From NCBI GenBank assembly GCA_965200875.1, contig OZ241456.1, positions 1,241,159 to 1,305,158 on the forward strand: DNA of 64,000 bases, read 5' to 3'. Of the stretch, positions 1 through 64,000 are shown piece by piece; within the stretch, counting starts at the first letter, position 1; the number at the start of each line of letters is the position of its first letter. Below the pieces are notes generated by a model, which made no database searches, was not told where the DNA came from, and was given only the letters and a program-made list of their open reading frames with translations. The position numbers and the translations under genes are program-made. Source of the stretch: Bdellovibrionales bacterium. Lineage in GTDB: Bacteria; Bdellovibrionota; Bdellovibrionia; Bdellovibrionales; UBA1609.

Positions 1-997
1 CAAGTACACGCCCGCAATTCAAAATAGCACTCACCTGAGGAACTCCCACACCAGAAACCACTCTGGTTGTACATATACTCCCAGGACCCATGCCCACTTT
101 AACAATATCCGCACCGGCAGAAGCCAAAGCCATCGCTCCATCTCCTGTGGCCACATTGCCTGCCATGATAACTGTATCTTGGTATTTGTTTTTTAAAAAA
201 GAAATCATATCCATTACATTTTTTGAAAAACCATGAGCCGTATCCACACATAAAAGATCCACTTCTGCTGAAATCAGTTTTTCTGCTCTCTGTTTTTCGT
301 CAGATCCTGCACCTATTCCCGCTCCCACAAACAGACGACCATGCCTATCTTTGGTGGCAAACGGAAAAGCTGTGGCTTTTTCTATATCCTTGATAGTGAT
401 TAAACCTTTTAAAGCTCCCTTATTGTCCGTAACAGGTAGTTTTTCAATACGATGTTTATGTAAAATCTCCTTTGCTTTTTCCAAAGTGGTCCCCTCTCTG
501 GCCGTAATCAGTTTTTCTTTGGAAGTCATAATATGGGAAACAGGCTGATTCAGATTTACTTCAAATCTGAGATCCCGATTAGTTAAAATTCCCTCCAGCT
601 GATTTTTTTTTGTAATGGGAACTCCACTGATAGAATGCTTTTTCATCAATTCCAGAGCTTTATAAACGGACGCTGAAGGAGAAAGAGTAATGGGATCTAA
701 GATCATTCCGCTTTCATACTTTTTCACTTTTTGCACTTCATAGCATTGGCTTTTAATACTCATGTTTTTATGGATCACACCAAATCCGCCGTTTTGCGCC
801 ATCACCTGTGCCATTTTATGCTCAGTAACAGTATCCATAGCGGCAGAAATAACAGGATTATTGAGAACAAGATTTTTTGTAAGACGCGTTTTTGTTGAAA
901 TTTGAGCTGGCAGAACTTCAGAATACCCTGGAAGGATAAGAATATCATCAAAAGTAAGAGCCTCTTGTTGAGCCTGACGGAAAAAGTCCTCTCTCAT
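1..997 (-). CDS. guaB: IMP dehydrogenase, N-terminal ~330 aa (CDS runs out of window at its 3' end)
   Basis: The ORF track misses it because there is no stop in the window. The reverse translation from the ATG at 997 reads [30 protein letters not shown]...[12 protein letters not shown]. Further on it reads [13 protein letters not shown], the catalytic Cys loop. Confidence 0.85.
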
Positions 998-1055
998 TAT
1001 CCTTTAGCCTCTTACCAGAAATTAAGTGATATGGAAAGTATTTTTTTAAATGAAA

Positions 1056-1619
1056 TTAGTTAAGATACATGGGTTTTCTCACGGAGCCTTTTTTTAAAGG
1101 CTGTTCCATTTTTTGATCCAGCATATCCATCATAAATTGTTCCGTGCAGTAAAAACGACTGGCAGAATAAATCGCAAAGGGAATAACATCATCAGCATAT
1201 AGATTCATGGAACGAACAACCGGATGACCACTCACAACCACTTGTGTATTAATGTTTCCTTTTTCGCATTTTAAAAAATAGCATTTTTCAATTTTTACCT
1301 TCATGGCATTTAAAAGCTCACCCAGAAAATGAAAAGGCTCCTCCCGGCGCATACTTTGATGAACAAAAATCTGCCCCTGCAAACGGGAAAGCGAAACAGC
1401 AAACCTTTTTGAACCTTCTTTTTCCTTAAAAACCATCAAACAAAGATTGGGAATCATACCTCCCACCAATCCGTGAGGAATGACCTCTACCCATTTGTCT
1501 TTTTCTGTTTGTTCCTGATGGAACTTGGATTTTTCTTTCAAAGCGTCTACTGCTTTTTCCAGAATAGGACCAGATCTATCAACAGGGGTTTTTACCTCTT
1601 TTTTGATTTCTTCTTTCAT
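1056..1619 (-). CDS. hypothetical protein (possibly DUF151/bifunctional-nuclease-like)
   Basis: Long ORF. I prefer the internal ATG at 1619 because it is preceded by AGGAGA, whereas the track start is 1634. The family assignment is only a weak impression. Confidence 0.5.
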   Translation of the reverse strand: MKEEIKKEVKTPVDRSGPILEKAVDALKEKSKFHQEQTEKDKWVEVIPHGLVGGMIPNLCLMVFKEKEGSKRFAVSLSRLQGQIFVHQSMRREEPFHFLGELLNAMKVKIEKCYFLKCEKGNINTQVVVSGHPVVRSMNLYADDVIPFAIYSASRFYCTEQFMMDMLDQKMEQPLKKGSVRKPMYLN

Positions 1620-1695
1620 AACTCTCCTTATCATTAAACAGCTTTTCCAAGTTTAAAACCTATTTTTTGCCTGTCTGCAAATTATATCTTAAAAA

Positions 1696-3111
1696 TTATG
1701 ACAATAATTCTCCATAAAGCACTTGAGGGTAGGTTTTGTGAATTTTCACCGAAACAATTTTTCCTTTTAAGTGCTCAGGGCCGTAAAAGTGCACTACCTT
1801 GTTTTGAGGAGACCTTCCAGTTAAATATCTTGTTTTGTTACACTTTTTCTCCACTAAAACCTCTAAAATCTGTTTTTTATACTCCTTTGACCGGGAAAAA
1901 GCAAATTCAATGTGTTTTTGATTCAGACGGGCAAGTCTTTTGGATTTTTCATTTTCCGGTACCTGATTTTCAAACTTGGCCGCTTTCGTAAAAGGACGAG
2001 GGGAATATTTGAAAGAATAAATCATTTCAAAAGGCACTTCATCCAACAAACTCAAAGTATCCTGAAAGTCCCTTTCAGTTTCTCCGGGAAAACCTACGAT
2101 TAAATCAGTGGAAAGAGCGACCTTTGGCATTCCATTTAAAATCATTTTGGCTTTCTTAATATATTCCTCCCTAGTATAGCCTCGGTTCATTTTTTCCAAA
2201 ATACGCGAATTTCCTGACTGAGCGGGCAAATGTATGGCGGGCATTATTTTTTTTCTGTGAGATTGCATAATATCAATAAGCTCTTCATTAAAATCCTTTG
2301 GATGCGGAGAGGTAAAACGAAGCCTTTTAATATCTGTTTTTTCACATAAAGCCAGTAAAAGCTTGCCAAAATCAGAACCAGAATCGGAACAACGGTATGA
2401 ATTGACATTTTGCCCCAGAAGAGTCACTTCCTTCACTCCTTTTTCCGTCAGATTTTTCACATCTTTACAAATATGAGAGAGAGGTCTGCTTCTTTCTCTG
2501 CCTCGTGTAAATGGCACTACACAAAAAGTGCAGAAATTGTCACAACCCTTCATAATATTTACGAAAGCAGATACCTTAGGATTTCGAATCAGAGTTTGAA
2601 TATGATAAGGTTCAGAGGTTGTAAAGCGAGTTTCCTTTATTTTCTGCTCCCCTTGCTCCATGCGGGACACAATATGAGGTAAATCGTCAATAGCGTCTGG
2701 ACCAAATACAAAATCCACCAGTGGCATTTCCTGTAAAATCTTCTTTTTCTCCTGTTGGGCCACACAACCAGCTACTCCAATTTTCAGAAGAGGTTTTTTT
2801 TTCTTCAAAGCATGATAGCGTCCCACTTCCGATCGCACCTTATGCATCGGCTTTTCACGAACAGAACAGGAATTGATAATAATCATTTGCGCCTGATCCG
2901 GGCTGACAGCAGGTGCATAGTTAATCATTTCCAGAAGAGAATACATTCTTTCTGTGTCATTCACATTCATCTGGCATCCATAAGTGGAAATATAAACATT
3001 TTTTTTCTGAGCAACAAAAGAGCGGTTATCTGGAAATGAATCTGACCTTTTTTCATTAAGGCTAGATGAAAGATTCGTATCTTTTAAAAGGCAACTATCT
3101 AGATTTTTCAT
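1696..3111 (-). CDS. miaB: tRNA-i6A37 methylthiotransferase (radical SAM)
   Basis: 471 aa. N-terminal UPF0004 motif YISTYGCQMN, radical-SAM CxxxCxxC motif (CDNFCTFCVVP) and a C-terminal TRAM-like region. Confidence 0.9.
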   Translation of the reverse strand: MKNLDSCLLKDTNLSSSLNEKRSDSFPDNRSFVAQKKNVYISTYGCQMNVNDTERMYSLLEMINYAPAVSPDQAQMIIINSCSVREKPMHKVRSEVGRYHALKKKKPLLKIGVAGCVAQQEKKKILQEMPLVDFVFGPDAIDDLPHIVSRMEQGEQKIKETRFTTSEPYHIQTLIRNPKVSAFVNIMKGCDNFCTFCVVPFTRGRERSRPLSHICKDVKNLTEKGVKEVTLLGQNVNSYRCSDSGSDFGKLLLALCEKTDIKRLRFTSPHPKDFNEELIDIMQSHRKKIMPAIHLPAQSGNSRILEKMNRGYTREEYIKKAKMILNGMPKVALSTDLIVGFPGETERDFQDTLSLLDEVPFEMIYSFKYSPRPFTKAAKFENQVPENEKSKRLARLNQKHIEFAFSRSKEYKKQILEVLVEKKCNKTRYLTGRSPQNKVVHFYGPEHLKGKIVSVKIHKTYPQVLYGELLS

Positions 3112-3126
3112 TTTTTTCCTTCTTTT

Positions 3127-3744
3127 TTAAAAATCATCCAATTTGGCACTGAAAATAGACTCATCTTTTTCCACAAAAATATTCATTTCTCTGGTAACCA
3201 GTTCAAAATTTTTTTCGGTTTTTAGATCTTTTAACATACAGTGTAAAGCTTCTGCTCCAAAAAGATGAATCAATTGTTGAATGGTATTGGACAAATGATT
3301 TTCTTTCAACAACTTTTTCTTTTTCCTGAGATATTGCCAGAAAGCCAAATAATGATATCTGCAATATATATCCGTTACCGCAAGCTGGTCACAGTTTTCT
3401 TCATTACAGTAACGATTGCCTTCCACATCTGTAAAGATTTCTTCTTGATTTTTTTGGTTTAAGTTTTCCAATTCTTTTTTTAATTCCAGTATTTTTCGTT
3501 TTTCTGCAGTTTGCGGAATTAATTTTTTTTCTGTTTTTTTTGCAGGAATTTTTTTTAGTGCCAAAGAATTTTTCTGTTTTTGACCATCCTGCTTAATTGT
3601 CAATTCTCCTGTGACTTTGGTAGAGGTTTTGACAGATTTAACAGGCTTTTCAGACTTAGAGGATTGACCAGCTTTGGAAATATTTTTTAATTTTTTTGTT
3701 CCCGTGTCTGCACGCACCATTTTTTTCTTTTTTTTGACTGTCAT
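3127..3744 (-). CDS. Lys-rich hypothetical protein with a Cys/His cluster
   Basis: ORF with a likely start at MTVKKKKKM (ATG 3744, GGAGA upstream). It contains CNEENCDQLAVTDIYCRYHY. The track's longer N-terminus overlaps the repeat element. Confidence 0.55.
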   Translation of the reverse strand: MTVKKKKKMVRADTGTKKLKNISKAGQSSKSEKPVKSVKTSTKVTGELTIKQDGQKQKNSLALKKIPAKKTEKKLIPQTAEKRKILELKKELENLNQKNQEEIFTDVEGNRYCNEENCDQLAVTDIYCRYHYLAFWQYLRKKKKLLKENHLSNTIQQLIHLFGAEALHCMLKDLKTEKNFELVTREMNIFVEKDESIFSAKLDDF

Positions 3745-3827
3745 AGTTATTCTCCATTTTCTTTGAATAATGCACTCAAAGTTCACTACACTGTCCAGTG
3801 GTCCGGGATAAAGCTGATAACACATTA

Positions 3828-3904
3828 TTATCACTTGATTTTTTTATAATTTATTTGGAAAATAATTGCAAGGTTTTACAATCAAACCTTTTGTTTTCTT
3901 GCAA
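3828..3904 (+). repeat. conserved ~75-bp intergenic element, copy 1 (TTATCACTTGAT...AATTGCAAGGTTTTACAA + hairpin)
   Basis: Near-identical to 62898-62968, similar to the reverse complement of 16005-16078, and its 5' part matches 31550-31574. Confidence 0.7.
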
Positions 3905-3966
3905 CATTTGTCAGTAAAAAAGCTTCTTTACCAATACTCGACCTTGAGGCGAGACAGAAAAGTGAG

Positions 3967-4983
3967 TCAGTAAATTTTAATAGAACCGGAATGGCTTTTC
4001 AAGGACACATTTCCTTTTCTTTTTCCACCCCGCATTTGGCCTTTCGCGCGATCCATGCCACCAGTTTTAATACGATTAAAATACACTGGTGTAAAAAGTT
4101 TTCCTTCCCATGTTTCCGCAGTAACCCAAGCTTTTGAATGAGGAATATTTAAGTGAATTTTCCCAAAATCCGTTTCAATATTCACTTCATTAGGATATAT
4201 AAGCCCTCTCACCTCTCCTTCTCTGGAATAACCAAAAACAGAACCAATCATGGGTTTTAAATAGATTCCCCCTTTTTCCTGCTGAAAATTCAGCCGACCA
4301 GTGAAGTGATTTAAAACAAGAGGAGCACGAAAGGACCTCACAGATAAATGTCCCTTTGATTTGCCAATGACCATTTGACCTTTAAAACTATTTAAATTCA
4401 TTTCTTGGCCGGTACAGGATTCCAATGTAACATGAGAATTTTCTGCCTGCACTGTTATATTCCCTTTGTGGGAGGTAACTTTTATGTTTCCCGCGCCTTG
4501 GAAAACATTTAAATTACCATCTGTATTTTGTACATGAATGAAACCTCTACCCGGCATGAACACAGACAAATTTGTTTTTCGAAATTGATTTATTGCCACT
4601 TTTCCTGCAAAAACAGCTATTTCCACTGAAAGATATGCTGGCACCTGTATAGTCATTACAGGAGCTTTGCCGGAAACATTCCATGTTATTTTTTCATCAG
4701 GAAAATCCTTTTCAGAGATAACTAAAGTTTCTGATTCTTCTCTCATGTCCAAAGATGCGTTATAATGTGTTTCTATTTCTCTCTTTTTTTTCTTACTCTT
4801 TCGCTGAAACAAGCGAATATGCGCATAATGTGCTTGCACTCTGATATTGGTAATCTTGGCCGGTAATTTATATTTACGGGTAATAGTGCCCCTTTTCCTC
4901 GCAGAAGCATTAGGAACAAGAAAATCTGATATATTAAGAGCAATCATTAAAAAAAAACAGAAAACCATGATGCAAAATAACAA
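3967..4983 (-). CDS. secreted/membrane-anchored beta-rich protein (DUF4097-like putative adhesin)
   Basis: Hydrophobic N-terminus, then repetitive G-x-I/V-x-V beta-strand-like segments ending in SLKSHSGSIKIY. The family call is tentative. Confidence 0.45.
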   Translation of the reverse strand: MLFCIMVFCFFLMIALNISDFLVPNASARKRGTITRKYKLPAKITNIRVQAHYAHIRLFQRKSKKKKREIETHYNASLDMREESETLVISEKDFPDEKITWNVSGKAPVMTIQVPAYLSVEIAVFAGKVAINQFRKTNLSVFMPGRGFIHVQNTDGNLNVFQGAGNIKVTSHKGNITVQAENSHVTLESCTGQEMNLNSFKGQMVIGKSKGHLSVRSFRAPLVLNHFTGRLNFQQEKGGIYLKPMIGSVFGYSREGEVRGLIYPNEVNIETDFGKIHLNIPHSKAWVTAETWEGKLFTPVYFNRIKTGGMDRAKGQMRGGKRKGNVSLKSHSGSIKIY

Positions 4984-4992
4984 AGGATTTAT

Positions 4993-5214
4993 TTAATTAA
5001 CAGCTTTTTTAAGAGAGTGTGTCATAATTAGCTGATCAAGTTTTGACTCTATCTTATCCATACGGTTTTCCATACGCTTTTCCATACGCGCTTGATTGTC
5101 CTTTACTGGTTGTATTTGCCAATTCATTATTACTGATTGCCCGGTAAATAAAGCCACCAAGCAAATAATCACAGTCGCTAAAGGCATTAAATTTTTTAAT
5201 ATTTCCATACTCAC
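4993..5214 (-). CDS. small membrane-anchored coiled-coil protein
   Basis: 73 aa with one TM segment (LMPLATVIICLVALF) and an RMEKRMENRMDKIESKLDQL tail. A degraded paralogous fragment lies at 11575-11700. Confidence 0.5.
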   Translation of the reverse strand: MSMEILKNLMPLATVIICLVALFTGQSVIMNWQIQPVKDNQARMEKRMENRMDKIESKLDQLIMTHSLKKAVN

Positions 5215-5452
5215 ATTATATCACAGTTCTTTTCCTGTTTCAAAAATAACCAAGAACCTTGATACCCATTTTGTCTTTAGTGTCTGAACTTTACACAGCT
5301 CTTTGTTTCACTTTGAAACACTTTTCATCACCAATCTCTAAACACTTATCAATCAAATATAAAAATATACAACTATTTCAATCACTTGTAAAAACCTCTC
5401 CCCTTTTCTTGCACTTTATTTATACATAAACCAAAAAACAAAGGAGAAAAAA

Positions 5453-6163
5453 ATGAACTTAATAAATTGCCCAAACTGTGGAAACAAAATCAAAAAAACC
5501 GGAAACACTTTGCACTGTCAGTGTGGATGGCATAAATCCCTCAACCAAACAAAAGAAAGACAAATCCAAAATAAGATCGCAAAAAACATCTTTATCGCTG
5601 GACTCACTTTGATGGGTTTTGTGGTTTATGTTGGAAACTGGGGATCCGCTTCCCTGACCATTATGCCTCTTAAAGCCAGACAATGGACAGGAACACTCAA
5701 TGAAAAGTCTTTTAAAAAACTGACTTCTCTTTGTCTTCAGCTTAAAAAATACAACTGCACGGAAAACGCGCACAGATCTTTTTTTCGCTCTTCAAACGAT
5801 ATGAAAATACTTGCAAAACTCGGAGAATTTCAATACCGCAGAAACAGACTGGAATCAGCCAGCAAAACTTACAAAGAGTATTTTACTAAAAAAGGTTCCA
5901 GTGTAAAGGCCGCTTACAATTACGCCCGTATTCTGGAAAAACAAGGACAAGTAGAATTTGCTCTTTCTTACTACAAATATGCTTTAAACGCCCGCCCAAA
6001 CACTGTGCAGATTACTGTTATGCGTGCTTACATTAATCTATTGGTGAAATCCGGCCAAGTGAATAAAGCCAGAAAGGAATTAGTAAAATTTAAACCTATC
6101 CTGAAAAGATCTGGTTCTTTGGTTCAGCAAGAGTACGAACGGTGGCAAAAACAAACCATTTAA
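5453..6163 (+). CDS. zinc-ribbon / TM / TPR-repeat protein
   Basis: Strong SD (AAAGGAG) upstream. N-terminal CPNCG...CQCG, a TM segment, and a TPR-like C-terminal half. Confidence 0.6.
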   Translation: MNLINCPNCGNKIKKTGNTLHCQCGWHKSLNQTKERQIQNKIAKNIFIAGLTLMGFVVYVGNWGSASLTIMPLKARQWTGTLNEKSFKKLTSLCLQLKKYNCTENAHRSFFRSSNDMKILAKLGEFQYRRNRLESASKTYKEYFTKKGSSVKAAYNYARILEKQGQVEFALSYYKYALNARPNTVQITVMRAYINLLVKSGQVNKARKELVKFKPILKRSGSLVQQEYERWQKQTI

Positions 6164-6212
6164 TCGGTCGCTCTTAACAACTTAAAACCTACCACTCAAC
6201 AACAACACCATT

Positions 6213-6245
6213 AAGCCTCTTCCCAAAAAGAAGAGGCTTTTTTAT
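6213..6245 (+). terminator. Rho-independent terminator after 5453-6163
   Basis: Perfect 10-bp stem aagcctcttc/gaagaggctt with a 7-nt loop, followed by a T-run. Confidence 0.75.
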
Positions 6246-6418
6246 TTGATTCCCTCTGATAGATTTTCATTCTCAGTGATATATAACCAACCCCCGGTTG
6301 CTTATGATTCCCTTAAAACGAAAAAGCCCGTCTGAGATTAAAACAGGCTTCTTCTAACCAAAGAAAGTTATGAAAATTATAATGTAGAAGATTATCTGCC
6401 TCCTAGGCAGTAAAGTTT

Positions 6419-6545
6419 TTATTCATTTATTATGTTTTCTGAAGGATCGTCTTCAACAACAACAAAATACCTTACACCTAGTGAGTATAAAAAATACGCT
6501 ACTAACCGATCAACTTTCGCACTGTAAAAATCCGCCCATCTAATA
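6419..6545 (-). pseudogene. C-terminal remnant of a pentapeptide-repeat family gene, truncated by a MITE
   Basis: The translation ...ADFYSAKVDRLVAYFLYSLGVRYFVVVEDDPSE matches the family C-terminal cassette (AKVDP..YLTSQG.SGFVVVE). The same downstream terminator repeat follows as after 9905-10819. The MITE copy starts at 6556. Confidence 0.55.
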
Positions 6546-6555
6546 CTCCATTTAC

Positions 6556-6700
6556 TTAGTGGTCCGTGAAAAAGTATGTTATTTTCCTGGATTCCCATTT
6601 TCACGGGACTGAAAGCCAACAACTTGGCTTTCAGTTTCCTTGGGAAAGTACCTGAAAAAAGAGTGTGATAATTAAAGCACTATGGGTTTTTCACAGCGGG
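6556..6700. mobile_element. MITE-like element copy A (~145 bp, with an extra internal hairpin)
   Basis: Terminal inverted repeats GGTCCGTGAAAAAGTATGTT ... TTTTTCACAGCGG. It is the reverse complement of copy F (60810-60934), with an inserted hairpin ctgaaagccaacaacttggctttcag. Confidence 0.75.
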
Positions 6701-6813
6701 TTATCTATTGTGCCAGTTAAAAAATCAAACTCATTTATAAAAAATCCCTGTTCATTATTCAGAAACTATGGTGTAAAAATGTGAAACAACATAACAAAGA
6801 GGAGGGTAACCTT

Positions 6814-7896
6814 ATGACAAAACAACCAGTCAAAGTTCAAAAAAAATTATTGAAAAAATCAAAGGCGAAAAAAATAATAGCAGTGTCGGCAGGTAAGACT
6901 TTGGATAATCTGCACGATAGATTCTTTAAAAGATTTTTTTCAGAAATTGCATTTGCCAAAGAGATCTTTAAACTGGTCTTATCTCCAGAAGAATTTTCAG
7001 CCTGCGACTGGGATACTTTAAAAGTGGAAAAAGACAGTTTAAAAGATAAAATGGCAGACTTGGTTTTTACAGTCGCTCTTAAAGACAACCCTTCTGCCAA
7101 GTTTCAGTTCTGTATCCTTCTGGAACACAAGTCCTCTTACAATAAAAACCTCTTCCGGCAGGTTTTATCCTATCAGACTCTTCTCTATGAACGGAAGTCA
7201 GACAACATTATAGCTGTTATTCCCATTGTGTTTTATCATGGAAAAAAGCCTTGGAGCTGGCCTATTTCTTTTCAGGAAGCCATTTTTGGACTGTTTTTTA
7301 ATAAAATTCCTGTTTCCTTTCGTAAAAGTATGTTAGATTACAAGTTGAAATTGCTGGACACCCATGATCCACAAGTTCAAAAAGCTTTAAAGGATCCAAA
7401 CATTCAAAGCCGTGGAGCATTAGCATTGTTAAGCAAGATATGGTTTTTAAAGAAGAGTGTGCCGGAGTTGTTGGAGTTTGTGTCTGCGTTTTCAGGTTTT
7501 TCGGGAAAGCGAGAGGATTTGATATTAAGTGCAGTGGATTATTTGAAGTCAGCGGGTGGAGTGAGTGTTGAATTATGGAAAAGAGTTGAGCATTTGGCAA
7601 TAGAAAGAAGTTTATTAAAAAGAGGAGGTTATATGGACATAAGAGAAGAGATTAAATTAGTGGGCATACAAGAAGGCATGCAAAAAGGTCTAAGAGAAGG
7701 AATACAAAAAGGCCGACAGGAAGGTCGTCAGGAAGGTCGTCAGGAAGGTTTACAAGAGGGTATGCAAGAAGGCATGCAGAAAGGTCGTCAGGAAGTGGTA
7801 CTTAATATGTTACAAAGTAATTTTAAGTTTTCCGTTATTTCTGAGATGACAGGGCTTTCTGAAGAGGAGATCAAAAAGCTGAAAAACAATTCTTGA
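6814..7896 (+). CDS. Rpn-family recombination-promoting nuclease / PD-(D/E)xK putative transposase (YhgA-like)
   Basis: HDRFFKRFF..., ADLVF...ILLEHKSS core, and a C-terminal QEG(R/M/L) 4-aa repeat tract typical of the family. ATG 6814 follows GGAGGG. Confidence 0.7.
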   Translation: MTKQPVKVQKKLLKKSKAKKIIAVSAGKTLDNLHDRFFKRFFSEIAFAKEIFKLVLSPEEFSACDWDTLKVEKDSLKDKMADLVFTVALKDNPSAKFQFCILLEHKSSYNKNLFRQVLSYQTLLYERKSDNIIAVIPIVFYHGKKPWSWPISFQEAIFGLFFNKIPVSFRKSMLDYKLKLLDTHDPQVQKALKDPNIQSRGALALLSKIWFLKKSVPELLEFVSAFSGFSGKREDLILSAVDYLKSAGGVSVELWKRVEHLAIERSLLKRGGYMDIREEIKLVGIQEGMQKGLREGIQKGRQEGRQEGRQEGLQEGMQEGMQKGRQEVVLNMLQSNFKFSVISEMTGLSEEEIKKLKNNS

Positions 7897-7955
7897 TTTT
7901 AATATTTCATCCTTCTGAGTTCGTCCTCCGTGAACAAACTGTTACAACACTGTGA

Positions 7956-8324
7956 TTACTTGATTTTTTTTATAAAAGATTTGGAGTTCTGTTCTCTTTG
8001 TTTTGTTATAGCCTCACGCTGTTTTGCTGATTCCTCAAGCCAATTCGCCCGTTTCAAATTCGCCAATAACAAATCTGCACCGGTAAAATTCGACCCTCGA
8101 AGATATGCACCTCTCAAATTCGAAAAGTAAAAAGTCGCACCACTAAAATTCGCTTCTGCTAAAAATAACTTGCTCAAATCCACACCTGATAAACTACAAT
8201 TAGTCCGGCCAAGCTTATTTATATACTGTCTAAAATTATTAATATTACAGGTAGACTCAGCCTCATTTTGGCCATAGCTCAAAGCACCTAAGCTTAAAAA
8301 AAGTAAAGCAATTATTAATCTCAT
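7956..8324 (-). CDS. secreted pentapeptide-repeat protein (short, divergent C-terminus)
   Basis: Signal peptide MRLIIALLFLSLGALSYGQNEAESTCNINNF shared with 8976-9575, followed by A(D/N)LxG-type pentapeptide repeats. Confidence 0.65.
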   Translation of the reverse strand: MRLIIALLFLSLGALSYGQNEAESTCNINNFRQYINKLGRTNCSLSGVDLSKLFLAEANFSGATFYFSNLRGAYLRGSNFTGADLLLANLKRANWLEESAKQREAITKQREQNSKSFIKKIK

Positions 8325-8748
8325 TAGTTACCTTCCTCATTTTCAAAAACAACAAAACCACTTACACCTTGTGAGGTTAAATAAGCACCCAAATCCGGAT
8401 CAACTTTCGCATTGGTAAAATTCGCACTACGCAAATCCGCCCCAGTAAAAATCGCATTGCGCAAATTCGCACTACGCAAATTCGCTCTGTACAAATTCGC
8501 CCCGGTCAAATTCGCCCCGGTCAAATTCGTCGCCCACAAACCCGCATTACGCAAATTCGCACTACGCAAATCCGCATTACGCAAATTCGCTCTGTACAAA
8601 TTCACTCTTTGCAAATCCGCACCTTGCAAATTCGCATAGCTCAAATTCATTCTGAACAAAAATGCCCCTTCCAAATCGCACTGATGATTTCCTAGCATAT
8701 AGATATAGTCGCGATAATTATTAATATTACAGGTAGACTCAGCCTCAT
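8324..8748 (-). pseudogene. pentapeptide-repeat family gene that has lost its signal-peptide region
   Basis: Family homology (NEAESTCNINNYRDYIY) continues upstream of the track's Met at 8698. It stops at 8748/8749, where a 189-bp duplicated segment begins. The C-terminal cassette AKVDPDLGAYLTSQGVSGFVVFE is intact. Confidence 0.5.
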
Positions 8749-8937
8749 TGACTTGTTTTCTGGGTGGAAGTCAGATCAAATGGTTACAGGGTAAAAGCAT
8801 ATATATTTGACTTTATGGCCTATTTTATTCACCATTCAGGGAGTTATGGAAAGTAATTTAACAAAACAACAGATCAATCACCTAACAGAAAGTGGCTTTA
8901 CAGTCGAACAGGCAGAGGCTATTGTTCGAACCATAGA
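8749..8937 (+). repeat. 189-bp segmental duplicate of 11034-11224 (carries the 5' end of a DUF1640-like gene, truncated copy ATG 8846)
   Basis: Near-identical DNA, tgacttgttttctgggtggaagtcagatcaaatgg...gttcgaaccataga, is present at both loci. Confidence 0.85.
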
Positions 8938-8975
8938 CAGGCTCTTCGTAAACCAAAAAGAGAGTTGTAGACATT

Positions 8976-9575
8976 CTACTGCATATTTGAGATAGCAGGA
9001 GCTTCTTCAACAACAACAAAACCACTTATACCTTGTGAGGTTAAATAAGTCGCCAAGGCCGGATCAACTTTCGCAGAGGTTAAAATTACCCCAGTCAAAT
9101 CCGCCCCGGTCAGATTCGTATTACTCAAATCCGCCCCAGTCATATTCGCATTGACCAAATTCGCCTCGTACAAATTCGCACCTCGCAAACTCGCATTGAC
9201 CAAATACGCCACAGACAAATCCGCCATAGACAAATCCGCCATAGACAAAATTGCCCTTTCCAAATTCGCCCCGAACAAATTCGCCCCGGTCAGATTCGTA
9301 TTACTCAAATCCGCCCCAGTCAAATCCGCACTAAATAAATGTGCCACGGTCAAATTTGCATTACGCAAATTCGCATCGATCAAATTCGCATGACTCAAAA
9401 TTGCATAAGACATATTCTCCTCTATCAAATCCGCTCCGCGCAAATCGCATTTATAATTTCCGGGAGTATAGATATAATCTCGATAATTATTAATATTACA
9501 GGTAGACTCAGACTCATTCTGTCCATAGCTCAAAGCACCTAAGCTTAAAAATAGTAAAGTAATTATTATTTTCAT
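8976..9575 (-). CDS. secreted pentapeptide-repeat protein
   Basis: 199 aa with a signal peptide, CNINNYRDYI...C, about 25 pentapeptide repeats, and the C-terminal AKVDPALATYLTSQGISGFVVVEE. Confidence 0.75.
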   Translation of the reverse strand: MKIIITLLFLSLGALSYGQNESESTCNINNYRDYIYTPGNYKCDLRGADLIEENMSYAILSHANLIDANLRNANLTVAHLFSADLTGADLSNTNLTGANLFGANLERAILSMADLSMADLSVAYLVNASLRGANLYEANLVNANMTGADLSNTNLTGADLTGVILTSAKVDPALATYLTSQGISGFVVVEEAPAISNMQ

Positions 9576-9832
9576 TAGTAACCTCCTTGTTTGGGTTTAT
9601 TTGCATAATACAGGTGTTTATGAAAAACACTTAATAAAAAAACAAGTCCGGGTAATATTTACACGAAAAAATAACTGGAATCATAAAGACATGGGGGACA
9701 ATGTCCATCGCTTGGGTGGATGACCATTTTTTCTGGGATTTCAGTTTTTCGCTCTAAGCACTTGAAATAACAAAGCTTTTCACCATCAGAAACTCGATTT
9801 TTCTTATCAAAAAAGAAGCTGGCCAATATTTC

Positions 9833-9870
9833 TAAAAACGAAAAAGCCCGTCTGAGATAGACAGGCTCTT
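9833..9870 (-). terminator. Rho-independent terminator of 9905-10819 (part of a ~65-bp repeat shared with 6318-6385)
   Basis: The minus strand reads agagcctgtct-atc-tcagacgggct, followed by tttttcgttttt. Confidence 0.65.
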
Positions 9871-9904
9871 TCTAAACAAAGGAAGTTATGAAAATTAAGA
9901 GAAT

Positions 9905-10819
9905 TTAGAAAAATTTTACTAGAGGTGCTTCAACAACAACAAAACCACTTACACCCTGTGCTTCTAAATATTCCACTTGGTATGGTCTAACTTTCGCCCC
10001 GGTAAAATCTGCACCGCTCAAGTCCATTTCTTTAAAAATCGCTTCGTACAAAATTGCATTTGTAAAATTCGCATTGTTCACATTTGAATTTTGCAATCTC
10101 ATATTAAACAAATCCGCATTGGTAAAATCTGCACCGCTCAAATCTGCATTTACAAATCTTGCTCTAGGTAACTCCGCATCAGTTAAATTTGCACCGGACA
10201 AATTTGCCTCTTCAAAATTTGAATCTATAGCCTGTATATTTGACATATTAGCACCGGACAAATCTGCCTTATAAAAAGTAGAAAAATTCAAAATCGCACC
10301 GCTCAAATCCTTTTCACGCAAATCTGCACCGCTCAAATCACACCTAAATGGAACATCTGTCTTATATCTATATTCATCAAAATAATTATTAATACCACAT
10401 GAATAATTAGTTTTATATCTCTTCCGATCGGCTTGCGAGCCCCTAACACTAGTAGTAAAACCAGTAAGAAATGTAAAAAGTCTCGATATGAATCCTTGAT
10501 TATCTAAGTAATTACTGCTTACGCTATTAAGCTTTTGAATCTTGTACGCGTCCGGTTCTGTCGGCAGGCGCAGTTTAGTACCTTGAAAATTTGTACCTTG
10601 TAAATTTGCACCTTGTAAATTCGCATCTTTAAAAGTAGGGCTTTTTCTATACAAATCTATTCTTGCACCTTCATTTCTCCGGTCTTCTTCTGTACCATGA
10701 TCACCAGCTGATAATTCTCTCTTAGTGATTCCAGCCCCTCCTACAAAAAACAAGACAGCCGACAATAAAAAACCAAAACCAAAGCCAATTAATACATTTT
10801 TATTCATTATCTTTTTCAT
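9905..10819 (-). CDS. membrane-anchored/secreted pentapeptide-repeat protein (long form)
   Basis: 304 aa with an N-terminal TM/signal segment, two pentapeptide-repeat blocks, and the C-terminal cassette AKVRPYQVEYLEAQGVSGFVVVE. Confidence 0.75.
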   Translation of the reverse strand: MKKIMNKNVLIGFGFGFLLSAVLFFVGGAGITKRELSAGDHGTEEDRRNEGARIDLYRKSPTFKDANLQGANLQGTNFQGTKLRLPTEPDAYKIQKLNSVSSNYLDNQGFISRLFTFLTGFTTSVRGSQADRKRYKTNYSCGINNYFDEYRYKTDVPFRCDLSGADLREKDLSGAILNFSTFYKADLSGANMSNIQAIDSNFEEANLSGANLTDAELPRARFVNADLSGADFTNADLFNMRLQNSNVNNANFTNAILYEAIFKEMDLSGADFTGAKVRPYQVEYLEAQGVSGFVVVEAPLVKFF

Positions 10820-10860
10820 AAAATACTCCTTTTAAAATCTCATTTAATCGAGATACCTCC

Positions 10861-10888
10861 AGACTAACGGGGGGGGGGTAAAAGTCAA
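10861..10888 (-). promoter_or_regulatory. candidate promoter with a C10 homopolymer in the spacer (G10 on the + strand, 10869-10878)
   Basis: The minus strand reads TTGACT-tttaCCCCCCCCCCgt-TAGTCT, a 16-nt spacer, 42-69 bp upstream of the ATG at 10819. Confidence 0.45.
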
Positions 10889-11132
10889 GTATTTAAGGAT
10901 TTTCACCTCGGATTTTAAAACTGAAGTCTTGTAATGTTCTTGACCCCAAAAATTTAGATACCACGGAAGTGGATCACCATTTTTTCTCTGACCAAAATTA
11001 CATAAAAAGACAGTTTTTAAGTTATTGAATCACTGACTTGTTTTCTGGGTGGAAGTCAGATCAAATGGTTACAGGGTAAAAGCATATATATATTTGACTT
11101 TTTGTCCTGTTTCATTCACCATTCAGGGAGTT

Positions 11133-11549
11133 ATGGAAAGTAATTTAACAAAACAACAGATCAATCACCTAACAGAAAGTGGCTTTACAGTCGAACAGGC
11201 AGAGGCTATTGTTCGAACCATAGAACAAAGAGCTGTCAATAAAAAAGATCTGGAGCTTTTGAAAAAAGATTTAAAGCTTTGGACTTTAGGGGTTGTAATA
11301 AGTGGATTCGTTTTATTTGCAGGCTTTATAAGTTATCTGGATAGCAAAACCAACGCACGGCTGGACAATATGGAATCTCAAACCAGCTCACGCCTTGACA
11401 ACATAGAATCCCGATTCAACGAAAGATTTAATAAAATAGACGAAAGATTTAACAGAATAGAAGCAGACATAAAAACTTTATTACTGCTGAACTCTCCAAA
11501 TTCACATAAGATAAAAACAAATAAAAACAAATCAGAAGATATTAAATAA
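11133..11549 (+). CDS. DUF1640-like membrane-anchored coiled-coil protein
   Basis: MESNLTKQQINHLTESGFTVEQAEAIV..., one TM segment, and an RLDNxES/ERFN repeat tail. ATG 11133 follows AGGGAG. Confidence 0.6.
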   Translation: MESNLTKQQINHLTESGFTVEQAEAIVRTIEQRAVNKKDLELLKKDLKLWTLGVVISGFVLFAGFISYLDSKTNARLDNMESQTSSRLDNIESRFNERFNKIDERFNRIEADIKTLLLLNSPNSHKIKTNKNKSEDIK

Positions 11550-11574
11550 TCATCCGTGATAAAGGTGTTAACAC

Positions 11575-11700
11575 ATTTAATTAACAGCTTTTTTAAGAGA
11601 ATGTGCCATAATCAACTAATCAAGCTTTGACTCTATCTTATCCATACGCTTTTTCATACGCGCTTGATTGGCTTTTACTGGTTGTATTTGCCAATTCATT
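11575..11700 (-). pseudogene. degraded fragment paralogous to the 3' part of 4993-5214
   Basis: The DNA aligns with 4991-5127 (ttaattaacagcttttttaagaga...ctggttgtatttgccaattcatt), with a 12-bp deletion and no N-terminal part. Confidence 0.65.
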
Positions 11701-11781
11701 TAATAGGTTTTTCACATCCAAATATTTAGTCGCCAGTGAACTTGTGAGATTTTTAATCCTTTGACTTTACACGGTGGCCTA

Positions 11782-12246
11782 TCATGGTAACAACTTTGAA
11801 TGTTTTTTGTATTCTTGATATATTTTGCCTCGAGGTTTTTTTATTATCTCAGAGTTTGTAAAGTCTTCATGTAACTTTTTATCACCTCCACTGCGACTAA
11901 ATAACAATCTGGATTTTTCCTCCACTAAAGCTATAGCAATAATATGTGTATCGTTAGACTTCAATGTTACATTGTTTATAACTCTGTTATTATTATCAAT
12001 CTCCTTTTTCTTTTCTTTTGAAGAGGTTTGATAAGCTCCTCCACTGTTCTTTAACAGACTCACCATCTTAAGCATACAACTATCCTTTTGTATTTCCTCT
12101 AAACTCTTTTCATCATCACCATATACTAATATTAATGTCTGTTTTTGAATACATTGATGAACAGGTTTTGAATCTTCATGCTCTGGATCCACAAATTTAT
12201 GAAAAGCTTCCGCATCAACAAGTATTCCCTTTTTTGATAATCCCAT
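11782..12246 (-). CDS. small protein of unknown function, putative nuclease-like effector (PIN- or TOPRIM-like impression only)
   Basis: 154 aa, last gene of the operon. Acidic motifs GILVDAEAF, VYGDDEKS and SNDTHIIAIALVEE resemble PIN/TOPRIM active-site strands, but the fold was not verified. Confidence 0.5.
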   Translation of the reverse strand: MGLSKKGILVDAEAFHKFVDPEHEDSKPVHQCIQKQTLILVYGDDEKSLEEIQKDSCMLKMVSLLKNSGGAYQTSSKEKKKEIDNNNRVINNVTLKSNDTHIIAIALVEEKSRLLFSRSGGDKKLHEDFTNSEIIKKPRGKIYQEYKKHSKLLP

Positions 12247-12277
12247 AATATTTCCTTAAAAGATAGTATTATACAGG

Positions 12278-13564
12278 TCAATCTTTCAAACCCAGAAGTT
12301 TGTAATCTTCTGATAGAAAAAAAGTCTGATAGCTGTCCGGTTGATTGTTCATGTTTCCATTTCGATCAATAGTGACAGGATAGATTTTTGCTTCTCCATT
12401 TTTCAGTTCAAAATAAAGTATTAAAAAATCTTCAGGTCGTAGCTTTTCTTCTTTGATTTCAATACGCGCCCTTTGAATGATATGATCACTATGAGTTTCA
12501 CAAATAAATTTATATTTTTCTTTGTGTTTATTTATCATATTAACCATAAGAGAGGCAAATTCAGCTTCCACTCTTGGGTGTAAATGAGTTTCTGGTTGTT
12601 GCATTAAAAAAGTGTTGTATTTTTCTGAATCTGAAATAAACAAATTTGCCAATACAGGTAAAAATTGGCTCACCCCATAACCAACATTTGTAATATCTGA
12701 TGTTAATTCGTCAACTGTTATTTTTATTGAAAATGGTGATTCACTATTATTCTTATCTAGGATATCTATATCCAAATTTTGAAAAAGTTTTGAATTTTTA
12801 CCGAATTTATTAAACTCTTCGCGGATTTCATTCCAGTTATTATTTTTCTTCATCTCTGCTAGTTTACATAAAACATAGGATGGATCTGTAGTTTTAACTT
12901 CTGTACGATCATATTGGACTTTCGGCTTTAAATGGATCGGATCAAGTAGATTACAAGATATATTTTTTAAATTTCCACTTTCCTTAAACCTTACAAGAGA
13001 AGTTACTTTTGAATGTAAAACTTTATTTTTTTCAAGCTCTTTTTTTAGCTCGTTACACAAAAAAGAAATTACTCCAAAAAAGTGAATAGAGAAATGAGCA
13101 GGTGTTGTAGCGCTATAACTCTTTTGTCCATTTACAAGAATCTCCATCATACTGTATTTCTTTAAGTTTACTTCTATACTGTTTTCAGAGCAATGTATTA
13201 AAATTTTCTCGCAAGATTTTCCATTTTTTATTGAATATTCCACATCCCAAATATTTTGTTCTCCAAGTTTTAAAGTGGCTCCTATGTTCACTATATCAGT
13301 ATTACCTTGGTTTCTCACAATATACTTGGACCCTCCAAGATATTTATAAGTTGTTCCTTTTAATAAATCTTCTATAGATGAAGGCTTTACTGGGTTGTCT
13401 GCATACAACAAATCATGGATAAGTTTATAAGCAGATAAGAATGTTGTTTTTCCTGTATTATTTTCACCGACAATGATAGTGATAGGACAAATTGCGGTTT
13501 TCGATTCAGGAAAACATCTTAAGTTTTTTATCCTTACTTCATTGATTTGCATAACTACCTCCAT
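12278..13564 (-). CDS. ABC/RecF-like ATPase (AAA_21/AAA_15-type, PtuA-/DUF3696-like)
   Basis: N-terminal INEVRIKNLRCF, Walker A GENNTGKTT, signature-like GYGVSQFLPVL, Walker B FLMQQPETHLHP and H-loop ETHSDHI. Its start overlaps the upstream stop (13555) by 10 nt, or an ATG at 13552 lies 2 nt after it. Confidence 0.75.
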   Translation of the reverse strand: MEVVMQINEVRIKNLRCFPESKTAICPITIIVGENNTGKTTFLSAYKLIHDLLYADNPVKPSSIEDLLKGTTYKYLGGSKYIVRNQGNTDIVNIGATLKLGEQNIWDVEYSIKNGKSCEKILIHCSENSIEVNLKKYSMMEILVNGQKSYSATTPAHFSIHFFGVISFLCNELKKELEKNKVLHSKVTSLVRFKESGNLKNISCNLLDPIHLKPKVQYDRTEVKTTDPSYVLCKLAEMKKNNNWNEIREEFNKFGKNSKLFQNLDIDILDKNNSESPFSIKITVDELTSDITNVGYGVSQFLPVLANLFISDSEKYNTFLMQQPETHLHPRVEAEFASLMVNMINKHKEKYKFICETHSDHIIQRARIEIKEEKLRPEDFLILYFELKNGEAKIYPVTIDRNGNMNNQPDSYQTFFLSEDYKLLGLKD

Positions 13565-14988
13565 AGTTTAAAAATCATATTCAATAAATTTCTTTTTTCA
13601 AATTTTACATCTTCTTGTAATACTTTAATACGACTGACATCCCCTTTTCCAACAATACTTAAAAAATAACACTCCCTATTGCAAGAGGATTCGTATTTAT
13701 TCATTTGCCCTGATAAAAAATTATATTCCACTCTATCTAATTTTGGCCACCAGTCCTTAAATAATAAAAAACGTATCATCATTAACACTTCTATACTGGA
13801 TAAATGTTGACTGAATGGAAAAACATTTTCATTTCCAAATCCTCGGCTTGAATGTAAATGTTCAATATAGGAAGGGTCTTCTAAAGAACCGTCAAGTTCC
13901 ATAGATACATCTGAAGTTGTATACTGCTTTCTGCATAACATACATTTGTGCCCATAAGTGACAATGTGAGCGTTCCATCGAGCATCAGAAAATTTATCAT
14001 GCCGTTTGTTCACTGCAATGCCTCCATCAATAACAGGTATTAAGTGAGCATAAGCTATATGATTTAAAATATCTCTCGCCAGTGGTTTATCTACACAACT
14101 GAAAATAATATCACAATCCAAAGCCGCTTTGAACGCAGACCTTGATTGTATAGGTTGTATGAGAGATTTTACTTTCACATTTTCATTCACAGAATGTTTC
14201 AGCATCTTGGTTCTAAAGAATTCAGTCTTGAATTTTCCAATATCTTTTTTGGTGGCATAAAGCAATCTGTCCAAATTATGCTCTTCAATTTTATCGTGAT
14301 CTATTAAAACAACATTTCCGATTCCTATTCTCGCCAAATTCTCAACAACCATTGAACCCACACTGCCCACACCTACGATCCCCACTGTCATCCTGTTGAT
14401 TTTTAATTGCTCATCCAATCCCCAAGTTTCAATAGTCCTCTTTAAAATATTTTTATTTTGAAATGTACTATATGCCTGCTCATTAAATGTAACTTTTAAA
14501 CAACTTCCAATTACTTTCACTTTATTACACCAAAATCGCTTGAATGCTCTGTCCTTCTGTTTTATCCAAAATCTGGCACTCCAACTTTCATCTGTACCTA
14601 GTGTTAAACCAACCAAAGGCATATTTGTGCTGTTAGCAGGTGATGCTATGCGATCTTTTTCCGCAATAATATCCGGTCCACTCATATCCTGCCATCCCTC
14701 TGTTGGATGACTATGCATAAAAGCAAGTCCCGCTTTCTTTTTTATAGCTATTCGTAATGAACGAGCTAAAAATTGTGGTAGAAAACTTGTATTGCCATGA
14801 AGTTCCCGTTCATCTTCTTCAGGGAGAATAATCTCAGAGATAAGAGCTGTTGTCTTACTCATACCATTACAAGGATACCAAAGCGCGAAACATAACTCTT
14901 CCTGATGCTCATTTTGCTTAAAATGAGACAACAAATGGTTGCAGGCAATGCTGTGAGCTTTTTCTGTTAAAGTAACTTCATATTTCAT
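13555..14988 (-). CDS. JAB/JAMM metallopeptidase fused to a ThiF/E1-like adenylyltransferase
   Basis: JAMM elements E...FMHSHPTEGWQDMSGPD (HxH-x8-S-xx-D). Rossmann motif VGIVGVGSVGSMVVENLARIGIGNVVLIDHDKIEEHNLDR. Cys pairs CMLC and CNREC. The ATG at 14988 overlaps the E2-like stop as ATGA. Confidence 0.8.
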   Translation of the reverse strand: MKYEVTLTEKAHSIACNHLLSHFKQNEHQEELCFALWYPCNGMSKTTALISEIILPEEDERELHGNTSFLPQFLARSLRIAIKKKAGLAFMHSHPTEGWQDMSGPDIIAEKDRIASPANSTNMPLVGLTLGTDESWSARFWIKQKDRAFKRFWCNKVKVIGSCLKVTFNEQAYSTFQNKNILKRTIETWGLDEQLKINRMTVGIVGVGSVGSMVVENLARIGIGNVVLIDHDKIEEHNLDRLLYATKKDIGKFKTEFFRTKMLKHSVNENVKVKSLIQPIQSRSAFKAALDCDIIFSCVDKPLARDILNHIAYAHLIPVIDGGIAVNKRHDKFSDARWNAHIVTYGHKCMLCRKQYTTSDVSMELDGSLEDPSYIEHLHSSRGFGNENVFPFSQHLSSIEVLMMIRFLLFKDWWPKLDRVEYNFLSGQMNKYESSCNRECYFLSIVGKGDVSRIKVLQEDVKFEKRNLLNMIFKLWR

Positions 14989-15407
14989 AAGTGCTTCCAA
15001 AAATTTCTTAAATGAGACTCAAAAAAGGTATGCAAACTTTTTTTTGAATTATCCAAGCCATCCCATATATCTTGAGGTGGACGACTAAGTGTCATCCAGT
15101 TTTCTCCACTATGTTCATACTGTTCATGTATCTGACCTATTTTTTGTATTTCCTCTTCACTAAATTCCTCTGTTTTTAAATGTATAAAATGAGGTGGTAA
15201 TCTTGGATAATCACTTAGTGGCAGTTCTATACCTATTGTGATTTTCTTCTTCTCTAGGGAACCACAGGGAATGACATACTTAAATACACATAGGTAACCA
15301 TCTCTTTTTGAAGATAAGTTCCGGTTTTTCATATCTTGTATCTGCTGTAACTCACAAGAGAGAATCTTTTTTATTTCTTTTTGGATTTGATTCGTTAAAT
15401 TTTCCAC
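14985..15407 (-). CDS. E2/UBC-like protein lacking the canonical catalytic Cys position
   Basis: 140 aa. SDYPRLPPHFIHL matches the E2 YPxxPPxxxF core. There is no Cys downstream of it (only C18, C40 and C48 upstream). GTG start lies 4 nt after the upstream stop. Confidence 0.6.
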   Translation of the reverse strand: MENLTNQIQKEIKKILSCELQQIQDMKNRNLSSKRDGYLCVFKYVIPCGSLEKKKITIGIELPLSDYPRLPPHFIHLKTEEFSEEEIQKIGQIHEQYEHSGENWMTLSRPPQDIWDGLDNSKKSLHTFFESHLRNFWKHL

Positions 15408-15411
15408 TGAA

Positions 15412-15927
15412 TTATGCTACAGGAGTTGGTCCAGAAGACAGAGCTAAAAACTCATCTCCAGTTTGAACGGTTATTTCTTCGTGCGAGTTTGTATAATCTG
15501 TGTTTGTTTTGGCATTAAATAGTTTGAATTTATCCACCGGAACAAATTTTGCTTTTTCAAGTATTTGAGTAACTGTCAGCTTATTATCTGAAGCTGAAAT
15601 TTCTTGTTTTTCCCCATTGACAGTATAATATATTTTTACATCCTGTATTTTATGTTCAATGGAAAATACATCATCATTTTTAATTTCCAACTTTTTATGC
15701 AAGTCATCCTTTGCTGGTCCATTCCATACTTCCTGTTTTTTATCTCCTTGAATTTTAAAAATAACATAAGCAGGATAAGGTTCCTGTTTCTGTCCAAGCT
15801 CTAAAATATCTTTAGGAGTTATAAAAGACTCAGACCATAGCTTTTCTTGACCATCTATTTTTATATGTATTTCAACCATACCAACAACACCAATGTATTT
15901 TTTCAGAGACTTCTGCCAATTTTCCAT
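15412..15927 (-). CDS. tandem beta-grasp (multi-ubiquitin-like) protein
   Basis: 171 aa with two similar modules (IHIKIDGQEKLWSESFITPKDILELG... and VKIYYTVNGEKQEISASDNKLTVTQILEKA...ITVQTGDEFLAL). It ends ...SSGPTPVA. It is the first gene of an operon with the E2-like and E1/JAB genes. Confidence 0.6.
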   Translation of the reverse strand: MENWQKSLKKYIGVVGMVEIHIKIDGQEKLWSESFITPKDILELGQKQEPYPAYVIFKIQGDKKQEVWNGPAKDDLHKKLEIKNDDVFSIEHKIQDVKIYYTVNGEKQEISASDNKLTVTQILEKAKFVPVDKFKLFNAKTNTDYTNSHEEITVQTGDEFLALSSGPTPVA

Positions 15928-16004
15928 ACCTTACAAGAATTTCCCTTTCAAGTCCAGAACGAGATATTTTTATTGACAATTTTTTGCTCTTTCACTGATA
16001 TTTT

Positions 16005-16078
16005 TTGTAAGACAACAAGATTTTTGTTGTAAAATTTGCAATTCCACCCAAACTGTTTATCAAAACATCAAGTGATAA
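16005..16078 (-). repeat. conserved intergenic element, copy 2 (upstream of the ubiquitin-like operon)
   Basis: The reverse complement reads gttatcacttgat...ggaattgcaaattttacaacaaaaatcttgttgtcttacaa, which matches 3828-3904 and 62898-62968. Confidence 0.6.
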
Positions 16079-16139
16079 CAAGGTGTTAAAAGCTTTTTCG
16101 CGCATGTTGGTTAAAAAAAAGGTTGCGCTTTTAATTTTT

Positions 16140-17060
16140 TTAAGAAGGAGGCGGTTTTTTAACTTCCACCTGAAGAGGTGTTCTAAAGTGCAGATCTTTT
16201 TGAGGAAAAGCAATTACTATACCATGTTCTCTAAATAGCTCATCTATGCGAAAACGAATATCACTGGGTATTTTTTTTAACTCCATAATGTGTTGCACAC
16301 GTACCCAAAAAGAAACAGAAAAATCCAAAGAATTATTGCCAAACTCCTTAAAAAACACAATAGGATTTGGAGATTTTAGAACCATTTTATGTTCGGTTAC
16401 GGCTCGCAAAAGCAATTTCTCCACTTGTCGGGTGGGAGAACCATAAATAACCCCCACATTTACCCTTCTTCTCACTACAGAATCTGAGAGTGTCCAATTC
16501 AAAATATTTTTCTCCAAAAAAGAGCTGTTAGGAACTACAATTTGAGTATTGTCTATGGATTTGATTCGGGTGGCCCGGGCACCAATTCGCTCCACTTCTC
16601 CTGTCAGACCTTCCACTTCCACTATATCCCCTGCCCGGATGGGTTGCTCCAAAATCACAATCAAACCACTGATAAAGTTATTCACAATATTTTGAGAACC
16701 AAGACCAATACCCACAGCCAGAGCACCACCAATTACCGTAAAAATGGTAATAGGAATATTTAAAAGCCTCATGGTAAAGAGACAGAGAATTATCATGGAA
16801 AAATAAAGTGTAAAAGTGGAGATAGCGTGCCCGACTGACTCCTGAACATCCAGTTTTCTTAAAATAATCCTCTCAAGCTGGCGCGTCAGCTGGCGCAGTA
16901 TAAAATAACCAACAATAAGGAGAGTGATACCAATGATGAGATCGCCTAAAGTAATATGATTTTTTCCTATTTTAAACAAATGCGAGTTCCAGATTCCGGG
17001 CACTTTTGCCCATATATCTGTAATAATAAGATCTATTTGATACCAAATTGCTTTCCACAT
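16140..17060 (-). CDS. mechanosensitive ion channel, MscS family
   Basis: TM helices plus the conserved MscS beta domain (IRAGDIVEVEGLTGEVERIGARATRIKSIDNTQIVVPNS). The track ORF extends to 17216, but I prefer the ATG at 17060 (MWKAIWYQ). Confidence 0.8.
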   Translation of the reverse strand: MWKAIWYQIDLIITDIWAKVPGIWNSHLFKIGKNHITLGDLIIGITLLIVGYFILRQLTRQLERIILRKLDVQESVGHAISTFTLYFSMIILCLFTMRLLNIPITIFTVIGGALAVGIGLGSQNIVNNFISGLIVILEQPIRAGDIVEVEGLTGEVERIGARATRIKSIDNTQIVVPNSSFLEKNILNWTLSDSVVRRRVNVGVIYGSPTRQVEKLLLRAVTEHKMVLKSPNPIVFFKEFGNNSLDFSVSFWVRVQHIMELKKIPSDIRFRIDELFREHGIVIAFPQKDLHFRTPLQVEVKKPPPS

Positions 17061-17200
17061 AATACCTTTATGTTGGAAATAAGATCGGCACAGGTCAAGA
17101 ATAATATGTTCAATCCGCCAGAAAAAACTACTTGTCTCCTCCCGAAAAATTTTTTGACTTATACCTCTCCCCTCACACGAGGTTCTGTTTATGGAATTTT

Positions 17201-17246
17201 GTAATAACCTTGGCAATGGTCTTGTAATAACCTTGGCAATGGTCTT
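17201..17246. repeat. perfect 23-bp tandem duplication in the mscS/sucA divergent intergenic region
   Basis: gtaataaccttggcaatggtctt occurs twice. A second 18-bp near-duplication (aggaagtctggaa...) lies at 17321-17356. Confidence 0.8.
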
Positions 17247-17437
17247 AAAAAGCCCTCTGGTTCATACCCCCTCCCGTTCCAATATTTTGGTTCAATCCTG
17301 TGCTTTCTCCAGAAAATCATAGGAAGTCTGGAAAATCTAGGAAGTCTGGAATAAAAGCAAATTCCCACTTGCAAGAAACTGATATTTTTTATATAAGTAA
17401 AGTATTCAAACTTCCAAAAAAAGAACAATTATAATCA

Positions 17438-20233
17438 ATGGCTCATTTGGATTATTTAAACAGAAGCAACCTGGACTATATTGAAAGTCTGTTTCAGAAG
17501 TATCGGGAACAGCCACACCAAACTCCTCCTGAATGGAAAATGTTTTTCAACGGAGTGGAATTGGCGCAAAATCTCTCATCCGGTTTCCTACCGGAAAAAG
17601 AGCTGGCAGTTTTTCAAACTATCTCTGCTTACCGCGAAGACGGACATCTGAAAGCCAATTTAGACCCTTTACAGCTAAAACAAGCTGGGAACTCAAAAAA
17701 AACACCTTCTTTTCTTTCCGCTTTTGGTCTGAATGAAAAAGATCTAAAAAAGAATTTTCAAATCAGCTCTGTCTTAGGAATGAAATCGGGGGAATCTCTT
17801 AAAACCATTCTTGATTTTATGGAAAAAACATACTGTGGAACACTCAGTCTTCAGGTTGGAGGATGCCAACCGGAAGTGAGAGAATGGTTTTTTAACGAGT
17901 TTGAAGGACGGGGGGAGCTTTTTCAGCTTTCCTCCGAACAGAAAAAAAACCTTTTTTACGAGCTGGCCAAAACAGAAGCTTTGGAAAAGTTTTTGCATTC
18001 CCGTTTCGTGGGAGCCAAGCGATTTTCCATAGAGGGGGGAGACGCACTTATCCCCATGCTGGAATATCTGACAGAAAAAGGTGCTACAAAACTGAAAATA
18101 AAAGAGCTTATTATTGGCATGGCTCACCGAGGCCGGCTGAATGTGCTCAACAACTTTATGAATCAAGCCACAGAAATTGTATTTATGGAATTTGACGGTG
18201 GAAAAGCCCTCAAGCATTTTGATTTTGAGGGGGATGTAAAGTACCACGCAGGTTACTCTTCAGTTAAAAAGTTTGCCGATGGTTCCTCCTGCAATGTGTT
18301 ACTGGCTTATAACCCCAGCCACTTGGAGGCAGTCAACCCTGTGGTGTGCGGAATTGCCCGCGCGCGACAAAGAGCTTTAAAAGATCATCAGAAAAGAAAA
18401 GCGGTTTTGCCAGTTTTGATTCACGGAGATGCGGCTTTCAGCGGACAAGGTTCTGCTAGTGAAACTTTGCAACTTTCTGAACTGGAAGGTTTTACCACTG
18501 GTGGGGTTTTACATATTATTCTGAACAATCAAATAGGCTTCACGACGGATCCGATGGACTCCCGCTCTTCTGTTCACTCTTCTGATCTTGCAAAAGCCAT
18601 TCAGGCCCCGGTCCTGTTGGTCAATGGGGACGACATAAATGCCTGTGTAAAAGCAATGGACATGGCTTTGCGTTTTCGGCAAAAATTCGGAAAAGATGTA
18701 TTTATAGACTTAATATGTTATCGGCGGTTCGGCCATAATGAAGGTGATGAACCGGCCTTTACACAACCCATAATGTATCAAAAAATAAAACAGCATCCCA
18801 CTGCCCGACATATTTACGCCAAAGAATTGGAAAAGGAAAAACTCATGAACAATCAGGAGTCTCAAGCCTTTTATGATAGCCAAATTCAGGAATTACAAAG
18901 CATACTGGATAAAACCAGAAAAGAAAACAAAGTTCTCACGAAAGAGGATTTAAAAGGAACACTTTGGGAGCAGTACAAAAAAACCACTGAAAGCGATTTT
19001 TTCAAAGAAGTGGATACCTGCCCCTTGGATAGACACTTGGACAAAACTCTTAAGGTACTTACTGAAGTTCCTGAAAATTTTAACCTGCATTCCAAAGTGA
19101 AAAAACTCATTCAGGATCGGCAAAAAAAAGTAAAGGAAGATAAACTGGATTGGGCTTTATGCGAACTTTCCGCATACGGAACACTTTGTCTGGAAAATCA
19201 TCCTGTGCGTGTTTCCGGCCAGGATTCCAAAAGAGGTACTTTTTCTCATCGCCATGCTGTCTATTTTGACACGCAAACCGGAGCAAGTTATTCCCCTCTT
19301 TCCTTGCTAAACCCTGATAAGGGAGAATTTTGCATTTACAATTCCCCTCTCTCTGAAATGGCCGTCTTGGGTTTTGAGTACGGAAACGCCTGTGCTGACC
19401 ATTCTTTTTTTACAGTTTGGGAAGCTCAGTTTGGCGATTTTGCCAATGGAGCACAAATTATCATCGATCAATTCATCAGCAGTGGAGAGGAAAAATGGAT
19501 GCAAAACTGTGGTTTGGTTTTGCTCCTGCCACATGGCTATGAGGGGCAAGGGCCGGAACATTCCAGTGCTAGGCTGGAGAGGTTTCTTCAGCTTTGTGCC
19601 CAAGGAAATATGCAGGTTTGCCACCCCACCACTCCCGCCAATTTTTTTCATCTTCTAAGAAGGCAGGTAAAAAGACATTTCAGAAAACCCCTTGTGATAA
19701 TGACACCTAAGTCTTTATTAAGACACCCTGAAGTGGTATCTTCCAAAAAAGATCTGATCCGCTCTTATGGTTTTCAGGAAGTGATTGCCGATCCAAAAGT
19801 CACAAAACCCAAAAATGTGGAAGTGTTAGTTTTATGTAGCGGTAAAGTGTATTTTGACTTAAAAGCCGAAATGGAGAAAGCTTTGAAAACTAACACCCAC
19901 TCTTCTGTTGCAGGCCGTGATCATACAGCTTTTGTAAGAGTGGAGCAACTTTATCCGTTTCCTCGTTTGGCACTCACACCCTTTTTAAATGGCTATCACC
20001 GCCTAAAAAAGGTTTTATGGATACAGGAAGAGCCTGCCAATATGGGTGCTGGTTCTTATATAATACCCCGACTTAGAGCTTTTATGGATGAAATTGGCTT
20101 AGGAAATATACCACTTACCTTCCTGAGCCGTAAAGAAAAAGCCTCTCCCGCCACAGGTTCTCATCAAGTCCATAAAAAAGAATATGAAGAACTTATTAAA
20201 AAGTTTTTTATTCAACTGGGAGTAGAAGTATAA
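17438..20233 (+). CDS. sucA: 2-oxoglutarate dehydrogenase E1 component
   Basis: 931 aa. Typical N-terminus (YLNRSNLDYIESLFQKY), ThDP region IHGDAAFSGQG, and C-terminal transketolase-like domains. No sucB follows. Confidence 0.9.
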   Translation: MAHLDYLNRSNLDYIESLFQKYREQPHQTPPEWKMFFNGVELAQNLSSGFLPEKELAVFQTISAYREDGHLKANLDPLQLKQAGNSKKTPSFLSAFGLNEKDLKKNFQISSVLGMKSGESLKTILDFMEKTYCGTLSLQVGGCQPEVREWFFNEFEGRGELFQLSSEQKKNLFYELAKTEALEKFLHSRFVGAKRFSIEGGDALIPMLEYLTEKGATKLKIKELIIGMAHRGRLNVLNNFMNQATEIVFMEFDGGKALKHFDFEGDVKYHAGYSSVKKFADGSSCNVLLAYNPSHLEAVNPVVCGIARARQRALKDHQKRKAVLPVLIHGDAAFSGQGSASETLQLSELEGFTTGGVLHIILNNQIGFTTDPMDSRSSVHSSDLAKAIQAPVLLVNGDDINACVKAMDMALRFRQKFGKDVFIDLICYRRFGHNEGDEPAFTQPIMYQKIKQHPTARHIYAKELEKEKLMNNQESQAFYDSQIQELQSILDKTRKENKVLTKEDLKGTLWEQYKKTTESDFFKEVDTCPLDRHLDKTLKVLTEVPENFNLHSKVKKLIQDRQKKVKEDKLDWALCELSAYGTLCLENHPVRVSGQDSKRGTFSHRHAVYFDTQTGASYSPLSLLNPDKGEFCIYNSPLSEMAVLGFEYGNACADHSFFTVWEAQFGDFANGAQIIIDQFISSGEEKWMQNCGLVLLLPHGYEGQGPEHSSARLERFLQLCAQGNMQVCHPTTPANFFHLLRRQVKRHFRKPLVIMTPKSLLRHPEVVSSKKDLIRSYGFQEVIADPKVTKPKNVEVLVLCSGKVYFDLKAEMEKALKTNTHSSVAGRDHTAFVRVEQLYPFPRLALTPFLNGYHRLKKVLWIQEEPANMGAGSYIIPRLRAFMDEIGLGNIPLTFLSRKEKASPATGSHQVHKKEYEELIKKFFIQLGVEV

Positions 20234-20355
20234 AATTGGGAGTGTAAAATACTGAATATTTTTTTCTTTGGCAGATTTTGAAAGTTTGTTATATGAAAAA
20301 CCCTATAAAGTTTTTGACATATCATACTAAAAACCTGAAGAATAAGGAAAAACAT

Positions 20356-20431
20356 GACCCGCTAGCTCAGTTGGTAGAGCATCTCCCTTTTAAGGAGAGG
20401 GTCCTTGGTTCGAGCCCAAGGCGGGTCACCA
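20356..20431 (+). tRNA. tRNA-Lys (anticodon UUU), CCA encoded
   Basis: Acceptor stem gacccgc/gcgggtc, D-loop agctcagttggtagagc, anticodon arm tctcc-cTTTTaa-ggaga, and T-arm ggttcgagccc. Confidence 0.9.
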
Positions 20432-20434
20432 CTA

Positions 20435-20509
20435 GTTCCCTTCGTCTAGCGGTCAGGATGTCACCCTTTCACGGTGAAGACACGGGTTCGATTCCCGTAG
20501 GGAACGCCA
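20435..20509 (+). tRNA. tRNA-Glu (anticodon UUC), CCA encoded
   Basis: Acceptor stem gttccct/agggaac, anticodon arm tcacc-cTTTCac-ggtga, and T-arm gggttcgattccc. Confidence 0.9.
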
Positions 20510-20615
20510 TATATTTTGTAACTAATTGAAATAACTTGTAATTTTTCTATCACTGATCACTTGGCAGAGGAAATTTAACTAATAGCGTCATAAATTCTCA
20601 AAAAAATGCCCCTTG

Positions 20616-20666
20616 AACCTTTATACTTTCAACCTTTATAGGAGTTGTCCGTGATAAACCTTTATA
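20616..20666 (+). repeat. three direct copies of AACCTTTATA just downstream of the tRNAs
   Basis: Copies at 20616, 20631 and 20657. The adjacent ccgtgataaacc / ctcgtgaaaaaacc resemble degenerate MITE ends. Confidence 0.5.
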
Positions 20667-20794
20667 GGAAGTAGCTCGTGAAAAAACCTTTCCTAAACTG
20701 AAAGAATCTCTAAGAGCTTTCAGTCCCTTGAAAACGGGAATCTTGTTGAATTTTAGGGAAATGTTCAAAATAAATAACAGGCAGGTTGTATATA

Positions 20795-21038
20795 ATGATG
20801 AAAAATAAAATTAATCAACTTTCTTTTTTTGAAGAAACAAAATTATCGAATCATCTCTTCAAGAAATTTGAAGAGATCCATAATTATATATATGCCAATG
20901 AGGGGCTATCTGAACAACAAGTTTTAGAGGAGATTATAAAAATTTTATTTATAAAGTTTTATGATGAACAAAAAAATAGTGACAGGTTTTACATTTCAAA
21001 AACAGATTTTTTAAATATAAATTCCAAAAAAACTGGAG
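20795..21038 (+). pseudogene. N-terminal fragment of an N6-adenine DNA methyltransferase (type I/IIG-like), cut by IS3
   Basis: FEEIHNYIYANEGLSEQQVLEEIIKILFIKFYDEQ resembles the MTase N-terminal helical domain. The reading frame runs into the IS end at 21039. Confidence 0.55.
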
Positions 21039-21054
21039 TGGCCCCTATTTTTGG

Positions 21055-21942
21055 CTACCTCATTTGTGTTGATTTAATATACTCCACAGGTGACTTCATG
21101 CCAAGTGCTGAATGGGGAGCTTTATGGTTATAATCATATATCCATTCTTTTAATAATTTCATAGTGTCTTCAGCACAGGAGCAGTCATTCACATACACAT
21201 AATCTCGTTTTATTGTCTTTACAAAAGCCTCTGCCATACCATTACTCTCTGGACTGTAAGCCCTCGTAAAACAAGGCTTTAAACCCAGCTGGCGGGCCAA
21301 TACCTGCACATTATACGCTCTGTAAATACTCCCTCGATCCGATAAAAATTCAATCTCTCTATTTGTTCGACAAGCATCAAATCGCCCTTCTACAGCACTA
21401 ATCATCAAACCCTGTATGTCTTCTTCTGATAAAAGAGGCTTTAACGACGCCGTAAAGCTTAAAATCTCCCTGTCACATGTGTCTAACACAAAAGAAACAT
21501 ACACCTTCTCTCCATTAAAACAATGAATTTCAAAACAATCAGAACACCACCTCGTATTGGAATACAATGTCATCACTTTTCCTGTACTCTTATGCCCTTC
21601 CCTTCTGCTGACAGCTTTGGGTAACAAAAGGCCATTTTCTTTCATTACACGATAAATACGCTTCTTATTATACTTGCTTAAACCCTTTAAAACCCTCTCC
21701 TTGTTGTAAAGAGCCGTTACACGCTTGTAACCATAAGTGGGACGATCCTTTATCACAGCTCTTATCCCTGATAAAATTTGCTTATCTTTATCCTTTATCT
21801 TCATCTTAACACTTCTCCTCTCACTCACTTTGTAAAGAGACTTTGGATGAATCCCTATTAACTCACAAAATCTTTTTTTACAGCAGATCGCTGAGCAGTG
21901 GATGATAAACTCTTTTGCAAATTCAGTTTTTCTTCCCTCCAC
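21055..21942 (-). CDS. IS3 transposase OrfB (DDE/rve integrase core), expressed by -1 frameshift as OrfAB
   Basis: rve-type motifs (WCSDCFEI...DRGSIYRA...SPESNGMAEAF). The slippery run A8-G lies at 21943-21950 (minus strand ATGAAAAAAAAGTGG). Confidence 0.85.
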   Translation of the reverse strand: MEGRKTEFAKEFIIHCSAICCKKRFCELIGIHPKSLYKVSERRSVKMKIKDKDKQILSGIRAVIKDRPTYGYKRVTALYNKERVLKGLSKYNKKRIYRVMKENGLLLPKAVSRREGHKSTGKVMTLYSNTRWCSDCFEIHCFNGEKVYVSFVLDTCDREILSFTASLKPLLSEEDIQGLMISAVEGRFDACRTNREIEFLSDRGSIYRAYNVQVLARQLGLKPCFTRAYSPESNGMAEAFVKTIKRDYVYVNDCSCAEDTMKLLKEWIYDYNHKAPHSALGMKSPVEYIKSTQMR

Positions 21943-22244
21943 TTTTTTTTCATAAACTCATTCCATTGCTTAAGAGTGGTGATATCCAATGCTTGATCAG
22001 CTACAGTATGCTTTAAACGAGAGTTCTCCACCTTTAAACGATTTATCTCTAAAAGCAATTCCTCTTGGTCTAATCCTGTTGCTTTCTTTTCTCTGCGCAT
22101 TTTCTCTCTCCTCCATTGATAAATAGTTGCGGCTTGAATCTGATACTTCCGTGATAATTCGGAAATACTGAGACCACCTTGAAAATGCTCTGAAAGTATC
22201 AAAAATCTTTGATTTTTTGAAATCTTTTTGGAAAATCTATCCAT
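21858..22244 (-). CDS. IS3 transposase OrfA (HTH)
   Basis: 128 aa with an HTH (LSISELSRKYQIQAATIYQWRRE) and a leucine-zipper-like region. It ends in the frameshift window. Confidence 0.85.
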   Translation of the reverse strand: MDRFSKKISKNQRFLILSEHFQGGLSISELSRKYQIQAATIYQWRREKMRREKKATGLDQEELLLEINRLKVENSRLKHTVADQALDITTLKQWNEFMKKKWREEKLNLQKSLSSTAQRSAVKKDFVS

Positions 22245-22283
22245 TTTACCTCCTTTTAGAAGGTAGCCAAATTTTGGGGGTCA

Positions 22284-23011
22284 AGAACATAATCGATGAA
22301 GATTTTAGTGCAGTGATATCAGATTACAATCAATTTTTAAAAACATCTTCTACAAAATCCAATTCATCCTTCTGCATTAAAGCACAGAAATTAAATAGAA
22401 GATTTGATTACACATATCATCTCCCTGCAAATCGCAAACTAATAAAACAATTAAAACAATTAAACTCTGTTTATCTTTTTGAGCTAGCTGATATTGTAAA
22501 GACAAAATCAACATTTTTAAAAAATAAAATTGTTAACTACATTGAACTTTCAGATGTATATACGAATTCATTTGAAATTATTAACTCAGCAGGAATAGCT
22601 GTTAATAAGCTACCCAGTAGAGCCAGTTATGAACTAAAAACAGGGGATATTATTACGGCTGTTGCGGGTAATGCCATAGGAACTCATAAACACACTACTG
22701 CCTATGTCACAGAGGAATTTAACCATTCAATTTGCACAAATGGTTTTCGTGTATTAAGAAACTTCAGAATTAATCCATTTTATCTTTTGTATTATTTTCA
22801 AAGTGATTTATTTTTGAAGCAGGTATTTATGTATCGGACAGGAGCAGCCATTCCAGCATTATCAGATGAAGATTTCAGTAAAATTTTAATATATATTCCA
22901 CCTGAAAAGGAAATGAAACAAATCAGCTTGACTGTGAAAAAAAGTTTTTATTTAAGACAAAAAGCCAAAAATGAAATGAAGAATATCACCTTAACTGAAA
23001 TAAACCCATAA
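22284..23011 (+). pseudogene. C-terminal specificity (HsdS-like TRD) fragment of the disrupted restriction-modification gene
   Basis: The TRD-like pattern LFELADIV...YIELSDV...LKTGDIITA...NGFRVLR...INPFYLLYYFQS...RTGAAIPALS...ILIYIPPEKEMKQIS starts right at the IS end. No MTase catalytic motif lies between the fragments. Confidence 0.55.
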
Positions 23012-23060
23012 ACACAGCTATATTTATATCTTTTTTATTACTGCCCATCTTCATAGATAA

Positions 23061-23185
23061 TGGTCTGTGAAAAAGTTCTGTTTAAGTGAGTTACTTTCCT
23101 ACTTATCGGAAGGCTCCCCCTTAGTACGTCATTCCCGTGAAAACGGGAATCCAGAAAACCACATACTTTTTCACAGGCTACTAAG
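23061..23185. mobile_element. MITE-like element copy B
   Basis: tggtctgtgaaaaag ... gtcattcccgtgaaaacgggaatccag ... acatactttttcacaggctactaag. Confidence 0.75.
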
Positions 23186-23551
23186 TACTAGAAGGCCGAC
23201 TGGCAATCTGTTTCGTAAGCTCCACTCCTGGAGGCAGAGGCACACCTTGAGCTTTATTAAAACCCGTTGAAGGATTGGAAAAAGCAGACGCACTGGCATA
23301 AAGCAAAACCTGATCTTTAATATTACCTTTTTCCGTTGCCTCAACAAAGGACCGAAAAGTTGTCAGAGTTTTGGCTTTATTGGCATTTACAGTTTCGTTG
23401 TGTTTTTCTGCATGAAAATTTTTATTACAAAAATTTATAGCGTAAATCCATAAGCTAAGTATTATTCAAGCAACAATCTCCAGATAACCCAGCACAAGGG
23501 CTTCTTTTCCTTTAAAATACGCAAAAAGCCCACCAGTAATGAATAGGCAAC

Positions 23552-24199
23552 CTATATCAAGCCAAAAAGTAAATTTCGCCCCCATTTATACCATCTTTGA
23601 GCTTTTTTTAAGTGATCAATTTGAGCATTTGAATAGTGAATGGCATTTTGAGATACTCCTGCTTCAGCAGAGGCAGTCCTCATGGATTCTAAAATAGATT
23701 CAGCAGATTTTTTTTGATTTTCTATCTGATTTTTTTGTTCTTCAGAATGAGCTTTAACTTGCTCTAAAGTTTGTCTTGCTTCTCTTTCAATTTGTTTAAA
23801 ATCCGTTCCTGCTTGATTTGCAAAGTTAACTACTGAGGATACAGCTTCAAAAAAACCATCATAGGAATCTTCTACATCCTGCACAATATTATCCCTTGTA
23901 TCCTTAGGACTGCTGTCTTCTAAATTGAGAGATCTTGCTCTTTCAAAAATCTCTTTATATGCTTGTAGTTTCCCTCGTATGTATGAAGTTTTGTCTTGAG
24001 GAACTCTTTCAAAATGACATTTTGAAAGATCTTCTATTAGTCCGAAAACCATTTCAAACTGTTCTTTTCCTTTGCGGTTAAAACTAACATCATGCAATCG
24101 ATCCTCTCCGTATAATTCATCACGATCAATTTTTAAAAATTCTTGTATTTCAGTCTGCAGAGCTTTAGCTTCCTCTTTCATAGATTCAAGTATTGACAT
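23552..24199 (-). CDS. coiled-coil protein whose C-terminal TM helix is interrupted by an in-frame TAG
   Basis: 215 aa ending ...WYKWGRNLLFGLI-TAG. The same frame continues VAYSLLVGFLRILKEKKPLCWVIWRLLLE to a TAA at 23462-23464. Confidence 0.5.
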   Translation of the reverse strand: MSILESMKEEAKALQTEIQEFLKIDRDELYGEDRLHDVSFNRKGKEQFEMVFGLIEDLSKCHFERVPQDKTSYIRGKLQAYKEIFERARSLNLEDSSPKDTRDNIVQDVEDSYDGFFEAVSSVVNFANQAGTDFKQIEREARQTLEQVKAHSEEQKNQIENQKKSAESILESMRTASAEAGVSQNAIHYSNAQIDHLKKAQRWYKWGRNLLFGLI

Positions 24200-24488
24200 T
24201 ATAATCTTTCTCCATAATAAGGTTTAATAGTTCACAATCAGCTCAAAGCGAGAATGATCGTTTTTCAAGGTAACTGGTTACACCAAAAAACCTATTTTTT
24301 TGAGGTTTCAGTCACAGAATCAATGTATCATTTCTGTTCTGTTGTAGTAGTTTCGAGGACGATTATTAACCAAAAGCAGGATGTATGACAAGAAAAATAG
24401 GGTAAAAATGGTGTTTTAAAGTGTTTCTTCTTGATTTTCAGCTATAATTTTGTTGATTTTATATCCTAAAATAACGATAATATAAAAT

Positions 24489-24728
24489 ATGACTACTCAA
24501 AAAAAATCAAAACTGATAACTGAAGAAATCTTGGATCAATCTGGATTGGACGAAACTTCCAAAGCATTGGAGTTTTATAAGACATTTAAGGAAATTTCTG
24601 ATATTACAGAAAAAATAGATATTGCTCTAGGCAGAAAAAAAATATATACATATAGCTCTGGTTCAACAAAAAATTTTGAAATAGATACTGATGCAATCCC
24701 ACCAACAATCCAATCGTATACGGTTTAA
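24489..24728 (+). CDS. small hypothetical protein
   Basis: 79-aa ORF divergent from 23552-24199, with no recognisable motifs. Confidence 0.35.
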   Translation: MTTQKKSKLITEEILDQSGLDETSKALEFYKTFKEISDITEKIDIALGRKKIYTYSSGSTKNFEIDTDAIPPTIQSYTV

Positions 24729-24873
24729 AATAACTCAAATATAATATCTAAAATTATTAGAAAATTTTAGCTTTGAGTGGTTCTTCTTTTTTTCATTATC
24801 TGTGTTAATAACCATAAATTCTTGACAATATTTTATTGACAATGTTGTCAAAATCAAGTAAAAGTATTGAATA

Positions 24874-25149
24874 ATGTGGCAAATTGTCTTTACAAATAAA
24901 GCTCGTAAAAACTTTAAGAAGCTTCCTAGGCAGATCCAAGAGCAAACAGTTCTTTTAATAAATGAAATACAATTTGCAGGACCTATCAGAAGAAATTGGT
25001 CACATTTTTCAAAATTGATGAAAAATGAATATCATTGTCACTTAAAAAAAGGACATCCAACTTATGTTGTCTGCTGGAAAGTGATAAGTAAACAATTAAA
25101 AACTGTGGAGGTTTATTATGTCGGCACACATGAAAAAGCACCTTACTAA
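24874..25149 (+). CDS. RelE/ParE-superfamily toxin (toxin-first, HigB-like arrangement)
   Basis: 91 aa. MWQIVFTNKARKNFKKLPRQIQEQ...HCHLKKGHPTYVVCWKV...VEVYYVGTHEKAPY fits the RelE-like pattern. Confidence 0.65.
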   Translation: MWQIVFTNKARKNFKKLPRQIQEQTVLLINEIQFAGPIRRNWSHFSKLMKNEYHCHLKKGHPTYVVCWKVISKQLKTVEVYYVGTHEKAPY

Positions 25150-25495
25150 GGTAATGATAGGAAATGAAAAATTTAAATTGCGTTCCAAGGAGGTTAAAAC
25201 TCTTTTGTCTTTGGTAAAAATTATGGAAAAATCGTACTCTCCGGGTAAAGATAACGCGAATTGGCCGATTGTTTATAAAGAAAATTTTGGTAATATGCCA
25301 GAGTGGGCTTTGTGTTTACGCTCAGCTCGCCGAAAAAAAAAACTTTCTCAAAAAGAGTTAAGTAAAAAATGTCAGATTCCCATAACCACTATTTCAAAAT
25401 ATGAAAATGGAGAACGAAAAATCTCTGAACCTCAGGCTAAAAAATTAGCTAAAGCTTTACAAACACACTTTAAAGTGTTTTTGATTAAAAAATAA
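25118..25495 (+). CDS. XRE-family HTH antitoxin
   Basis: C-terminal HTH_3 motif LSQKELSKKCQIPITTISKYENGERKISEPQAKKLAKAL. It overlaps the toxin's 3' end. Confidence 0.65.
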   Translation: MSAHMKKHLTKVMIGNEKFKLRSKEVKTLLSLVKIMEKSYSPGKDNANWPIVYKENFGNMPEWALCLRSARRKKKLSQKELSKKCQIPITTISKYENGERKISEPQAKKLAKALQTHFKVFLIKK

Positions 25496-25508
25496 AGAAA
25501 TTATAATG

Positions 25509-26456
25509 TTAAATTTTTCCAACTTTAGCAAGATGCCAATAAAATTGACCTTTTTCTGTTAAACTACAACTTTTGTTATTCATAGTCGCATAATACATAT
25601 GCTCTTCATCATCTGGTCTCACAAGACCATTTCTGCAATAATCTTGTAGTATGTTCATTTTTTTTTCATTAGGATGATTTTTAGGTTCTTCGGTCGGTTC
25701 GTAACTTTTATCAAGTTTATGCTTTGAAGCTGGTTCTGGAAAAAAATTTGTTAGTTCCCTAAGTATTTGTCGCTCAATTTGCGGTTTACAAACTCTAATT
25801 GGTGTTGGTCTGGAAATATGTGTTTTAAATAAAGGACGTTGCTCCCATGCTCCAAAAATTGGTTCAACATGAGCATATATACTCGCAGTTGTAACTATCC
25901 CAAGTAAATCAGCGGCACTTCCTTTTAAAGCATCACAAACAAGTGATGTAAAAAGGCCTCCATTAATACCTTCCATTGCAACTTGATTGGGTCTGCTGGC
26001 AGTCAATATGGTAATACCTTCTCTAATGAAAGCTGAAGTACTGTCAATCTCAGGTAAAGAACCAAGTTTCCCACTAAAACAACAGTCCAACATTAGTATA
26101 CATTCTTTAATTTGTGATTTGTTAGCAAGATGAAGAATCTCTCTCATAGCTACACCTTCATCATATTTTTTAGCATCCTGAGTTACAATATAACCTCCAA
26201 GATTGTTTGAGATCCCATGACCAGAAAAATAAAAGAAGGCCATATCTGCTGGGTCTTTAAAAAGTTTTTCTATACAGGATCTTAAACCTGCTCTTGTAAT
26301 TTCTGCATTATCTGAAGTTAATATTTTACACTCAAAGTTAGGAGTACCATCTTCATTTTTTGAAATCAATTTTTGGATATTTTTAGCATCTGTTATACAA
26401 CCAGTTAAATGTGCTATTTCATAATCATCAATACCAACTACTAATGCTCTTTTCAT
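25509..26456 (-). CDS. caspase-like cysteine protease (peptidase C14 fold) with an uncharacterised C-terminal domain
   Basis: MKRALVVGIDDY, His motif FYFSGHG, Cys motif LMLDCCFSG, and about 120 aa of unassigned C-terminus. ATGA overlap with the upstream TIR-like gene. Confidence 0.8.
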   Translation of the reverse strand: MKRALVVGIDDYEIAHLTGCITDAKNIQKLISKNEDGTPNFECKILTSDNAEITRAGLRSCIEKLFKDPADMAFFYFSGHGISNNLGGYIVTQDAKKYDEGVAMREILHLANKSQIKECILMLDCCFSGKLGSLPEIDSTSAFIREGITILTASRPNQVAMEGINGGLFTSLVCDALKGSAADLLGIVTTASIYAHVEPIFGAWEQRPLFKTHISRPTPIRVCKPQIERQILRELTNFFPEPASKHKLDKSYEPTEEPKNHPNEKKMNILQDYCRNGLVRPDDEEHMYYATMNNKSCSLTEKGQFYWHLAKVGKI

Positions 26457-26860
26457 CTATTTTTACCTTCTGTCATCATTTGCGAAATGACATTTGCAAT
26501 CTTATCCCAATGCCAATATATACTTCTGTTTTCCTTTAAGCCAGAAGGTAAAGTGGAATAATGGTTAGCTCCATCAACATAAACACCAAAAAAGGGAACA
26601 TCTTGTTTTTGTGCCATAATAATTTCCTTTTCCACACCAACAGCATTTCCCATATTTTTACCAACTAACACTATCATTAAGGTACATTTCTTAATTTTAT
26701 CTTCTACTATTCGCTCCCATTGAGATTGAGGTAGTGAAGTTTTTGATGACCAATCAGTTATTGCAAAAGGTGTTTTGGAATTTTTCGATTGACCTACAAA
26801 TAAGTTTTTTTCATTTTCATTGTGATCATAATCAAAACTTATAAACACTCTGGGTCCCAT
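26453..26860 (-). CDS. TIR-like domain protein (DUF1863/ThsB-like)
   Basis: 135 aa. RVFISFDYDHNENEKNLF...IKKCTLMIVLVGKNMGNAVGVEKEIIMAQKQDVPFFGV matches the TIR-like pattern (vFiSy...viVLiG...WV.yEI..A). Confidence 0.7.
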   Translation of the reverse strand: MGPRVFISFDYDHNENEKNLFVGQSKNSKTPFAITDWSSKTSLPQSQWERIVEDKIKKCTLMIVLVGKNMGNAVGVEKEIIMAQKQDVPFFGVYVDGANHYSTLPSGLKENRSIYWHWDKIANVISQMMTEGKNR

Positions 26861-27028
26861 ACTCCCCTCCTCTTTTTAGAGAGATATAACAGATAAGATA
26901 AATATGTCAATATATTTTCTATCTAACATCTCTTAAAACAATTTATTTTCATACCGCCTTATGCCTTAACAAACTGTCCAAATATGAAAACTATATCAGG
27001 TTCAGAGCACATTTTTTTTGCAATTACT

Positions 27029-27232
27029 CCTCTGTGAAAAAGTATGTTTACTTAAGGAAAAAGGATGAAACATCTTCCTAAAACTCAGCAAGATTCCCGT
27101 TTTCACGGGAATGACAGCTGTATGAAAAGAGGTTCAATTATTACACCCTTCTTTCATGTACCTTCTCAAGGGACGTCATTCCCGCGAAAGCGGGAATCCA
27201 GTCAAAATAACATATTTTTTCACGGGCCACTC
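27029..27232. mobile_element. composite MITE-like copy C (two partial copies in opposite orientation)
   Basis: ctctgtgaaaaagtatgtt...gattcccgttttcacgggaatgac ... gtcattcccgcgaaagcgggaatccag...catattttttcacgggccactc. Confidence 0.7.
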
Positions 27233-27439
27233 ATTATAATCAGTGGCCCTAAATATGAAATTAGATCAATGATCCCATTTTTTTTAATTTCTAAGATTGC
27301 ACTGAAGTCGGGAACATTGTAAAATAAATAGATACAAATCAAAATAGTAATCCAACACAAATTTTAGAAGTCTGGAAATAAAAATGAAAACACAAGCTAA
27401 ACCATATATATTCTGTGATCAAAATGTAATGGAGCAGAA

Positions 27440-28432
27440 ATGAATTTTAGTAAAAAACAAAAATCTGAAAATAATCGTTCAAAAGGTGAAGTATTCAAAA
27501 TTGTCCAAAAATGTCTCAAAGACCCTCCCTTGATCATTTGGGGATCTGGAGCAACTATTCCTTACGGCTTGCCAAGTATGGAGAATCTAAAACAATGTCT
27601 AAAATCTGAAATAGGAAACCCAGAGGAGAATACTAACCTTGAAATAGAACTTGGAAAAATTGAAAGTCAGAATAAAATTGATAAAATTAAAAAGATTATC
27701 AGAAGTGAAGTTCTTCAAAAAAACTTGGAGTGTTTGAAAAAATCCATACAGACACCAAATTATTTTGAAGCAATAGAAAAAATGATAAGAAAATTTTACA
27801 CTGCTCACCCTCAAAAGCTGGATATTGTCACAACTAATTATGATTGCATTTTAGAGTATGCTCTATCAAAGACTGATTATAATTTTACAGATGGATTTAC
27901 CGGAAGACCACTATCAAAATTTAAGTCAGAAGTTTTTGGCACAAAAGAAATTATCAATCTAATCAAAGTTCATGGTTCTTTAAATTGGTTTTCTGATAAC
28001 AACGACAATATATTTTATTTACCCGGTGAATATAAATTTGACAACTTGAAATATACGATGATTCCACCGGCCAGAGAGAGAAAATATCAAGAAGCTCTTT
28101 TAAAAGAACCATACAGAACTCTCATTAGAAAAACAGACAATATAATTGAACATGCAAACAGCTTTTTGGTTGTTGGTTTTGGATTTAATGATGAACATTT
28201 GACACCAAAAATTGATGGTAAAATTAAAACAGGCACTCCCATTGTGATTATCACTAAACAAGCCACTGATTCCTGTAAAAATAAATTGAGTAATGCTGAA
28301 AAATATTGTTTATTTGAAAGTAACGAAAATGGAACAAAAATTACATTGAAAGAAAATAAAGATAATACTGAAAAATCCATTGAACTCAAGGGAAATTATT
28401 GGGAACTTAATAAATTTATGGAGGTTTTATGA
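27440..28432 (+). CDS. SIR2-family (SIR2_2) NAD-binding protein of a SIR2-HerA pair
   Basis: LIIWGSGATIPYGLPSM, VTTNYDCILEYAL, KVHGSLNW, VVGFGFNDEH. Confidence 0.8.
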   Translation: MNFSKKQKSENNRSKGEVFKIVQKCLKDPPLIIWGSGATIPYGLPSMENLKQCLKSEIGNPEENTNLEIELGKIESQNKIDKIKKIIRSEVLQKNLECLKKSIQTPNYFEAIEKMIRKFYTAHPQKLDIVTTNYDCILEYALSKTDYNFTDGFTGRPLSKFKSEVFGTKEIINLIKVHGSLNWFSDNNDNIFYLPGEYKFDNLKYTMIPPARERKYQEALLKEPYRTLIRKTDNIIEHANSFLVVGFGFNDEHLTPKIDGKIKTGTPIVIITKQATDSCKNKLSNAEKYCLFESNENGTKITLKENKDNTEKSIELKGNYWELNKFMEVL

Positions 28433-30135
28433 ATCCAAAAGAACAAAAGCCGTTGGGAAAAGTGGAAAGCGTGGATACGGGTAATGTGATTATCAAAGTT
28501 ATTGAAGATCAAAAACTCAATAGCATTCAGGTTAATAATTTGCTTCGTATTCGCTCCACAAAAACAGGAGAAGCCATTATTGGTCTGGTTGTAAAAATTA
28601 TGCGAAAATCTTCTGATAAGCCAGAACCTGATAACCCTGAAGAAATTATTGTTGAAAATGTAATAAAAGCCTGCTTGGTTGGAACATTATTGGATAAACA
28701 TGGTGAAAAATCCAATGTGTTTAAAAGAACACTGGAAACAGTGCCAAGCCTTGATGCTGATTGTTTTCTTATAGAAGGTGAGGAGCTTTCAAGTTTTATG
28801 CAGTCTTTGTCTGTTGGAGATAAAGAAAAAGAAAAGTCATTAAAAATTGGAAAATATGTGATATCAAAAGATGCTGAAACTTATCTGGATGGCAATAAGT
28901 TTTTTCAAAGACATGCTGTAATTGTTGGAAGCACTGGTTCTGGCAAATCTTGGACTGTCGCTAAAATCTTGGAAAAATCCTCTCAATTACAATCTGTGAA
29001 CAGTATTATTTTTGACATTCATGGAGAATACAAGCCATTAAAAGAATTGGATAATACAACTTTGTTAAAAGTAGCTGGACCTATGGATAATGAGGATAGA
29101 GAAGAAACTATATACTTGCCCTATTGGCTTTTATCCTATGAAGAAATAATGGCAATGATGTTGGATAGAAGTGATCAGAATGCTCCCAATCAGTCAAGGG
29201 CTTTGTTTGATCTGGTGATCAAACACAAAAAGAAGAAATTGAAAGAAAATCAAAAACAAGATATTCTGAATAATTTTACCATTGATAGCCCTGTCCCCTA
29301 CTCTATAGGTGAAGTGTTAAAAGAACTTGAAATCAAAGATACAGAAATGGTGCCTGGTTCTGGAAATAGAGACAAACAAGGACCTCTATATGGAAAGCTA
29401 ACCCGTTTTATACAAAGGCTTAAAAGCAAACAAACTGATAAAAGATTAAATTTTCTGTTTAATAATAGTTCAAGCTTACAAAAATATGAATGGCTTGAAA
29501 CTTTGGTTGAAAAACTAATGGATTTTAATAATAAGAAAGGAAACAAAATTATTGATTTTTCAGAGGTGCCCTCAGATATATTGCCATTGATAACAGGCTT
29601 AGTGACAAGGTTGATTTTTTCCATTCAGCAATGGACTGATCTCGCTAAAAGGCATCCTATTGCCTTGTTTTGTGATGAAGCGCATTTGTATATCCCTGTT
29701 AATATAGAGACTTCCAGTGTTGAGGAGCGAGGGCTTTATAATTTTGAAAGAGTTGCCAAAGAAGGAAGAAAATATGGGGTTTCTCTTGTAGTAATTAGTC
29801 AGAGACCGGCGGATGTCAGCAAAACTGTTTTAAGTCAATGTGGGAATTTCGTATCAATGCGACTTTCAAACCCTGATGATCAAAATGTTATAAGACGGCT
29901 ATTCCCGGATAGCTTGGGAAATTTTGCTGAATTATTGCCTATTTTAGATATAGGGGAAAGTTTAATCGTGGGAGATGCCTGTTTGCTCCCAAGCAGAGTA
30001 AAAATTGATGAACCAAAAATTAAGCCAAAAAGTGCCACAGTTAATTTTTGGGACGAATGGAAAAAAGATAAGAAAGATAAAGGGATAAAATCAGCTCTTG
30101 AAGATTTAAGAAGACAAAGCAAATCTAATAAATAA
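28429..30135 (+). CDS. HerA/FtsK-like ATPase (DUF87) of a SIR2-HerA pair
   Basis: Walker A VGSTGSGKSW, Walker B ALFCDEAHLY, and RKYGVSLVVISQRP. ATGA overlap with the SIR2 gene. Confidence 0.85.
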   Translation: MNPKEQKPLGKVESVDTGNVIIKVIEDQKLNSIQVNNLLRIRSTKTGEAIIGLVVKIMRKSSDKPEPDNPEEIIVENVIKACLVGTLLDKHGEKSNVFKRTLETVPSLDADCFLIEGEELSSFMQSLSVGDKEKEKSLKIGKYVISKDAETYLDGNKFFQRHAVIVGSTGSGKSWTVAKILEKSSQLQSVNSIIFDIHGEYKPLKELDNTTLLKVAGPMDNEDREETIYLPYWLLSYEEIMAMMLDRSDQNAPNQSRALFDLVIKHKKKKLKENQKQDILNNFTIDSPVPYSIGEVLKELEIKDTEMVPGSGNRDKQGPLYGKLTRFIQRLKSKQTDKRLNFLFNNSSSLQKYEWLETLVEKLMDFNNKKGNKIIDFSEVPSDILPLITGLVTRLIFSIQQWTDLAKRHPIALFCDEAHLYIPVNIETSSVEERGLYNFERVAKEGRKYGVSLVVISQRPADVSKTVLSQCGNFVSMRLSNPDDQNVIRRLFPDSLGNFAELLPILDIGESLIVGDACLLPSRVKIDEPKIKPKSATVNFWDEWKKDKKDKGIKSALEDLRRQSKSNK

Positions 30136-30170
30136 TTTTCTAATTCAGGTATGTTGAAATGCAGGTATAT

Positions 30171-30836
30171 TTAAGAAAAAACTTTTGGTGTAAAGTCTTT
30201 CTCATTTTGAATGATAACATCATCTATCGCATCAACAACAAAAAAACCTTGCTTTTGAGCTAAATGGCTAGCCGATTTATTATTGGACTTTATTAAAAAA
30301 GCCATTGCTCCATAAATGGTTTTGTTTTTAAATACTGGCCACCAGTTTGTAAAATTCTTAAGGTTTTCTGTAAATTCCTTCACATCGGAAGGATCTAAAG
30401 TGGCTTTCACTTCCACAACCACAGCCTCTTTCTCATTGATAGCGATAATATCAAACTCTGTAAAAGCGTTTTTGGCATTGGTAATGACTCTTTCCACTTC
30501 GATTCCTCTCTCCTTTAATTGCTGAGCCAGACTACCTTTGACAAGGTTTTCACCCAGTTTGCCCCAACCATTTCCAGAATCTCCAATAACATCATTGATT
30601 TGTTTATCGATTTCTTTCATTTGTTGATTGGTTTCTTTGTGGCTGATGGTCAGCTCTTTCATTTGTTGATCGGTTTCTTTTTGGATGGCGCGAATCTCCT
30701 GCATTTCCTGCCTTGCTTCTTTATGGCTGTCTTGAAGCTCTTTTTGGTTGGCAGAAACTTCTTTTAAGTTTTTTTGTGTTTCCTTTAAAAGACTCCAGAT
30801 TTCATCTGAAACAGGTACGGCTGATTGGTGACTCAT
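30171..30836 (-). CDS. coiled-coil protein with a C-terminal PD-(D/E)xK-like nuclease fold (DUF3782-like)
   Basis: N-terminal repeats QKELQDSHKEARQEMQEI / QKETDQQMKEL / HKETNQQMKEI. C-terminal EFDIIAINEKEAVVVEVKATL (D...E-x-K). Confidence 0.55.
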   Translation of the reverse strand: MSHQSAVPVSDEIWSLLKETQKNLKEVSANQKELQDSHKEARQEMQEIRAIQKETDQQMKELTISHKETNQQMKEIDKQINDVIGDSGNGWGKLGENLVKGSLAQQLKERGIEVERVITNAKNAFTEFDIIAINEKEAVVVEVKATLDPSDVKEFTENLKNFTNWWPVFKNKTIYGAMAFLIKSNNKSASHLAQKQGFFVVDAIDDVIIQNEKDFTPKVFS

Positions 30837-30977
30837 TTATGGACTCCTTATGACTATTGATATTATCATACTATAAATGTTGTGAAAAAACCATTTAAAA
30901 CTGTAGGAGTTTTTGTAAGCCTCTAAAACCAAACTTTGAAATCATCTTATGAAAATAAATTGACTTTGGTTTTGACC

Positions 30978-31006
30978 TTGACAGTCAAAACCATAAAAAT
31001 TATACT
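30978..31006 (+). promoter_or_regulatory. near-consensus sigma70-type promoter overlapped by a 10-bp inverted repeat
   Basis: TTGACA (30978-30983), N17, TATACT (31001-31006). The IR tggttttgac/gtcaaaacca (30967-30976 / 30984-30993) brackets the -35. Confidence 0.5.
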
Positions 31007-31014
31007 AAGTTAAT

Positions 31015-31069
31015 AGCCTGTGAAAAACCCTTTTTCCTTAAGAAAACATACTTTTTCACGGAAGACTAA
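31015..31069. mobile_element. internally deleted mini MITE copy D
   Basis: agcctgtgaaaaaccc...aaaacatactttttcacggaagactaa keeps both terminal repeats and lacks the core. Confidence 0.6.
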
Positions 31070-31122
31070 ATTAAACAGAATTATGTACCTCTCCAAAAAA
31101 TAAATTCTGGAATTTTTATTTT

Positions 31123-31389
31123 ATGGAAATAAAGATACAACATATTATGATTATAAGTATTATTATCAGTGCTGGGATTCTTATATCTTCTATTTTAAAT
31201 TTACGTAAAACAAATACTATTATTTTAGATCAAAAAATTATTAAGGAAAGTTTAAAAACAGAGAAGGACCTTATCAGAAGCATTATATATGAGACTTTAA
31301 CTCAAGAACAGTATAATCTTTTAAAAGAGAAGGGGAAATTGGATGAGAACAAGTTATACCTGATATCTGATAAACATTCGTCTAAGTAG
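31123..31389 (+). CDS. small membrane protein, hypothetical
   Basis: 88 aa with one TM segment (IMIISIIISAGILISSIL). The stop codon lies at the edge of MITE copy E. Confidence 0.35.
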   Translation: MEIKIQHIMIISIIISAGILISSILNLRKTNTIILDQKIIKESLKTEKDLIRSIIYETLTQEQYNLLKEKGKLDENKLYLISDKHSSK

Positions 31390-31515
31390 TGGTCCGTGAA
31401 AAAGTATGTTATTTCCCTGGATTCCCGCCTGCGCGGGAATGACGTACCAAGAGGGATTTTTCTTTTTAACAGACAAGTAACCTGTTTTATCAGAGGTTTT
31501 TCACGGGTGACTAAG
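31384..31515. mobile_element. MITE-like element copy E
   Basis: aagtagtggtccgtgaaaaagtatgtt...ggattcccgcctgcgcgggaatgac...ggtttttcacgggtgactaag. Confidence 0.75.
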
Positions 31516-31549
31516 TAGTTGGTGGCCATGAATAAATGATAAAATATTA

Positions 31550-31574
31550 TTATCACTTGATTTTTTTATAATTT
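31550..31574 (+). repeat. 5' part of the conserved intergenic element (copy 3), 10 nt upstream of the ImmA-like gene
   Basis: ttatcacttgatttttttataattt is identical to the start of copy 1 (3828-). Confidence 0.6.
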
Positions 31575-31584
31575 AGGTAAAAGT

Positions 31585-32796
31585 ATGAAAAGGCAAAAAG
31601 CATTAATTACCCCTTCTGTTATTAAGTGGGCCAGAGAAACATCTCGCTATTCCCTTGATACTGTTGCAAAAAAAATAGGAGTCTCACCAGATAAACTGAA
31701 AGAATGGGAACAAGGTGTAAGCCTGCCGAGTCTTGCACAAGCCAGAAAAATGTCAGAGATCTATAGACGACCGTTAGCGACTTTTTATCTCCCTCATCCC
31801 CCAGAGGATTTTACTTTGCTCCAAGATTTTCGTACTATGGAAGGTAAAACTCCTGAATATAGCCCTCCCTTGGTATTCTTTATGAGGCAAATACAGGAAC
31901 GCCAAGCTTGGCTCAGCCAATATTTACAGGAGCAAGGACATAACAAGCTTCACTTTATTGGTTCATTGAGTGTTAAATCCTCTGTAAAATCAGTCGCAAA
32001 AAATATTATCAATACCATTTGGGGAAATGAAAGACAATACTCTGAAGTATGGGATAACACTCGCAATGTAGAAGTTCTTTTAACTCAATGGATTAACCAG
32101 TGTGAAAGGAAAGGAATTTTTATTTCCCGGACCAGTAATTTAAACTCCCACAATCCAATACCTGTCAAAGAAGCAAGGGGTTTTGTTATTTCAGACCCGT
32201 ATGCCCCTTTTATATTTATCAATTCAAAAGATGCCGAAAATGCAAAGTTATTTACACTTTTACATGAGCTTGCTCACTTATGGTTGGATATCTCTGGTGT
32301 ACCGGATCATTTTTTGTCCAGTAAAAAATCAAAAGTAGAGTCTTTTTGTAATCAAACAGCGGCTGAGATACTTCTGCCACAGGAGAAGATAAAAACTTTT
32401 TCAATAGTAACCAGCTTTAATCCAAAAGAGTTAAAAGAATTTATAAACAAACATTGTAAAACATTAAAAGTGAGTAGTCTAGCCTTGTTGATTAGATTAA
32501 AAAGTCAGTCTTTTATAAAATCTCAGATTTTTGAATCTCTTAAAAAAGAATATGTCAAGGAATCTGAACAATACAGAAAGAGAAGAGAGGAACAAATGAA
32601 AAAAAACAAAGGCGGACCTCCTGCCACCCTCTTAAAAATTTATGCCAATGGAGAAAGTTTTACGAAAATTGTTTTTTTCTCTTACAAAGAGGGAATTTTA
32701 ACTGGTCGGGAAGCTTCGAATCTTTTAGACATGAAGCTTGGCAGTCTGGAAAAAGCCATAGAGGGTAAACTCATTAAAACGACAGGGGTAATATGA
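31585..32796 (+). CDS. XRE HTH fused to an ImmA/IrrE-family zinc metallopeptidase
   Basis: N-terminal HTH (IKWARETSRYSLDTVAKKIGVSPDKLKEWEQG) and HExxH (LLHELAHLW). Confidence 0.8.
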   Translation: MKRQKALITPSVIKWARETSRYSLDTVAKKIGVSPDKLKEWEQGVSLPSLAQARKMSEIYRRPLATFYLPHPPEDFTLLQDFRTMEGKTPEYSPPLVFFMRQIQERQAWLSQYLQEQGHNKLHFIGSLSVKSSVKSVAKNIINTIWGNERQYSEVWDNTRNVEVLLTQWINQCERKGIFISRTSNLNSHNPIPVKEARGFVISDPYAPFIFINSKDAENAKLFTLLHELAHLWLDISGVPDHFLSSKKSKVESFCNQTAAEILLPQEKIKTFSIVTSFNPKELKEFINKHCKTLKVSSLALLIRLKSQSFIKSQIFESLKKEYVKESEQYRKRREEQMKKNKGGPPATLLKIYANGESFTKIVFFSYKEGILTGREASNLLDMKLGSLEKAIEGKLIKTTGVI

Positions 32797-33266
32797 AAAA
32801 ATACTGCCTAGATACCAATGTTTTTATAGAACCCTGGAAAAGGTATTATTCTCCTCAATTCACAAAAGGATATTGGAATTTGCTTAAACAATATGGTAAA
32901 AAAGGTATTATTTTTGCCACAATGGAAGTGAAAAATGAAATTAAAAAAATTGATGATGATCTTTTACAGTGGGTCAAAACTTCAGAACTGTTTAGAGAAC
33001 CTGATGAATCTGTGCAAACCTTTTTGAGAAAAATTATGGAAAAATATTCCAGATTGGTGGATAATGTAAAAGGTAGATCTATGGCTGATCCTTGGGTAAT
33101 TGCTCATGCTCAATCTGAGGGGGCCACAGTAGTCACTACAGAGCAAAAAGCTCCTAAGAAAATAAAAATTCCGGATGTGTGCGAAAAAGAAAATATACCT
33201 TGTATTGATATTCATGATTTTGTTAAAGAATTAAAAATAGAATTTACAGCAAAAATTAAAAAATAA
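32793..33266 (+). CDS. DUF4411-family (PIN-like) protein
   Basis: MKKYCLDTNVFIEPWKRYY...SMADPWVIAHAQSEGATVVTTE. ATGA overlap with the ImmA-like gene. Confidence 0.7.
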   Translation: MKKYCLDTNVFIEPWKRYYSPQFTKGYWNLLKQYGKKGIIFATMEVKNEIKKIDDDLLQWVKTSELFREPDESVQTFLRKIMEKYSRLVDNVKGRSMADPWVIAHAQSEGATVVTTEQKAPKKIKIPDVCEKENIPCIDIHDFVKELKIEFTAKIKK

Positions 33267-33327
33267 TGGCTTTATAGATTAAATAAATATAGAAAACATG
33301 AGGATTTTAACCTAAAGAGAATAAATT

Positions 33328-34590
33328 ATGAATTTGATTACGAGTCTTCTTTTACTGTTAATTTGTGCCCGTATTTTTGGTCGGTTGTTTAAGTCTATTG
33401 GCTTTCAGGAAATTATCGGCGAAATACTGGGGGGACTATTAATAGGTCTGACCACTTTAGTATCTCCCAACGAAGAATTAAACGGCATTGTGGAACTGGC
33501 CGTGTTTTTGTTGATTTTTGCCGCTGGGCTGGAAATGAATTTGAAAGATATTTTTTCTGCTCTTAGAAAAAAAGCTCTGATATGCGCCCTGACCAGCTTT
33601 ACTATCTCTTTTACAGCTGGCATTCTTGTGTCCCGCTTCATGGACTTAAAGCTGATTCCCTCATTAGTAGTGGGACTTTGTTTTGCTATCACAGCTATGC
33701 CAGTGGTCGTTGGGTTTTTACAAAATCTGAAAATAATGGACACCCAAGTGGGACACCTTATCATGGGTTCCACAGTCCTGATTGATATAGTGGCTCTGCT
33801 CTTCCTAGGAATCACCTTTGATATGGACAAAACACATACAGTTTTTGAGTTTATAAAAATCTTTTCTTTCAAAACATTTAAGATGGCTTTTTTCTTTATA
33901 GCCATCATGTTGGTGAATAAGTTTTTGCGGTCAGAGATTTCCCGTGCCAATAAAACCGAAAAAGCTTTTAACAAGCTTATCAGCTATCTGGGAAAAGAAG
34001 CCATTTTTGGTTTGGGAATTGTTTTTGTGTTAGGCTTTTCCACTCTCAGTGAAGTGTTGGGTTTTCATTTTATTATAGGAGCTTTTTTCGGAGGATTGCT
34101 TTTAAACAAAGATATTATTGGAACAACCGCTTTCCTTTCCATGACCAGAACTTTAAACGCAATTACCAGCCATTTTCTGACGCCAATTTTTTTCGCCTAT
34201 ATTGGGTTACATTTTTCCATTGATGCCTTTAACGAATGGAAGTTGTTGCTACTTGTAATGTCCATTGCTTTCCTTAGCAAAATTCTAGGATCGTGGCTGG
34301 GTAGTCGCTTGGCTTGCTTCACCAGTAAAGAAGCCCTGCAAGTGGGTATCATTCTTAACTCCAGAGGAGTATTAGATCTTATCGTCGCCAACTTGGCTTA
34401 CTCAAAGGGTTATATTAGTGCCGATATTTTTTCCATTCTCATATTCTTAGGTGTCAGCAGTGTTATTATAAACCCTTTTCTATACAGGAGATTTATTCCC
34501 TCTTCCTCCTCCCCTCCTCCTTCCTCTCCATCCGGGAAAGAAAACCACGACAAAAAAGAAGAGAACGACAAAGGCATTTATATCCGATGA
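33328..34590 (+). CDS. cation:proton antiporter (CPA2/Kef-NapA type)
   Basis: 420 aa, polytopic, with N-terminal LICARIFGRLFKSIGFQEIIGEILGGLLIG typical of Na_H_Exchanger proteins. Confidence 0.8.
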   Translation: MNLITSLLLLLICARIFGRLFKSIGFQEIIGEILGGLLIGLTTLVSPNEELNGIVELAVFLLIFAAGLEMNLKDIFSALRKKALICALTSFTISFTAGILVSRFMDLKLIPSLVVGLCFAITAMPVVVGFLQNLKIMDTQVGHLIMGSTVLIDIVALLFLGITFDMDKTHTVFEFIKIFSFKTFKMAFFFIAIMLVNKFLRSEISRANKTEKAFNKLISYLGKEAIFGLGIVFVLGFSTLSEVLGFHFIIGAFFGGLLLNKDIIGTTAFLSMTRTLNAITSHFLTPIFFAYIGLHFSIDAFNEWKLLLLVMSIAFLSKILGSWLGSRLACFTSKEALQVGIILNSRGVLDLIVANLAYSKGYISADIFSILIFLGVSSVIINPFLYRRFIPSSSSPPPSSPSGKENHDKKEENDKGIYIR

Positions 34591-34636
34591 AAAGAGGACT
34601 CTTGTAATTTTGTGGAAAAAGTGCCATAAAGATAAT

Positions 34637-35209
34637 ATGAGATTATCCAAGAATAAAACAGGATTTTCGCTGATTGAATTGCTTGTCGGGCTGATGATAC
34701 TGGGTATCCTGTCCGGGATTGCTACTATTTCTTATAATAGCTACAAAGTCAGTATAGCTAAAAAAGATATGAAAATGTCAGCAGAGTTTTTTGTCTCTGC
34801 TGTTCAAAATTGTATTACTGCATCGGGCGGATGGTCAATAACCCCACCGGGCGGTGGCACACCAGTTTTACCGTGCAAGGCTACGGATTCCAATCAAGAG
34901 CAATTAAAGATCTACTTAAAACAAAAACTGAATTATAACTGTCCAGCGGACGCAACTTGCAACACACTTGCCAGATCAACCACCCTTGATTCAAGATTTA
35001 GATATTATTGTCTTAGCATTGAGAAAGAAGTATCAGGGAAAAAACTTCAGATTTTTATGCGCATACCTTATGAAAATCCTAGTGATTATCAATTATTTTG
35101 TAATGACCCAGACAGTGATTTATCTGCTTATAAAAGATTACATGAACCAACCTGTGAAAAAGGAGATCATGCAATGACAGGGTTCATAAACCCCTGCCCT
35201 TGGAAATAA
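34637..35209 (+). CDS. type IV pilin-like protein (class III signal peptide), 8 Cys
   Basis: MRLSKNKTG|FSLIELLVGLMILGIL, with Glu at +5. The C-terminus is paralogous to 61911-62534 (YYCLSIEKEVSGKKLQIF). Confidence 0.8.
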   Translation: MRLSKNKTGFSLIELLVGLMILGILSGIATISYNSYKVSIAKKDMKMSAEFFVSAVQNCITASGGWSITPPGGGTPVLPCKATDSNQEQLKIYLKQKLNYNCPADATCNTLARSTTLDSRFRYYCLSIEKEVSGKKLQIFMRIPYENPSDYQLFCNDPDSDLSAYKRLHEPTCEKGDHAMTGFINPCPWK

Positions 35210-35261
35210 AAACAGTTACAAACAAAGTCGGATTAACCTCACTTTTCCTTGCTATGAAAAA

Positions 35262-35295
35262 AAACCGCCATAAATTGCTTATGGTTTCTTTTTTT
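35262..35295 (+). terminator. probable Rho-independent terminator after the pilin gene
   Basis: Imperfect stem aaaccgccataa/ttatggttt followed by a T-rich run (cttttttt). Confidence 0.45.
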
Positions 35296-35375
35296 GCCAT
35301 ATTCTTTTTCTGTAATATGACAAAGGGCAGAAATTAAGTTGTCCTGTCTCTCCTGAAAAGCTATGATAAGCCATT

Positions 35376-37070
35376 ATGGATCTTCAAAACTATGAATCTC
35401 TTATTTTAAAATCCAGCACTTTGAGCGAAGCTCAATTACAGACGATTTTGCGCTCCAAAAATAAAAGAGGCATTAGTCTTCAACAAGCTTTGGAAAAACG
35501 AAAAAAAGATTTTGCGGATGAAGAGTCAGCTTTGTCTTTTCTGTGTCAGCACCTGCAAGTACCTTTTATAAAAGAAATCCCTGTGCAGGACATAACAGAA
35601 GACTTAATTCAACATTTTCCCATCAGCTACGCCAGAACAAACACGATTTTGCCTTTTAAATCAGAAGAACATGTGATTCATGTTCTCAGTGCCAATCCGC
35701 TTAATTTACAGGTTTTTGCGGACTTAAAATTAAAATTTAAAAAGGAAGTTCGTCCTGTTATCAGTGTGGGTTCCAAAGTGCAATCCGCCATCAACAGTGT
35801 TTATGAAAGAAGTTCAGGCGAGCTGGATGAATTTGCCGACATCAGCAAAGAAGACTACGACCTAGAAAGCACTGTTATTGATCTCCTAGACACAGAAGAT
35901 TCTGCACCAGTTATTAAATTGGTGAATACCCTACTTTTTAAAGCTGTTAAAGAGAGAGCTTCCGATATCCACATCGAACCTTACGAAAAAGAACTGATAG
36001 TGCGATTTAGAGTGGATGGTGCATTGTATCCTGTATTTAAACCTCCAAAAAGTCTGCAAAATGCCATTATCTCCAGAATAAAAATTATGGCTGATCTCAA
36101 TATAGCGGAAAAAAGACTTCCCCAAGATGGAAGAATCCACCTGAGACTGGCAGGCAAGGATATTGATATTCGGCTAAGCTCTATTCCCACTTCCTTTGGA
36201 GAAAGACTGGTGCTTCGTCTGCAAGACCGCACTCAGCTACTTCTTGGACTGGATGAACTGGGCTTTTCCAAAAAAAATTTAAAAGATTTTAATAGTCTAT
36301 TGGATAAAAGTTATGGAATTATTCTGATTACCGGGCCAACAGGAAGTGGAAAATCCACCACATTATACGCCGCTCTCAGTCAGGTTAACTCTGTAGATCA
36401 AAACATTATTACAGTGGAAGATCCTGTGGAAAGACGCATTAAGGGAATTGGACAAATTCAGGTTAACTCAAAAATTGGTTTAACATTCGCCAGTGGACTT
36501 CGTTCCATATTGCGTCAAGACCCTGACACTATCATGGTTGGAGAAATTCGAGACATTGAGACCATGAAAATTGCCATTAATGCTTCTTTGACAGGCCACC
36601 TCGTTCTCTCCACAATACATACAAATGACTCCGCTTCTGTTTTTCCTCGTTTAATTGACATGGGAGGAGAACCTTTTTTAATTGCCACTTCCATCTTAGG
36701 TGTTATGGGTCAGCGTCTGGTGAGAGTGCTCTGCCCTGATTGTCGCCATGCACAAAGTATTTCCAAACAAGATCTTAAGTTTCTGACAAGTGAAGACCCG
36801 GATATAAAATTGCCGACAAAAATATTTAAAGCAAAAGGGTGTAAAAACTGTGATTTTAAAGGTTATACAGGCAGAACCATGATACAGGAAATATTGGTAA
36901 TGGACGAAGATATCCGCACACTTATCATGAATCAAAAAGACAGCCACACCATTAAAAAAACAGCCATCAAAAAAGGTATGGTGACTTTCCGGCAAAACGG
37001 TATAGAAAAAATCTGCAAAGGTGTTACAACAGTGGAAGAAGTTTTACACAACACACAGCTGGATGCTTGA
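35376..37070 (+). CDS. gspE: type II secretion ATPase
   Basis: 564 aa with a T2SE N-domain, Walker A GPTGSGKST, VGEIRD, and a tetra-Cys motif (CPDC...CKNC). Confidence 0.85.
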   Translation: MDLQNYESLILKSSTLSEAQLQTILRSKNKRGISLQQALEKRKKDFADEESALSFLCQHLQVPFIKEIPVQDITEDLIQHFPISYARTNTILPFKSEEHVIHVLSANPLNLQVFADLKLKFKKEVRPVISVGSKVQSAINSVYERSSGELDEFADISKEDYDLESTVIDLLDTEDSAPVIKLVNTLLFKAVKERASDIHIEPYEKELIVRFRVDGALYPVFKPPKSLQNAIISRIKIMADLNIAEKRLPQDGRIHLRLAGKDIDIRLSSIPTSFGERLVLRLQDRTQLLLGLDELGFSKKNLKDFNSLLDKSYGIILITGPTGSGKSTTLYAALSQVNSVDQNIITVEDPVERRIKGIGQIQVNSKIGLTFASGLRSILRQDPDTIMVGEIRDIETMKIAINASLTGHLVLSTIHTNDSASVFPRLIDMGGEPFLIATSILGVMGQRLVRVLCPDCRHAQSISKQDLKFLTSEDPDIKLPTKIFKAKGCKNCDFKGYTGRTMIQEILVMDEDIRTLIMNQKDSHTIKKTAIKKGMVTFRQNGIEKICKGVTTVEEVLHNTQLDA

Positions 37071-37084
37071 GCTAAAGGAATAAT

Positions 37085-38293
37085 ATGCCGGTATTTGAAT
37101 ATAAAGGCACAACCGCCGAAGGTAAACAAACAAATGGAACAATACAAGCGGATAACCTGCAGAAAGCCAAAGCACAATTAAAAAAAGATAACATTTTTTT
37201 GTTTGATCTTAAAAACAAAGCAGAGAAAAAAAAAGATATCCCAACATTGCTCTCCAGCAAACGAGTGGATATAAAAAACCTGTGTATTATGACGCGATCA
37301 CTGGCCACCTTAATTAAATCCAATGTACCTTTAGTGGATTCCCTCACTACTCTCACCAAACAAATTTCGCATCCTGTTCTCACTCCTGCCTTAATCCAAA
37401 TACGAAACCAGGTCAACGAGGGAGAGCCTTTCCATAAAGTTTTAAGCCAATATCCTAGGATTTTTAACACCACTTATATATCCATGTGCAAAGCGGGAGA
37501 AAATTCCGGCACACTGGATATTATACTTTTAAAATTAGCTGAATTTACAGAAAATCAGGCAGAACTGACTAATAAAATACGATCTGCTTTAGCCTATCCA
37601 ACTCTTATGATATTTTTTACTTTTAGTATGGTTTTGTTTTTGTTTACATATGTCATACCAAAAATCACAACCCTGTTTGAAGATGAAAACACCATCCCTT
37701 GGCACACAAGTCTGATAATGGCCACAAGCCAATACATCATTAACTCATGGCTCCAGCTGATTATAGCCACTGTCGCTCTCCTGTTTTTTATGTACCGATG
37801 GACAAAAACACAAAAAGGCAGACAGAAAATAGACACGCTGTTACTTCAATTCCCCATTATTGGAAAAATTATCCGTGCTACAGCCATTTCCCGTTTTAGC
37901 CGAACTCTGGCTACCCTTCTAAAAGGAGGAGTGCCCATGTTACAGGCAATGGATATTGTACAAAATGTAGCCAATAATATTGTGCTTAAAAAAGCCATCC
38001 AGTCAGCTCAAGCAAATATTCGGGAAGGAGAACCCATTGCGCGCCCTTTGCAGGAATCCGGGCAATTCCCCCCTATGACTATTCAAATGATAAAAATAGG
38101 TGAAAAAACTGGAGAATTAGAGGATATGCTTGTGAAAATCAGTGATACTTATGATTTTCAGGTTAATACAGAGGTAAACACCTTAACTTCCCTGCTGGCA
38201 CCAATCATGATAATCATCATGGGAGGAACTGTGGGTTTTATTGTGTTTTCCGTAATAACCCCAATTATGGAAATGTACCAAAGTGTAAAATAG
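37085..38293 (+). CDS. gspF: type II secretion inner-membrane platform protein
   Basis: 402 aa with two T2SF repeats and three TM regions, directly after gspE. Confidence 0.85.
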   Translation: MPVFEYKGTTAEGKQTNGTIQADNLQKAKAQLKKDNIFLFDLKNKAEKKKDIPTLLSSKRVDIKNLCIMTRSLATLIKSNVPLVDSLTTLTKQISHPVLTPALIQIRNQVNEGEPFHKVLSQYPRIFNTTYISMCKAGENSGTLDIILLKLAEFTENQAELTNKIRSALAYPTLMIFFTFSMVLFLFTYVIPKITTLFEDENTIPWHTSLIMATSQYIINSWLQLIIATVALLFFMYRWTKTQKGRQKIDTLLLQFPIIGKIIRATAISRFSRTLATLLKGGVPMLQAMDIVQNVANNIVLKKAIQSAQANIREGEPIARPLQESGQFPPMTIQMIKIGEKTGELEDMLVKISDTYDFQVNTEVNTLTSLLAPIMIIIMGGTVGFIVFSVITPIMEMYQSVK

Positions 38294-38424
38294 CCAAATA
38301 AGTTTTATTTTTCCCTGATTTTTGCCACGATTTTGCTTTTACAATGAACCCACTTGAATTTTTAATTTTTTCATTTATTCTGACAAAAAAACATTGCTTT
38401 CCGAAAAAGTAAGGAGGAGAAAAA

Positions 38425-38943
38425 ATGTTATTTATACAGTTAATCAACAGGAAAAAGGCCACATTTCCAAAATACTTGTACCACCGTGGAGGCCAAAAAC
38501 TCCCGGCAGAAGGAAAAAAAGGCACAAATAATGTTAAAGGATTCAGCTTGATGGAGATAATGATCGCCATGATTCTCGTGGTGGGAGTAATCTCCGGTCT
38601 TGTTTATGCGTTCAAGCCTGAATTATCCAAAGGCAAAATGCGACAAGCTCGCATTACAATCAGTCAATTATCTCAAGCCCTTGACAGTTTTTATCTGGAT
38701 TGCAATTTTTATCCTTCCAATGCAGAGGGTCTGGAAGCGTTGGTAGCCGCTCCTCAAAAATGTGAGTCATGGGGACCGAAACCTTACTTGAAAAAAGGAA
38801 AAATACCTAAAGATCCTTGGAGCAATGATTTCATATATGAATATGATGAAGCGAATGGGGAATATGAAGTCATCAGCAGAGGAAGAGGAGGAAAAGAAGG
38901 CGGAGAAGGTGAAGCCGCTGACATTTCCTCTAAAGATCTGTAA
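38425..38943 (+). CDS. gspG: major pseudopilin
   Basis: KG|FSLMEIMIAMILVVG, then the GspG core (YPSNAEGLEALV...PKDPWSNDFIYE). The ATG at 38425 has a perfect AAGGAGG SD, which implies a ~39-aa leader. Confidence 0.8.
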   Translation: MLFIQLINRKKATFPKYLYHRGGQKLPAEGKKGTNNVKGFSLMEIMIAMILVVGVISGLVYAFKPELSKGKMRQARITISQLSQALDSFYLDCNFYPSNAEGLEALVAAPQKCESWGPKPYLKKGKIPKDPWSNDFIYEYDEANGEYEVISRGRGGKEGGEGEAADISSKDL

Positions 38944-38953
38944 AGTATTATTA

Positions 38954-39625
38954 ATGTCTACTCGGGTCAATTTGCCAATGTTATTTACAAAACCCGTTAT
39001 AAAATCCAAAAATAAAAAAACCGCTGGTTTTACATTACTGGAGTTACTGATAACCTTGGCATTGATAACTGGTCTTTTAGTAACAGGAAGCTCTTTTGTT
39101 AAAAGAACAGACAACAAAATAAGAAAAACTTTCAGACAATTTATCGCTCTTAATCGCCAACTGGACCAAATGGCACGTTTAAAAAGAGAAACTTACCGTT
39201 TGGTCATAAACCTCGGTGAAAACTTTAATTACAGCACAGAGGGAAATACCAAGGACAAAAAAAATACTTGGTGGGTGGAAAAAAAGCTCTCACAAAATCA
39301 AATACCAGATAGCACGAACAGTACACAAAGCACAAATAGTACAAAAAACATTACCCCGGATGGTTTTATCAGGGATACAAATTTTTTTGAAAAACCTCAA
39401 AACCTGCCAACACAATTAACTTTTGAGAGCCTAGAATCTCTGAAAGATCAATCACCTGTAACTAAAGGGAAAGCCTATATTTACTACTTTCCAGAAGGAC
39501 AATTCAACACAGCACTCTTAAAAATAAAAGGCAAAAGAGTTTACTGGTCTCTTTTTATTGATCGCCTGAATGGAGAATTAACCATATTTAATGGAAATAA
39601 AAACTTAAAAGATTTTGAACAATAA
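38954..39625 (+). CDS. gspH: minor pseudopilin, GspH-like
   Basis: KKTAG|FTLLELLITLALITGL, position in the cluster, and a start 11 nt after the gspG stop. Confidence 0.6.
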   Translation: MSTRVNLPMLFTKPVIKSKNKKTAGFTLLELLITLALITGLLVTGSSFVKRTDNKIRKTFRQFIALNRQLDQMARLKRETYRLVINLGENFNYSTEGNTKDKKNTWWVEKKLSQNQIPDSTNSTQSTNSTKNITPDGFIRDTNFFEKPQNLPTQLTFESLESLKDQSPVTKGKAYIYYFPEGQFNTALLKIKGKRVYWSLFIDRLNGELTIFNGNKNLKDFEQ

Positions 39626-39648
39626 ATGAATAAACTTTGGAACACAAA

Positions 39649-40167
39649 ATGCACAATCCAGCAAACAAAAAAAAGGGATTTACCCTTATTGAAATTTTAG
39701 TGTCTTTGGTTGTTCTCACCGGAGCCAGTATTGTTATTTCTAGGATATGGACAGGCAATCGAGAAAGAGTTACAAAAATTGACGATTATCATAAAATTGT
39801 CCAGTTAATGGAAAATAAAATCTCCGAGCTGGAGTTTGAGTGGCGAAAAAAAAACTTTAACTCCATACCCAGAGAGGAAAAAGGCGATTTTAAAGAGGAA
39901 AAACATTTTTCATGGAGTGTGCGCACACAGCCCCTTAAACTGCCCGAACCCAAACAAATGCTAAGTCTGTTTGGACAAAGCCAAAGTCAAGGTCAGGGCG
40001 CATCCCTCCAAGTCGCCAAGGTAACCACTGATTTTTTATCCCAAGCTGTATTGGAGGCAAAACTCACAATCCATTATAAAAAAGGAAATCTGAAAAGTGC
40101 TTACTCAATAACCACTTATATTGTAGATCATACTAAAAGCATCTCCATACCCGGCGGTGCACCTTAA
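39649..40167 (+). CDS. gspI: minor pseudopilin, GspI-like
   Basis: MHNPANKKKG|FTLIEILVSLVVLTG. Confidence 0.65.
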   Translation: MHNPANKKKGFTLIEILVSLVVLTGASIVISRIWTGNRERVTKIDDYHKIVQLMENKISELEFEWRKKNFNSIPREEKGDFKEEKHFSWSVRTQPLKLPEPKQMLSLFGQSQSQGQGASLQVAKVTTDFLSQAVLEAKLTIHYKKGNLKSAYSITTYIVDHTKSISIPGGAP

Positions 40168-40191
40168 TTTTACTGATAGGAGAAGAAAATC

Positions 40192-41097
40192 TTGAAAAAA
40201 TATATATACGACTTAAACATTTTGGTTATTTGTTTATTACAGTTAGTAATTTTAAAAACAAAACAAATTCCCTTAAACAAAAAAGGAATGACTTTATTGG
40301 AAGTGGTGATTGCTCTTATTTTGTTCACTTTTATGATCATATCACTGACTCGTATGACAAGCAGTGCCATCAAATACAGGGAACAAGTCACGCGGAACAC
40401 AAAAATCACAAAATTCAGCAGAAATGTTTTGCAGATTATTAGAAAAGATATTCAGAACATATTTTACACACAGGACATGAATAGCGTGGCGCATATATCA
40501 TTCAGAAAACAGAACTCTCTACGCGAACCTCCGGCAGAACAGAAAAGCAAAAAAAAAATACCCACAGACAAAGAAAGAAAAAAAAAGGAAGTGGAAAAAG
40601 AACTCATTGAATTTGAAATCATGCAAATAGAACCTTATATGCTGAAGTTATCCAGCACTTCTGGAGGAGTGGTAGGAACAGAAAACAGTCTGCACATAAG
40701 CTCTCTCTCTTATATACGAAATCAGGATAATGAAAAAACCAGCGATCAAAATCTGATTGTTTATTATCTTAAGCCCTGCAAAAGCAGAGAAAAAAATAAA
40801 GAGGAAAGCTCCTGTCTATGGAGAAAATTCTCCACTATGATAAATCAACAGCTATCCGACTTAAAACACTACGATGAGTTTGTTCTCCTAGAAAGAGTAA
40901 AAATATTTCAACTCTCTTACTACAATATGTATAGCAATGAGTGGAAAAAAGAATGGAAAACAGGCCCCAACGATAACAACAATTTACCCTCTGCAATTCG
41001 TGTAAAAATGGAATTTGAGAATAAAAAAAAGCAAATCGTAAAACAGGAAATCCATCTGCCACTTTATCAGCAGGTGTTAATTCCCACGAGTCCATAA
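40192..41097 (+). CDS. gspJ: minor pseudopilin, GspJ-like
   Basis: NKKG|MTLLEVVIALILFTF. TTG start with AGGAG upstream, so the start is uncertain. Confidence 0.6.
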   Translation: MKKYIYDLNILVICLLQLVILKTKQIPLNKKGMTLLEVVIALILFTFMIISLTRMTSSAIKYREQVTRNTKITKFSRNVLQIIRKDIQNIFYTQDMNSVAHISFRKQNSLREPPAEQKSKKKIPTDKERKKKEVEKELIEFEIMQIEPYMLKLSSTSGGVVGTENSLHISSLSYIRNQDNEKTSDQNLIVYYLKPCKSREKNKEESSCLWRKFSTMINQQLSDLKHYDEFVLLERVKIFQLSYYNMYSNEWKKEWKTGPNDNNNLPSAIRVKMEFENKKKQIVKQEIHLPLYQQVLIPTSP

Positions 41098-41121
41098 AAT
41101 TTTTGAGAAAGATAGGGCAAA

Positions 41122-42483
41122 ATGATATTAAATAAAAATCGTCTGAAAGATATAAAATATCCAAAGTACCAGCCGGCGAATAAGAAAAAAAAATCGCTGA
41201 CTTTTCCAAAAAGCAATCAAAAAGGTATGGCTCTTATAATGGTTCTTTCAACCATAATATTTATTATCCTGTTAATACAGGAGACTGCTTTTGAAACACA
41301 AATAGAATACCGCTCGGCAGTGGCTGAATTAAATTCTCTAAGAGCATACTATGCCGCAAAAGCGGGAATGGAGGTAAGTCTGTTAAGAGTAAACACTTAT
41401 GTAAAATTAAACAAAAAATACAAGGATAAACTAAAATCCTTTCGAGCTTATACAGATCTGATCTGGAAACTGCCGTTTATATGGCCTCCTCCCGTAATGA
41501 AAGACATGGACCACATAGGTTCCACAGAGCTGTTAAAACTAAGGGAAGATTCCTTCATGCAAACCAGCTTTATGACAACTATTGATCCTGAAAACAGTCG
41601 TATTGATATCAATGATCTGGCTTCTCCCATACCCTCTCTCAGAAAATGGACCTTTCAGGTTTTGTATCGCTTGATTTACCTCTTGCAAGCGCAGGACAAA
41701 AGGCTTGCTGATGCCATGAGCACACAAGATACTGCTGAAATTTTACAAAATATAAAAGATTGGGTAGATCCGGATACTCATCGAGGAACACAAACCTCCC
41801 TATCTGAAAGCCAGCTATATGACGAAGAGGGTTATCCCCCTAATCGCTCTTTCGTTACTGTAGAGGAGTTAAATCAAGTGAAAGGAATGTCTGACATTCT
41901 CTATACGGCTATTGAACCTTTTATTACTGTATATGGCGAAAAGGGTATAAACATCAACACAGCCCCTGTGGAGCTGTTGCAAGCCCTGCATGATGAGTTT
42001 CCGGTAGAGCTGGCGGAGGAAATAACCACCCTCACACTCAATCCGGCAATTCCTTTTTTATTTACACCAGCCACTTTTTCAACATTTTTAATGGAAAATG
42101 GAATGGAGGAATTGGAACAGGATTTATTTCCAGAACAACCGGAAGCACAGCCAAAAAATGAAGAATCCATTTCCTACATCAGATTTGATGCTCCGCATAA
42201 TTTTCGGATAAAAAGTATAGGAATTGCTGGTACAAGTCAAAAAACCATAAAAGCGACCTACTTTAGTACATCTAAATTCATAACCCTTTTCAACGACTCG
42301 ATGAAAGAAGAAAAAAAAAGGGAAGAAAAACGGATTTCCAGGCGAGATAGTCAAAATCAAGGGCTAGATAACACTCCAACAAAGAACACTCCAAAACCAG
42401 ACACAGCTGACCGTCCTACCCCCTCCCGTAATTCCGATCAAAATTTAGCACCTACTATAATTTACTGGAAAGAAAGTTTCTGA
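41122..42483 (+). CDS. gspK: minor pseudopilin GspK
   Basis: KGMALIMVLSTIIFIILL, plus the T2SK signature IKDWVDPD...VTVEELNQVKGMS...ININTAPVELLQAL. Confidence 0.75.
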   Translation: MILNKNRLKDIKYPKYQPANKKKKSLTFPKSNQKGMALIMVLSTIIFIILLIQETAFETQIEYRSAVAELNSLRAYYAAKAGMEVSLLRVNTYVKLNKKYKDKLKSFRAYTDLIWKLPFIWPPPVMKDMDHIGSTELLKLREDSFMQTSFMTTIDPENSRIDINDLASPIPSLRKWTFQVLYRLIYLLQAQDKRLADAMSTQDTAEILQNIKDWVDPDTHRGTQTSLSESQLYDEEGYPPNRSFVTVEELNQVKGMSDILYTAIEPFITVYGEKGININTAPVELLQALHDEFPVELAEEITTLTLNPAIPFLFTPATFSTFLMENGMEELEQDLFPEQPEAQPKNEESISYIRFDAPHNFRIKSIGIAGTSQKTIKATYFSTSKFITLFNDSMKEEKKREEKRISRRDSQNQGLDNTPTKNTPKPDTADRPTPSRNSDQNLAPTIIYWKESF

Positions 42484-42524
42484 AAGGATAAGCTTAAAAA
42501 AAATACAAAAAACAGGGGGTTGCC

Positions 42525-44249
42525 TTGATTTTCGTGGGTGTGGACATAGGTTCCTGCGCCGTAAAAGCGGTTGCCATTAAAAAAAACAACAAAACTTTTG
42601 AAATTTTGCAAACACATTTTTTTTCGCTAAAAGCGGATGAAAACGAGGAGCAAAAACAGCTTTTAATATCCACGCATTTGAAAACTCTGACTAACTTGTA
42701 TCAAAATAGAGAAACAAAATATATTTTCTCTTTTTCTCAAAATGAAGTCAGTTCGGAAAAGCTCAGCTTTCCTTTCAAAGAGCGGTATAAAATACTGAAA
42801 AGCCTTCCTTTTCAAATGGAAGACAAACTGTCCCTTTTTGACTATAAACAGCTGATATCTGATATTAAAATGGGTGAGTTTTCTGCAGGAAAAAGAACTG
42901 TGCTGGTTTTTTCCGTCTTTAAAGAAAATATCTCCCGGTTATTAAATGAAATCAAATCAGCGGGAACCAATCCTTTTATTCTTACTTGTGAAGCTTCCGC
43001 CACCGCCAATTTATTTGAAATCAAAAAAGAAAGCACAGTGAAACCGCAAACCACCATCGAAACAGAAACAAAAAAAACACAACATACAGAAGAAGGCAGT
43101 CTGTATTTAAAAATAGGTCACACTCATACAATGGCCCTGTTCTTTCTACGGTCTGCTCTGCAAAATGTATATAGCTTTGAGTGGGGTGTCTCCGACTGTA
43201 TAAGAAAAATATCCCTAAAATATGAAATTTCATCTCAGAAAGCTATGGAGCAGTTTCACGATAAAGCCTTCGTTTTAACGCAAACAAAAGGATACACTGG
43301 AAGTCAAATTGAGTTTTCGAAAGTTATTCAAGAATCCTTTGAAAACCTTATCGATAAATTGCGTCTGCTTTTATTACAAATGGAAGGAGAGGGAGACTGT
43401 ATAAACAAAAAAATACTTCTCTGTGGAGGAGGTTCTCAGGTGCGAAACCTTCAGGCTTTATTATCCACTCGTCTGAATATCCCTGTCGCTCGTGTGGAGG
43501 AAGTACCTAATTATCCTAAATGGAACTTGAGAGCCAACGATATAAAACAAAATAACCTTATTACCGCCTTAGGGGCGGCTATGGAAGGATTAAAAAAAAC
43601 TAGGAACCCGGCTGTTAACTTTTTAAAAGAGGAATTTGCCGTTCAGTTTAACCCTCTTTCCCTTATACTGAACCAATGGAGGCAACCCATTGTTTTGGCC
43701 GTAATTATTTTGACATTTCTCTCCGCTTATTCTGCTGTGAGAAACTATAAGTCTAGGGAGTTATCTGAAAAAACAGACAAGATTTTCAGAAAGTATTCCA
43801 TGCGAGTTGCCAAATTACGCCCAAAACAGATTAATGTGGAAAGAGTGCAACATTTTGTCAATAGTAAAAAGCAATGGTTGCAACAGGTTCAGTTAGCGGA
43901 AGAAATTAGCCGTATTCCATCCGCTTTGGATAAAATAAAAAACCTGAGTGTCACTATCAAAAAACAAACTTCTTGGAATTTGGAAATTCAGGATCTGAAT
44001 ATCACAGGTAACAACATAGAAATACAAGGTAGTATTTCCGCTCTCTATCTTGAACTGTTGGAAAAAAAACTAACAGATTTGGCAGTCAGCGGAAGTTTAA
44101 AAAAATCACCTCTGGCCATAAAACAAAACCACCTAGCAAAAAAACAACAAGCGAATACAGACGAAACACCTTTGGAAAAAAAATCACCAAAAGTGAAAGA
44201 ACGCAACATAGTGTTTTTTAAATATTCGTTTATTCAGAAACAAGGTTAA
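42525..44249 (+). CDS. gspL: GspL/PilM-like assembly protein (actin-like ATPase fold + TM + periplasmic domain)
   Basis: MIFVGVDIGSCAVKAV..., ILLCGGGSQVRNL, and an internal TM segment (PIVLAVIILTFLSAY). Confidence 0.6.
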   Translation: MIFVGVDIGSCAVKAVAIKKNNKTFEILQTHFFSLKADENEEQKQLLISTHLKTLTNLYQNRETKYIFSFSQNEVSSEKLSFPFKERYKILKSLPFQMEDKLSLFDYKQLISDIKMGEFSAGKRTVLVFSVFKENISRLLNEIKSAGTNPFILTCEASATANLFEIKKESTVKPQTTIETETKKTQHTEEGSLYLKIGHTHTMALFFLRSALQNVYSFEWGVSDCIRKISLKYEISSQKAMEQFHDKAFVLTQTKGYTGSQIEFSKVIQESFENLIDKLRLLLLQMEGEGDCINKKILLCGGGSQVRNLQALLSTRLNIPVARVEEVPNYPKWNLRANDIKQNNLITALGAAMEGLKKTRNPAVNFLKEEFAVQFNPLSLILNQWRQPIVLAVIILTFLSAYSAVRNYKSRELSEKTDKIFRKYSMRVAKLRPKQINVERVQHFVNSKKQWLQQVQLAEEISRIPSALDKIKNLSVTIKKQTSWNLEIQDLNITGNNIEIQGSISALYLELLEKKLTDLAVSGSLKKSPLAIKQNHLAKKQQANTDETPLEKKSPKVKERNIVFFKYSFIQKQG

Positions 44250-44250
44250 A

Positions 44251-45399
44251 ATGGATATAAGCAATTTTAAAGAAATACTTGTCAACGGATATAAAAATCT
44301 TCATAACTCGATTGTGAACAGCTCCGCTTTTTATTTCTTAAAAGAAAAGTATGATCATTTAAACCCTCTTTATCGCAAAATAATTCATACGGGCGGGCTG
44401 ATTTTTTTGGTATGTGCTCTTTTGTATTATCCCTTTTCCAACCTGTACTCTTCATGGAAAAATATGAAAGATTTTAAAGAAAGAAACACCCTTACGAAGG
44501 ATTTAATCGACCTTTCTACCGCCAGTGCATTCAATGTTTCGAGATCTTATACTGTGAATCAAGATCCAGTTCGATTCATCCGGCAAAAAATGCCCACCCT
44601 CCGAATACCAAAAGACCAAATTGAAGAGATAAAAGCAGACCGGCCCATTCCCATTCCAGCAAGCCTTTCTTTGCCTGTTAAAGTTAAAACAGTGTCTGTA
44701 AAAATAAAAAATCTTACTTTAAAAGAGGTTATTCAATACGGATACCAGATGGAACAAATGTCCAAAAGCATTAAACTCATGGATATTCGTATCACAGAAA
44801 ATCCAAAAAAAAACAATTACTTTGATGTTTCCTATATTTTAAGCTTTTTTAATTTAACAAAAAAATCACCAACGAATGAAAAACAAAAAGCAAAAAGCCC
44901 GAACCGAATCGCCCGGAAGAATAAAAATTCCAAAAAAAAAACAATGCGTGAAAAAACTCAGATTCCAAGCCAAAGAAGAAAAGCAAAAAAGCCTGCTCCC
45001 ACTTCACATTCTATAAAATATAAACCCGGTGAACCACAAAATCAAAAGAATAAAAAACCTGAAACTCTCTTATTGGATTTGAAAAAAGAAAATGTTCCAA
45101 CAGATGATACAACTTTTAAAAACCAACCCTCTTCAGTAAAAAGAAAAGATCTCCTGCCACCACCTCCGCCATTAACTCCTCCCCACTTTAATAACTCTTC
45201 TACTGAACCTGCCCGCCCTTTAAGTCACCCCACGGGGGATTCTCCCAAGAACAAACTGCCACCTGCAACACCGGCGGAAAAAACTGCTAAACCTGACAAA
45301 CTGCCACCTGCAACACCGGCGAAAGAAATACCCGCTCCTCCCATTATTGACAATGTTTCCCCCTCTTCAAAGGAAGAATCACAATCAAATGAACAGTAA
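44251..45399 (+). CDS. GspM-like bitopic protein with a Lys/Pro-rich C-terminal extension
   Basis: Position after gspL, a single TM segment, and C-terminal KLPPATPA direct repeats. Confidence 0.4.
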   Translation: MDISNFKEILVNGYKNLHNSIVNSSAFYFLKEKYDHLNPLYRKIIHTGGLIFLVCALLYYPFSNLYSSWKNMKDFKERNTLTKDLIDLSTASAFNVSRSYTVNQDPVRFIRQKMPTLRIPKDQIEEIKADRPIPIPASLSLPVKVKTVSVKIKNLTLKEVIQYGYQMEQMSKSIKLMDIRITENPKKNNYFDVSYILSFFNLTKKSPTNEKQKAKSPNRIARKNKNSKKKTMREKTQIPSQRRKAKKPAPTSHSIKYKPGEPQNQKNKKPETLLLDLKKENVPTDDTTFKNQPSSVKRKDLLPPPPPLTPPHFNNSSTEPARPLSHPTGDSPKNKLPPATPAEKTAKPDKLPPATPAKEIPAPPIIDNVSPSSKEESQSNEQ

Positions 45400-45416
45400 A
45401 AAAAAGGAAATTAAAA

Positions 45417-46466
45417 ATGGAAAAGCTGAATACATATATTAAAAAGTTCTATAATTTTTTAAAAACACATAAGAATAAATGGCTTGTTTTAATTACTTTT
45501 TCGCTGTTATTTTTTCTTGTTTTATTTCCTTACGAATCAGCCGTATTGTATTTAACAAATCAGCTAAACAAACAAACAAAATCTTCAGTTCAATTACAAT
45601 ATGACAGTTTCTTCATCAATCCATTAGGTCCAAGCCTTGTTTTCAGAAATCCTAAAATCTTCATGGCAGGAAATCAAAACGCTTTTACTGCGAAAAAGTT
45701 AACTCTTCAACCTTCTTACAAATCCCTGTTACAATTAAAACCGGGAGGGATCATCACTCTACAGTGGTTACAAGAAGCCTCTCTTAGTTTAACTGTCCGA
45801 AAAACACAAATTAAAAAAAAGACAACAGGTTGGCTATTTCATATAAAAGCACAAAATTTCAACCCGTTTTTTCTTAGCACTTTTTTTCCGGTAATGTCAA
45901 AAGTGAGTGGAAAAATAAATATCTCTATAGAAATGCTTTTAGATCCTCTTTTTGAAACTCAACCAAAAGGGGTTTGGAATATAAGTGGACAAAATATTCA
46001 AAGTCGTTTCTCATCCTACACAATTCCCAATAATCCCACTTTTGGTGCTATCACGCTTCCTTATTTTAAATGGAACCAGATCCATTCAAATGGCAAAATA
46101 CAAAATGGTGAAATCATCATTTCTGATTTTTCTCTGGGGGAAAATAAGGACACTTCTCAAATAAAAACCAGAGGGGTTTTACGAATCGACTTTAAAAAAC
46201 ATATTGCCTCAAAACGAATCAAAACACAGCTAAGGCAATATGATATAGGCTTGGATATGTCACTAAGTGAAGATATGAAAAATCAGTTTTATCCTTCTTT
46301 GGACATATTGTTATCCAATATTGGTTCCAAAACTCCGCAAGGATGGCGCTATTTGGGTCTTGTAAAAGGTGCCAGTTTTTCCATTCCCCGCTTGTCTCCT
46401 GTTTCAAAACTACCCACTTTACAGGAAATACAAAACCCCAAAGAACCGGAACTGGAAAATTTTTAA
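45417..46466 (+). CDS. GspN-like protein
   Basis: Last gene of the cluster, with an N-terminal TM segment (WLVLITFSLLFFLVLF). Confidence 0.4.
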   Translation: MEKLNTYIKKFYNFLKTHKNKWLVLITFSLLFFLVLFPYESAVLYLTNQLNKQTKSSVQLQYDSFFINPLGPSLVFRNPKIFMAGNQNAFTAKKLTLQPSYKSLLQLKPGGIITLQWLQEASLSLTVRKTQIKKKTTGWLFHIKAQNFNPFFLSTFFPVMSKVSGKINISIEMLLDPLFETQPKGVWNISGQNIQSRFSSYTIPNNPTFGAITLPYFKWNQIHSNGKIQNGEIIISDFSLGENKDTSQIKTRGVLRIDFKKHIASKRIKTQLRQYDIGLDMSLSEDMKNQFYPSLDILLSNIGSKTPQGWRYLGLVKGASFSIPRLSPVSKLPTLQEIQNPKEPELENF

Positions 46467-46586
46467 AGGTTTTGTTGTAAAACCTTTTATTTTCCTGCAA
46501 AATAAATAATGTAAAAAGCAGGAATAAATATTAAAATATTGCTTTTTAAAAACTTTGCATTTATTTTCAGGAAAAGGAGAAAATCA

Positions 46587-46847
46587 ATGATGACTAAAAT
46601 AAAAATCTATTCCAAGACCACTTGCCCAGCCTGTGTTATGGCAAAAAATCTCTTGGATAAAAAGGGTGTGAAATATGAAGAAATCATATTGGATAACAAA
46701 CCCGATGAAATTCAAGAGCTTATGAACAGTACAGGTATGAAAACTGTTCCGCAAATTTTTATTAATGGTGAATTAATAGGTGGCTGTTCTGATTTAATAG
46801 ACCTAGATGAACAAAAAAAACTGGATCCTCTTCTTAATTGCAAATGA
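46587..46847 (+). CDS. grxC: glutaredoxin
   Basis: MMTKIKIYSKTTCPACVMAK...TVPQIFINGELIGGCSDL. ATG 46587 follows AGGAG. Confidence 0.8.
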   Translation: MMTKIKIYSKTTCPACVMAKNLLDKKGVKYEEIILDNKPDEIQELMNSTGMKTVPQIFINGELIGGCSDLIDLDEQKKLDPLLNCK

Positions 46848-47977
46848 AAAACAGGCTTTCAAAGGTCAGACTTGGCATTTTAGGGGGTGGGCAATTAGCC
46901 AGAATGATGGCTTTAAAAAGTCATGAAATGGGCATCCAACCTTATATTTTAAGTTCTCATCCTCAAGATCCTGCCGCTCAAGTCACATCCCACTTCATTC
47001 AAGGGAATTTAAACTCCAAAAAGGATCTTAAAAACTTTTTAAATAAAGTGGACCTGGTTATATTTGAAAATGAATTTGTGGATATGACTCTACTATCTTC
47101 AATCGTCGCGAAAAGCAAAACACCTGTACATCCCAAACCAAAAACCATGCACCTTCTGCAAGATCGCATGAAGCAAAAAAAACTACTCAAAAAACACTTT
47201 ATACCCACCTCAAATTTTATTGAAATTCACTCCCTTAAACAAATACAGAATTTATCCAAAATGTTTCCTGAAAAAATCGTCTTGAAAAAGAGACTACAAG
47301 GCTACGATGGCACAGGAATTTTAATCATAAAAGACATCAAGAAAACCAAAGAGATCCAACAGTTTTTCGGCAAAAATATACAGCTGATTGCCGAAGAATA
47401 TATACCTTTTAAAAAAGAACTGGCCATTATTTTAGTAAGAAATAGAAAAAAACAAATTGTTGAGCTTCCTCTGGTGGAAACACATCAAAAAGACGCTTGT
47501 TGTCTCTGGGTGAGAGGTCCTGTGCAACACGCACAAAAAGACAATTTGGTTAAGAAATTAAAAGTCATGATGAATGAAATTGATTATGAAGGTGTAATGG
47601 CCTTTGAATTGTTTGAAACTAAAGAAGGCTCCTTGATGGTAAACGAGTTGGCACCACGGGTTCATAATTCTGGACACTACTCTTTGGACGCCCTCAGTGA
47701 AGATCAATTCTCACTGCACATTAAAGCTGTTTTGAATTTGGATATTCAAACATCCAAAAAATTTACCGGCGGATTTGCCATGCTAAACCTTTTAGGAGAG
47801 AAACAATCAAAGAAATGGCTGTATCCCCCTGGAACAAAGCTATATTGGTATGGTAAAAAGGAAAGCCGGCCTGGAAGAAAAATGGGACATATAAACAACT
47901 TGGACAGCTCTCCGAACAAAGCACTTGTTAGCCTTTTGGATTTTTTAAACAATATGAAAAATAAAAGGGTAGTATGA
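46838..47977 (+). CDS. purK: N5-carboxyaminoimidazole ribonucleotide synthase
   Basis: [13 protein letters not shown], an ATP-grasp body and RKMGHIN, located upstream of purE. Confidence 0.85.
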
Positions 47978-48477
47978 AAAAAAAAACCAGTAGTAAAAAC
48001 AAACCCGTAGTGTCTGTAATTATGGGAAGTGACTCAGATTGGCCAACTATGCAATCTGCCATTCCTGTATTAAAAGAATTTAATATTCCTTATGAAGTAA
48101 AAGTGGTGTCTGCCCATCGAACACCAAAACTCATGCAAAAGCACGCTGAAGCTTGCCAAAAAAGAGGAATTAAGGTGATTATAGCCGGGGCGGGAGGAGC
48201 GGCCCACCTTCCGGGAATGATTGCTTCTCTTACTCCTCTGCCTGTTATTGGTGTACCGATCATGACAAAAAAGCTTAAGGGTCTCGATTCTTTATTGTCC
48301 ATAGCACAAATGCCAAAAGGAATACCTGTCGCTACTGTGGCTGTGGATAACAGTTATAACTCGGCTTTATTGGCTCTGAGAATACTATCCGTTGGAAAAT
48401 CAACGCTTATTAAAAAAATGACTGAATACATGAATCAACAAAAAGAAAAAAGCAAAACCAAAAAAATACCTGTTTGA
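47974..48477 (+). CDS. purE: N5-CAIR mutase
   Basis: [22 protein letters not shown], and PVIGVP. Confidence 0.9.
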
Positions 48478-48700
48478 AGAAAAATCTCCTGACTTCCATA
48501 TTATAAACCATATTAAATAAGTGATTTCAAAGGTTTACAAAGCCAAAGTGGCGACTAATGACATAGTTGATTTACAGGACTTATGGTGCTATTGTCCAGA
48601 ACAAATGTTATCGTTTAACAACATACAATGTTTTTCAAAAGTAGCTGTTTATTATCCAACATTCTGAAAACAAAACTATTTAAACTGGAGAATACAAAAA

Positions 48701-49690
48701 ATGAACTATTGTCGTATCAGCGGAATAGGATGTTATTTGCCGAAAAAAATATTAACCAACCAGGATCTGGAAAAAATAGTGAACACTTCAGATGAATGGA
48801 TTAAACAAAGAACCGGCATTGAACAAAGACATATCTCTAATGAAAACGAATTACCCAGTGATATGGCACTGAAGGCTTCTTTAAGTGCTTTGGAACAAAG
48901 CCAGCTGAAACCGGAAGATTTGGATTTTATCCTCGTCGCCACTCTTTACCCCGATCAACTCATGCCAAATACAGCCTGTGAGTTACAAAAAAAAATGAAT
49001 ATTTCCAGTATTCCCTGCCTAGATATTTCCGCCGCTTGCAGTGGTTTTGTATATGGTCTGAGTATAGCCAATCAATATATTCAAACCGGAACTTATAAAA
49101 ATATTCTTTTAGTGGGAACAGAAACTTTACACCATGTCACCAATTATGAAGATCGCTCCACCTGTATCCTTTTTGGAGATGGAGCAGGTGCTTTTGTGTT
49201 ATCACAAAACAAAGAACCGGAAAAAGGCAAAGTGTATCATCAAGCCTTAAATGCGTACGGAGAGCTGGGACCAGCCCTTTTTATCCCTTCACCGGGAGCA
49301 AAACACGCTGAAAAAACAAGCTCCCAACCAAATAAAGCACAAACCTGCATCCAAATGGATGGACAAAAAGTATTTAAAAAAGCTTTGCAAATTATGTGTG
49401 AATCCTATCAAAAAACATTGGAAGACACTCAATTTTCCCCGGAACAAATTGACTGGATAGTGCCCCATCAAGCCAACGAAAGAATTTTAAAAAAGTTTTG
49501 CAAACTTATTGACTTTCCTGAAGAAAAAGTAGTTTTTGATATCAGAGAAACAGGAAACACCTCTTCCGCTTCCATTCCTTTATCTATGGCCCGTGCTGTA
49601 AAAAAAGGAAAAATCAAAAGAGGGCAAAATATTTTAATGATTGCTATGGGAGGTGGAATGACAAGCGGTTCTCTCTTATTAAGATATTAA
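48701..49690 (+). CDS. fabH: 3-oxoacyl-ACP synthase III
   Basis: SAACSGFVYGL active-site Cys, HQAN and GNTSSASIP motifs. Confidence 0.9.
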   Translation: MNYCRISGIGCYLPKKILTNQDLEKIVNTSDEWIKQRTGIEQRHISNENELPSDMALKASLSALEQSQLKPEDLDFILVATLYPDQLMPNTACELQKKMNISSIPCLDISAACSGFVYGLSIANQYIQTGTYKNILLVGTETLHHVTNYEDRSTCILFGDGAGAFVLSQNKEPEKGKVYHQALNAYGELGPALFIPSPGAKHAEKTSSQPNKAQTCIQMDGQKVFKKALQIMCESYQKTLEDTQFSPEQIDWIVPHQANERILKKFCKLIDFPEEKVVFDIRETGNTSSASIPLSMARAVKKGKIKRGQNILMIAMGGGMTSGSLLLRY

Positions 49691-49743
49691 AAGGAAAGGA
49701 GACGGGGCCGGCAGAGTAAAATCAACCAGCCTCAAAGAAAAAT

Positions 49744-50709
49744 ATGTGGGCAGTTTTATTCCCAGGACAGGGTTCACAAACCATAGGTATGGGAAAGTTT
49801 TACTATGAACAGTTTCAAACAGCCAGAGAGCTGTTTGAATCCGCTTCTGACGAACTGAAAATAGATTTTAAAAAATTGTGTTTTGAAGGGCCAGAAGAGG
49901 ATTTAATACTGACTCAAAACACGCAACCTGCTATTGTGTTGGTTTCCTGCACGGCTTGGTTTTGCCTCGCCAATGAAATAGATCTAAGTTTTATCAAATA
50001 TTGCGCAGGACACTCTGTGGGGGAATATTCCGCTCTCGTGTCCGCAGGAGTTCTTTCTTTAAATTCCGCTCTGAAAGCCGTTCGGCAAAGAGGCTTGTAT
50101 ATGAGTGAATCATGCCCTCCTGGAAAAGGAGGAATGAGTGCTCTTATCGGCCCATCCCCTGAATCCGCTAAAAAATTTTGCAAATGGGTGGAGAAAAAAA
50201 GTGGCAATACACCTTTGGAAACTGCCAACTTTAACAGCCCCGGGCAAACTGTTCTCAGTGGCTCATCATCAGCCTTAAACTGGGCCAAAGAGCATTATCA
50301 GGAATATTTTTCTTCGGAGGAAAAAACACGAATAATTCCCTTAAAAGTATCCGCACCATTCCATTCTTCTCTTATGGATCCTGCATGTAAAAAAATGGAC
50401 AGATTTTTAAAAACACTTCCCTTTAAAAAACCAAATAAAATGATAGTGCAAAACACCATCGCATGTGCCAAACGCAATCCCAGTACCATCCGTACAAACT
50501 TAATTGCACAGGTAAAAGCCCCCGTTTTATGGCTTCAATCCATGCAGTACTTATTTGAACAAGGATGTAGCTGTTTTTTAGAACTGGGAGAAGGAAAAAT
50601 ACTGGCCGGATTGATGAAAAAAACAAACAGCTCAAAATCCCTGTTCCATTTCCATTCCCTGAAAGATATACAAATATTGCGTAATCAAATAAGCAATGGT
50701 AAGGTTTGA
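49744..50709 (+). CDS. fabD: malonyl-CoA:ACP transacylase
   Basis: LFPGQGSQ and GHSVGEYSAL (GHSxG). Confidence 0.9.
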   Translation: MWAVLFPGQGSQTIGMGKFYYEQFQTARELFESASDELKIDFKKLCFEGPEEDLILTQNTQPAIVLVSCTAWFCLANEIDLSFIKYCAGHSVGEYSALVSAGVLSLNSALKAVRQRGLYMSESCPPGKGGMSALIGPSPESAKKFCKWVEKKSGNTPLETANFNSPGQTVLSGSSSALNWAKEHYQEYFSSEEKTRIIPLKVSAPFHSSLMDPACKKMDRFLKTLPFKKPNKMIVQNTIACAKRNPSTIRTNLIAQVKAPVLWLQSMQYLFEQGCSCFLELGEGKILAGLMKKTNSSKSLFHFHSLKDIQILRNQISNGKV

Positions 50710-50748
50710 TCTTATAACTCTTACAAAAGAAACTTTAAAGGATTAACC

Positions 50749-51483
50749 ATGCAATTATTAAAAGATCAATGTGTGATGGTTACTGGATCCTGTCGTGGAA
50801 TTGGATCTGCTATTGTAAAATATCTGTCCCAATGTTCAGCACGAGTGGCTGTTACTTATGTGTCCTCAAAAGAAAAGGCTCAAAAAACTTTTCAGGAACT
50901 TAGTGGTTCAGGACATTTATTGTTGCAAATGGATGTCACAAACCCGGAGTCTGTGAAAAAAGCTTTCGAACAATTTATGAATCACTTTGGCACTTTATCG
51001 GCTTTAGTGAATAACGCGGGAATCACTAAAGATGGACTACTCCTGAGAATGAAAGATGAGGATTTTAGCACCGTCCTTAAAACAAACCTCTATGGAAGCT
51101 TTTACTGCTCTAGGACAGCTACCAAATACATGATTAAGGCACGCAAAGGACATATTATAAATATATCTTCTGTTGTGGCTCAAACAGGAAACCCAGGACA
51201 AACCAACTATGTAGCCAGTAAAGCAGGCATTGAAGGGCTGACCAGAGCAATGGCCAATGAACTGGCCGGAAGAAATATCAAAGTAAATGCCATTGCCCCA
51301 GGATTTATTCAAACTGATATGACAGAGAAACTAAGCGCCCAGCAAATTCAGACTATTACGGAAAGAATACCTCTCAAAAAATTGGGCTGGCCAAAGGATA
51401 TCGCGGAAACAGTAACTTTCCTGCTTGGTTCTGAATATATAACAGGGCAAGTCATTTCTGTAAATGGGGGCCTGGCTATGTAA
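50749..51483 (+). CDS. fabG: 3-oxoacyl-ACP reductase
   Basis: TGSCRGIG, NNAGI, YVASKAG (YxxxK), and the C-terminal ITGQVISVNGGLAM. Confidence 0.9.
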   Translation: MQLLKDQCVMVTGSCRGIGSAIVKYLSQCSARVAVTYVSSKEKAQKTFQELSGSGHLLLQMDVTNPESVKKAFEQFMNHFGTLSALVNNAGITKDGLLLRMKDEDFSTVLKTNLYGSFYCSRTATKYMIKARKGHIINISSVVAQTGNPGQTNYVASKAGIEGLTRAMANELAGRNIKVNAIAPGFIQTDMTEKLSAQQIQTITERIPLKKLGWPKDIAETVTFLLGSEYITGQVISVNGGLAM

Positions 51484-51574
51484 GAGGTTTGTTGACCTCT
51501 TTAAAAAAGTATTTTTTAATAAGCGCGAATCAAAAAAACACAATTTTTAACACAGTGGAAAGACAGGAGGAAAT

Positions 51575-51820
51575 ATGAGTATCGAAGAAAAAGTAACTTC
51601 CATTATTGTAGAACAGCTGGGAGTGGAAAAAGACAAAGTGAAACCGGAATCCTCTTTCACAGATGATTTAGGAGCGGACAGTATGGATATCGTGGAGCTG
51701 GTTATGGCCTTTGAAGAGAATTTTTCCATTGAAATACCGGATCAGGAAGAAGAGAATATTCGCACTGTTCAAGATGCTATTGATTACATAAAAGAAAATC
51801 AAAATCCGCAAAACGGGTAA
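51575..51820 (+). CDS. acpP: acyl carrier protein
   Basis: [18 protein letters not shown], which carries the phosphopantetheine Ser. Confidence 0.9.
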
Positions 51821-51823
51821 AAG

Positions 51824-53059
51824 ATGAGAAAAGTTGTTGTCACGGGTTTGGGAGCTGTTACCCCTCTTGGAACTGGAGTCAAAAAAAGCTGGTCTGCTGT
51901 ATTAAACGCCTTATCAGGAATTGATACTATTCAGGCTATTCCAACAGATTCTCTGAATATAAAAATTGCTGGAGAGGCCACTGATTTTTCTGCTGATAAT
52001 TGGCTCTCCCCAAAAGAGCAAAAAAGAACAAGTCGCTTTATCCATTTAGCCATCAGCAGTGCTGGTCAGGCTATTCAATCTTCCGGGTTAAACTTTGAAC
52101 AAGAGGAAAACTTAAAAGAAAGAACTGGTGTCTTAATAGGAGCTGGCATAGGTGCTCTTCCCATCATCGAAGAACACTCTATACGGCTCAAACAAAATAA
52201 ACGGCTTTCCCCTTTTTTCATTCCCGCTGTTATTGTCAACTCAGCTTCAGGACAAATAAGCATTAAATGGAAATTAAAAGGGCCTAATTTTTCCACTGTA
52301 TCTGCCTGTGCTTCCGGTGCTCATGCCATTGGTGAATCCTGCCGATGGATTAAAGAAGGTATTTGTGATGTCGTGGTCAGTGGAGGAACAGAATCTGTTA
52401 TCTCTCCTTTGGCCTTTCAGGGTTTTCACGCTATGCGTGCACTTTCCACGAGAAACAATGAACCGAAGAAAGCTTCACGCCCCTGGGATAAAGAAAGAGA
52501 TGGTTTTATTCTCAGTGAAGGTTCCGGGGTTTTAATCCTAGAAGAAGAACAAAGAGCGAAAAAAAGAAATGCACCCATTTACGCAGAACTTATTGGCTAT
52601 GGTTCTTCCTCTGACGCCCACCATATTGCCGCACCAGAACCTAATGGAAAAGGTGCGCAGATGGCTATGCTGACAGCCTTAAAATCCGCAAATATATCTC
52701 CAGAAGAAGTGCAGTATATTAATGCTCACGGCACAAGCACCCCTGCTGGTGATGTGGCCGAAGCCAAAGCCATTCAATCCGTTTTTAAAGATCATAGCCA
52801 AAAAATCTGGATCAGCAGTACAAAAAGTATGACTGGACACACTTTGGGTGCGGCGGGAGCTATTGAAAGTGTATTCTCCATTTTAAGCCTTTGCAATCAA
52901 ACAGCACCTCCCACTATCAATTTAGACAATCCTGACAATGAATATAAGCTGGATTTTGTACCTCACAAAGCACGCGAAGGGAAAATAAACATAGCTTTGA
53001 ACAACAGCTTCGGTTTTGGTGGCACAAATGCCTGTTTGCTGTTTAAAAAATATTCATAA
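51824..53059 (+). CDS. fabF: 3-oxoacyl-ACP synthase II
   Basis: VSACASGAHAIG, NAHGTSTPAGD, and the C-terminal SFGFGGTNA. Confidence 0.9.
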   Translation: MRKVVVTGLGAVTPLGTGVKKSWSAVLNALSGIDTIQAIPTDSLNIKIAGEATDFSADNWLSPKEQKRTSRFIHLAISSAGQAIQSSGLNFEQEENLKERTGVLIGAGIGALPIIEEHSIRLKQNKRLSPFFIPAVIVNSASGQISIKWKLKGPNFSTVSACASGAHAIGESCRWIKEGICDVVVSGGTESVISPLAFQGFHAMRALSTRNNEPKKASRPWDKERDGFILSEGSGVLILEEEQRAKKRNAPIYAELIGYGSSSDAHHIAAPEPNGKGAQMAMLTALKSANISPEEVQYINAHGTSTPAGDVAEAKAIQSVFKDHSQKIWISSTKSMTGHTLGAAGAIESVFSILSLCNQTAPPTINLDNPDNEYKLDFVPHKAREGKINIALNNSFGFGGTNACLLFKKYS

Positions 53060-53132
53060 AACGAAAGTGCTTATCATATACCGACAAAAAAGCTATAAAT
53101 AATGAAATCACCAAAATAAATGGAGAATAAAA

Positions 53133-53615
53133 GTGAACGAGTCAAAAAAAATTTTTATCGCCAATGATCACGCCGGTTTTCAGCTTAAAAAATTTTTAAT
53201 GAATAAAAATACAACACAAAATTGGAAAGACTTGGGAGTATTTAATGAGAAAACAAGCGACTACCCCGAACAAGCAGAAAAATTATGTTGCCACATTCTG
53301 GAAAACATATCTTCTGACGAACCACCTCTCGGTGTTTTGATATGCGGAAGCGGACAAGGAATGGCCATAAAAGCCAACCGTTTTCCCGGTATTCGAGCTA
53401 TACTGGCCTGGGATGAGCAAAGTTGTCGCCTAGCGAGGGAGCATAATAAAGCCAATGTATTATGCTTGGGAGCGCGGTTGATTCCTTTTGAAACCGCTGA
53501 CAATATATTTAAAGTGTTTATTAGCGCAGTCTTCACAGGTGGACGCCATAGCGACAGAATAAAAAATCTGGATAAAAACATCCTTTGCCAAACAACAGAA
53601 AAAAATTGTTTATAG
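53133..53615 (+). CDS. rpiB: ribose-5-phosphate isomerase B
   Basis: IFIANDHAGF, LICGSGQGMAIKANR, and a GTG start. Confidence 0.8.
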   Translation: MNESKKIFIANDHAGFQLKKFLMNKNTTQNWKDLGVFNEKTSDYPEQAEKLCCHILENISSDEPPLGVLICGSGQGMAIKANRFPGIRAILAWDEQSCRLAREHNKANVLCLGARLIPFETADNIFKVFISAVFTGGRHSDRIKNLDKNILCQTTEKNCL

Positions 53616-53624
53616 GAAACTACA

Positions 53625-54878
53625 ATGGAAGAAAAAAACACAATTCTTAAAAATAATGATGAGCAGATTTTCTCTGCCATAGAACGGGAAAAAAGGCGAC
53701 AAAAAGAAGGATTGGAGCTAATTGCCTCTGAAAATTATGTATCTCCAAATGTACTGAGAGCACAAGGATCCATCCTGACCAATAAATACGCTGAAGGCTA
53801 CCCAGGAAAAAGATATTATGGCGGATGCGAATTTGTAGATATAGTGGAATCTCTCGCCATAGAGAGAGCTATAAAATTATTTTCTGCAGAACATGCTAAT
53901 GTACAACCCCACTCTGGTTCTCAGGCCAATATGGCTGTATATTTCGCAATAGCACGACCTGGAGACTCTATCATGGGAATGGACCTATCTCATGGTGGAC
54001 ATCTCACTCATGGATCACCTGTCAATTTCAGTGGTTCTGTTTTTCAATCTGACTTTTATCAGCTAAACCCAAAAACAGATCTCTTGGACTATGATCAAAT
54101 TGAAGCTAAAGTGAAAACAAGAAAACCTAAAATCCTTATCGCCGGGCATAGTGCCTATCCTCGTATTCCCGACTTCAAAAGTTTTCGAGAGATTGCCGAT
54201 CGCGTGGGAGCAACTTTAATAGTGGATATGGCGCACTTTGCTGGATTAGTGGCAGGAGGCGTACACCCTTCTCCCGTACCTTATGCAGATTTTATCACTT
54301 CCACCACTCATAAAACTTTAAGAGGTCCACGAGGGGGGTTAATTTTGTGCTCAAAAGAAAACAGCAAAAAACTGGATAAGGCTATTTTCCCAGGCACTCA
54401 AGGGGGACCTTTAATGCACATCATTTCTGCCAAAGCCGTTTCTTTTCAGGAAGCCTTACAGACTTCCTTTAAGCAATATGCTCAACAAATTGTCTCTAAC
54501 GCGAAAACTCTGGCTGAAACCTTAACGGAATACGGCTTTTCTCTCGTAACAGGAGGAACAGACAATCATCTTATTTTAATCAATTTATCCAACAAAAATA
54601 TTACCGGTAAAAAAGCAGAAACGGTTTTAGGCCAAGCAGGGATTACCGTAAATAAAAACACTGTGCCCGGGGAAACTTTATCCCCTTTTATCACCAGTGG
54701 CATTCGCATTGGTACACCTGCCATAACCACAAGGGGAATGGGTGTGGAAGAAATGAAACAAATCGCTAAGTGGATTCAACAAACTTTGGAAAACCCAAAC
54801 GACGAAAAACACTTAAGTAAAATAGCCAACGAGGTAAAAGAGCTATGTTTAAAGTTTCCTGTCTTCTCCTCAAAATAA
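53625..54878 (+). CDS. glyA: serine hydroxymethyltransferase
   Basis: [19 protein letters not shown], and [14 protein letters not shown], which carries the PLP Lys. Confidence 0.92.
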
Positions 54879-54880
54879 AT

Positions 54881-55360
54881 ATGCTCGGCTCAAAACTTCC
54901 AGAGCAGGTGCTTTCTTTTGCAAAAAGAAAAAAAATAACAGGCTTGGCTTTAGCTCTTTTGTTAAGCGCATGCGCTTCCCGAACAAATCAACCCGATTTT
55001 ACCTGGCCAGTGAATCCGCCACTAACTTTATCCAGAAAACACTCTATTTACCATGAAGGTATTGATTTTCCCAAAACCACCGGGCAACCCGTGTTCTCCT
55101 CGGCAGGAGGGACAGTAATATATGCCGGCTCGCAATTTTCCGGATACGGAAAAGTGATTATTATTGAGCATCAATATAATTGGGCCAGCCTATACGGACA
55201 TTTAAGCAAAATACTGGTTAAAAACGGTAGTTCTGTCAGGAAACGGGAGAAGATAGGAGAAGTTGGAAATACTGGACGATCCTCCTCCCCTCATTTACAT
55301 TTTGAATTAATACACAAAAAACAACCTGTGAACCCTGTTCCCTATTTGCCAAACCCATGA
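54881..55360 (+). CDS. M23-family peptidase lipoprotein
   Basis: Lipobox LLSAC, YHEGIDF, and GNTGRSSSPHLHFE. ATG 54881 lies just after the glyA stop. Confidence 0.8.
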   Translation: MLGSKLPEQVLSFAKRKKITGLALALLLSACASRTNQPDFTWPVNPPLTLSRKHSIYHEGIDFPKTTGQPVFSSAGGTVIYAGSQFSGYGKVIIIEHQYNWASLYGHLSKILVKNGSSVRKREKIGEVGNTGRSSSPHLHFELIHKKQPVNPVPYLPNP

Positions 55361-55438
55361 ATAAACTTTTCTTCCAGAATAGAATGGAAAGAAGTTTAAG
55401 TCTTGTGTTTATGGCACAGAGCTGATAGTATTTTAAGC

Positions 55439-57436
55439 ATGCGTTTGTATCTGCCAGATTCCCTTCCTATAGATTTACCGGAACAAACAACCGTCTTTGA
55501 GCTGGCAAAAAAACTCAAAAAAGATTCTTCGGTTGTTGGTGCTTTTATTAATAAAAGCCGTCAAATCTCTGATCTGAGAACTCTCCTAGAAAACGGAGAT
55601 CATGTAAAGCTGGTTCTTCTTCCTTCTGCGGAATCTTTGGAAGTAATTCGACACTCCTCTGCTCATGTGATGGCTCAGGCAGTTCAGGAACTTTGGCCAG
55701 ATGTTAAAGTCACTATCGGCCCTGTTATTGAAAACGGATTTTACTATGATTTTGATTCTCCCCGGCCTTTTCATCCTGAAGATCTGGAAACTGTAGAAAA
55801 TAAAATGAAAGAAATTATAACGCGCGATTTAACAGTTATAAAAGAGGTGTGGCCGAAAGAAAAAGCCATTTCCGTTTTTAAGAAAATGAAAGAAACTTAT
55901 AAAGTGGAAATCATAGAAGAACTAAATGAACAGGAAGTCAGTGTTTATCGGCAAGGAGAGTGGTTCGACTTATGTATAGGTCCTCATGTCAGAAAATTAT
56001 CTCAAATCGGAGCAATTAAAATTTTACATCAATCTGGTGCTTACTGGAGAGGTGATGAAGAAAACACTAGGCTGGTGCGAATTTATGGAACAGCTTTTCA
56101 TACGGAAAAGGAAATAAAACAGTATCTCAAAAACTTGGAGGAATCCGCTAAAAGGGATCATCGAAAACTGGGAAAAGAAATGAGTCTTTTTTACTTTTCA
56201 GATCTTTCCGCCGGCAGTCCTTTTTTTACAGGAGCTGGAACTTGTATTTATAATGAATTACAGAGGTTTTTGCGGGAAATATATGTGCAATACGGCTATG
56301 AGGAAGTTATTACGCCTCAGGTTTTCAACTCTTCGCTTTTTCATCAGTCTGGCCACACTCAACATTTCCTGTATAATATGTATCCTGTTTTACAAAAATC
56401 AACACATACGGAACAAAGTATGGCTCATTTACTCAAGAACAAAAAAGCCAATGTGGAACAAAAAAAGCTTCATAGTTCAAATCTTTCTTTTCTCAAACCA
56501 ATGAACTGTCCGGGGCATTGCGTGTTATATTCCTTTCAAAAGCGATCCTACAGGGAACTGCCTTGGCGGGTGGCAGATTTTGGACGCCTGCACCGAAAAG
56601 AAAAAAAAGGGGTTTTGCATGGTCTTACCCGTGTCAGCAGTATGTGTCAGGATGATGCTCATGTATTTTGCTCCCCGGAGCAGTTACAACAGGAAATAGA
56701 GAGTATTTTAAAAATGTTTCAGGAGGTATATGGCCAGCTGGGTTTAAGTGAATATAAAGTTGCTTTATCCACCCGCCCAGCGGATTCTATGGGAGAAGAC
56801 GCAATTTGGAACAAAGCAGAAGATGTTTTGTCTTACACTCTGAAAAAATCAAAGATTCCGTTTGAAATTCACGCTGGAGAAGGAGCTTTTTACGGACCAA
56901 AGTTAGATTTGCTTTTTGTGGACGCAATGAAAAGATCCTGGCAACTGGGCACTCTTCAATGTGACTTTAACATGCCTCATGCCTTTAATTTGAAATATGT
57001 GGATAATGACAATAAGGAAAAAACCCCTATTTTGTTACATAGGGCCATTTTAGGTTCTTTGGAGAGGTTTATAGGTGTGTATCTGGAGCATAGAGGAGGT
57101 CATTTGCCTTTGTGGCTTTCGCCGGTACAGGTGTTATTTATCAATATTTCAAAAGATCAGGAAAAGTATGTTAAAGAATGTGCCGATAAGATGAAGGGAA
57201 AGGGAGTTCGAGTGGAAACAGATTTAAGAGGAGAAAAACTGGGCTATAAGATAAGAACAGCTCGCCTGCGTCGCATTCCCTGTATGGCTGTAGTGGGAGA
57301 ACGGGAAACTCAGGTTCAGTCTGTAGCGGTGCGTTTGCAGGACAAAAAAACTTTTTTGATAAAAACAGATATTTTTATAGAAAAAATACTAAAAATCATT
57401 CAAAAAAGGAAGTTAGATATATCTACTAGTTTTTGA
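55439..57436 (+). CDS. thrS: threonyl-tRNA synthetase
   Basis: TGS domain, HSSAHVMAQAV, and class II motifs (RVADFGRLHRKE, HRAILGSLERF). I prefer the ATG at 55439 (MRLYLPD). Confidence 0.9.
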   Translation: MRLYLPDSLPIDLPEQTTVFELAKKLKKDSSVVGAFINKSRQISDLRTLLENGDHVKLVLLPSAESLEVIRHSSAHVMAQAVQELWPDVKVTIGPVIENGFYYDFDSPRPFHPEDLETVENKMKEIITRDLTVIKEVWPKEKAISVFKKMKETYKVEIIEELNEQEVSVYRQGEWFDLCIGPHVRKLSQIGAIKILHQSGAYWRGDEENTRLVRIYGTAFHTEKEIKQYLKNLEESAKRDHRKLGKEMSLFYFSDLSAGSPFFTGAGTCIYNELQRFLREIYVQYGYEEVITPQVFNSSLFHQSGHTQHFLYNMYPVLQKSTHTEQSMAHLLKNKKANVEQKKLHSSNLSFLKPMNCPGHCVLYSFQKRSYRELPWRVADFGRLHRKEKKGVLHGLTRVSSMCQDDAHVFCSPEQLQQEIESILKMFQEVYGQLGLSEYKVALSTRPADSMGEDAIWNKAEDVLSYTLKKSKIPFEIHAGEGAFYGPKLDLLFVDAMKRSWQLGTLQCDFNMPHAFNLKYVDNDNKEKTPILLHRAILGSLERFIGVYLEHRGGHLPLWLSPVQVLFINISKDQEKYVKECADKMKGKGVRVETDLRGEKLGYKIRTARLRRIPCMAVVGERETQVQSVAVRLQDKKTFLIKTDIFIEKILKIIQKRKLDISTSF

Positions 57437-57481
57437 GTTTTATAATTTTATCAAGTAAAAAACCTAAAAAGGAGGTGTTTT

Positions 57482-58201
57482 ATTCGTAAGTTCAGAAAAA
57501 AATTCAAGGGTACAGTCAAAAAGGAAGAGAAGTTCAGAATAAATGAAAAGATTATTGCGGAACAAGTGCGTGTGATAAATGAAGATGGTGATATGATGGG
57601 TGTGTTACCGCCCTCTCAAGCTGTGACTATGGCTCTGGAAAAAGGTTTGGATTTAGTGGAGATTGCCCCTAAGGCTAATCCACCTACCTGTAAAATAATG
57701 GATTATGGAAAATGGAAATTCAAGCTCAGTAAAAAAGAAAAGCTATCCCGGAAAAATCAAATTAAAATTATTATTAAGGAAATTCAATTACGCCCGCGCA
57801 CGGATGTACATGACCTAGAAATCAAAATGAGAAAAGCAAAAGAGTTTCTTAAGGATGGTTGTAAAGTGAAAATACATTTACGCTATTCCGGGCGGGAGAT
57901 GGCTCATAAGGAGTTGGGTTTAAAAATGTTAGACAAAGTAAAATACGCTTTACTTCCTTATGCCATGCTGGAAAAGGACACTCCTCAAATAGAAAAAAGA
58001 TCTGTTTTTTTGTTTTTTGCTCCTGATCCTGCAAAGCTTAAAGAATGGCAAAAAAAGAAAAAAGCAGGGACTGACACAATAGAAAGTAAAGAAGAAGACA
58101 CAATAGAAAGTAAAGAAAGTGAACCTTCAAAAGGAGGCAGTCAGAACGAGCAAGAAAAATTTTCTGCGAAGTCCGCCTCTCCGCCGTTCAGAGAAGGGTA
58201 G
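57482..58201 (+). CDS. infC: translation initiation factor IF-3, AUU start codon
   Basis: AAGGAGG followed by 6 nt and an ATT at 57482. The frame reads IRKFRKKFKGTVKKEEKFRINEKIIAEQVRVINEDGDMMGV, the canonical IF3 N-terminus, upstream of the track's GTG at 57566. Confidence 0.8.
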   Translation: MRKFRKKFKGTVKKEEKFRINEKIIAEQVRVINEDGDMMGVLPPSQAVTMALEKGLDLVEIAPKANPPTCKIMDYGKWKFKLSKKEKLSRKNQIKIIIKEIQLRPRTDVHDLEIKMRKAKEFLKDGCKVKIHLRYSGREMAHKELGLKMLDKVKYALLPYAMLEKDTPQIEKRSVFLFFAPDPAKLKEWQKKKKAGTDTIESKEEDTIESKESEPSKGGSQNEQEKFSAKSASPPFREG

Positions 58202-58353
58202 TAACTTGGTCCTGAATAAGTCTTTTTAGGGATTGCCCTATTGTGATGAATGATATTGTCTTAATGCTTTATCTTCAAAAGTGAATTATCTATCAATACA
58301 TTTACTTCCATTTTGAGTACCCTCAGAATTAATAAAATACCACCATTTTTTCT

Positions 58354-58633
58354 CGGCAGGACAGTCACATCGACCGGTTGTTTCATTCCATGTTGCATCT
58401 TGTGGACACCATATACATTTGTTAAGTGTATGACTGTAATTTCTCTGGAAGGTTTGCCCTCCTGGGAATTGAATAGGACCACAAGCATCAATACATTGAC
58501 TTCCATCTTGAATGCCAGAATCAGAATCAATAGTATACCACCATCTTTTTCCGGCAGGACAGTCACATCGACCGGTTGTTTCATTCCATGTTGCATCTTG
58601 TGGACACCATATACATTTGTTAAGTGTATGACT
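58354..58633 (-). repeat. 198-bp (66-aa) tandem duplication inside the Cys-rich gene
   Basis: 58354-58435 and 58552-58633 are 82 bp of identical sequence (cggcaggacagtcacatcgaccggttgtttcattccatgttgcatcttgtggacaccatatacatttgttaagtgtatgact). A diverged third copy lies near 59525-59590. Confidence 0.85.
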
Positions 58634-59487
58634 TAACTTTCTATGGCGTAGTTGCCCTCCTTGAAATCTAACAGAACCACAAAGGCACTTTATGGTTAAT
58701 CTTTCGTTTTTTACAAAAACTTGCATAATACCACCTTGGATTTGCTGTTCTCCTGGGATATCACAAGGACATTTTGACCCATCCCAAGGTACGCCAGCAG
58801 GGCATGCGCCACAGTAACCTTCCCGACTTCTCGTGTTCCGATTAAAAATAGCATGGAAAGAAGGAAATGCTGGGTTGTTGCATACACATCTATGGTTACC
58901 ATTATCTGTGTATTCAAAGGTTACATCTCGACTAGAGCAGTGTACACATTCCAAGTATCTATTACTAAAATACTGTCCCCTAGGACATCGGTGACATTTG
59001 TTATCGTAATAATGTTGCCCTTCAGGGCATCGGTTACATTCCCTAGAACCCAAATGCCAATGTGGTTTTGCAGTGGGGCATTGACATTTTTGTATTGTGG
59101 TAGACCATTCTTTCCCACCAGGGCATCTTTGACATTTATCTTCGTAAAAATATATGTTAGGACTACGGCATGTAATACATTGTTCTCTTGTAGTAGACCA
59201 ATATTGATCACCACGGCATCTTCGACAAATGCCGTTAAAAAAATGTATGTTAGGATGAGAACATGTAATACATTGTTGTCTTTGGACAGAATAATGTTGC
59301 CCACTTTGGCATGGAGGATATATACATTCGTTCCTTATATGATCAAATGTTTTATCTGAATCCAGACATGTACATTTATTGACAGACCAAGTCCATTTTG
59401 ACCCACCACCGCATGTTGTACATTGATTATTATGCCAAATGGGGTTTGAGGGTGATAAACATTCACATCTCCCTTTAATTTCTCCCT

Positions 59488-59495
59488 CCCCCCCC
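59488..59495 (-). repeat. G8 homopolymer (coding strand) inside the Cys-rich ORF
   Basis: The + strand reads cccccccc. The coding strand reads tgg ccg ggg ggg gag, currently in frame. Confidence 0.9.
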
Positions 59496-60809
59496 GGCCA
59501 GTTCCAAGCTCTACCCCCAGTGCAATCACATCGACCGGTTGTTTCATTCCATGTTCCGTCAATGCATGGTACACAAGCCCCACTGAAAAAATATTTTCTA
59601 GGAGGACAATCGCACTTATTGACTCTGTCAGGTTCATAAATCCATATATATTTTGAATCATCACATACACATTTACCATTACTCCAATGTGACCTTGAAT
59701 AACCGCTAGTGGGGCATGTGATACATCTGCAACCCCGTTTTTAATATAAAGGTGATGATTACTGGGGCAATCACATCCTGGTCCACCTTCTAAATCGGGA
59801 TTCCATATAAAACTTGTCGGACACCTCTGACATACACCTTGCTTGTATATTGGTTTGTCGTCTGGGCATACACAGAGTGGTGGGTTTGTGTTTGTTAAAA
59901 TGCTACCTCCTGTACACATAATCTGACACACAGTTGTTCCGTCTGTTTTTCTTACAGGATATTGCCCTTCAGGGCATGTTTTAGATACTTCTATTGCATC
60001 AGGTTTTATCCTGGACTCACTTGTCTTGAATCCGGTAAAAGCTTTAATGGTTTGTGTGGTATCAGGATTGAGCTGTCTCATTTCATCAGAATTAAAAATA
60101 TTGGCTGGTATAGTGTCACAAGGTGTTATGCCTGTTTTGATTTCGTTAGGGTCACAAGAGCTTATTTTAGGTTCTGGTTTTTTCGGGAAACAATTTGCTG
60201 GTGCACATGAGGTTATTATATTGCTTGGATCATCATCATTACTACAATCTGTATTAGAGTTACGATCAGCTTTACTGCATGTATAGTTTATTTCACAGGA
60301 AACATGGTAACAGCCTCTTTTGTCTCCTTTTTTATTGCTATTCTCGTCATCAGGTTCGCATTTATAAGGTTGATTATTATCATGCTTCCCTTGCCTTATC
60401 TCATTAGCACCTAAAGCAGGCTTTTTGTAATATACATAAAGAGTCTTTTTTTTTGGAAAAGGTGGGGCATTAGTGGGAAGGACATCTATATCAATAATAT
60501 TAATAAAACCCTCGTTCTTAAAATTTCCAACATTCAGAACAGATATTCTTTCCTCCGGTTTTCCAGTTAAATACTGCCTGCAATAATCGTCATTATTTAA
60601 AATATTTATTAATGTTTTTCCTAAGGCTTTTTCTGAAGAGGCCACACTTTCAACATTGGTACTATTTATTGACCTTGTGTTTAGCTTATAATTCCCCATA
60701 GCAATAGTAAGGCCAACAAGAGAAAAGCCCAGTACGCCAAGAAGGCCACCACCAACAAAACCAGTTTTACTTTTTATCCTCATGCGAAATAGCCTATTTG
60801 TTTTAACTA

Positions 60810-60934
60810 CTCACCCGTGAAAAACCCATAGTGCTTTAATTATCACACTCTTTTTTCAAGTACTTTCCCAAGGGATGTCATTCCCGTGAAAACGGGAATC
60901 CAGGAAAATAACATACTTTTTCACGGACCACTAA
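60810..60934. mobile_element. MITE-like element copy F (reference full-length, 125 bp)
   Basis: ctcacccgtgaaaaaccc...gtcattcccgtgaaaacgggaatccaggaaaataacatactttttcacggaccactaa. It lies between two genes of the pilin operon. Confidence 0.8.
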
Positions 60935-60945
60935 CTACTTTTTTA

Positions 60946-61908
60946 CTAAGGAGAAGTACAATTCCCGTTATTATCTAAAGTCATACTTGAAGGACAATGA
61001 CATTTTTCCTCTCCATTTATTACTTTGAGTCTTTGTCCACCATGACAAATTGTTTTACATTCCATTTCACCAGTGACAGTGTTTAATACTTTATGTTGGC
61101 TTGTGCTTGGACATGCCACTAATTTACAGTCCATTTCTATTACATGTTTTCCGTTGGCACTGGTCATTTCAGTTTCCGGGTTTATGCCAATCGCGACCTG
61201 TCCAGCTGGGCATGCTCTCTTTAAGCATATAGGTTCTAGTTTGTTTTGGTTGTTCGGTTTCGTCCCTATTAAGGTCTCCTCTGCACCACATCCAACACAA
61301 TTATCAGGCCCAGCTAAAAATTTCCCAGGCGGACAAGTGGGAGTTAAAACATTGCTTGCACTATCATCCAATACACAATCCAAAGGATTGCATATATCAT
61401 CGTTCTCAGGTGGATTATCAAGATTCTCAGCATGAATGTTACAGGTAATATGATAACAACCTTTTTTATCTGTTTTTGTGCAGGCATTTCCCAGCTTTGT
61501 CTGCATGTTTCTTAAAGCTGTGGCTTTATCACTATATTTGTAATATAAATTGAATTTATGTATATTATTTTGACTTGATACAGTTATATCCACAGTCTCA
61601 ATAAAGCCTTTAAATATACTTTCACTTTTGTTAGACCTATTAAAAATATAGGGCATCTTATTAATCTTTGCAGGATTATTTTGATCATAGTAGGCTGGTT
61701 CTGTGTTAGGAAAAAAATTTTTGCAATTATTATTAAAAATATGATAGACGCTGTTTTTAAATTTTCTAGTTATCTGCTGTGTTTCTATTACATTAGAAGT
61801 TACATAAGATTTTTCTATAGCTTTTGAAAGGCCGGCAACAGCAACACTACTCAAACTGACCACCAACAACAGCTCAACAATACTCATTCCTTTATTATTT
61901 ATTTTCAT
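60946..61908 (-). CDS. minor pilin-like protein with a Cys-rich C-terminal region
   Basis: MKINNKG|MSIVELLLVVSL (Glu +5). The core KKGCYHITCNI is shared with the downstream gene (KRGCYHVSCEI). Many CP/CxxC motifs. The start lies 2 nt after the upstream stop. Confidence 0.7.
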   Translation of the reverse strand: MKINNKGMSIVELLLVVSLSSVAVAGLSKAIEKSYVTSNVIETQQITRKFKNSVYHIFNNNCKNFFPNTEPAYYDQNNPAKINKMPYIFNRSNKSESIFKGFIETVDITVSSQNNIHKFNLYYKYSDKATALRNMQTKLGNACTKTDKKGCYHITCNIHAENLDNPPENDDICNPLDCVLDDSASNVLTPTCPPGKFLAGPDNCVGCGAEETLIGTKPNNQNKLEPICLKRACPAGQVAIGINPETEMTSANGKHVIEMDCKLVACPSTSQHKVLNTVTGEMECKTICHGGQRLKVINGEEKCHCPSSMTLDNNGNCTSP

Positions 61909-61910
61909 AT

Positions 61911-62534
61911 TTATTTCCAATGGTCGCATTTTGCTAGATTCTGCCCTATCTGGAGAGGCGCACCACCTCTACATATATTTGATTGTGTTACATCTACATA
62001 ATCAGCTAGATCACTACCTTTTTTGTTACACCATATATCGTATGGGTGAGGTTGACTCCACTGAACACGGGTAATAATTTGAAGTTTTTTTCCTGAAACT
62101 TCTTGCTGTATGCTTAAACAATAATATTGGTGTTTTGCAGGATCATTTTTGTTATTACTGCGGGTTTGAGTAATACAAGTCGCATCTGCCGGACAGGTAA
62201 AACCCAGCTTTTTTTTTAAATCCTTTTTTAAGGCTTCTTGTGTTGTGCCTGTTGCTTCGCAAGGTTTTTTTAAATATCGTGTTGAATCAGATGATATATC
62301 TGCATTAGTGGGAACAGTGCCGTCTGTTTTCAATAGTGTAATCTCCCAACCTCCATTTATGGAAATACAGTTTTTAACAGAACTAGCAAAAAGCTTGGCG
62401 TGGGTTTTAAAGTCGTTTTTACTGGCTCTAAGTGTCTGGTCTCTATAGGAAACATAAGCGACACCGCTTATTATAGAAAGAATGCCTATTGTTACCAGAA
62501 TCTCAACAAGCGTATAGCCTGCATTTGCTTTCAT
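61911..62534 (-). CDS. type IV pilin-like protein, paralogue of 34637-35209
   Basis: MKANAG|YTLVEILVTIGILSII and the C-terminal YYCLSIQQEVSGKKLQII. I prefer the ATG at 62534 to the track start at 62651. Confidence 0.75.
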   Translation of the reverse strand: MKANAGYTLVEILVTIGILSIISGVAYVSYRDQTLRASKNDFKTHAKLFASSVKNCISINGGWEITLLKTDGTVPTNADISSDSTRYLKKPCEATGTTQEALKKDLKKKLGFTCPADATCITQTRSNNKNDPAKHQYYCLSIQQEVSGKKLQIITRVQWSQPHPYDIWCNKKGSDLADYVDVTQSNICRGGAPLQIGQNLAKCDHWK

Positions 62535-62727
62535 ACTATTGCCCCTGAAAACAAAGGGGACACCTACAACATGCGGGGCAGATTGCGAAGCGGATTCAAC
62601 AGAGAAGAACATCTGATTTAATCTGAGTAATCGTGTAAGGTATTTGAACAATCCTGCTATTTTTGCAAAAGCAAAAAACTGCTTAAAATCTGAGAATATC
62701 TGGATCAGCTTATAACGCAGTGCATGA

Positions 62728-62738
62728 GGGGGGGGGGG
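62728..62738. repeat. G11 homopolymer (C11 on the pilin-operon strand) in the upstream region of the pilin operon
   Basis: tgcatgaGGGGGGGGGGGtagaggggg, 194 bp upstream of the ATG at 62534. Confidence 0.9.
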
Positions 62739-62897
62739 TAGAGGGGGTTTTTCTTTGGATTTCTTTCACATTTACTTCCTTATTAAAATTTATGAAAGTT
62801 AATCGGCCTTTATCGTAAAAAACTTTAATTTTTTTTTAATATTCTAATACTCTGTAAAAGGAGATTAGTTGGGCATGAAAAAGGTGTTAACGCACTG

Positions 62898-62968
62898 TTA
62901 TTACTTGATTTTTTTATAATTTTGTTTGAAAATAATTGCAAGATTTTACAACAAAGCCCTTTGTTATG
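62898..62968 (+). repeat. conserved intergenic element, copy 4
   Basis: ttattacttgatttttttataattttgtttgaaaataattgcaagattttacaacaaagccctttgtt. Confidence 0.7.
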
Positions 62969-63027
62969 ATTCCACTTAAAATCTGAAATTTTTTATTGAT
63001 TGAACTGGCCTGAAAGGCTGACTTTTT

Positions 63028-63066
63028 ACCATGTAAATTTACAGTATACTTTTAAATTTACATGGT
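63028..63066. promoter_or_regulatory. perfect 14-bp inverted repeat (possible operator or hairpin) abutting a TATAAT-like box
   Basis: accatgtaaattta-N11-taaatttacatggt, followed by ttataat. Confidence 0.3.
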
Positions 63067-63287
63067 TATAATATAAGGACTTGCTGGCAAGGTGTACTTA
63101 AGGAGAGGGCTTTTCTCTAAAACAGATGAAACAATGGATAATTAAAAAGTTCACTTTCCTATGTGTGCAAAATGAGAGGTTTTTTCTCCATAGCAGTTTT
63201 TGGTTTTAAACTGATTTGATAACAGCTTTGATAACAAGAAAGTTATACACTTACACTACGACTGTAGCTTATAGAGAGGTATCAAAA

Positions 63288-64000
63288 ATGCGATATATAA
63301 AAAGGTTTTCTTTTGAGAGAATATTGTATCAACTAAAGCGGTATCCCGTGGTGGCTTTGTTAGGTCCGAGACAAGTTGGCAAATCCACTTTGGCAAAGGC
63401 CGTGTTGCGCAAAATCAAAAAAGCGGTTTATTTTGATTTGCAGTCTCCAAGTGATCTTCAGCGAATGGAAGACCCTGTGGCTTTATTTGAACGACACAAA
63501 AACCAGCTTGTGATTATAGACGAAATTCAAAAAGCACCGGAACTGTTTTCCATTTTAAGAAGCCTTATTGACAAAAAGAGAAGAAACGGCCGGATTTTGG
63601 TTTTAGGTTCTGCGAGTCGAGATTTAATAAAGCAAAGCTCAGAAACTTTGGCCGGGAGGATTTGTTATATGGAGATCATGGGTTTTCAAAGAGAAGAAAT
63701 CAAATCTATTTACAACTTTAATACCCATTGGACAAGAGGAGGATTGCCACTTAGTCTTTTAGCCGGAAGTGATGAAGACAGCTTTGATTGGAGAAAAAAC
63801 TATATTCAAACTTTTTTGGAAAGGGACATTCCTTTGTTGGGGTTTGGTTCACTTCCACCCACTCAAATGAGACGGCTATGGAAGATGCTGGCACATTATC
63901 ATGGTCAGATTTTAAATATTTCCACATTAAGTCAGTCTCTGGGACTTTCAACCCCTTCTTTAAAAAAACATATCTCCCAGCTGGAGCAAACATTCATTAT
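63288..64000 (+). CDS. AAA-family ATPase (AAA_14/DUF4143-type), 3' end outside the window
   Basis: Not in the ORF track because there is no stop. MRYIKRFSFERILYQLKRYPVVALLGPRQVGKSTLAK...VIIDEIQKAPELF... Confidence 0.7.
   Translation, partial: MRYIKRFSFERILYQLKRYPVVALLGPRQVGKSTLAKAVLRKIKKAVYFDLQSPSDLQRMEDPVALFERHKNQLVIIDEIQKAPELFSILRSLIDKKRRNGRILVLGSASRDLIKQSSETLAGRICYMEIMGFQREEIKSIYNFNTHWTRGGLPLSLLAGSDEDSFDWRKNYIQTFLERDIPLLGFGSLPPTQMRRLWKMLAHYHGQILNISTLSQSLGLSTPSLKKHISQLEQTFI

Follow-up and report, generated by a model that had tools for sequence, protein, structure and literature searches.

An E2-like protein of a probable cysteine-free, Bub-type ubiquitin-like conjugation cassette in Bdellovibrionales

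Results

Organisation of the locus

In the window, the 64-kb stretch of Bdellovibrionales DNA analysed here, the gene for a predicted two-domain ubiquitin-like protein (Ubl) is followed by those for an E2-like protein, a JAB-E1 fusion, an NsnB-like ABC ATPase and a PIN-like protein. Genes and residues of interest are given below with their coordinates, strand, identity and basis.

15412..15927, minus strand: Ubl (BubA-like, two predicted beta-grasp halves), 171-aa ORF; hhalign, weak Pfam Multi_ubiq
14985..15407, minus strand: E2-like protein (BubB-like, of the cysteine-free type), 140 aa, GTG start, TGA stop; translation
15189..15209, minus strand: YPRLPPH motif, E2 residues 67–73, in the UBC-like fold after strand 3 and before strand 4; alignment, model
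15075..15086, minus strand: S108-R-P-P of the E2, with Ser108 encoded by AGT at 15084–15086; alignment, model
13555..15000, minus strand: JAB/JAMM peptidase-E1 (ThiF) fusion, BubCD homologue; Pfam, PDB sequence search, hhalign
13867..13869, minus strand: E1 Tyr378 (Tyr374 if numbered from the ATG at 14988); the surrounding crossover loop, about residues 357–395, is free of Cys
12278..13564, minus strand: NsnB-like ABC ATPase; AAA_15/AAA_21 and weak C-terminal DUF3696 (Pfam), PADLOC
11782..12246, minus strand: PIN-like protein, 154 aa, with invariant D11, E51, D99 and D128; alignment of 25 homologues

The E2 gene starts 4 nt past the Ubl stop codon, its TGA shares an overlapping ATGA with the ATG of the E1 gene, and the ABC ATPase gene overlaps the end of the E1 gene. 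A Ubl-E2 fusion produced by frameshift or read-through was ruled out, as the reading frames differ, a TAA lies between them and the orthologues are separate, coupled genes. The order of the cassette is kept in 10 Bdellovibrionales genomes with differing flanks. Most of it has a GC content of 31–33 %, and a part of the E1 gene reaches about 37 %; the flanks have roughly 36–43 %, and the context looks like that of an acquired island.

The E2-like protein retains a serine and no conserved cysteine

The original prediction, made from the DNA alone, described a recognisable UBC-like core in a protein with no cysteine where an E2 should carry its nucleophile, and translation, modelling and profile alignment bear this description out. 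The YPxxPP core is present as YPRLPPH within residues 65–77 (SDYPRLPPHFIHL), the segment expected to carry HPN...C (residues 78–111, KTEEFSEEEIQKIGQIHEQYEHSGENWMTLSRPP) is Cys-free, and C18, C40 and C48 are the only cysteines, all N-terminal of the core with none after residue 48. In the AlphaFold2 model (pLDDT 94.2) a helix precedes four strands, and YPRLPPH lies between the third and the fourth. Ser108 is the final residue of strand 102–108, directly before a short helix, in the position where E2s carry the catalytic residue, while C18 begins strand 1, C40 lies in strand 2 and C48 falls just past it. Alignment by hhalign to four canonical E2s, their sequences entered by hand, gave 74 % with E 2.8e-5 and set YPRLPP on YPFKPP, ending after strand 4; together with the model this supports a UBC-like N-terminal half. 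Canonical BubB scores 2 % against canonical UBCs by the same method. Foldseek comparison of the model with the PDB returned no match at E ≤ 0.001 and no BubB among the best 50, the best UBC-like match being the non-catalytic UEV domain of Vps23. The protein reaches no Pfam E2 model, and its sole Pfam match is to RWD (E 0.03, 15 bits, below the cut-off of 22.8), a domain also touched by 6 of 42 E2 relatives.

Ser108 is kept, and a cysteine after YPxxPP is never conserved, in 16 orthologues (58–85 % identity), 26 distant relatives (21–31 %) and 12 further matches, which makes the serine invariant in 54/54 relatives examined across 21–85 % identity. The only invariant columns are Pro72, His73, Ser108 and Trp115, with Pro72 and His73 unchanged in 42 family sequences. 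Judged from these alignments, the missing cysteine is a conserved feature of the family and not a chance loss. Conservation of C18, C40 and C48 is 90 % or higher among the 16 close orthologues; in sequences from beyond the Bdellovibrionales clade the three positions hold a different residue or a gap. As none of them is conserved beyond the clade, the alignments speak against the outcome that the original prediction had named as its own undoing, an N-terminal cysteine at the active site. The alignment of homologues that it proposed as a search for invariant Ser, Cys or His residues picks out Ser108 and His73 and no cysteine.

Family profiles align Ser108 with the catalytic serine of BubB

The link to BubB needed a family-against-family profile comparison and not a single sequence. 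With 42 sequences of the E2 family set against 20 of canonical BubB/PF14462, hhalign gave a probability of 95.6 % (E 1.2e-8) and placed Ser108-Arg109 on the WSRH serine and YPxxPPH on YPxxxPD. Comparisons with single BubB sequences return this same register, as does a single Citrobacter-type BubB at 8.6 % probability. Paracoccus BubB matches PDB 9eae_C (Citrobacter BubB) at E 1e-12 and provides a bridge to the solved protein, and an Enterobacter plasmid BubB homologue confirms the numbering of D299, S333 and H335. In the numbering of Citrobacter BubB, Ser108 falls on the catalytic Ser333, His73 in the Asp299 column and Pro110 in that of His335. Pfam Prok-E2_E is matched by 12 of the 42 family members (best E 1.6e-7). 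The 140-aa protein itself has no PF14462 match at E ≤ 0.1 in a Pfam search, and two E2 family profiles searched against PDB sequences retrieved neither BubB nor anything else relevant.

Ubl and E1 partners

The JAB-E1 protein has 481 residues counted from the TTG at 15000, which is the numbering used here; the ATG at 14988 is the probable start and gives 477 aa. It matches Pfam ThiF at E 3e-34, its best PDB sequence match is Citrobacter BubCD 9ea4 (E 3e-23), and hhalign against canonical BubCD gives 99.85 % with E 1e-30. PADLOC Cap2 'E1-E2' models also match (E 1e-18), the match being confined to the adenylation domain. The JAMM residues E34/E35 and H96-S-H98, S107 and D110 (14671–14715) are intact, as are the adenylation residues, with a Gly-rich ATP loop at residues 207–215. 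E35 corresponds to BubCD E28, HSH to HSH, R245 to R227 and Tyr378 to Tyr370, and C353, C356, C440 and C444 are cysteines of zinc type. Tyr378 is invariant in 10 E1s with identity down to 33 %. Its equivalence to the catalytic Tyr370 is obtained by hhalign and by an alignment in which two further clade E1s replace one close orthologue, and depends on the alignment set, since a first MAFFT alignment of 9 sequences put Tyr378 on BubCD Tyr362 instead. Searched by itself, the C-terminal third of this protein gave no PDB match.

The Ubl probably starts at Met17 (15879), as in its orthologues, and ends LALSSG166|PTPVA*. Maturation is predicted to leave Gly166 (15430–15432) as the C-terminal residue, after removal of the following five residues (15415–15429) by the JAB domain. 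SGPTPVA is invariant in 4 Ubl orthologues; at the position of the predicted cut, some of the clade's distant Ubls carry no Gly. Compared by hhalign with the Ubl parts of Ubl-E2 fusions and a Clavibacter multiubiquitin protein, the orthologues score 99 % with E 7e-18. The alignment ends with SSGPTPVA on VGRTPVA, the Ubl tail (G|xTPVA) being the linker of the Ubl-E2 fusions, and the fusions used belong to the same E2 family as the E2 of the window. The Pfam Multi_ubiq match is weak (E 0.02) and hhalign gave no significant match between the window Ubl and Enterobacter BubA; the link runs through the fusions of its own clade.

Downstream genes and the search for BubE

The ABC ATPase carries a Walker A motif, GENNTGKT, at residues 33–40 and matches NsnB (E 1e-37) and PDC-M55A (E 1e-31) in PADLOC. 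The 154-aa PIN-like protein, a putative nuclease effector, has no match in Pfam, NCBIfam or PADLOC, and its AlphaFold2 model (pLDDT 91.9) finds VapC PIN toxins as best Foldseek matches (probability 1.00–0.97, E 1.7e-3 to 8e-3).

A search for DUF6527 (BubE) found no match in the cassette proteins and their neighbours under conditions in which Paracoccus BubE, the positive control, scored E 2.6e-24. Tblastn with BubE found none in the 64-kb window or 20 related loci. Neither was BubE/DUF6527 found beside the four relatives with readable downstream DNA, two more loci being cut off inside the E1 gene or some 0.6 kb beyond it. The 154-aa protein was considered as a BubE analogue and ruled out by its PIN-like fold, its D-E-D-D residues and its occurrence elsewhere with the ATPase alone.

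Discussion

A proposed oxyester relay

In the Bub pathway the BubB E2 uses an invariant Ser and the BubCD E1 a crossover-loop Tyr; the mutations S333A/H335A in BubB, S106A in BubBD and Y370F in BubCD abolish conjugation (bioRxiv 10.1101/2024.11.21.623953). The serine and oxyester chemistry that the original prediction named for Bub is therefore correct. Because Ser108 aligns with the BubB serine, and the homologous E1 has no loop Cys and an invariant Tyr, our data support its suggestion of another nucleophile acting by Bub-like oxyester chemistry. The 140-aa protein probably serves as E2 in a Bub-type cassette for ubiquitin-like conjugation that works without catalytic cysteines. On its alignments it is a divergent relative of the BubB E2s, placed in an undescribed Bub branch whose active site is rearranged and whose partner genes differ.

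We infer the chemistry of the cassette from homologies, alignment-based residue equivalences, conservation and gene order. The JAB domain of the 481-aa JAB-E1 would cut off the PTPVA tail of the Ubl to expose Gly166, which the E1 domain would adenylate with ATP. Tyr378 in the Cys-free crossover loop would then accept the Ubl as a Tyr oxyester and hand it on to the E2, forming a Ser oxyester at Ser108, with His73 as the probable general base in place of the roles of His335 and Asp299 in Citrobacter BubB, and a target lysine would attack the Ubl~Ser108 oxyester. In Bdellovibrionales the three-gene core may be co-transcribed with the NsnB-like ABC ATPase and the PIN-like nuclease, a pair that would probably act as the sensing or the effector part of a defence system.

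Alternative readings of the E2-like protein

The original prediction also offered a UEV-like adaptor. The E2-like protein would then be a UEV/RWD-like pseudo-E2 that binds the Ubl or E1 or presents substrates with no covalent intermediate, the target attacking the E1 Tyr~Ubl or the adenylate directly. A sole Pfam match to RWD, shared by some relatives, a best UBC-like structural match to the Vps23 UEV and the absence of a His at Ser+2, which is required in Type I Bub, are consistent with such an adaptor. However, the RWD match lies below cut-off, Ser108 is invariant in 54 relatives and stands in precisely the column of the BubB serine that experiments show to be required, His73 is equally invariant, and the partner E1 retains its relay Tyr. 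With the E1, JAB and Ubl partners all in place, the adaptor is disfavoured and we consider it unlikely.

A catalytic E2 with a different nucleophile, such as His73 forming an acyl-imidazole while Ser108 serves as a structural residue or an oxyanion or acid-base partner, seems less likely still. His73 matches Ser108 in its invariance and departs from canonical BubB, where the column holds Asp, but by homology it is Ser108, rather than His73, that corresponds to the residue at which mutation abolishes Bub conjugation, and we know of no E2 that uses a His. A permuted active site built on C18, C40 or C48 is highly improbable. The conservation of these cysteines among close orthologues would allow for it, yet they are absent from all distant relatives, the model positions them in or beside strands 1 and 2, distant in sequence from the active-site loop, and the E1 relay loop holds a Tyr and no Cys.

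Implications

The E2s with PPH...SRPP, together with JAB-E1 and Ubl, might tentatively be regarded as a third, BubE-less oxyester type in which the Ser is served by a relocated His and which, in Bdellovibrionales, is wired to an NsnB-like ATPase and an active PIN nuclease; we hold this to be possible rather than probable. If it is true, Ubl conjugation would activate or silence an abortive-infection nuclease, or else tag the target of that nuclease. Among known Ubl cascades, only the Bub pathways dispense with catalytic cysteines altogether, and what they do in the cell is not yet known. A clade that appears to keep the E1 Tyr and the E2 Ser while swapping the surroundings of the Ser offers a natural experiment on serine E2 reactivity. 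Given that no BubE was found, either the JAB domain may deconjugate or the modification may stay unreversed. The link in one lineage to an ATPase-nuclease pair of phage-defence type could be the first handle on the process that Bub-type conjugation controls.

Comparison with known systems

The closest reference is Type I Bub, represented by Citrobacter BubAB/BubCD/BubE (Ye, Gong, Chambers & Corbett; PDB 9ea4, 9eae, 9eav). Both systems have a JAB-E1 fusion whose crossover loop contains a conserved Tyr and no Cys, and an E2 of the cysteine-free type that carries an invariant Ser, followed by Arg, in the same alignment column. In Type I Bub a multi-beta-grasp Ubl is processed after a Gly, and the window Ubl is predicted to have two beta-grasp halves and such a processing site. 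Tight gene coupling and the look of an acquired island are likewise shared, and in relatives Ubl and E2 are joined through the same linker. Unlike Type I Bub, the window E2 falls below the Pfam Prok-E2_E model and has Pro110 for His335 and His73 for Asp299, its gene stands apart from that of the Ubl, a BubE/DUF6527 gene was not found, and two genes, the ABC ATPase and the PIN-like protein, are added in the Bdellovibrionales clade. The E1 differs from Citrobacter BubCD in its CxxC...CxxxC zinc-type motif. It has been stated that 'all Bub operons encode BubE', a DUF6527 serine protease, and the Bub catalogue was built from DUF6527-containing operons (bioRxiv 10.1101/2024.11.21.623953), so the E2 clade of the window fell outside it.

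Type II Bub (E. coli BubA/BubBD/BubE), compared by description only, shares the serine E2 site (S106) and the E1 loop Tyr, whereas its E2 and E1 are fused, it has no JAB peptidase and BubE is present. The companions of its Ser are Lys and His, unlike those of Type I (bioRxiv 10.1101/2024.11.21.623953), and the environment of the catalytic Ser therefore varies within Bub itself.

Canonical UBC E2s such as UBE2D2, and UEV/RWD domains, have the N-terminal helix, four-strand meander and YPxxPP in common with the window E2. UQ_con E2s carry an HPN motif and a catalytic Cys about 20–25 residues past YPxxPP. In contrast, the window E2 has neither HPN nor catalytic Cys, inserts a helix and beta-hairpin between strand 4 and the active-site position and is without the last two helices. 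It differs from UEV/RWD domains in keeping an invariant nucleophile candidate, Ser108, in the BubB catalytic column. Cap2 of Type II CBASS (E2-E1) and Bil are likewise bacterial E1/E2/JAB conjugation machineries in defence contexts, although they use Cys thioesters and another domain order, and Cap2 conjugates a CD-NTase and not a Ubl.

An AAA_15/DUF3696 ABC ATPase followed by a PIN-fold protein recalls the NsnB-NsnC pair of Menshen, as well as the ATPase-nuclease pairs of Septu, PARIS and Gabija. Menshen consists of NsnA (DUF262), the NsnB ABC ATPase with DUF3696, and NsnC, in which an inactive PIN-like N-domain, reported to lack the D-E-D-D set, precedes an effector domain (PMC12065111). Unlike Menshen, the cassette has no NsnA/DUF262 gene, its PIN-like protein is single-domain and keeps the D-E-D-D set, and its ATPase-PIN pair comes after a Ubl conjugation module.

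Gene organisation

The E2-like gene is the second of five closely packed minus-strand genes.

Genes of the cassette (coordinates in the window, strand, product)
15927..15412, (-), Ubl, 171 aa
15407..14985, (-), E2-like protein, 140 aa, GTG start and TGA stop
15000..13555, (-), JAB-ThiF fusion (E1), 481 aa, probable ATG at 14988
13564..12278, (-), AAA_15/AAA_21 ATPase, 428 aa, overlapping the E1 stop
12246..11782, (-), PIN-like protein, 154 aa

The E2-like gene starts 4 nt after the Ubl stop, and its own stop is overlapped by the probable E1 start at ATG 14988 (ATGA). The same five genes occur in identical order in nine more Bdellovibrionales MAG chromosomes or contigs, and the cassette flanks are dissimilar in each of the three loci for which gene content was inspected. 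GC content is 31–33 % over most of the cassette and ~37 % in part of the E1 gene, with flanks at roughly 36–43 %. Genes for tRNA-Lys(UUU) and tRNA-Glu(UUC) lie ~4.4 kb from the cassette (20356–20509, +). They are followed (20786–22244) by a short ORF and a two-ORF element that, by eye, read like a DNA methylase N-terminus and an IS3-type transposase respectively. Also by eye, two ORFs at 8976–9575 (-) and 9905–10819 (-) carry pentapeptide-type A(D/N)LxG repeats and hydrophobic N-terminal segments.

The E2-like protein as a candidate serine E2

Translation bears out the absence of a cysteine from the segment where an E2 should carry its catalytic residue. Residues 65–77 of the E2-like protein read SDYPRLPPHFIHL, the 34 residues that follow the UBC core are Cys-free, and C18, C40 and C48 are its sole cysteines. 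There are 19 close homologues, 15 of which were aligned with the window protein (58–85 % identity to it), and a profile of the close homologues retrieved 53 relatives from 1.84 billion representative proteins. In a 42-sequence alignment reaching down to 21–31 % identity, Pro72, His73, Ser108 and Trp115 are the only invariant columns and the three cysteines are limited to the protein's own clade; Ser108 is also kept in 12 additional hits. Prok-E2_E (Pfam) is matched by 12 of the 42 relatives. The window protein itself has no Prok-E2_E match in Pfam, where RWD is its sole hit (E 0.03, under the cut-off).

A confident AlphaFold2 model built on the 42-sequence alignment (pLDDT 94.2, pTM 0.87) places YPRLPPH between strands 3 and 4 and Ser108 at the end of a beta-hairpin.

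Predicted secondary structure of the E2-like protein (AlphaFold2 model, residues)
2–12, helix
18–25, 38–45, 55–62 and 74–78, four strands
84–90, short helix
95–99 and 102–108, beta-hairpin, last residue Ser108
112–115, short helix
125–138, C-terminal helix

From the missing cysteine the original prediction had drawn two readings, a non-catalytic UEV-like adaptor or a protein using another nucleophile, and had named serine/oxyester chemistry as reported for the bacterial Bub pathway. That statement is correct: Ye et al. showed that Bub operons function without catalytic cysteines, the catalytic residues being the crossover-loop Tyr370 in BubCD, Ser333 with His335 and Asp299 alongside in Type I BubB, and Ser106 with Lys and His alongside in Type II BubBD (bioRxiv 10.1101/2024.11.21.623953). 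As reference we took BubB from the canonical operon of Paracoccus plasmid pMARC5 (multiubiquitin, E2/UBC, ThiF, DUF6527), which matches Citrobacter BubB in the PDB (E 1e-12) and whose family of 20 aligned sequences, all PF14462-annotated, has invariant PDMF and WQRWSRH motifs. Profile–profile comparison of the window E2 family with this family gave 95.6 % probability (E 1.2e-8), with YPxxPPH73 on YPxxxPD(299) and W..xS108RPP on WQRWS(333)RH(335); single BubB sequences gave the same register. This placement of Ser108 on Ser333 argues for the alternative nucleophile, the UEV-like adaptor being disfavoured, and the best reading of the E2-like protein is a serine E2 of BubB type that has diverged. 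It differs from Type I BubB in having Pro where BubB has His at Ser+2, and an invariant His where BubB has Asp after the YPxxxP motif; we infer that His73 acts as the general base for Ser108. The relative P0066 combines PPH with SRQH in one protein, and the E2 of a Clavibacter plasmid (L014, 4622–4999) combines PPH with H-S-R-D. Both look intermediate in form: canonical BubB has PD...SRH, the window type PPH...SRPP.

E1 and Ubl partners

Among solved structures, the JAB-E1 is closest to Citrobacter BubCD (9ea4, E 3e-23). A profile of ten clade E1s aligned by hhalign with a canonical BubCD, taken from an Enterobacter IncHI2 plasmid and numbered as the Citrobacter protein, over 391 columns (99.85 %, E 1e-30). 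The JAMM Glu and the HSH motif match in this alignment, the adenylation Arg R245 pairs with R227, and Tyr378 falls on the catalytic Tyr370. Tyr378 (Tyr374 when counted from the ATG at 14988) is invariant in 10/10 clade E1s, and the crossover loop is Cys-free. Its equivalence to Tyr370 is likely but alignment-dependent, because a smaller MAFFT alignment paired it with BubCD Tyr362. A clade-invariant CxxC...CxxxC set (C353, C356, C440 and C444; 13669–13683 and 13933–13944, -) is also present in Paracoccus BubCD but missing from Citrobacter/Enterobacter BubCD, and probably forms a structural zinc site of the kind found in MoeB/ThiF-type E1s.

By hhalign, the Ubl shows homology both to a Clavibacter "multiubiquitin" protein and to the Ubl portion of Ubl-E2 fusions with the same E2 type (99 %, E 7e-18). 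At its C-terminus, SSG-PTPVA aligns with the fusion linker VG(R/K)TPVA, and JAB cleavage is therefore predicted after Gly166. The shared G-PTPVA end (15415–15432, -) and G-(R/K)-TPVA linker, the latter seen in fusions P0029, P0035 and P0036, suggest that Ubl and E2 switch between split and fused forms and that the site cut by JAB has been conserved. In a chemistry deduced throughout from homology, Ubl would pass from E1 Tyr378 to E2 Ser108 as an oxyester and then from Ser108 to a lysine.

Comparison with known systems

The ATPase matches NsnB in PADLOC (E 1e-37) and shares the AAA_15 + DUF3696 architecture of Menshen NsnB. The 154-aa protein matches no family model; Foldseek relates its predicted structure (pLDDT 91.9) to VapC PIN toxins (probability 1.00, E 1.7e-3), and D11, E51, D99 and D128 are invariant. 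At loci L021 and L022, distant homologues directly follow an AAA_15/21 ATPase, and the surroundings lack Ubl, E2 and E1 genes. The ATPase–PIN pair is therefore an independent two-gene module, added to the conjugation core within the Bdellovibrionales lineage. The pair (11782–13564, -) is similar to Menshen NsnB-NsnC but without NsnA. The two modules may be functionally coupled or merely co-inherited.

Every Bub operon is said to encode the DUF6527 protease BubE, in a catalogue itself drawn from DUF6527-containing operons (bioRxiv 10.1101/2024.11.21.623953). In contrast to published Bub, no DUF6527 gene (BubE) was detected in the window, and none was detected after the Ubl-E2-E1 core at four loci of distant members of the E2 clade, which come from two Dehalococcoidia MAGs, an Acidimicrobiia MAG and the Clavibacter plasmid. 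The DUF6527 model recovered Paracoccus BubE at E 2.6e-24 as a positive control; two more metagenome contigs, stopping ~0.6 kb past the E1 gene or inside it, are uninformative on downstream genes. CapH/CapP-type regulators have been associated with Bub operons in the Bub literature. A resembling pair of HTH and M78/ImmA-type metallopeptidase genes adjoins the core, on its upstream side, in two distant clade loci (L010, 5235–6232; L019, 219–1242). No such pair was found at the window cassette, which has an MscS-type channel gene upstream instead (16140–17216). By homology, the E2-like protein represents a branch of the Bub family that is of the His73/Ser108 type, is without BubE and is extended here by the ATPase–PIN pair.

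What the first reader, a model, noticed from the sequence alone, without database searches (positions are those of the whole stretch)
20510..33270. Integrase-less, MITE-partitioned defence island immediately downstream of tRNA-Lys/tRNA-Glu
About 12.7 kb lies between the tRNA pair and the antiporter gene. It holds an IS3-broken RM remnant, a coiled-coil/TM gene, a RelE/XRE pair, TIR-caspase, SIR2-HerA, a coiled-coil PD-(D/E)xK protein and ImmA-DUF4411. I found no integrase or recombinase and no repeat of the tRNA 3' end. Nearly every module boundary instead carries a copy of the same MITE-like element (23061, 27029, 31015, 31384). This suggests module turnover by recombination between dispersed repeats rather than by a classical integrative element.
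Basis: partly seen in the sequence, partly recalled or inferred. Interest (0 to 1): 0.6.

Follow-up and report, generated by a model that had tools for sequence, protein, structure and literature searches.

The report
Decayed tRNA-side defence island with MITEs
This 12.8-kb stretch next to two tRNA genes in an uncultured Bdellovibrionales genome is an ordinary, partly decayed anti-phage defence island, and its small repeats look like later colonists, not the means by which its gene modules are exchanged.

Summary
The described genes are present. tRNA-Lys and tRNA-Glu (20356-20509) are followed by an IS3-broken RM remnant, a frameshifted coiled-coil/TM gene and a RelE-fold toxin with XRE. Next come TIR plus caspase (type IV Thoeris architecture), SIR2-HerA, a coiled-coil PD-(D/E)xK gene and ImmA-DUF4411. 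A core Na+/H+ antiporter follows at 33328.

I found no tyrosine or serine recombinase and no repeat of the tRNA end. The repeat is a real, TA-flanked MITE of about 60-155 nt with a dRS3-like palindrome. The island holds six copies or fragments in five gaps, and two more lie elsewhere in the window.

The proposed mechanism has little support:
- The repeat family also sits in housekeeping gaps of relatives.
- Its excess in the island is mostly explained by the island's extra intergenic DNA (P about 0.06).
- Directly oriented island copies share at most 15 identical bases.
- Only 2 of 6 synteny breakpoints fall in MITE-bearing gaps.
- Four of five homologous islands have no such repeat at any module boundary.

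Relatives point to classical routes. One has an integrase and conjugation genes at the same tRNA-Glu. Another carries SIR2-HerA between 18-nt att repeats beside an integrase fragment at tRNA-Val.

Verdict: new member of a known kind, low interest.

The parts
17438..20233 (+). sucA (2-oxoglutarate dehydrogenase E1), core left flank
   Evidence: Pfam E1_dh, Transket_pyr and OxoGdeHyase_C. It is 71-89% identical in related Bdellovibrionales MAGs, and the sucA-tRNA-Lys-tRNA-Glu order is kept in L001-L005.
20356..20509 (+). tRNA-Lys(ttt) 20356-20431 and tRNA-Glu(ttc) 20435-20509; left edge of the island
   Evidence: ARAGORN and Rfam tRNA at 68 and 64 bits.
20663..20768 (.). Truncated MITE copy (B end plus palindrome, lacking the A-end terminal repeat)
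   Evidence: 86% complementary over 51 nt to 27069-27119. Placed in the family alignment A2.
20786..21033 (+). N-terminal fragment of an RM-type methyltransferase
   Evidence: PADLOC MTase_II 8e-8, matching profile positions 200-246 of 723. The ORF runs into the IS3 end.
21034..22283 (-). IS3-family insertion sequence (orfA 21858-22244, orfB 21055-21942)
   Evidence: rve, rve_3, HTH_21 and HTH_Tnp_1 domains. Inverted repeats at 21042-21060 and 22261-22279. The outer ends are read by eye and approximate.
22283..23011 (+). S/TRD-like C-terminal fragment of the same RM gene
   Evidence: Methylase_S 7e-6, PADLOC Specificity_I 3e-15, NCBIfam MAD5 S subunit 2e-15. Homologues in relatives are also truncated, and one is IS-adjacent.
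23058..23186 (.). MITE copy (B to A orientation)
   Evidence: Terminal repeat and palindrome hits and alignment A2.
23190..24199 (-). Coiled-coil gene (ORF 23552-24199), with an apparently frameshifted TM-like tail that stays open up to the MITE
   Evidence: Only weak PbeC and NsnC hits. Downstream frames are shown.
24489..24728 (+). 79-aa ORF of unknown function
   Evidence: 60% identical homologue in the L083 island. No family hit.
24874..25495 (+). RelE-fold toxin (24874-25149) plus XRE antitoxin (25118-25495)
   Evidence: AlphaFold model with pLDDT 96.6. Foldseek finds YafQ, YoeB and RelE at TM 0.72-0.75. HTH_3 6e-16.
25509..26860 (-). TIR (26453-26860) plus caspase-like protease (25509-26456), a two-gene operon with a 4-nt overlap
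   Evidence: ThsB_TIR 3.5e-9 and Peptidase_C14 1.2e-18. PADLOC caspase 3e-17 and ThsB 3e-8. The architecture is that of type IV Thoeris (bioRxiv 10.1101/2024.10.24.620036).
27025..27235 (.). Two abutting MITE copies (27025-27119 truncated, 27122-27235 with a degenerate B end)
27440..30135 (+). SIR2 (27440-28432) plus HerA (28429-30135) defence system
   Evidence: PADLOC SIR2 6e-113 and HerA 4e-231. DNA is 80-89% identical to L082-L085.
30171..30836 (-). Coiled-coil plus PD-(D/E)xK (Hjc/NERD-like) protein
   Evidence: Hjc 3e-6 and NERD 8e-4. Three 42-nt tandem repeats at 30613-30738.
31011..31068 (.). Mini MITE copy (both ends, interior deleted)
31123..31389 (+). 88-aa ORF with a TM-like N terminus, enclosed by two inverted MITE copies
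   Evidence: ORF list. No family hit.
31387..31513 (.). MITE copy (A to B orientation, with a perfect 24-nt A end)
31585..33266 (+). ImmA/IrrE-HTH (31585-32796) plus DUF4411 PIN-like protein (32793-33266)
   Evidence: Peptidase_M78 8e-12, HTH_3, and DUF4411 6e-42. PADLOC RmrA 9e-17. DNA is 83% identical to L083 13442-15118.
33328..34590 (+). Na+/H+ antiporter, core right flank
   Evidence: PF00999. Homologues at 70-86% identity occur on many long contigs of 1-3 Mb from related genomes.
6557..6710 (.). MITE copy outside the island
   Evidence: It lies about 70 nt from a YhgA-like Transposase_31 gene at 6781-7896.
60808..60933 (.). MITE copy outside the island

Best explanation
The region is an ordinary defence island on the 3' side of tRNA-Glu in a small-genome, uncultured Bdellovibrionales bacterium. 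It is now immobile and partly decayed.

Likely working parts:
- SIR2-HerA, which depletes NAD+.
- A type IV Thoeris-like pair, in which a TIR signal activates a caspase-like protease.
- A RelE-fold toxin with an XRE antitoxin.
- An ImmA/IrrE-HTH plus DUF4411 pair resembling RosmerTA.

Dead parts are an RM gene broken by IS3 and missing its catalytic domain, and a frameshifted coiled-coil/TM gene.

The SIR2-HerA ... ImmA-DUF4411 backbone is shared with islands in related genomes. There it lies with a type III RM and CBASS, and it sits at other loci.

Inferred history: such cargo entered tRNA hotspots on tyrosine-integrase elements. It was then reshaped by deletion and by replacement between conserved flanking genes. 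In this genome the integrase and att repeat have been lost, plausibly in the IS3-associated deletion at the tRNA-proximal end.

The MITEs belong to a resident, TA-flanked family found across the genome and the clade. They settled afterwards in the island's abundant, tolerant intergenic DNA and are passengers, not the exchange mechanism.

Shown: gene identities, absence of integrase and att, MITE anatomy and distribution, and the contexts in relatives. Inferred: the order of events and the loss of the integrase.
For: - Gene calls are given.
- Island GC is 0.332, against 0.366 and 0.377 in the flanks.
- The same tRNA-Glu site differs between relatives. L001 has housekeeping genes. L002 has a tyrosine integrase 113 nt from the tRNA plus a VirD4/TraG-like gene. 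L004 has an IS-broken type III RM.
- L084 carries SIR2-HerA (HerA 88% identical) between an 18-nt repeat of the tRNA-Val 3' end (741-758 and 13880-13897, E 5e-5). A 103-aa integrase fragment lies beside that tRNA.
- L082 carries the same cargo between an integrase and tRNA-Arg.
- The backbone SIR2-HerA, Mod, ImmA-DUF4411, Res is complete in L082 and L086. It is eroded in L083 and L087 and stripped of Mod and Res in the window.
- The IS3 sits where the methyltransferase catalytic domain is missing.
- MITE copies are lineage-specific in position, also occur in housekeeping gaps, and are too short and diverged for efficient homologous recombination.
- Defence hotspots without detectable mobility genes are already documented (PMC10121019).
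Against: - No integrase remnant or att repeat exists in the window itself, so integrase-mediated arrival is inferred only from relatives.
- L083, L086 and L087 show no integrase or tRNA within 10 kb either.
- Gene order in the clade is scrambled. The antiporter has a different neighbour in L081, L090 and L091. The tRNA adjacency could therefore be secondary.
- No same-species genome was available.
- MITE density per kb is higher in the island (P = 0.005 by length; Fisher P = 0.02 by gaps).
Confidence: 0.6

Rival explanations
1. The dispersed MITE copies, or their dRS3-like palindromes, are the recombination substrates or landing pads through which defence modules are swapped. This would make the region an integrase-independent, repeat-partitioned island.
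For: - Five of eight island gaps hold a copy, against 2 of 16 outside (Fisher P = 0.02).
- The 20663-20768 copy is truncated exactly where the RM fragment begins, and the 27025-27235 element is composite.
- L083 has a palindrome array between HerA and Mod.
- L090 interleaves palindromes with IS110 and other IS copies.
- The palindrome fits the Neisseria dRS3 definition, for which a recombination-promoting role has been proposed (PMC1797815).
Against: - Enrichment is marginal per intergenic base (P = 0.056).
- Directly oriented island pairs share at most 15 nt of exact identity and 73-94% local identity. By my own knowledge, RecA-dependent recombination in E. coli needs about 23-27 nt of identity.
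- Only 2 of 6 breakpoints against L083 lie in MITE-bearing gaps. The right edge and the HerA end have none.
- L082, L086 and L087 have no repeat, and L084 has none inside its att-bounded island.
- Repeats occur in housekeeping gaps.
- Homology with L082 starts about 195 nt from the MITE edge.
Confidence: 0.1
2. An old, vertically inherited defence locus of this clade. It has been moved around by general genome rearrangement and eroded in place. Its position next to tRNA-Glu would be accidental, with no insertion event at this site.
For: - Module divergence resembles core-gene divergence. HerA is 83-91% and SIR2 75-85% identical at the nucleotide level, against 76-81% for sucA and 77% for the antiporter.
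- The linked SIR2-HerA and ImmA arrangement persists in five genomes.
- Synteny is scrambled everywhere in the clade.
Against: - The cargo sits beside three different tRNAs (Glu, Val, Arg) in three genomes, twice with an integrase gene or fragment and once with att repeats.
- L001, the closest relative by SucA, has housekeeping genes at this site.
- Island GC is lower than that of the flanks.
Confidence: 0.15
3. Integrase-free hotspot exchange. Whole cassettes are replaced by homologous recombination in conserved flanking genes after DNA uptake or conjugation, as proposed for Neisseria minimal mobile elements. No site-specific integration would ever have occurred at this tRNA.
For: - Two unrelated ImmA-DUF4411 variants (25-30% identical) occupy the same slot between conserved Mod and Res ends. 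The Mod N terminus is 79% identical between L086 and L083.
- No integrase or att exists in the window.
- Hotspots with no detectable mobility genes are known (PMC10121019; PMC3898611).
Against: - The window's flanks (tRNA-Glu and the antiporter) are not a conserved pair in any available relative.
- An integrase sits at this same tRNA in L002.
Confidence: 0.15

Closest known systems
tRNA-associated defence and genomic islands at integration hotspots (E. coli pan-genome hotspots, PMC10121019; P. aeruginosa core defence hotspots, PMC10250203)
   Same: Several unrelated defence systems are clustered directly 3' of a tRNA gene. Occupancy varies between relatives. Some occupied hotspots show no detectable mobile-element genes.
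   Different: No integrase or att repeat survives here. The flanks are not conserved in the available relatives. The host is an uncultured Bdellovibrionales lineage.
Neisseria NIME/dRS3 arrays and minimal mobile elements (PMC1797815, PMC3898611)
   Same: The MITE's internal palindrome fits ATTCCC-N8-GGGAAT exactly. Relatives have tandem arrays of half-sites.
   Different: In the window the palindrome is embedded in a TA-flanked element with terminal inverted repeats, not in dRS3-RS-dRS3 arrays. No dRS3-specific recombinase gene lies in the window. The phylum is unrelated, so common descent of the motif is untested.
MITEs of the IS630/Tc1-mariner type (TA-flanked) and Correia elements (PMC2649163)
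   Same: Short (about 60-155 nt), non-coding, with terminal inverted repeats. Ends are flanked by TA. Multiple diverged copies and internal-deletion derivatives sit in intergenic DNA.
   Different: No parent transposase with matching ends was found in the window. The two ends differ internally, so the element is asymmetric.
Type IV Thoeris (TIR plus caspase-like protease; bioRxiv 10.1101/2024.10.24.620036, PMC13243611)
   Same: A short TIR protein is followed by a caspase-like protease in a two-gene operon within a defence island. Read by eye, the caspase carries SGHG and DCC motifs and the TIR has a glutamate at residue 79.
   Different: Sequence relationship to the characterised Pseudomonas and E. 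coli systems was not measured. Activity is untested.
SIR2-HerA defence system (PMC11472057, PMC11514289)
   Same: Adjacent, overlapping SIR2 and HerA genes match the PADLOC models end to end.
   Different: None seen at the sequence level. Function is untested in this host.

Membership tests
Integrase-type tRNA genomic island | Lies directly at the 3' end of a tRNA gene | tested here: met
   The island begins after tRNA-Glu at 20509.
Integrase-type tRNA genomic island | Encodes a tyrosine or serine recombinase, usually next to the tRNA | tested here: not met
   No such domain in any island ORF. tblastn with the L002 integrase gave a best E of 0.7.
Integrase-type tRNA genomic island | Direct repeat of the tRNA 3' end at the distal boundary (att) | tested here: not met
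   Nothing longer than 12 nt in the window. By contrast, relative L084 has an 18-nt repeat.
Integrase-type tRNA genomic island | Composition differs from the flanks, and occupancy varies among relatives | tested here: met
   GC is 0.332 against 0.366 and 0.377. L001, L002 and L004 carry different content at the same tRNA.
Defence island | Several independent known defence systems clustered together | tested here: met
   SIR2-HerA, TIR-caspase, an RmrA-like ImmA pair and an RM remnant.
MITE | Short, non-coding, with terminal inverted repeats and multiple copies | tested here: met
   Eight copies or fragments of 58-154 nt. The terminal motif gives 15 hits against 0.9 expected.
MITE | Target-site duplication | tested here: inconclusive
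   Read by eye, most ends abut TA. A 2-nt duplication cannot be told from a target preference, and it cannot reveal recombinant copies.
MITE | Cognate autonomous element with matching ends | tested here: not met
   None in the window. The IS3 ends differ. The rest of the genome could not be searched.
Type IV Thoeris | [quoted passage not shown] | tested here: met
   TIR of 135 aa and caspase of 315 aa with a 4-nt overlap. The architecture is as described.
Type IV Thoeris | TIR makes N7-cADPR, which activates the protease | not testable with these tools
   This needs biochemistry.
SIR2-HerA | Adjacent SIR2 and HerA genes of the defence-type families | tested here: met
   PADLOC 5.7e-113 and 3.6e-231, both full length.
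RosmerTA | RmrA (HTH plus M78 peptidase) paired with a toxin | tested here: inconclusive
   RmrA models hit ImmA at 9e-17. DUF4411 matches no PADLOC model.
Neisseria-type NIME/dRS3 | 20-bp ATTCCC-N8-GGGAAT repeats flanking RS spacers in arrays | tested here: inconclusive
   The motif is met at five window sites. Arrays are seen only in relatives. No homology test against Neisseria was done.

The most novel reading that the evidence does not exclude
The dRS3-like palindromes carried by these TA-flanked MITEs could be recognition or landing sites for a recombinase, for example the IS110-type enzymes seen beside them in a relative. Through them, defence cassettes would be inserted and exchanged in Bdellovibrionales. 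That would be a repeat-guided, integrase-free island-building system parallel to what has been proposed, but not proven, for Neisseria NIME arrays.
Probability: 0.08. Interest if true: 0.55.

Novelty: new member of a known kind. Interest (0 to 1): 0.22.

Why it matters
The region adds a well-resolved defence island from a poorly studied group of small-genome, uncultured Bdellovibrionales. It includes a type IV Thoeris-like pair and SIR2-HerA.

Comparison with relatives shows that such islands erode, and that cassettes such as ImmA-DUF4411 are replaced inside a conserved type III RM frame. It does not reveal a new way of building or exchanging islands.

The occurrence of a dRS3-type palindrome far outside Neisseria is a curiosity that may merit a dedicated survey.

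Tried and rejected
- Exact-sequence look-ups of the window's SucA and antiporter found no retrievable source contig. The 1.83-Mb source genome therefore could not be surveyed.
The best antiporter relative is only 86% identical, and its neighbours differ in every genome.
- Two JGI metagenome scans, for the tRNA-Lys/Glu junction and for the tRNA-Glu 3' half, found nothing.
- The att search in the window, using blastn-short and k-mers with mismatches, gave only chance-level hits.
- tblastn of Mod, Res, integrase and other proteins from relatives' islands against the window found no remnants.
- Rfam found only the two tRNAs.
- A target-site-duplication test for recombinant MITEs was abandoned, because the flanks are just TA.
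- Homologues of the RM fragment were traced in the hope of finding an intact copy beside tRNA-Glu. They are also truncated and lie elsewhere.
- Sequence profiles failed for the RelE call. A structure model was needed.

Full report
**Anatomy**

ARAGORN finds tRNA-Lys(ttt) at 20356-20431 and tRNA-Glu(ttc) at 20435-20509. Upstream lies sucA at 17438-20233. Downstream, at 33328-34590, lies a Na+/H+ exchanger, followed by pilin, PilB and PilC genes. The interval has GC 0.332, against 0.366 on the left and 0.377 on the right.

- An RM-type methyltransferase N-terminal fragment (20786-about 21033) and an S/TRD-like fragment (22283-23011). An IS3 element separates them (orfA and orfB, inverted repeats at 21042-21060 and 22261-22279). 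The catalytic domain is absent.
- A 215-aa coiled-coil protein. Its downstream frames continue, through a frameshift and a stop, with a TM-like stretch up to the next repeat.
- An XRE protein.
- A ThsB-type TIR and a C14 caspase, overlapping by 4 nt.
- SIR2 and HerA (PADLOC 6e-113 and 4e-231).
- An Hjc/NERD-like coiled-coil protein.
- An M78-HTH (ImmA) protein and DUF4411.

The 91-aa 'RelE' matched no profile. A profile of 40 homologues gave only a weak hit to archaeal RelE. An AlphaFold model built on that alignment (pLDDT 96.6) matches YafQ, YoeB and RelE structures at TM 0.72-0.75, so the call stands.

**Integrase and att**

No island ORF carries a tyrosine or serine recombinase domain. tblastn with the integrase that sits at the same tRNA in a relative gives nothing better than E 0.7, and that hit is outside the island. 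No part of the tRNA pair or its 3' flank is repeated for more than 12 nt anywhere in the window. The only recombinase is the IS3 DDE transposase.

**The repeat**

The element is real. Its 24-nt end occurs 7 times with up to 3 mismatches, against 0 expected. The core CYGTGAAAAA occurs 15 times against 0.9 expected.

Aligned copies show an asymmetric element of about 125-155 nt when full length. It has these parts:
- A B end (CYGTGAAAAACC).
- A variable interior.
- A palindrome, GTCATTCCCG-N4-CGGGAATCCAG.
- An A end (AAATAACATACTTTTTCACGGACCACTA).

Read by eye, the ends mostly abut TA, as in IS630/mariner-type MITEs (the comparison is from my own knowledge).

Island copies:
- 20663-20768, truncated.
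- 23058-23186.
- 27025-27119 plus 27122-27235, two abutting copies.
- 31011-31068, with an internal deletion.
- 31387-31513.

Two more copies lie at 6557-6710 and 60808-60933. Rfam has no matching family.

**Is the placement special?**

With a simple automatic gene set, 5 of 8 island gaps of 100 nt or more hold a copy, against 2 of 16 outside (Fisher P = 0.02). That gene set omits the methyltransferase fragment and IS3 orfA, so the gap list is approximate.

By total length, five of seven copy-bearing sites in the island gives P = 0.005. The island also holds 35% of the window's non-MITE intergenic bases, and on that basis P = 0.056.

Several boundaries have no copy:
- The right edge of the island.
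- HerA and the PD-(D/E)xK gene.
- The boundaries among the coiled-coil, 79-aa, RelE-XRE and caspase genes.

**Relatives at the tRNA site**

SucA places the window among Bdellovibrionales MAGs at 71-89% identity. Five of them keep the order sucA, tRNA-Lys, tRNA-Glu. What follows tRNA-Glu differs in each:
- L001 has prs, dps, ahpC and mvaD.
- L002 has a tyrosine integrase 113 nt from the tRNA, then a VirD4/TraG-like gene.
- L004 has a type III RM broken by an IS.
- Two short-read contigs, L003 and L005, end just after the tRNA.

So the site is variable, and at least once it is used by a classical integrative element. None of these loci contains the window's island genes or the antiporter.

The antiporter is a clade-wide gene, but its neighbours differ everywhere:
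- The S10 operon and tRNA-Arg in L081.
- infA and topA in L090.
- cysS in L091.

No relative closer than 86% was found. Conserved-flank comparison at species level was therefore impossible, and JGI metagenome scans found nothing.

**Relatives with the same cargo**

HerA homologues at 88-92% identity exist in related genomes.
- L084 holds a type III RM, SIR2-HerA, two ORFs and a 103-aa integrase fragment (PF00589, 5e-10). These lie between an 18-nt direct repeat (AATGGTAGGAGGTGCCGG at 741-758 and 13880-13897, E 5e-5) whose second copy is the 3' end of tRNA-Val. This is a textbook tRNA island with a decaying integrase.
- L082 has an integrase at one end and tRNA-Arg at the other.
- L082 and L086 show a fuller backbone: CBASS or its remnant, CapH/CapP-like genes, SIR2-HerA, type III Mod, ImmA-DUF4411 and Res.
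- L083 keeps a shortened Mod and only the last 142 residues of Res.
- L087 keeps scraps of Mod and 49 residues of DUF4411.
- The window keeps neither Mod nor Res.

The window's ImmA-DUF4411 is 77% and 90% identical to L083's. It is only 27-30% identical to those of L082 and L086, which occupy the same slot. Cassette replacement has thus happened between conserved coding flanks.

Module divergence is similar to or slightly less than that of core genes: HerA 83-91% nt against sucA 76-81% nt.

**Do the repeats mark breakpoints?**

Window-L083 homology blocks are 24390-24728, 27481-30142 and 31606-33271. Of their six ends, two lie next to MITE-bearing gaps (27025-27235 and 31387-31513). Four do not. 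Homology with L082 begins at 27431, about 195 nt from the MITE edge.

L082, L086 and L087 have no copy or palindrome. L084 has one just outside its att repeat. L083 has a palindrome array after HerA. Positions are not shared between genomes, so the insertions are lineage-specific and late.

The palindrome also occurs in a ribosomal-protein operon, in a purC-purB gap (L081), and elsewhere.

**Could they recombine?**

Within the island, the longest exact match between any two copies is 24 nt, and that pair is inverted. Directly oriented pairs share 8-15 nt, with local identity of 73-94% over 17-118 nt. By my own knowledge, RecA-dependent recombination in E. coli needs about 23-27 nt of identity. 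The present copies would therefore be poor substrates. They may have been better substrates when they were younger.

**Conclusion**

The proposed mechanism is not supported. The best reading is a decayed island at a tRNA hotspot. Its cargo family demonstrably travels on integrase/att elements in relatives and is remodelled by deletion and by flank-guided replacement. Resident MITEs colonised it afterwards.

Integrase-free defence hotspots are already described (PMC10121019). The component systems are known: type IV Thoeris and SIR2-HerA.

The one unusual detail is that the MITE palindrome fits the Neisseria dRS3 definition, ATTCCC-N8-GGGAAT (PMC1797815). In a relative, such palindromes alternate with IS110 and other IS copies. 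This keeps a small probability alive for a repeat-guided mechanism.

Noticed in passing
window 23131-23150, 27093-27112, 27178-27197, 31421-31440, 60880-60899: The MITE's internal 20-nt palindrome fits the Neisseria dRS3 definition, ATTCCC-N8-GGGAAT (PMC1797815), although the host is a Bdellovibrionales bacterium.
   Followed up: partly
L083 150-360 and 11795-11900; L004 14487-14640; L090 13305-13434 and 15955-16084: Relatives carry tandem arrays of half-palindrome units (period about 18-20 nt) ending in a full palindrome. These resemble NIME arrays. In L090 they alternate with IS110, DDE and rve transposase genes.
   Followed up: partly
L082 11743-18370; L086 11752-18202; L083 11973-15562: An ImmA/M78-HTH plus DUF4411 pair is embedded between the Mod and Res genes of a type III RM system. 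Two unrelated variants of the pair (25-30% identical) occupy the same slot in different genomes.
   Followed up: partly
L084 741-758 and 13880-13897: An 18-nt att-like direct repeat of the tRNA-Val 3' end bounds a 13-kb island. The island holds a type III RM, SIR2-HerA and a 103-aa integrase fragment.
   Followed up: yes
window 23190-23600 (- strand): The coiled-coil gene seems frameshifted. Other frames continue with a TM-like stretch and remain open up to the end of the MITE at about 23190. The gene may therefore be truncated by the repeat.
   Followed up: partly
window 31011-31513: An 88-aa ORF with a TM-like start is enclosed by two MITE copies in inverted orientation, a composite-transposon-like layout.
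   Followed up: no
window 6781-7896; L001 18299-18823; L090 12219-13232: YhgA/Rpn-like Transposase_31 genes lie close to MITE or palindrome copies in the window and in two relatives.
   Followed up: no
L003 and L005 contig ends: Two short-read MAG contigs stop 83-125 nt after tRNA-Glu. This is what would be expected if the site is variable or repeat-rich in those populations.
   Followed up: no
L088 9303-11149; L089 10001-11008: The closest homologues of the window's S/TRD-like RM fragment (82-85% identical) are also truncated. In L088 the homologue abuts an IS1595 transposase fragment.
   Followed up: partly
window 30613-30738: Three 42-nt tandem repeats encode the heptad-like coiled coil of the PD-(D/E)xK protein.
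   Followed up: no
L081, L090, L091, L001-L009 versus the window: Gene order is heavily scrambled among these small (1.3-3 Mb) Bdellovibrionales genomes at 70-89% protein identity. Only an MscS-like gene and sucA stay adjacent.
   Followed up: partly
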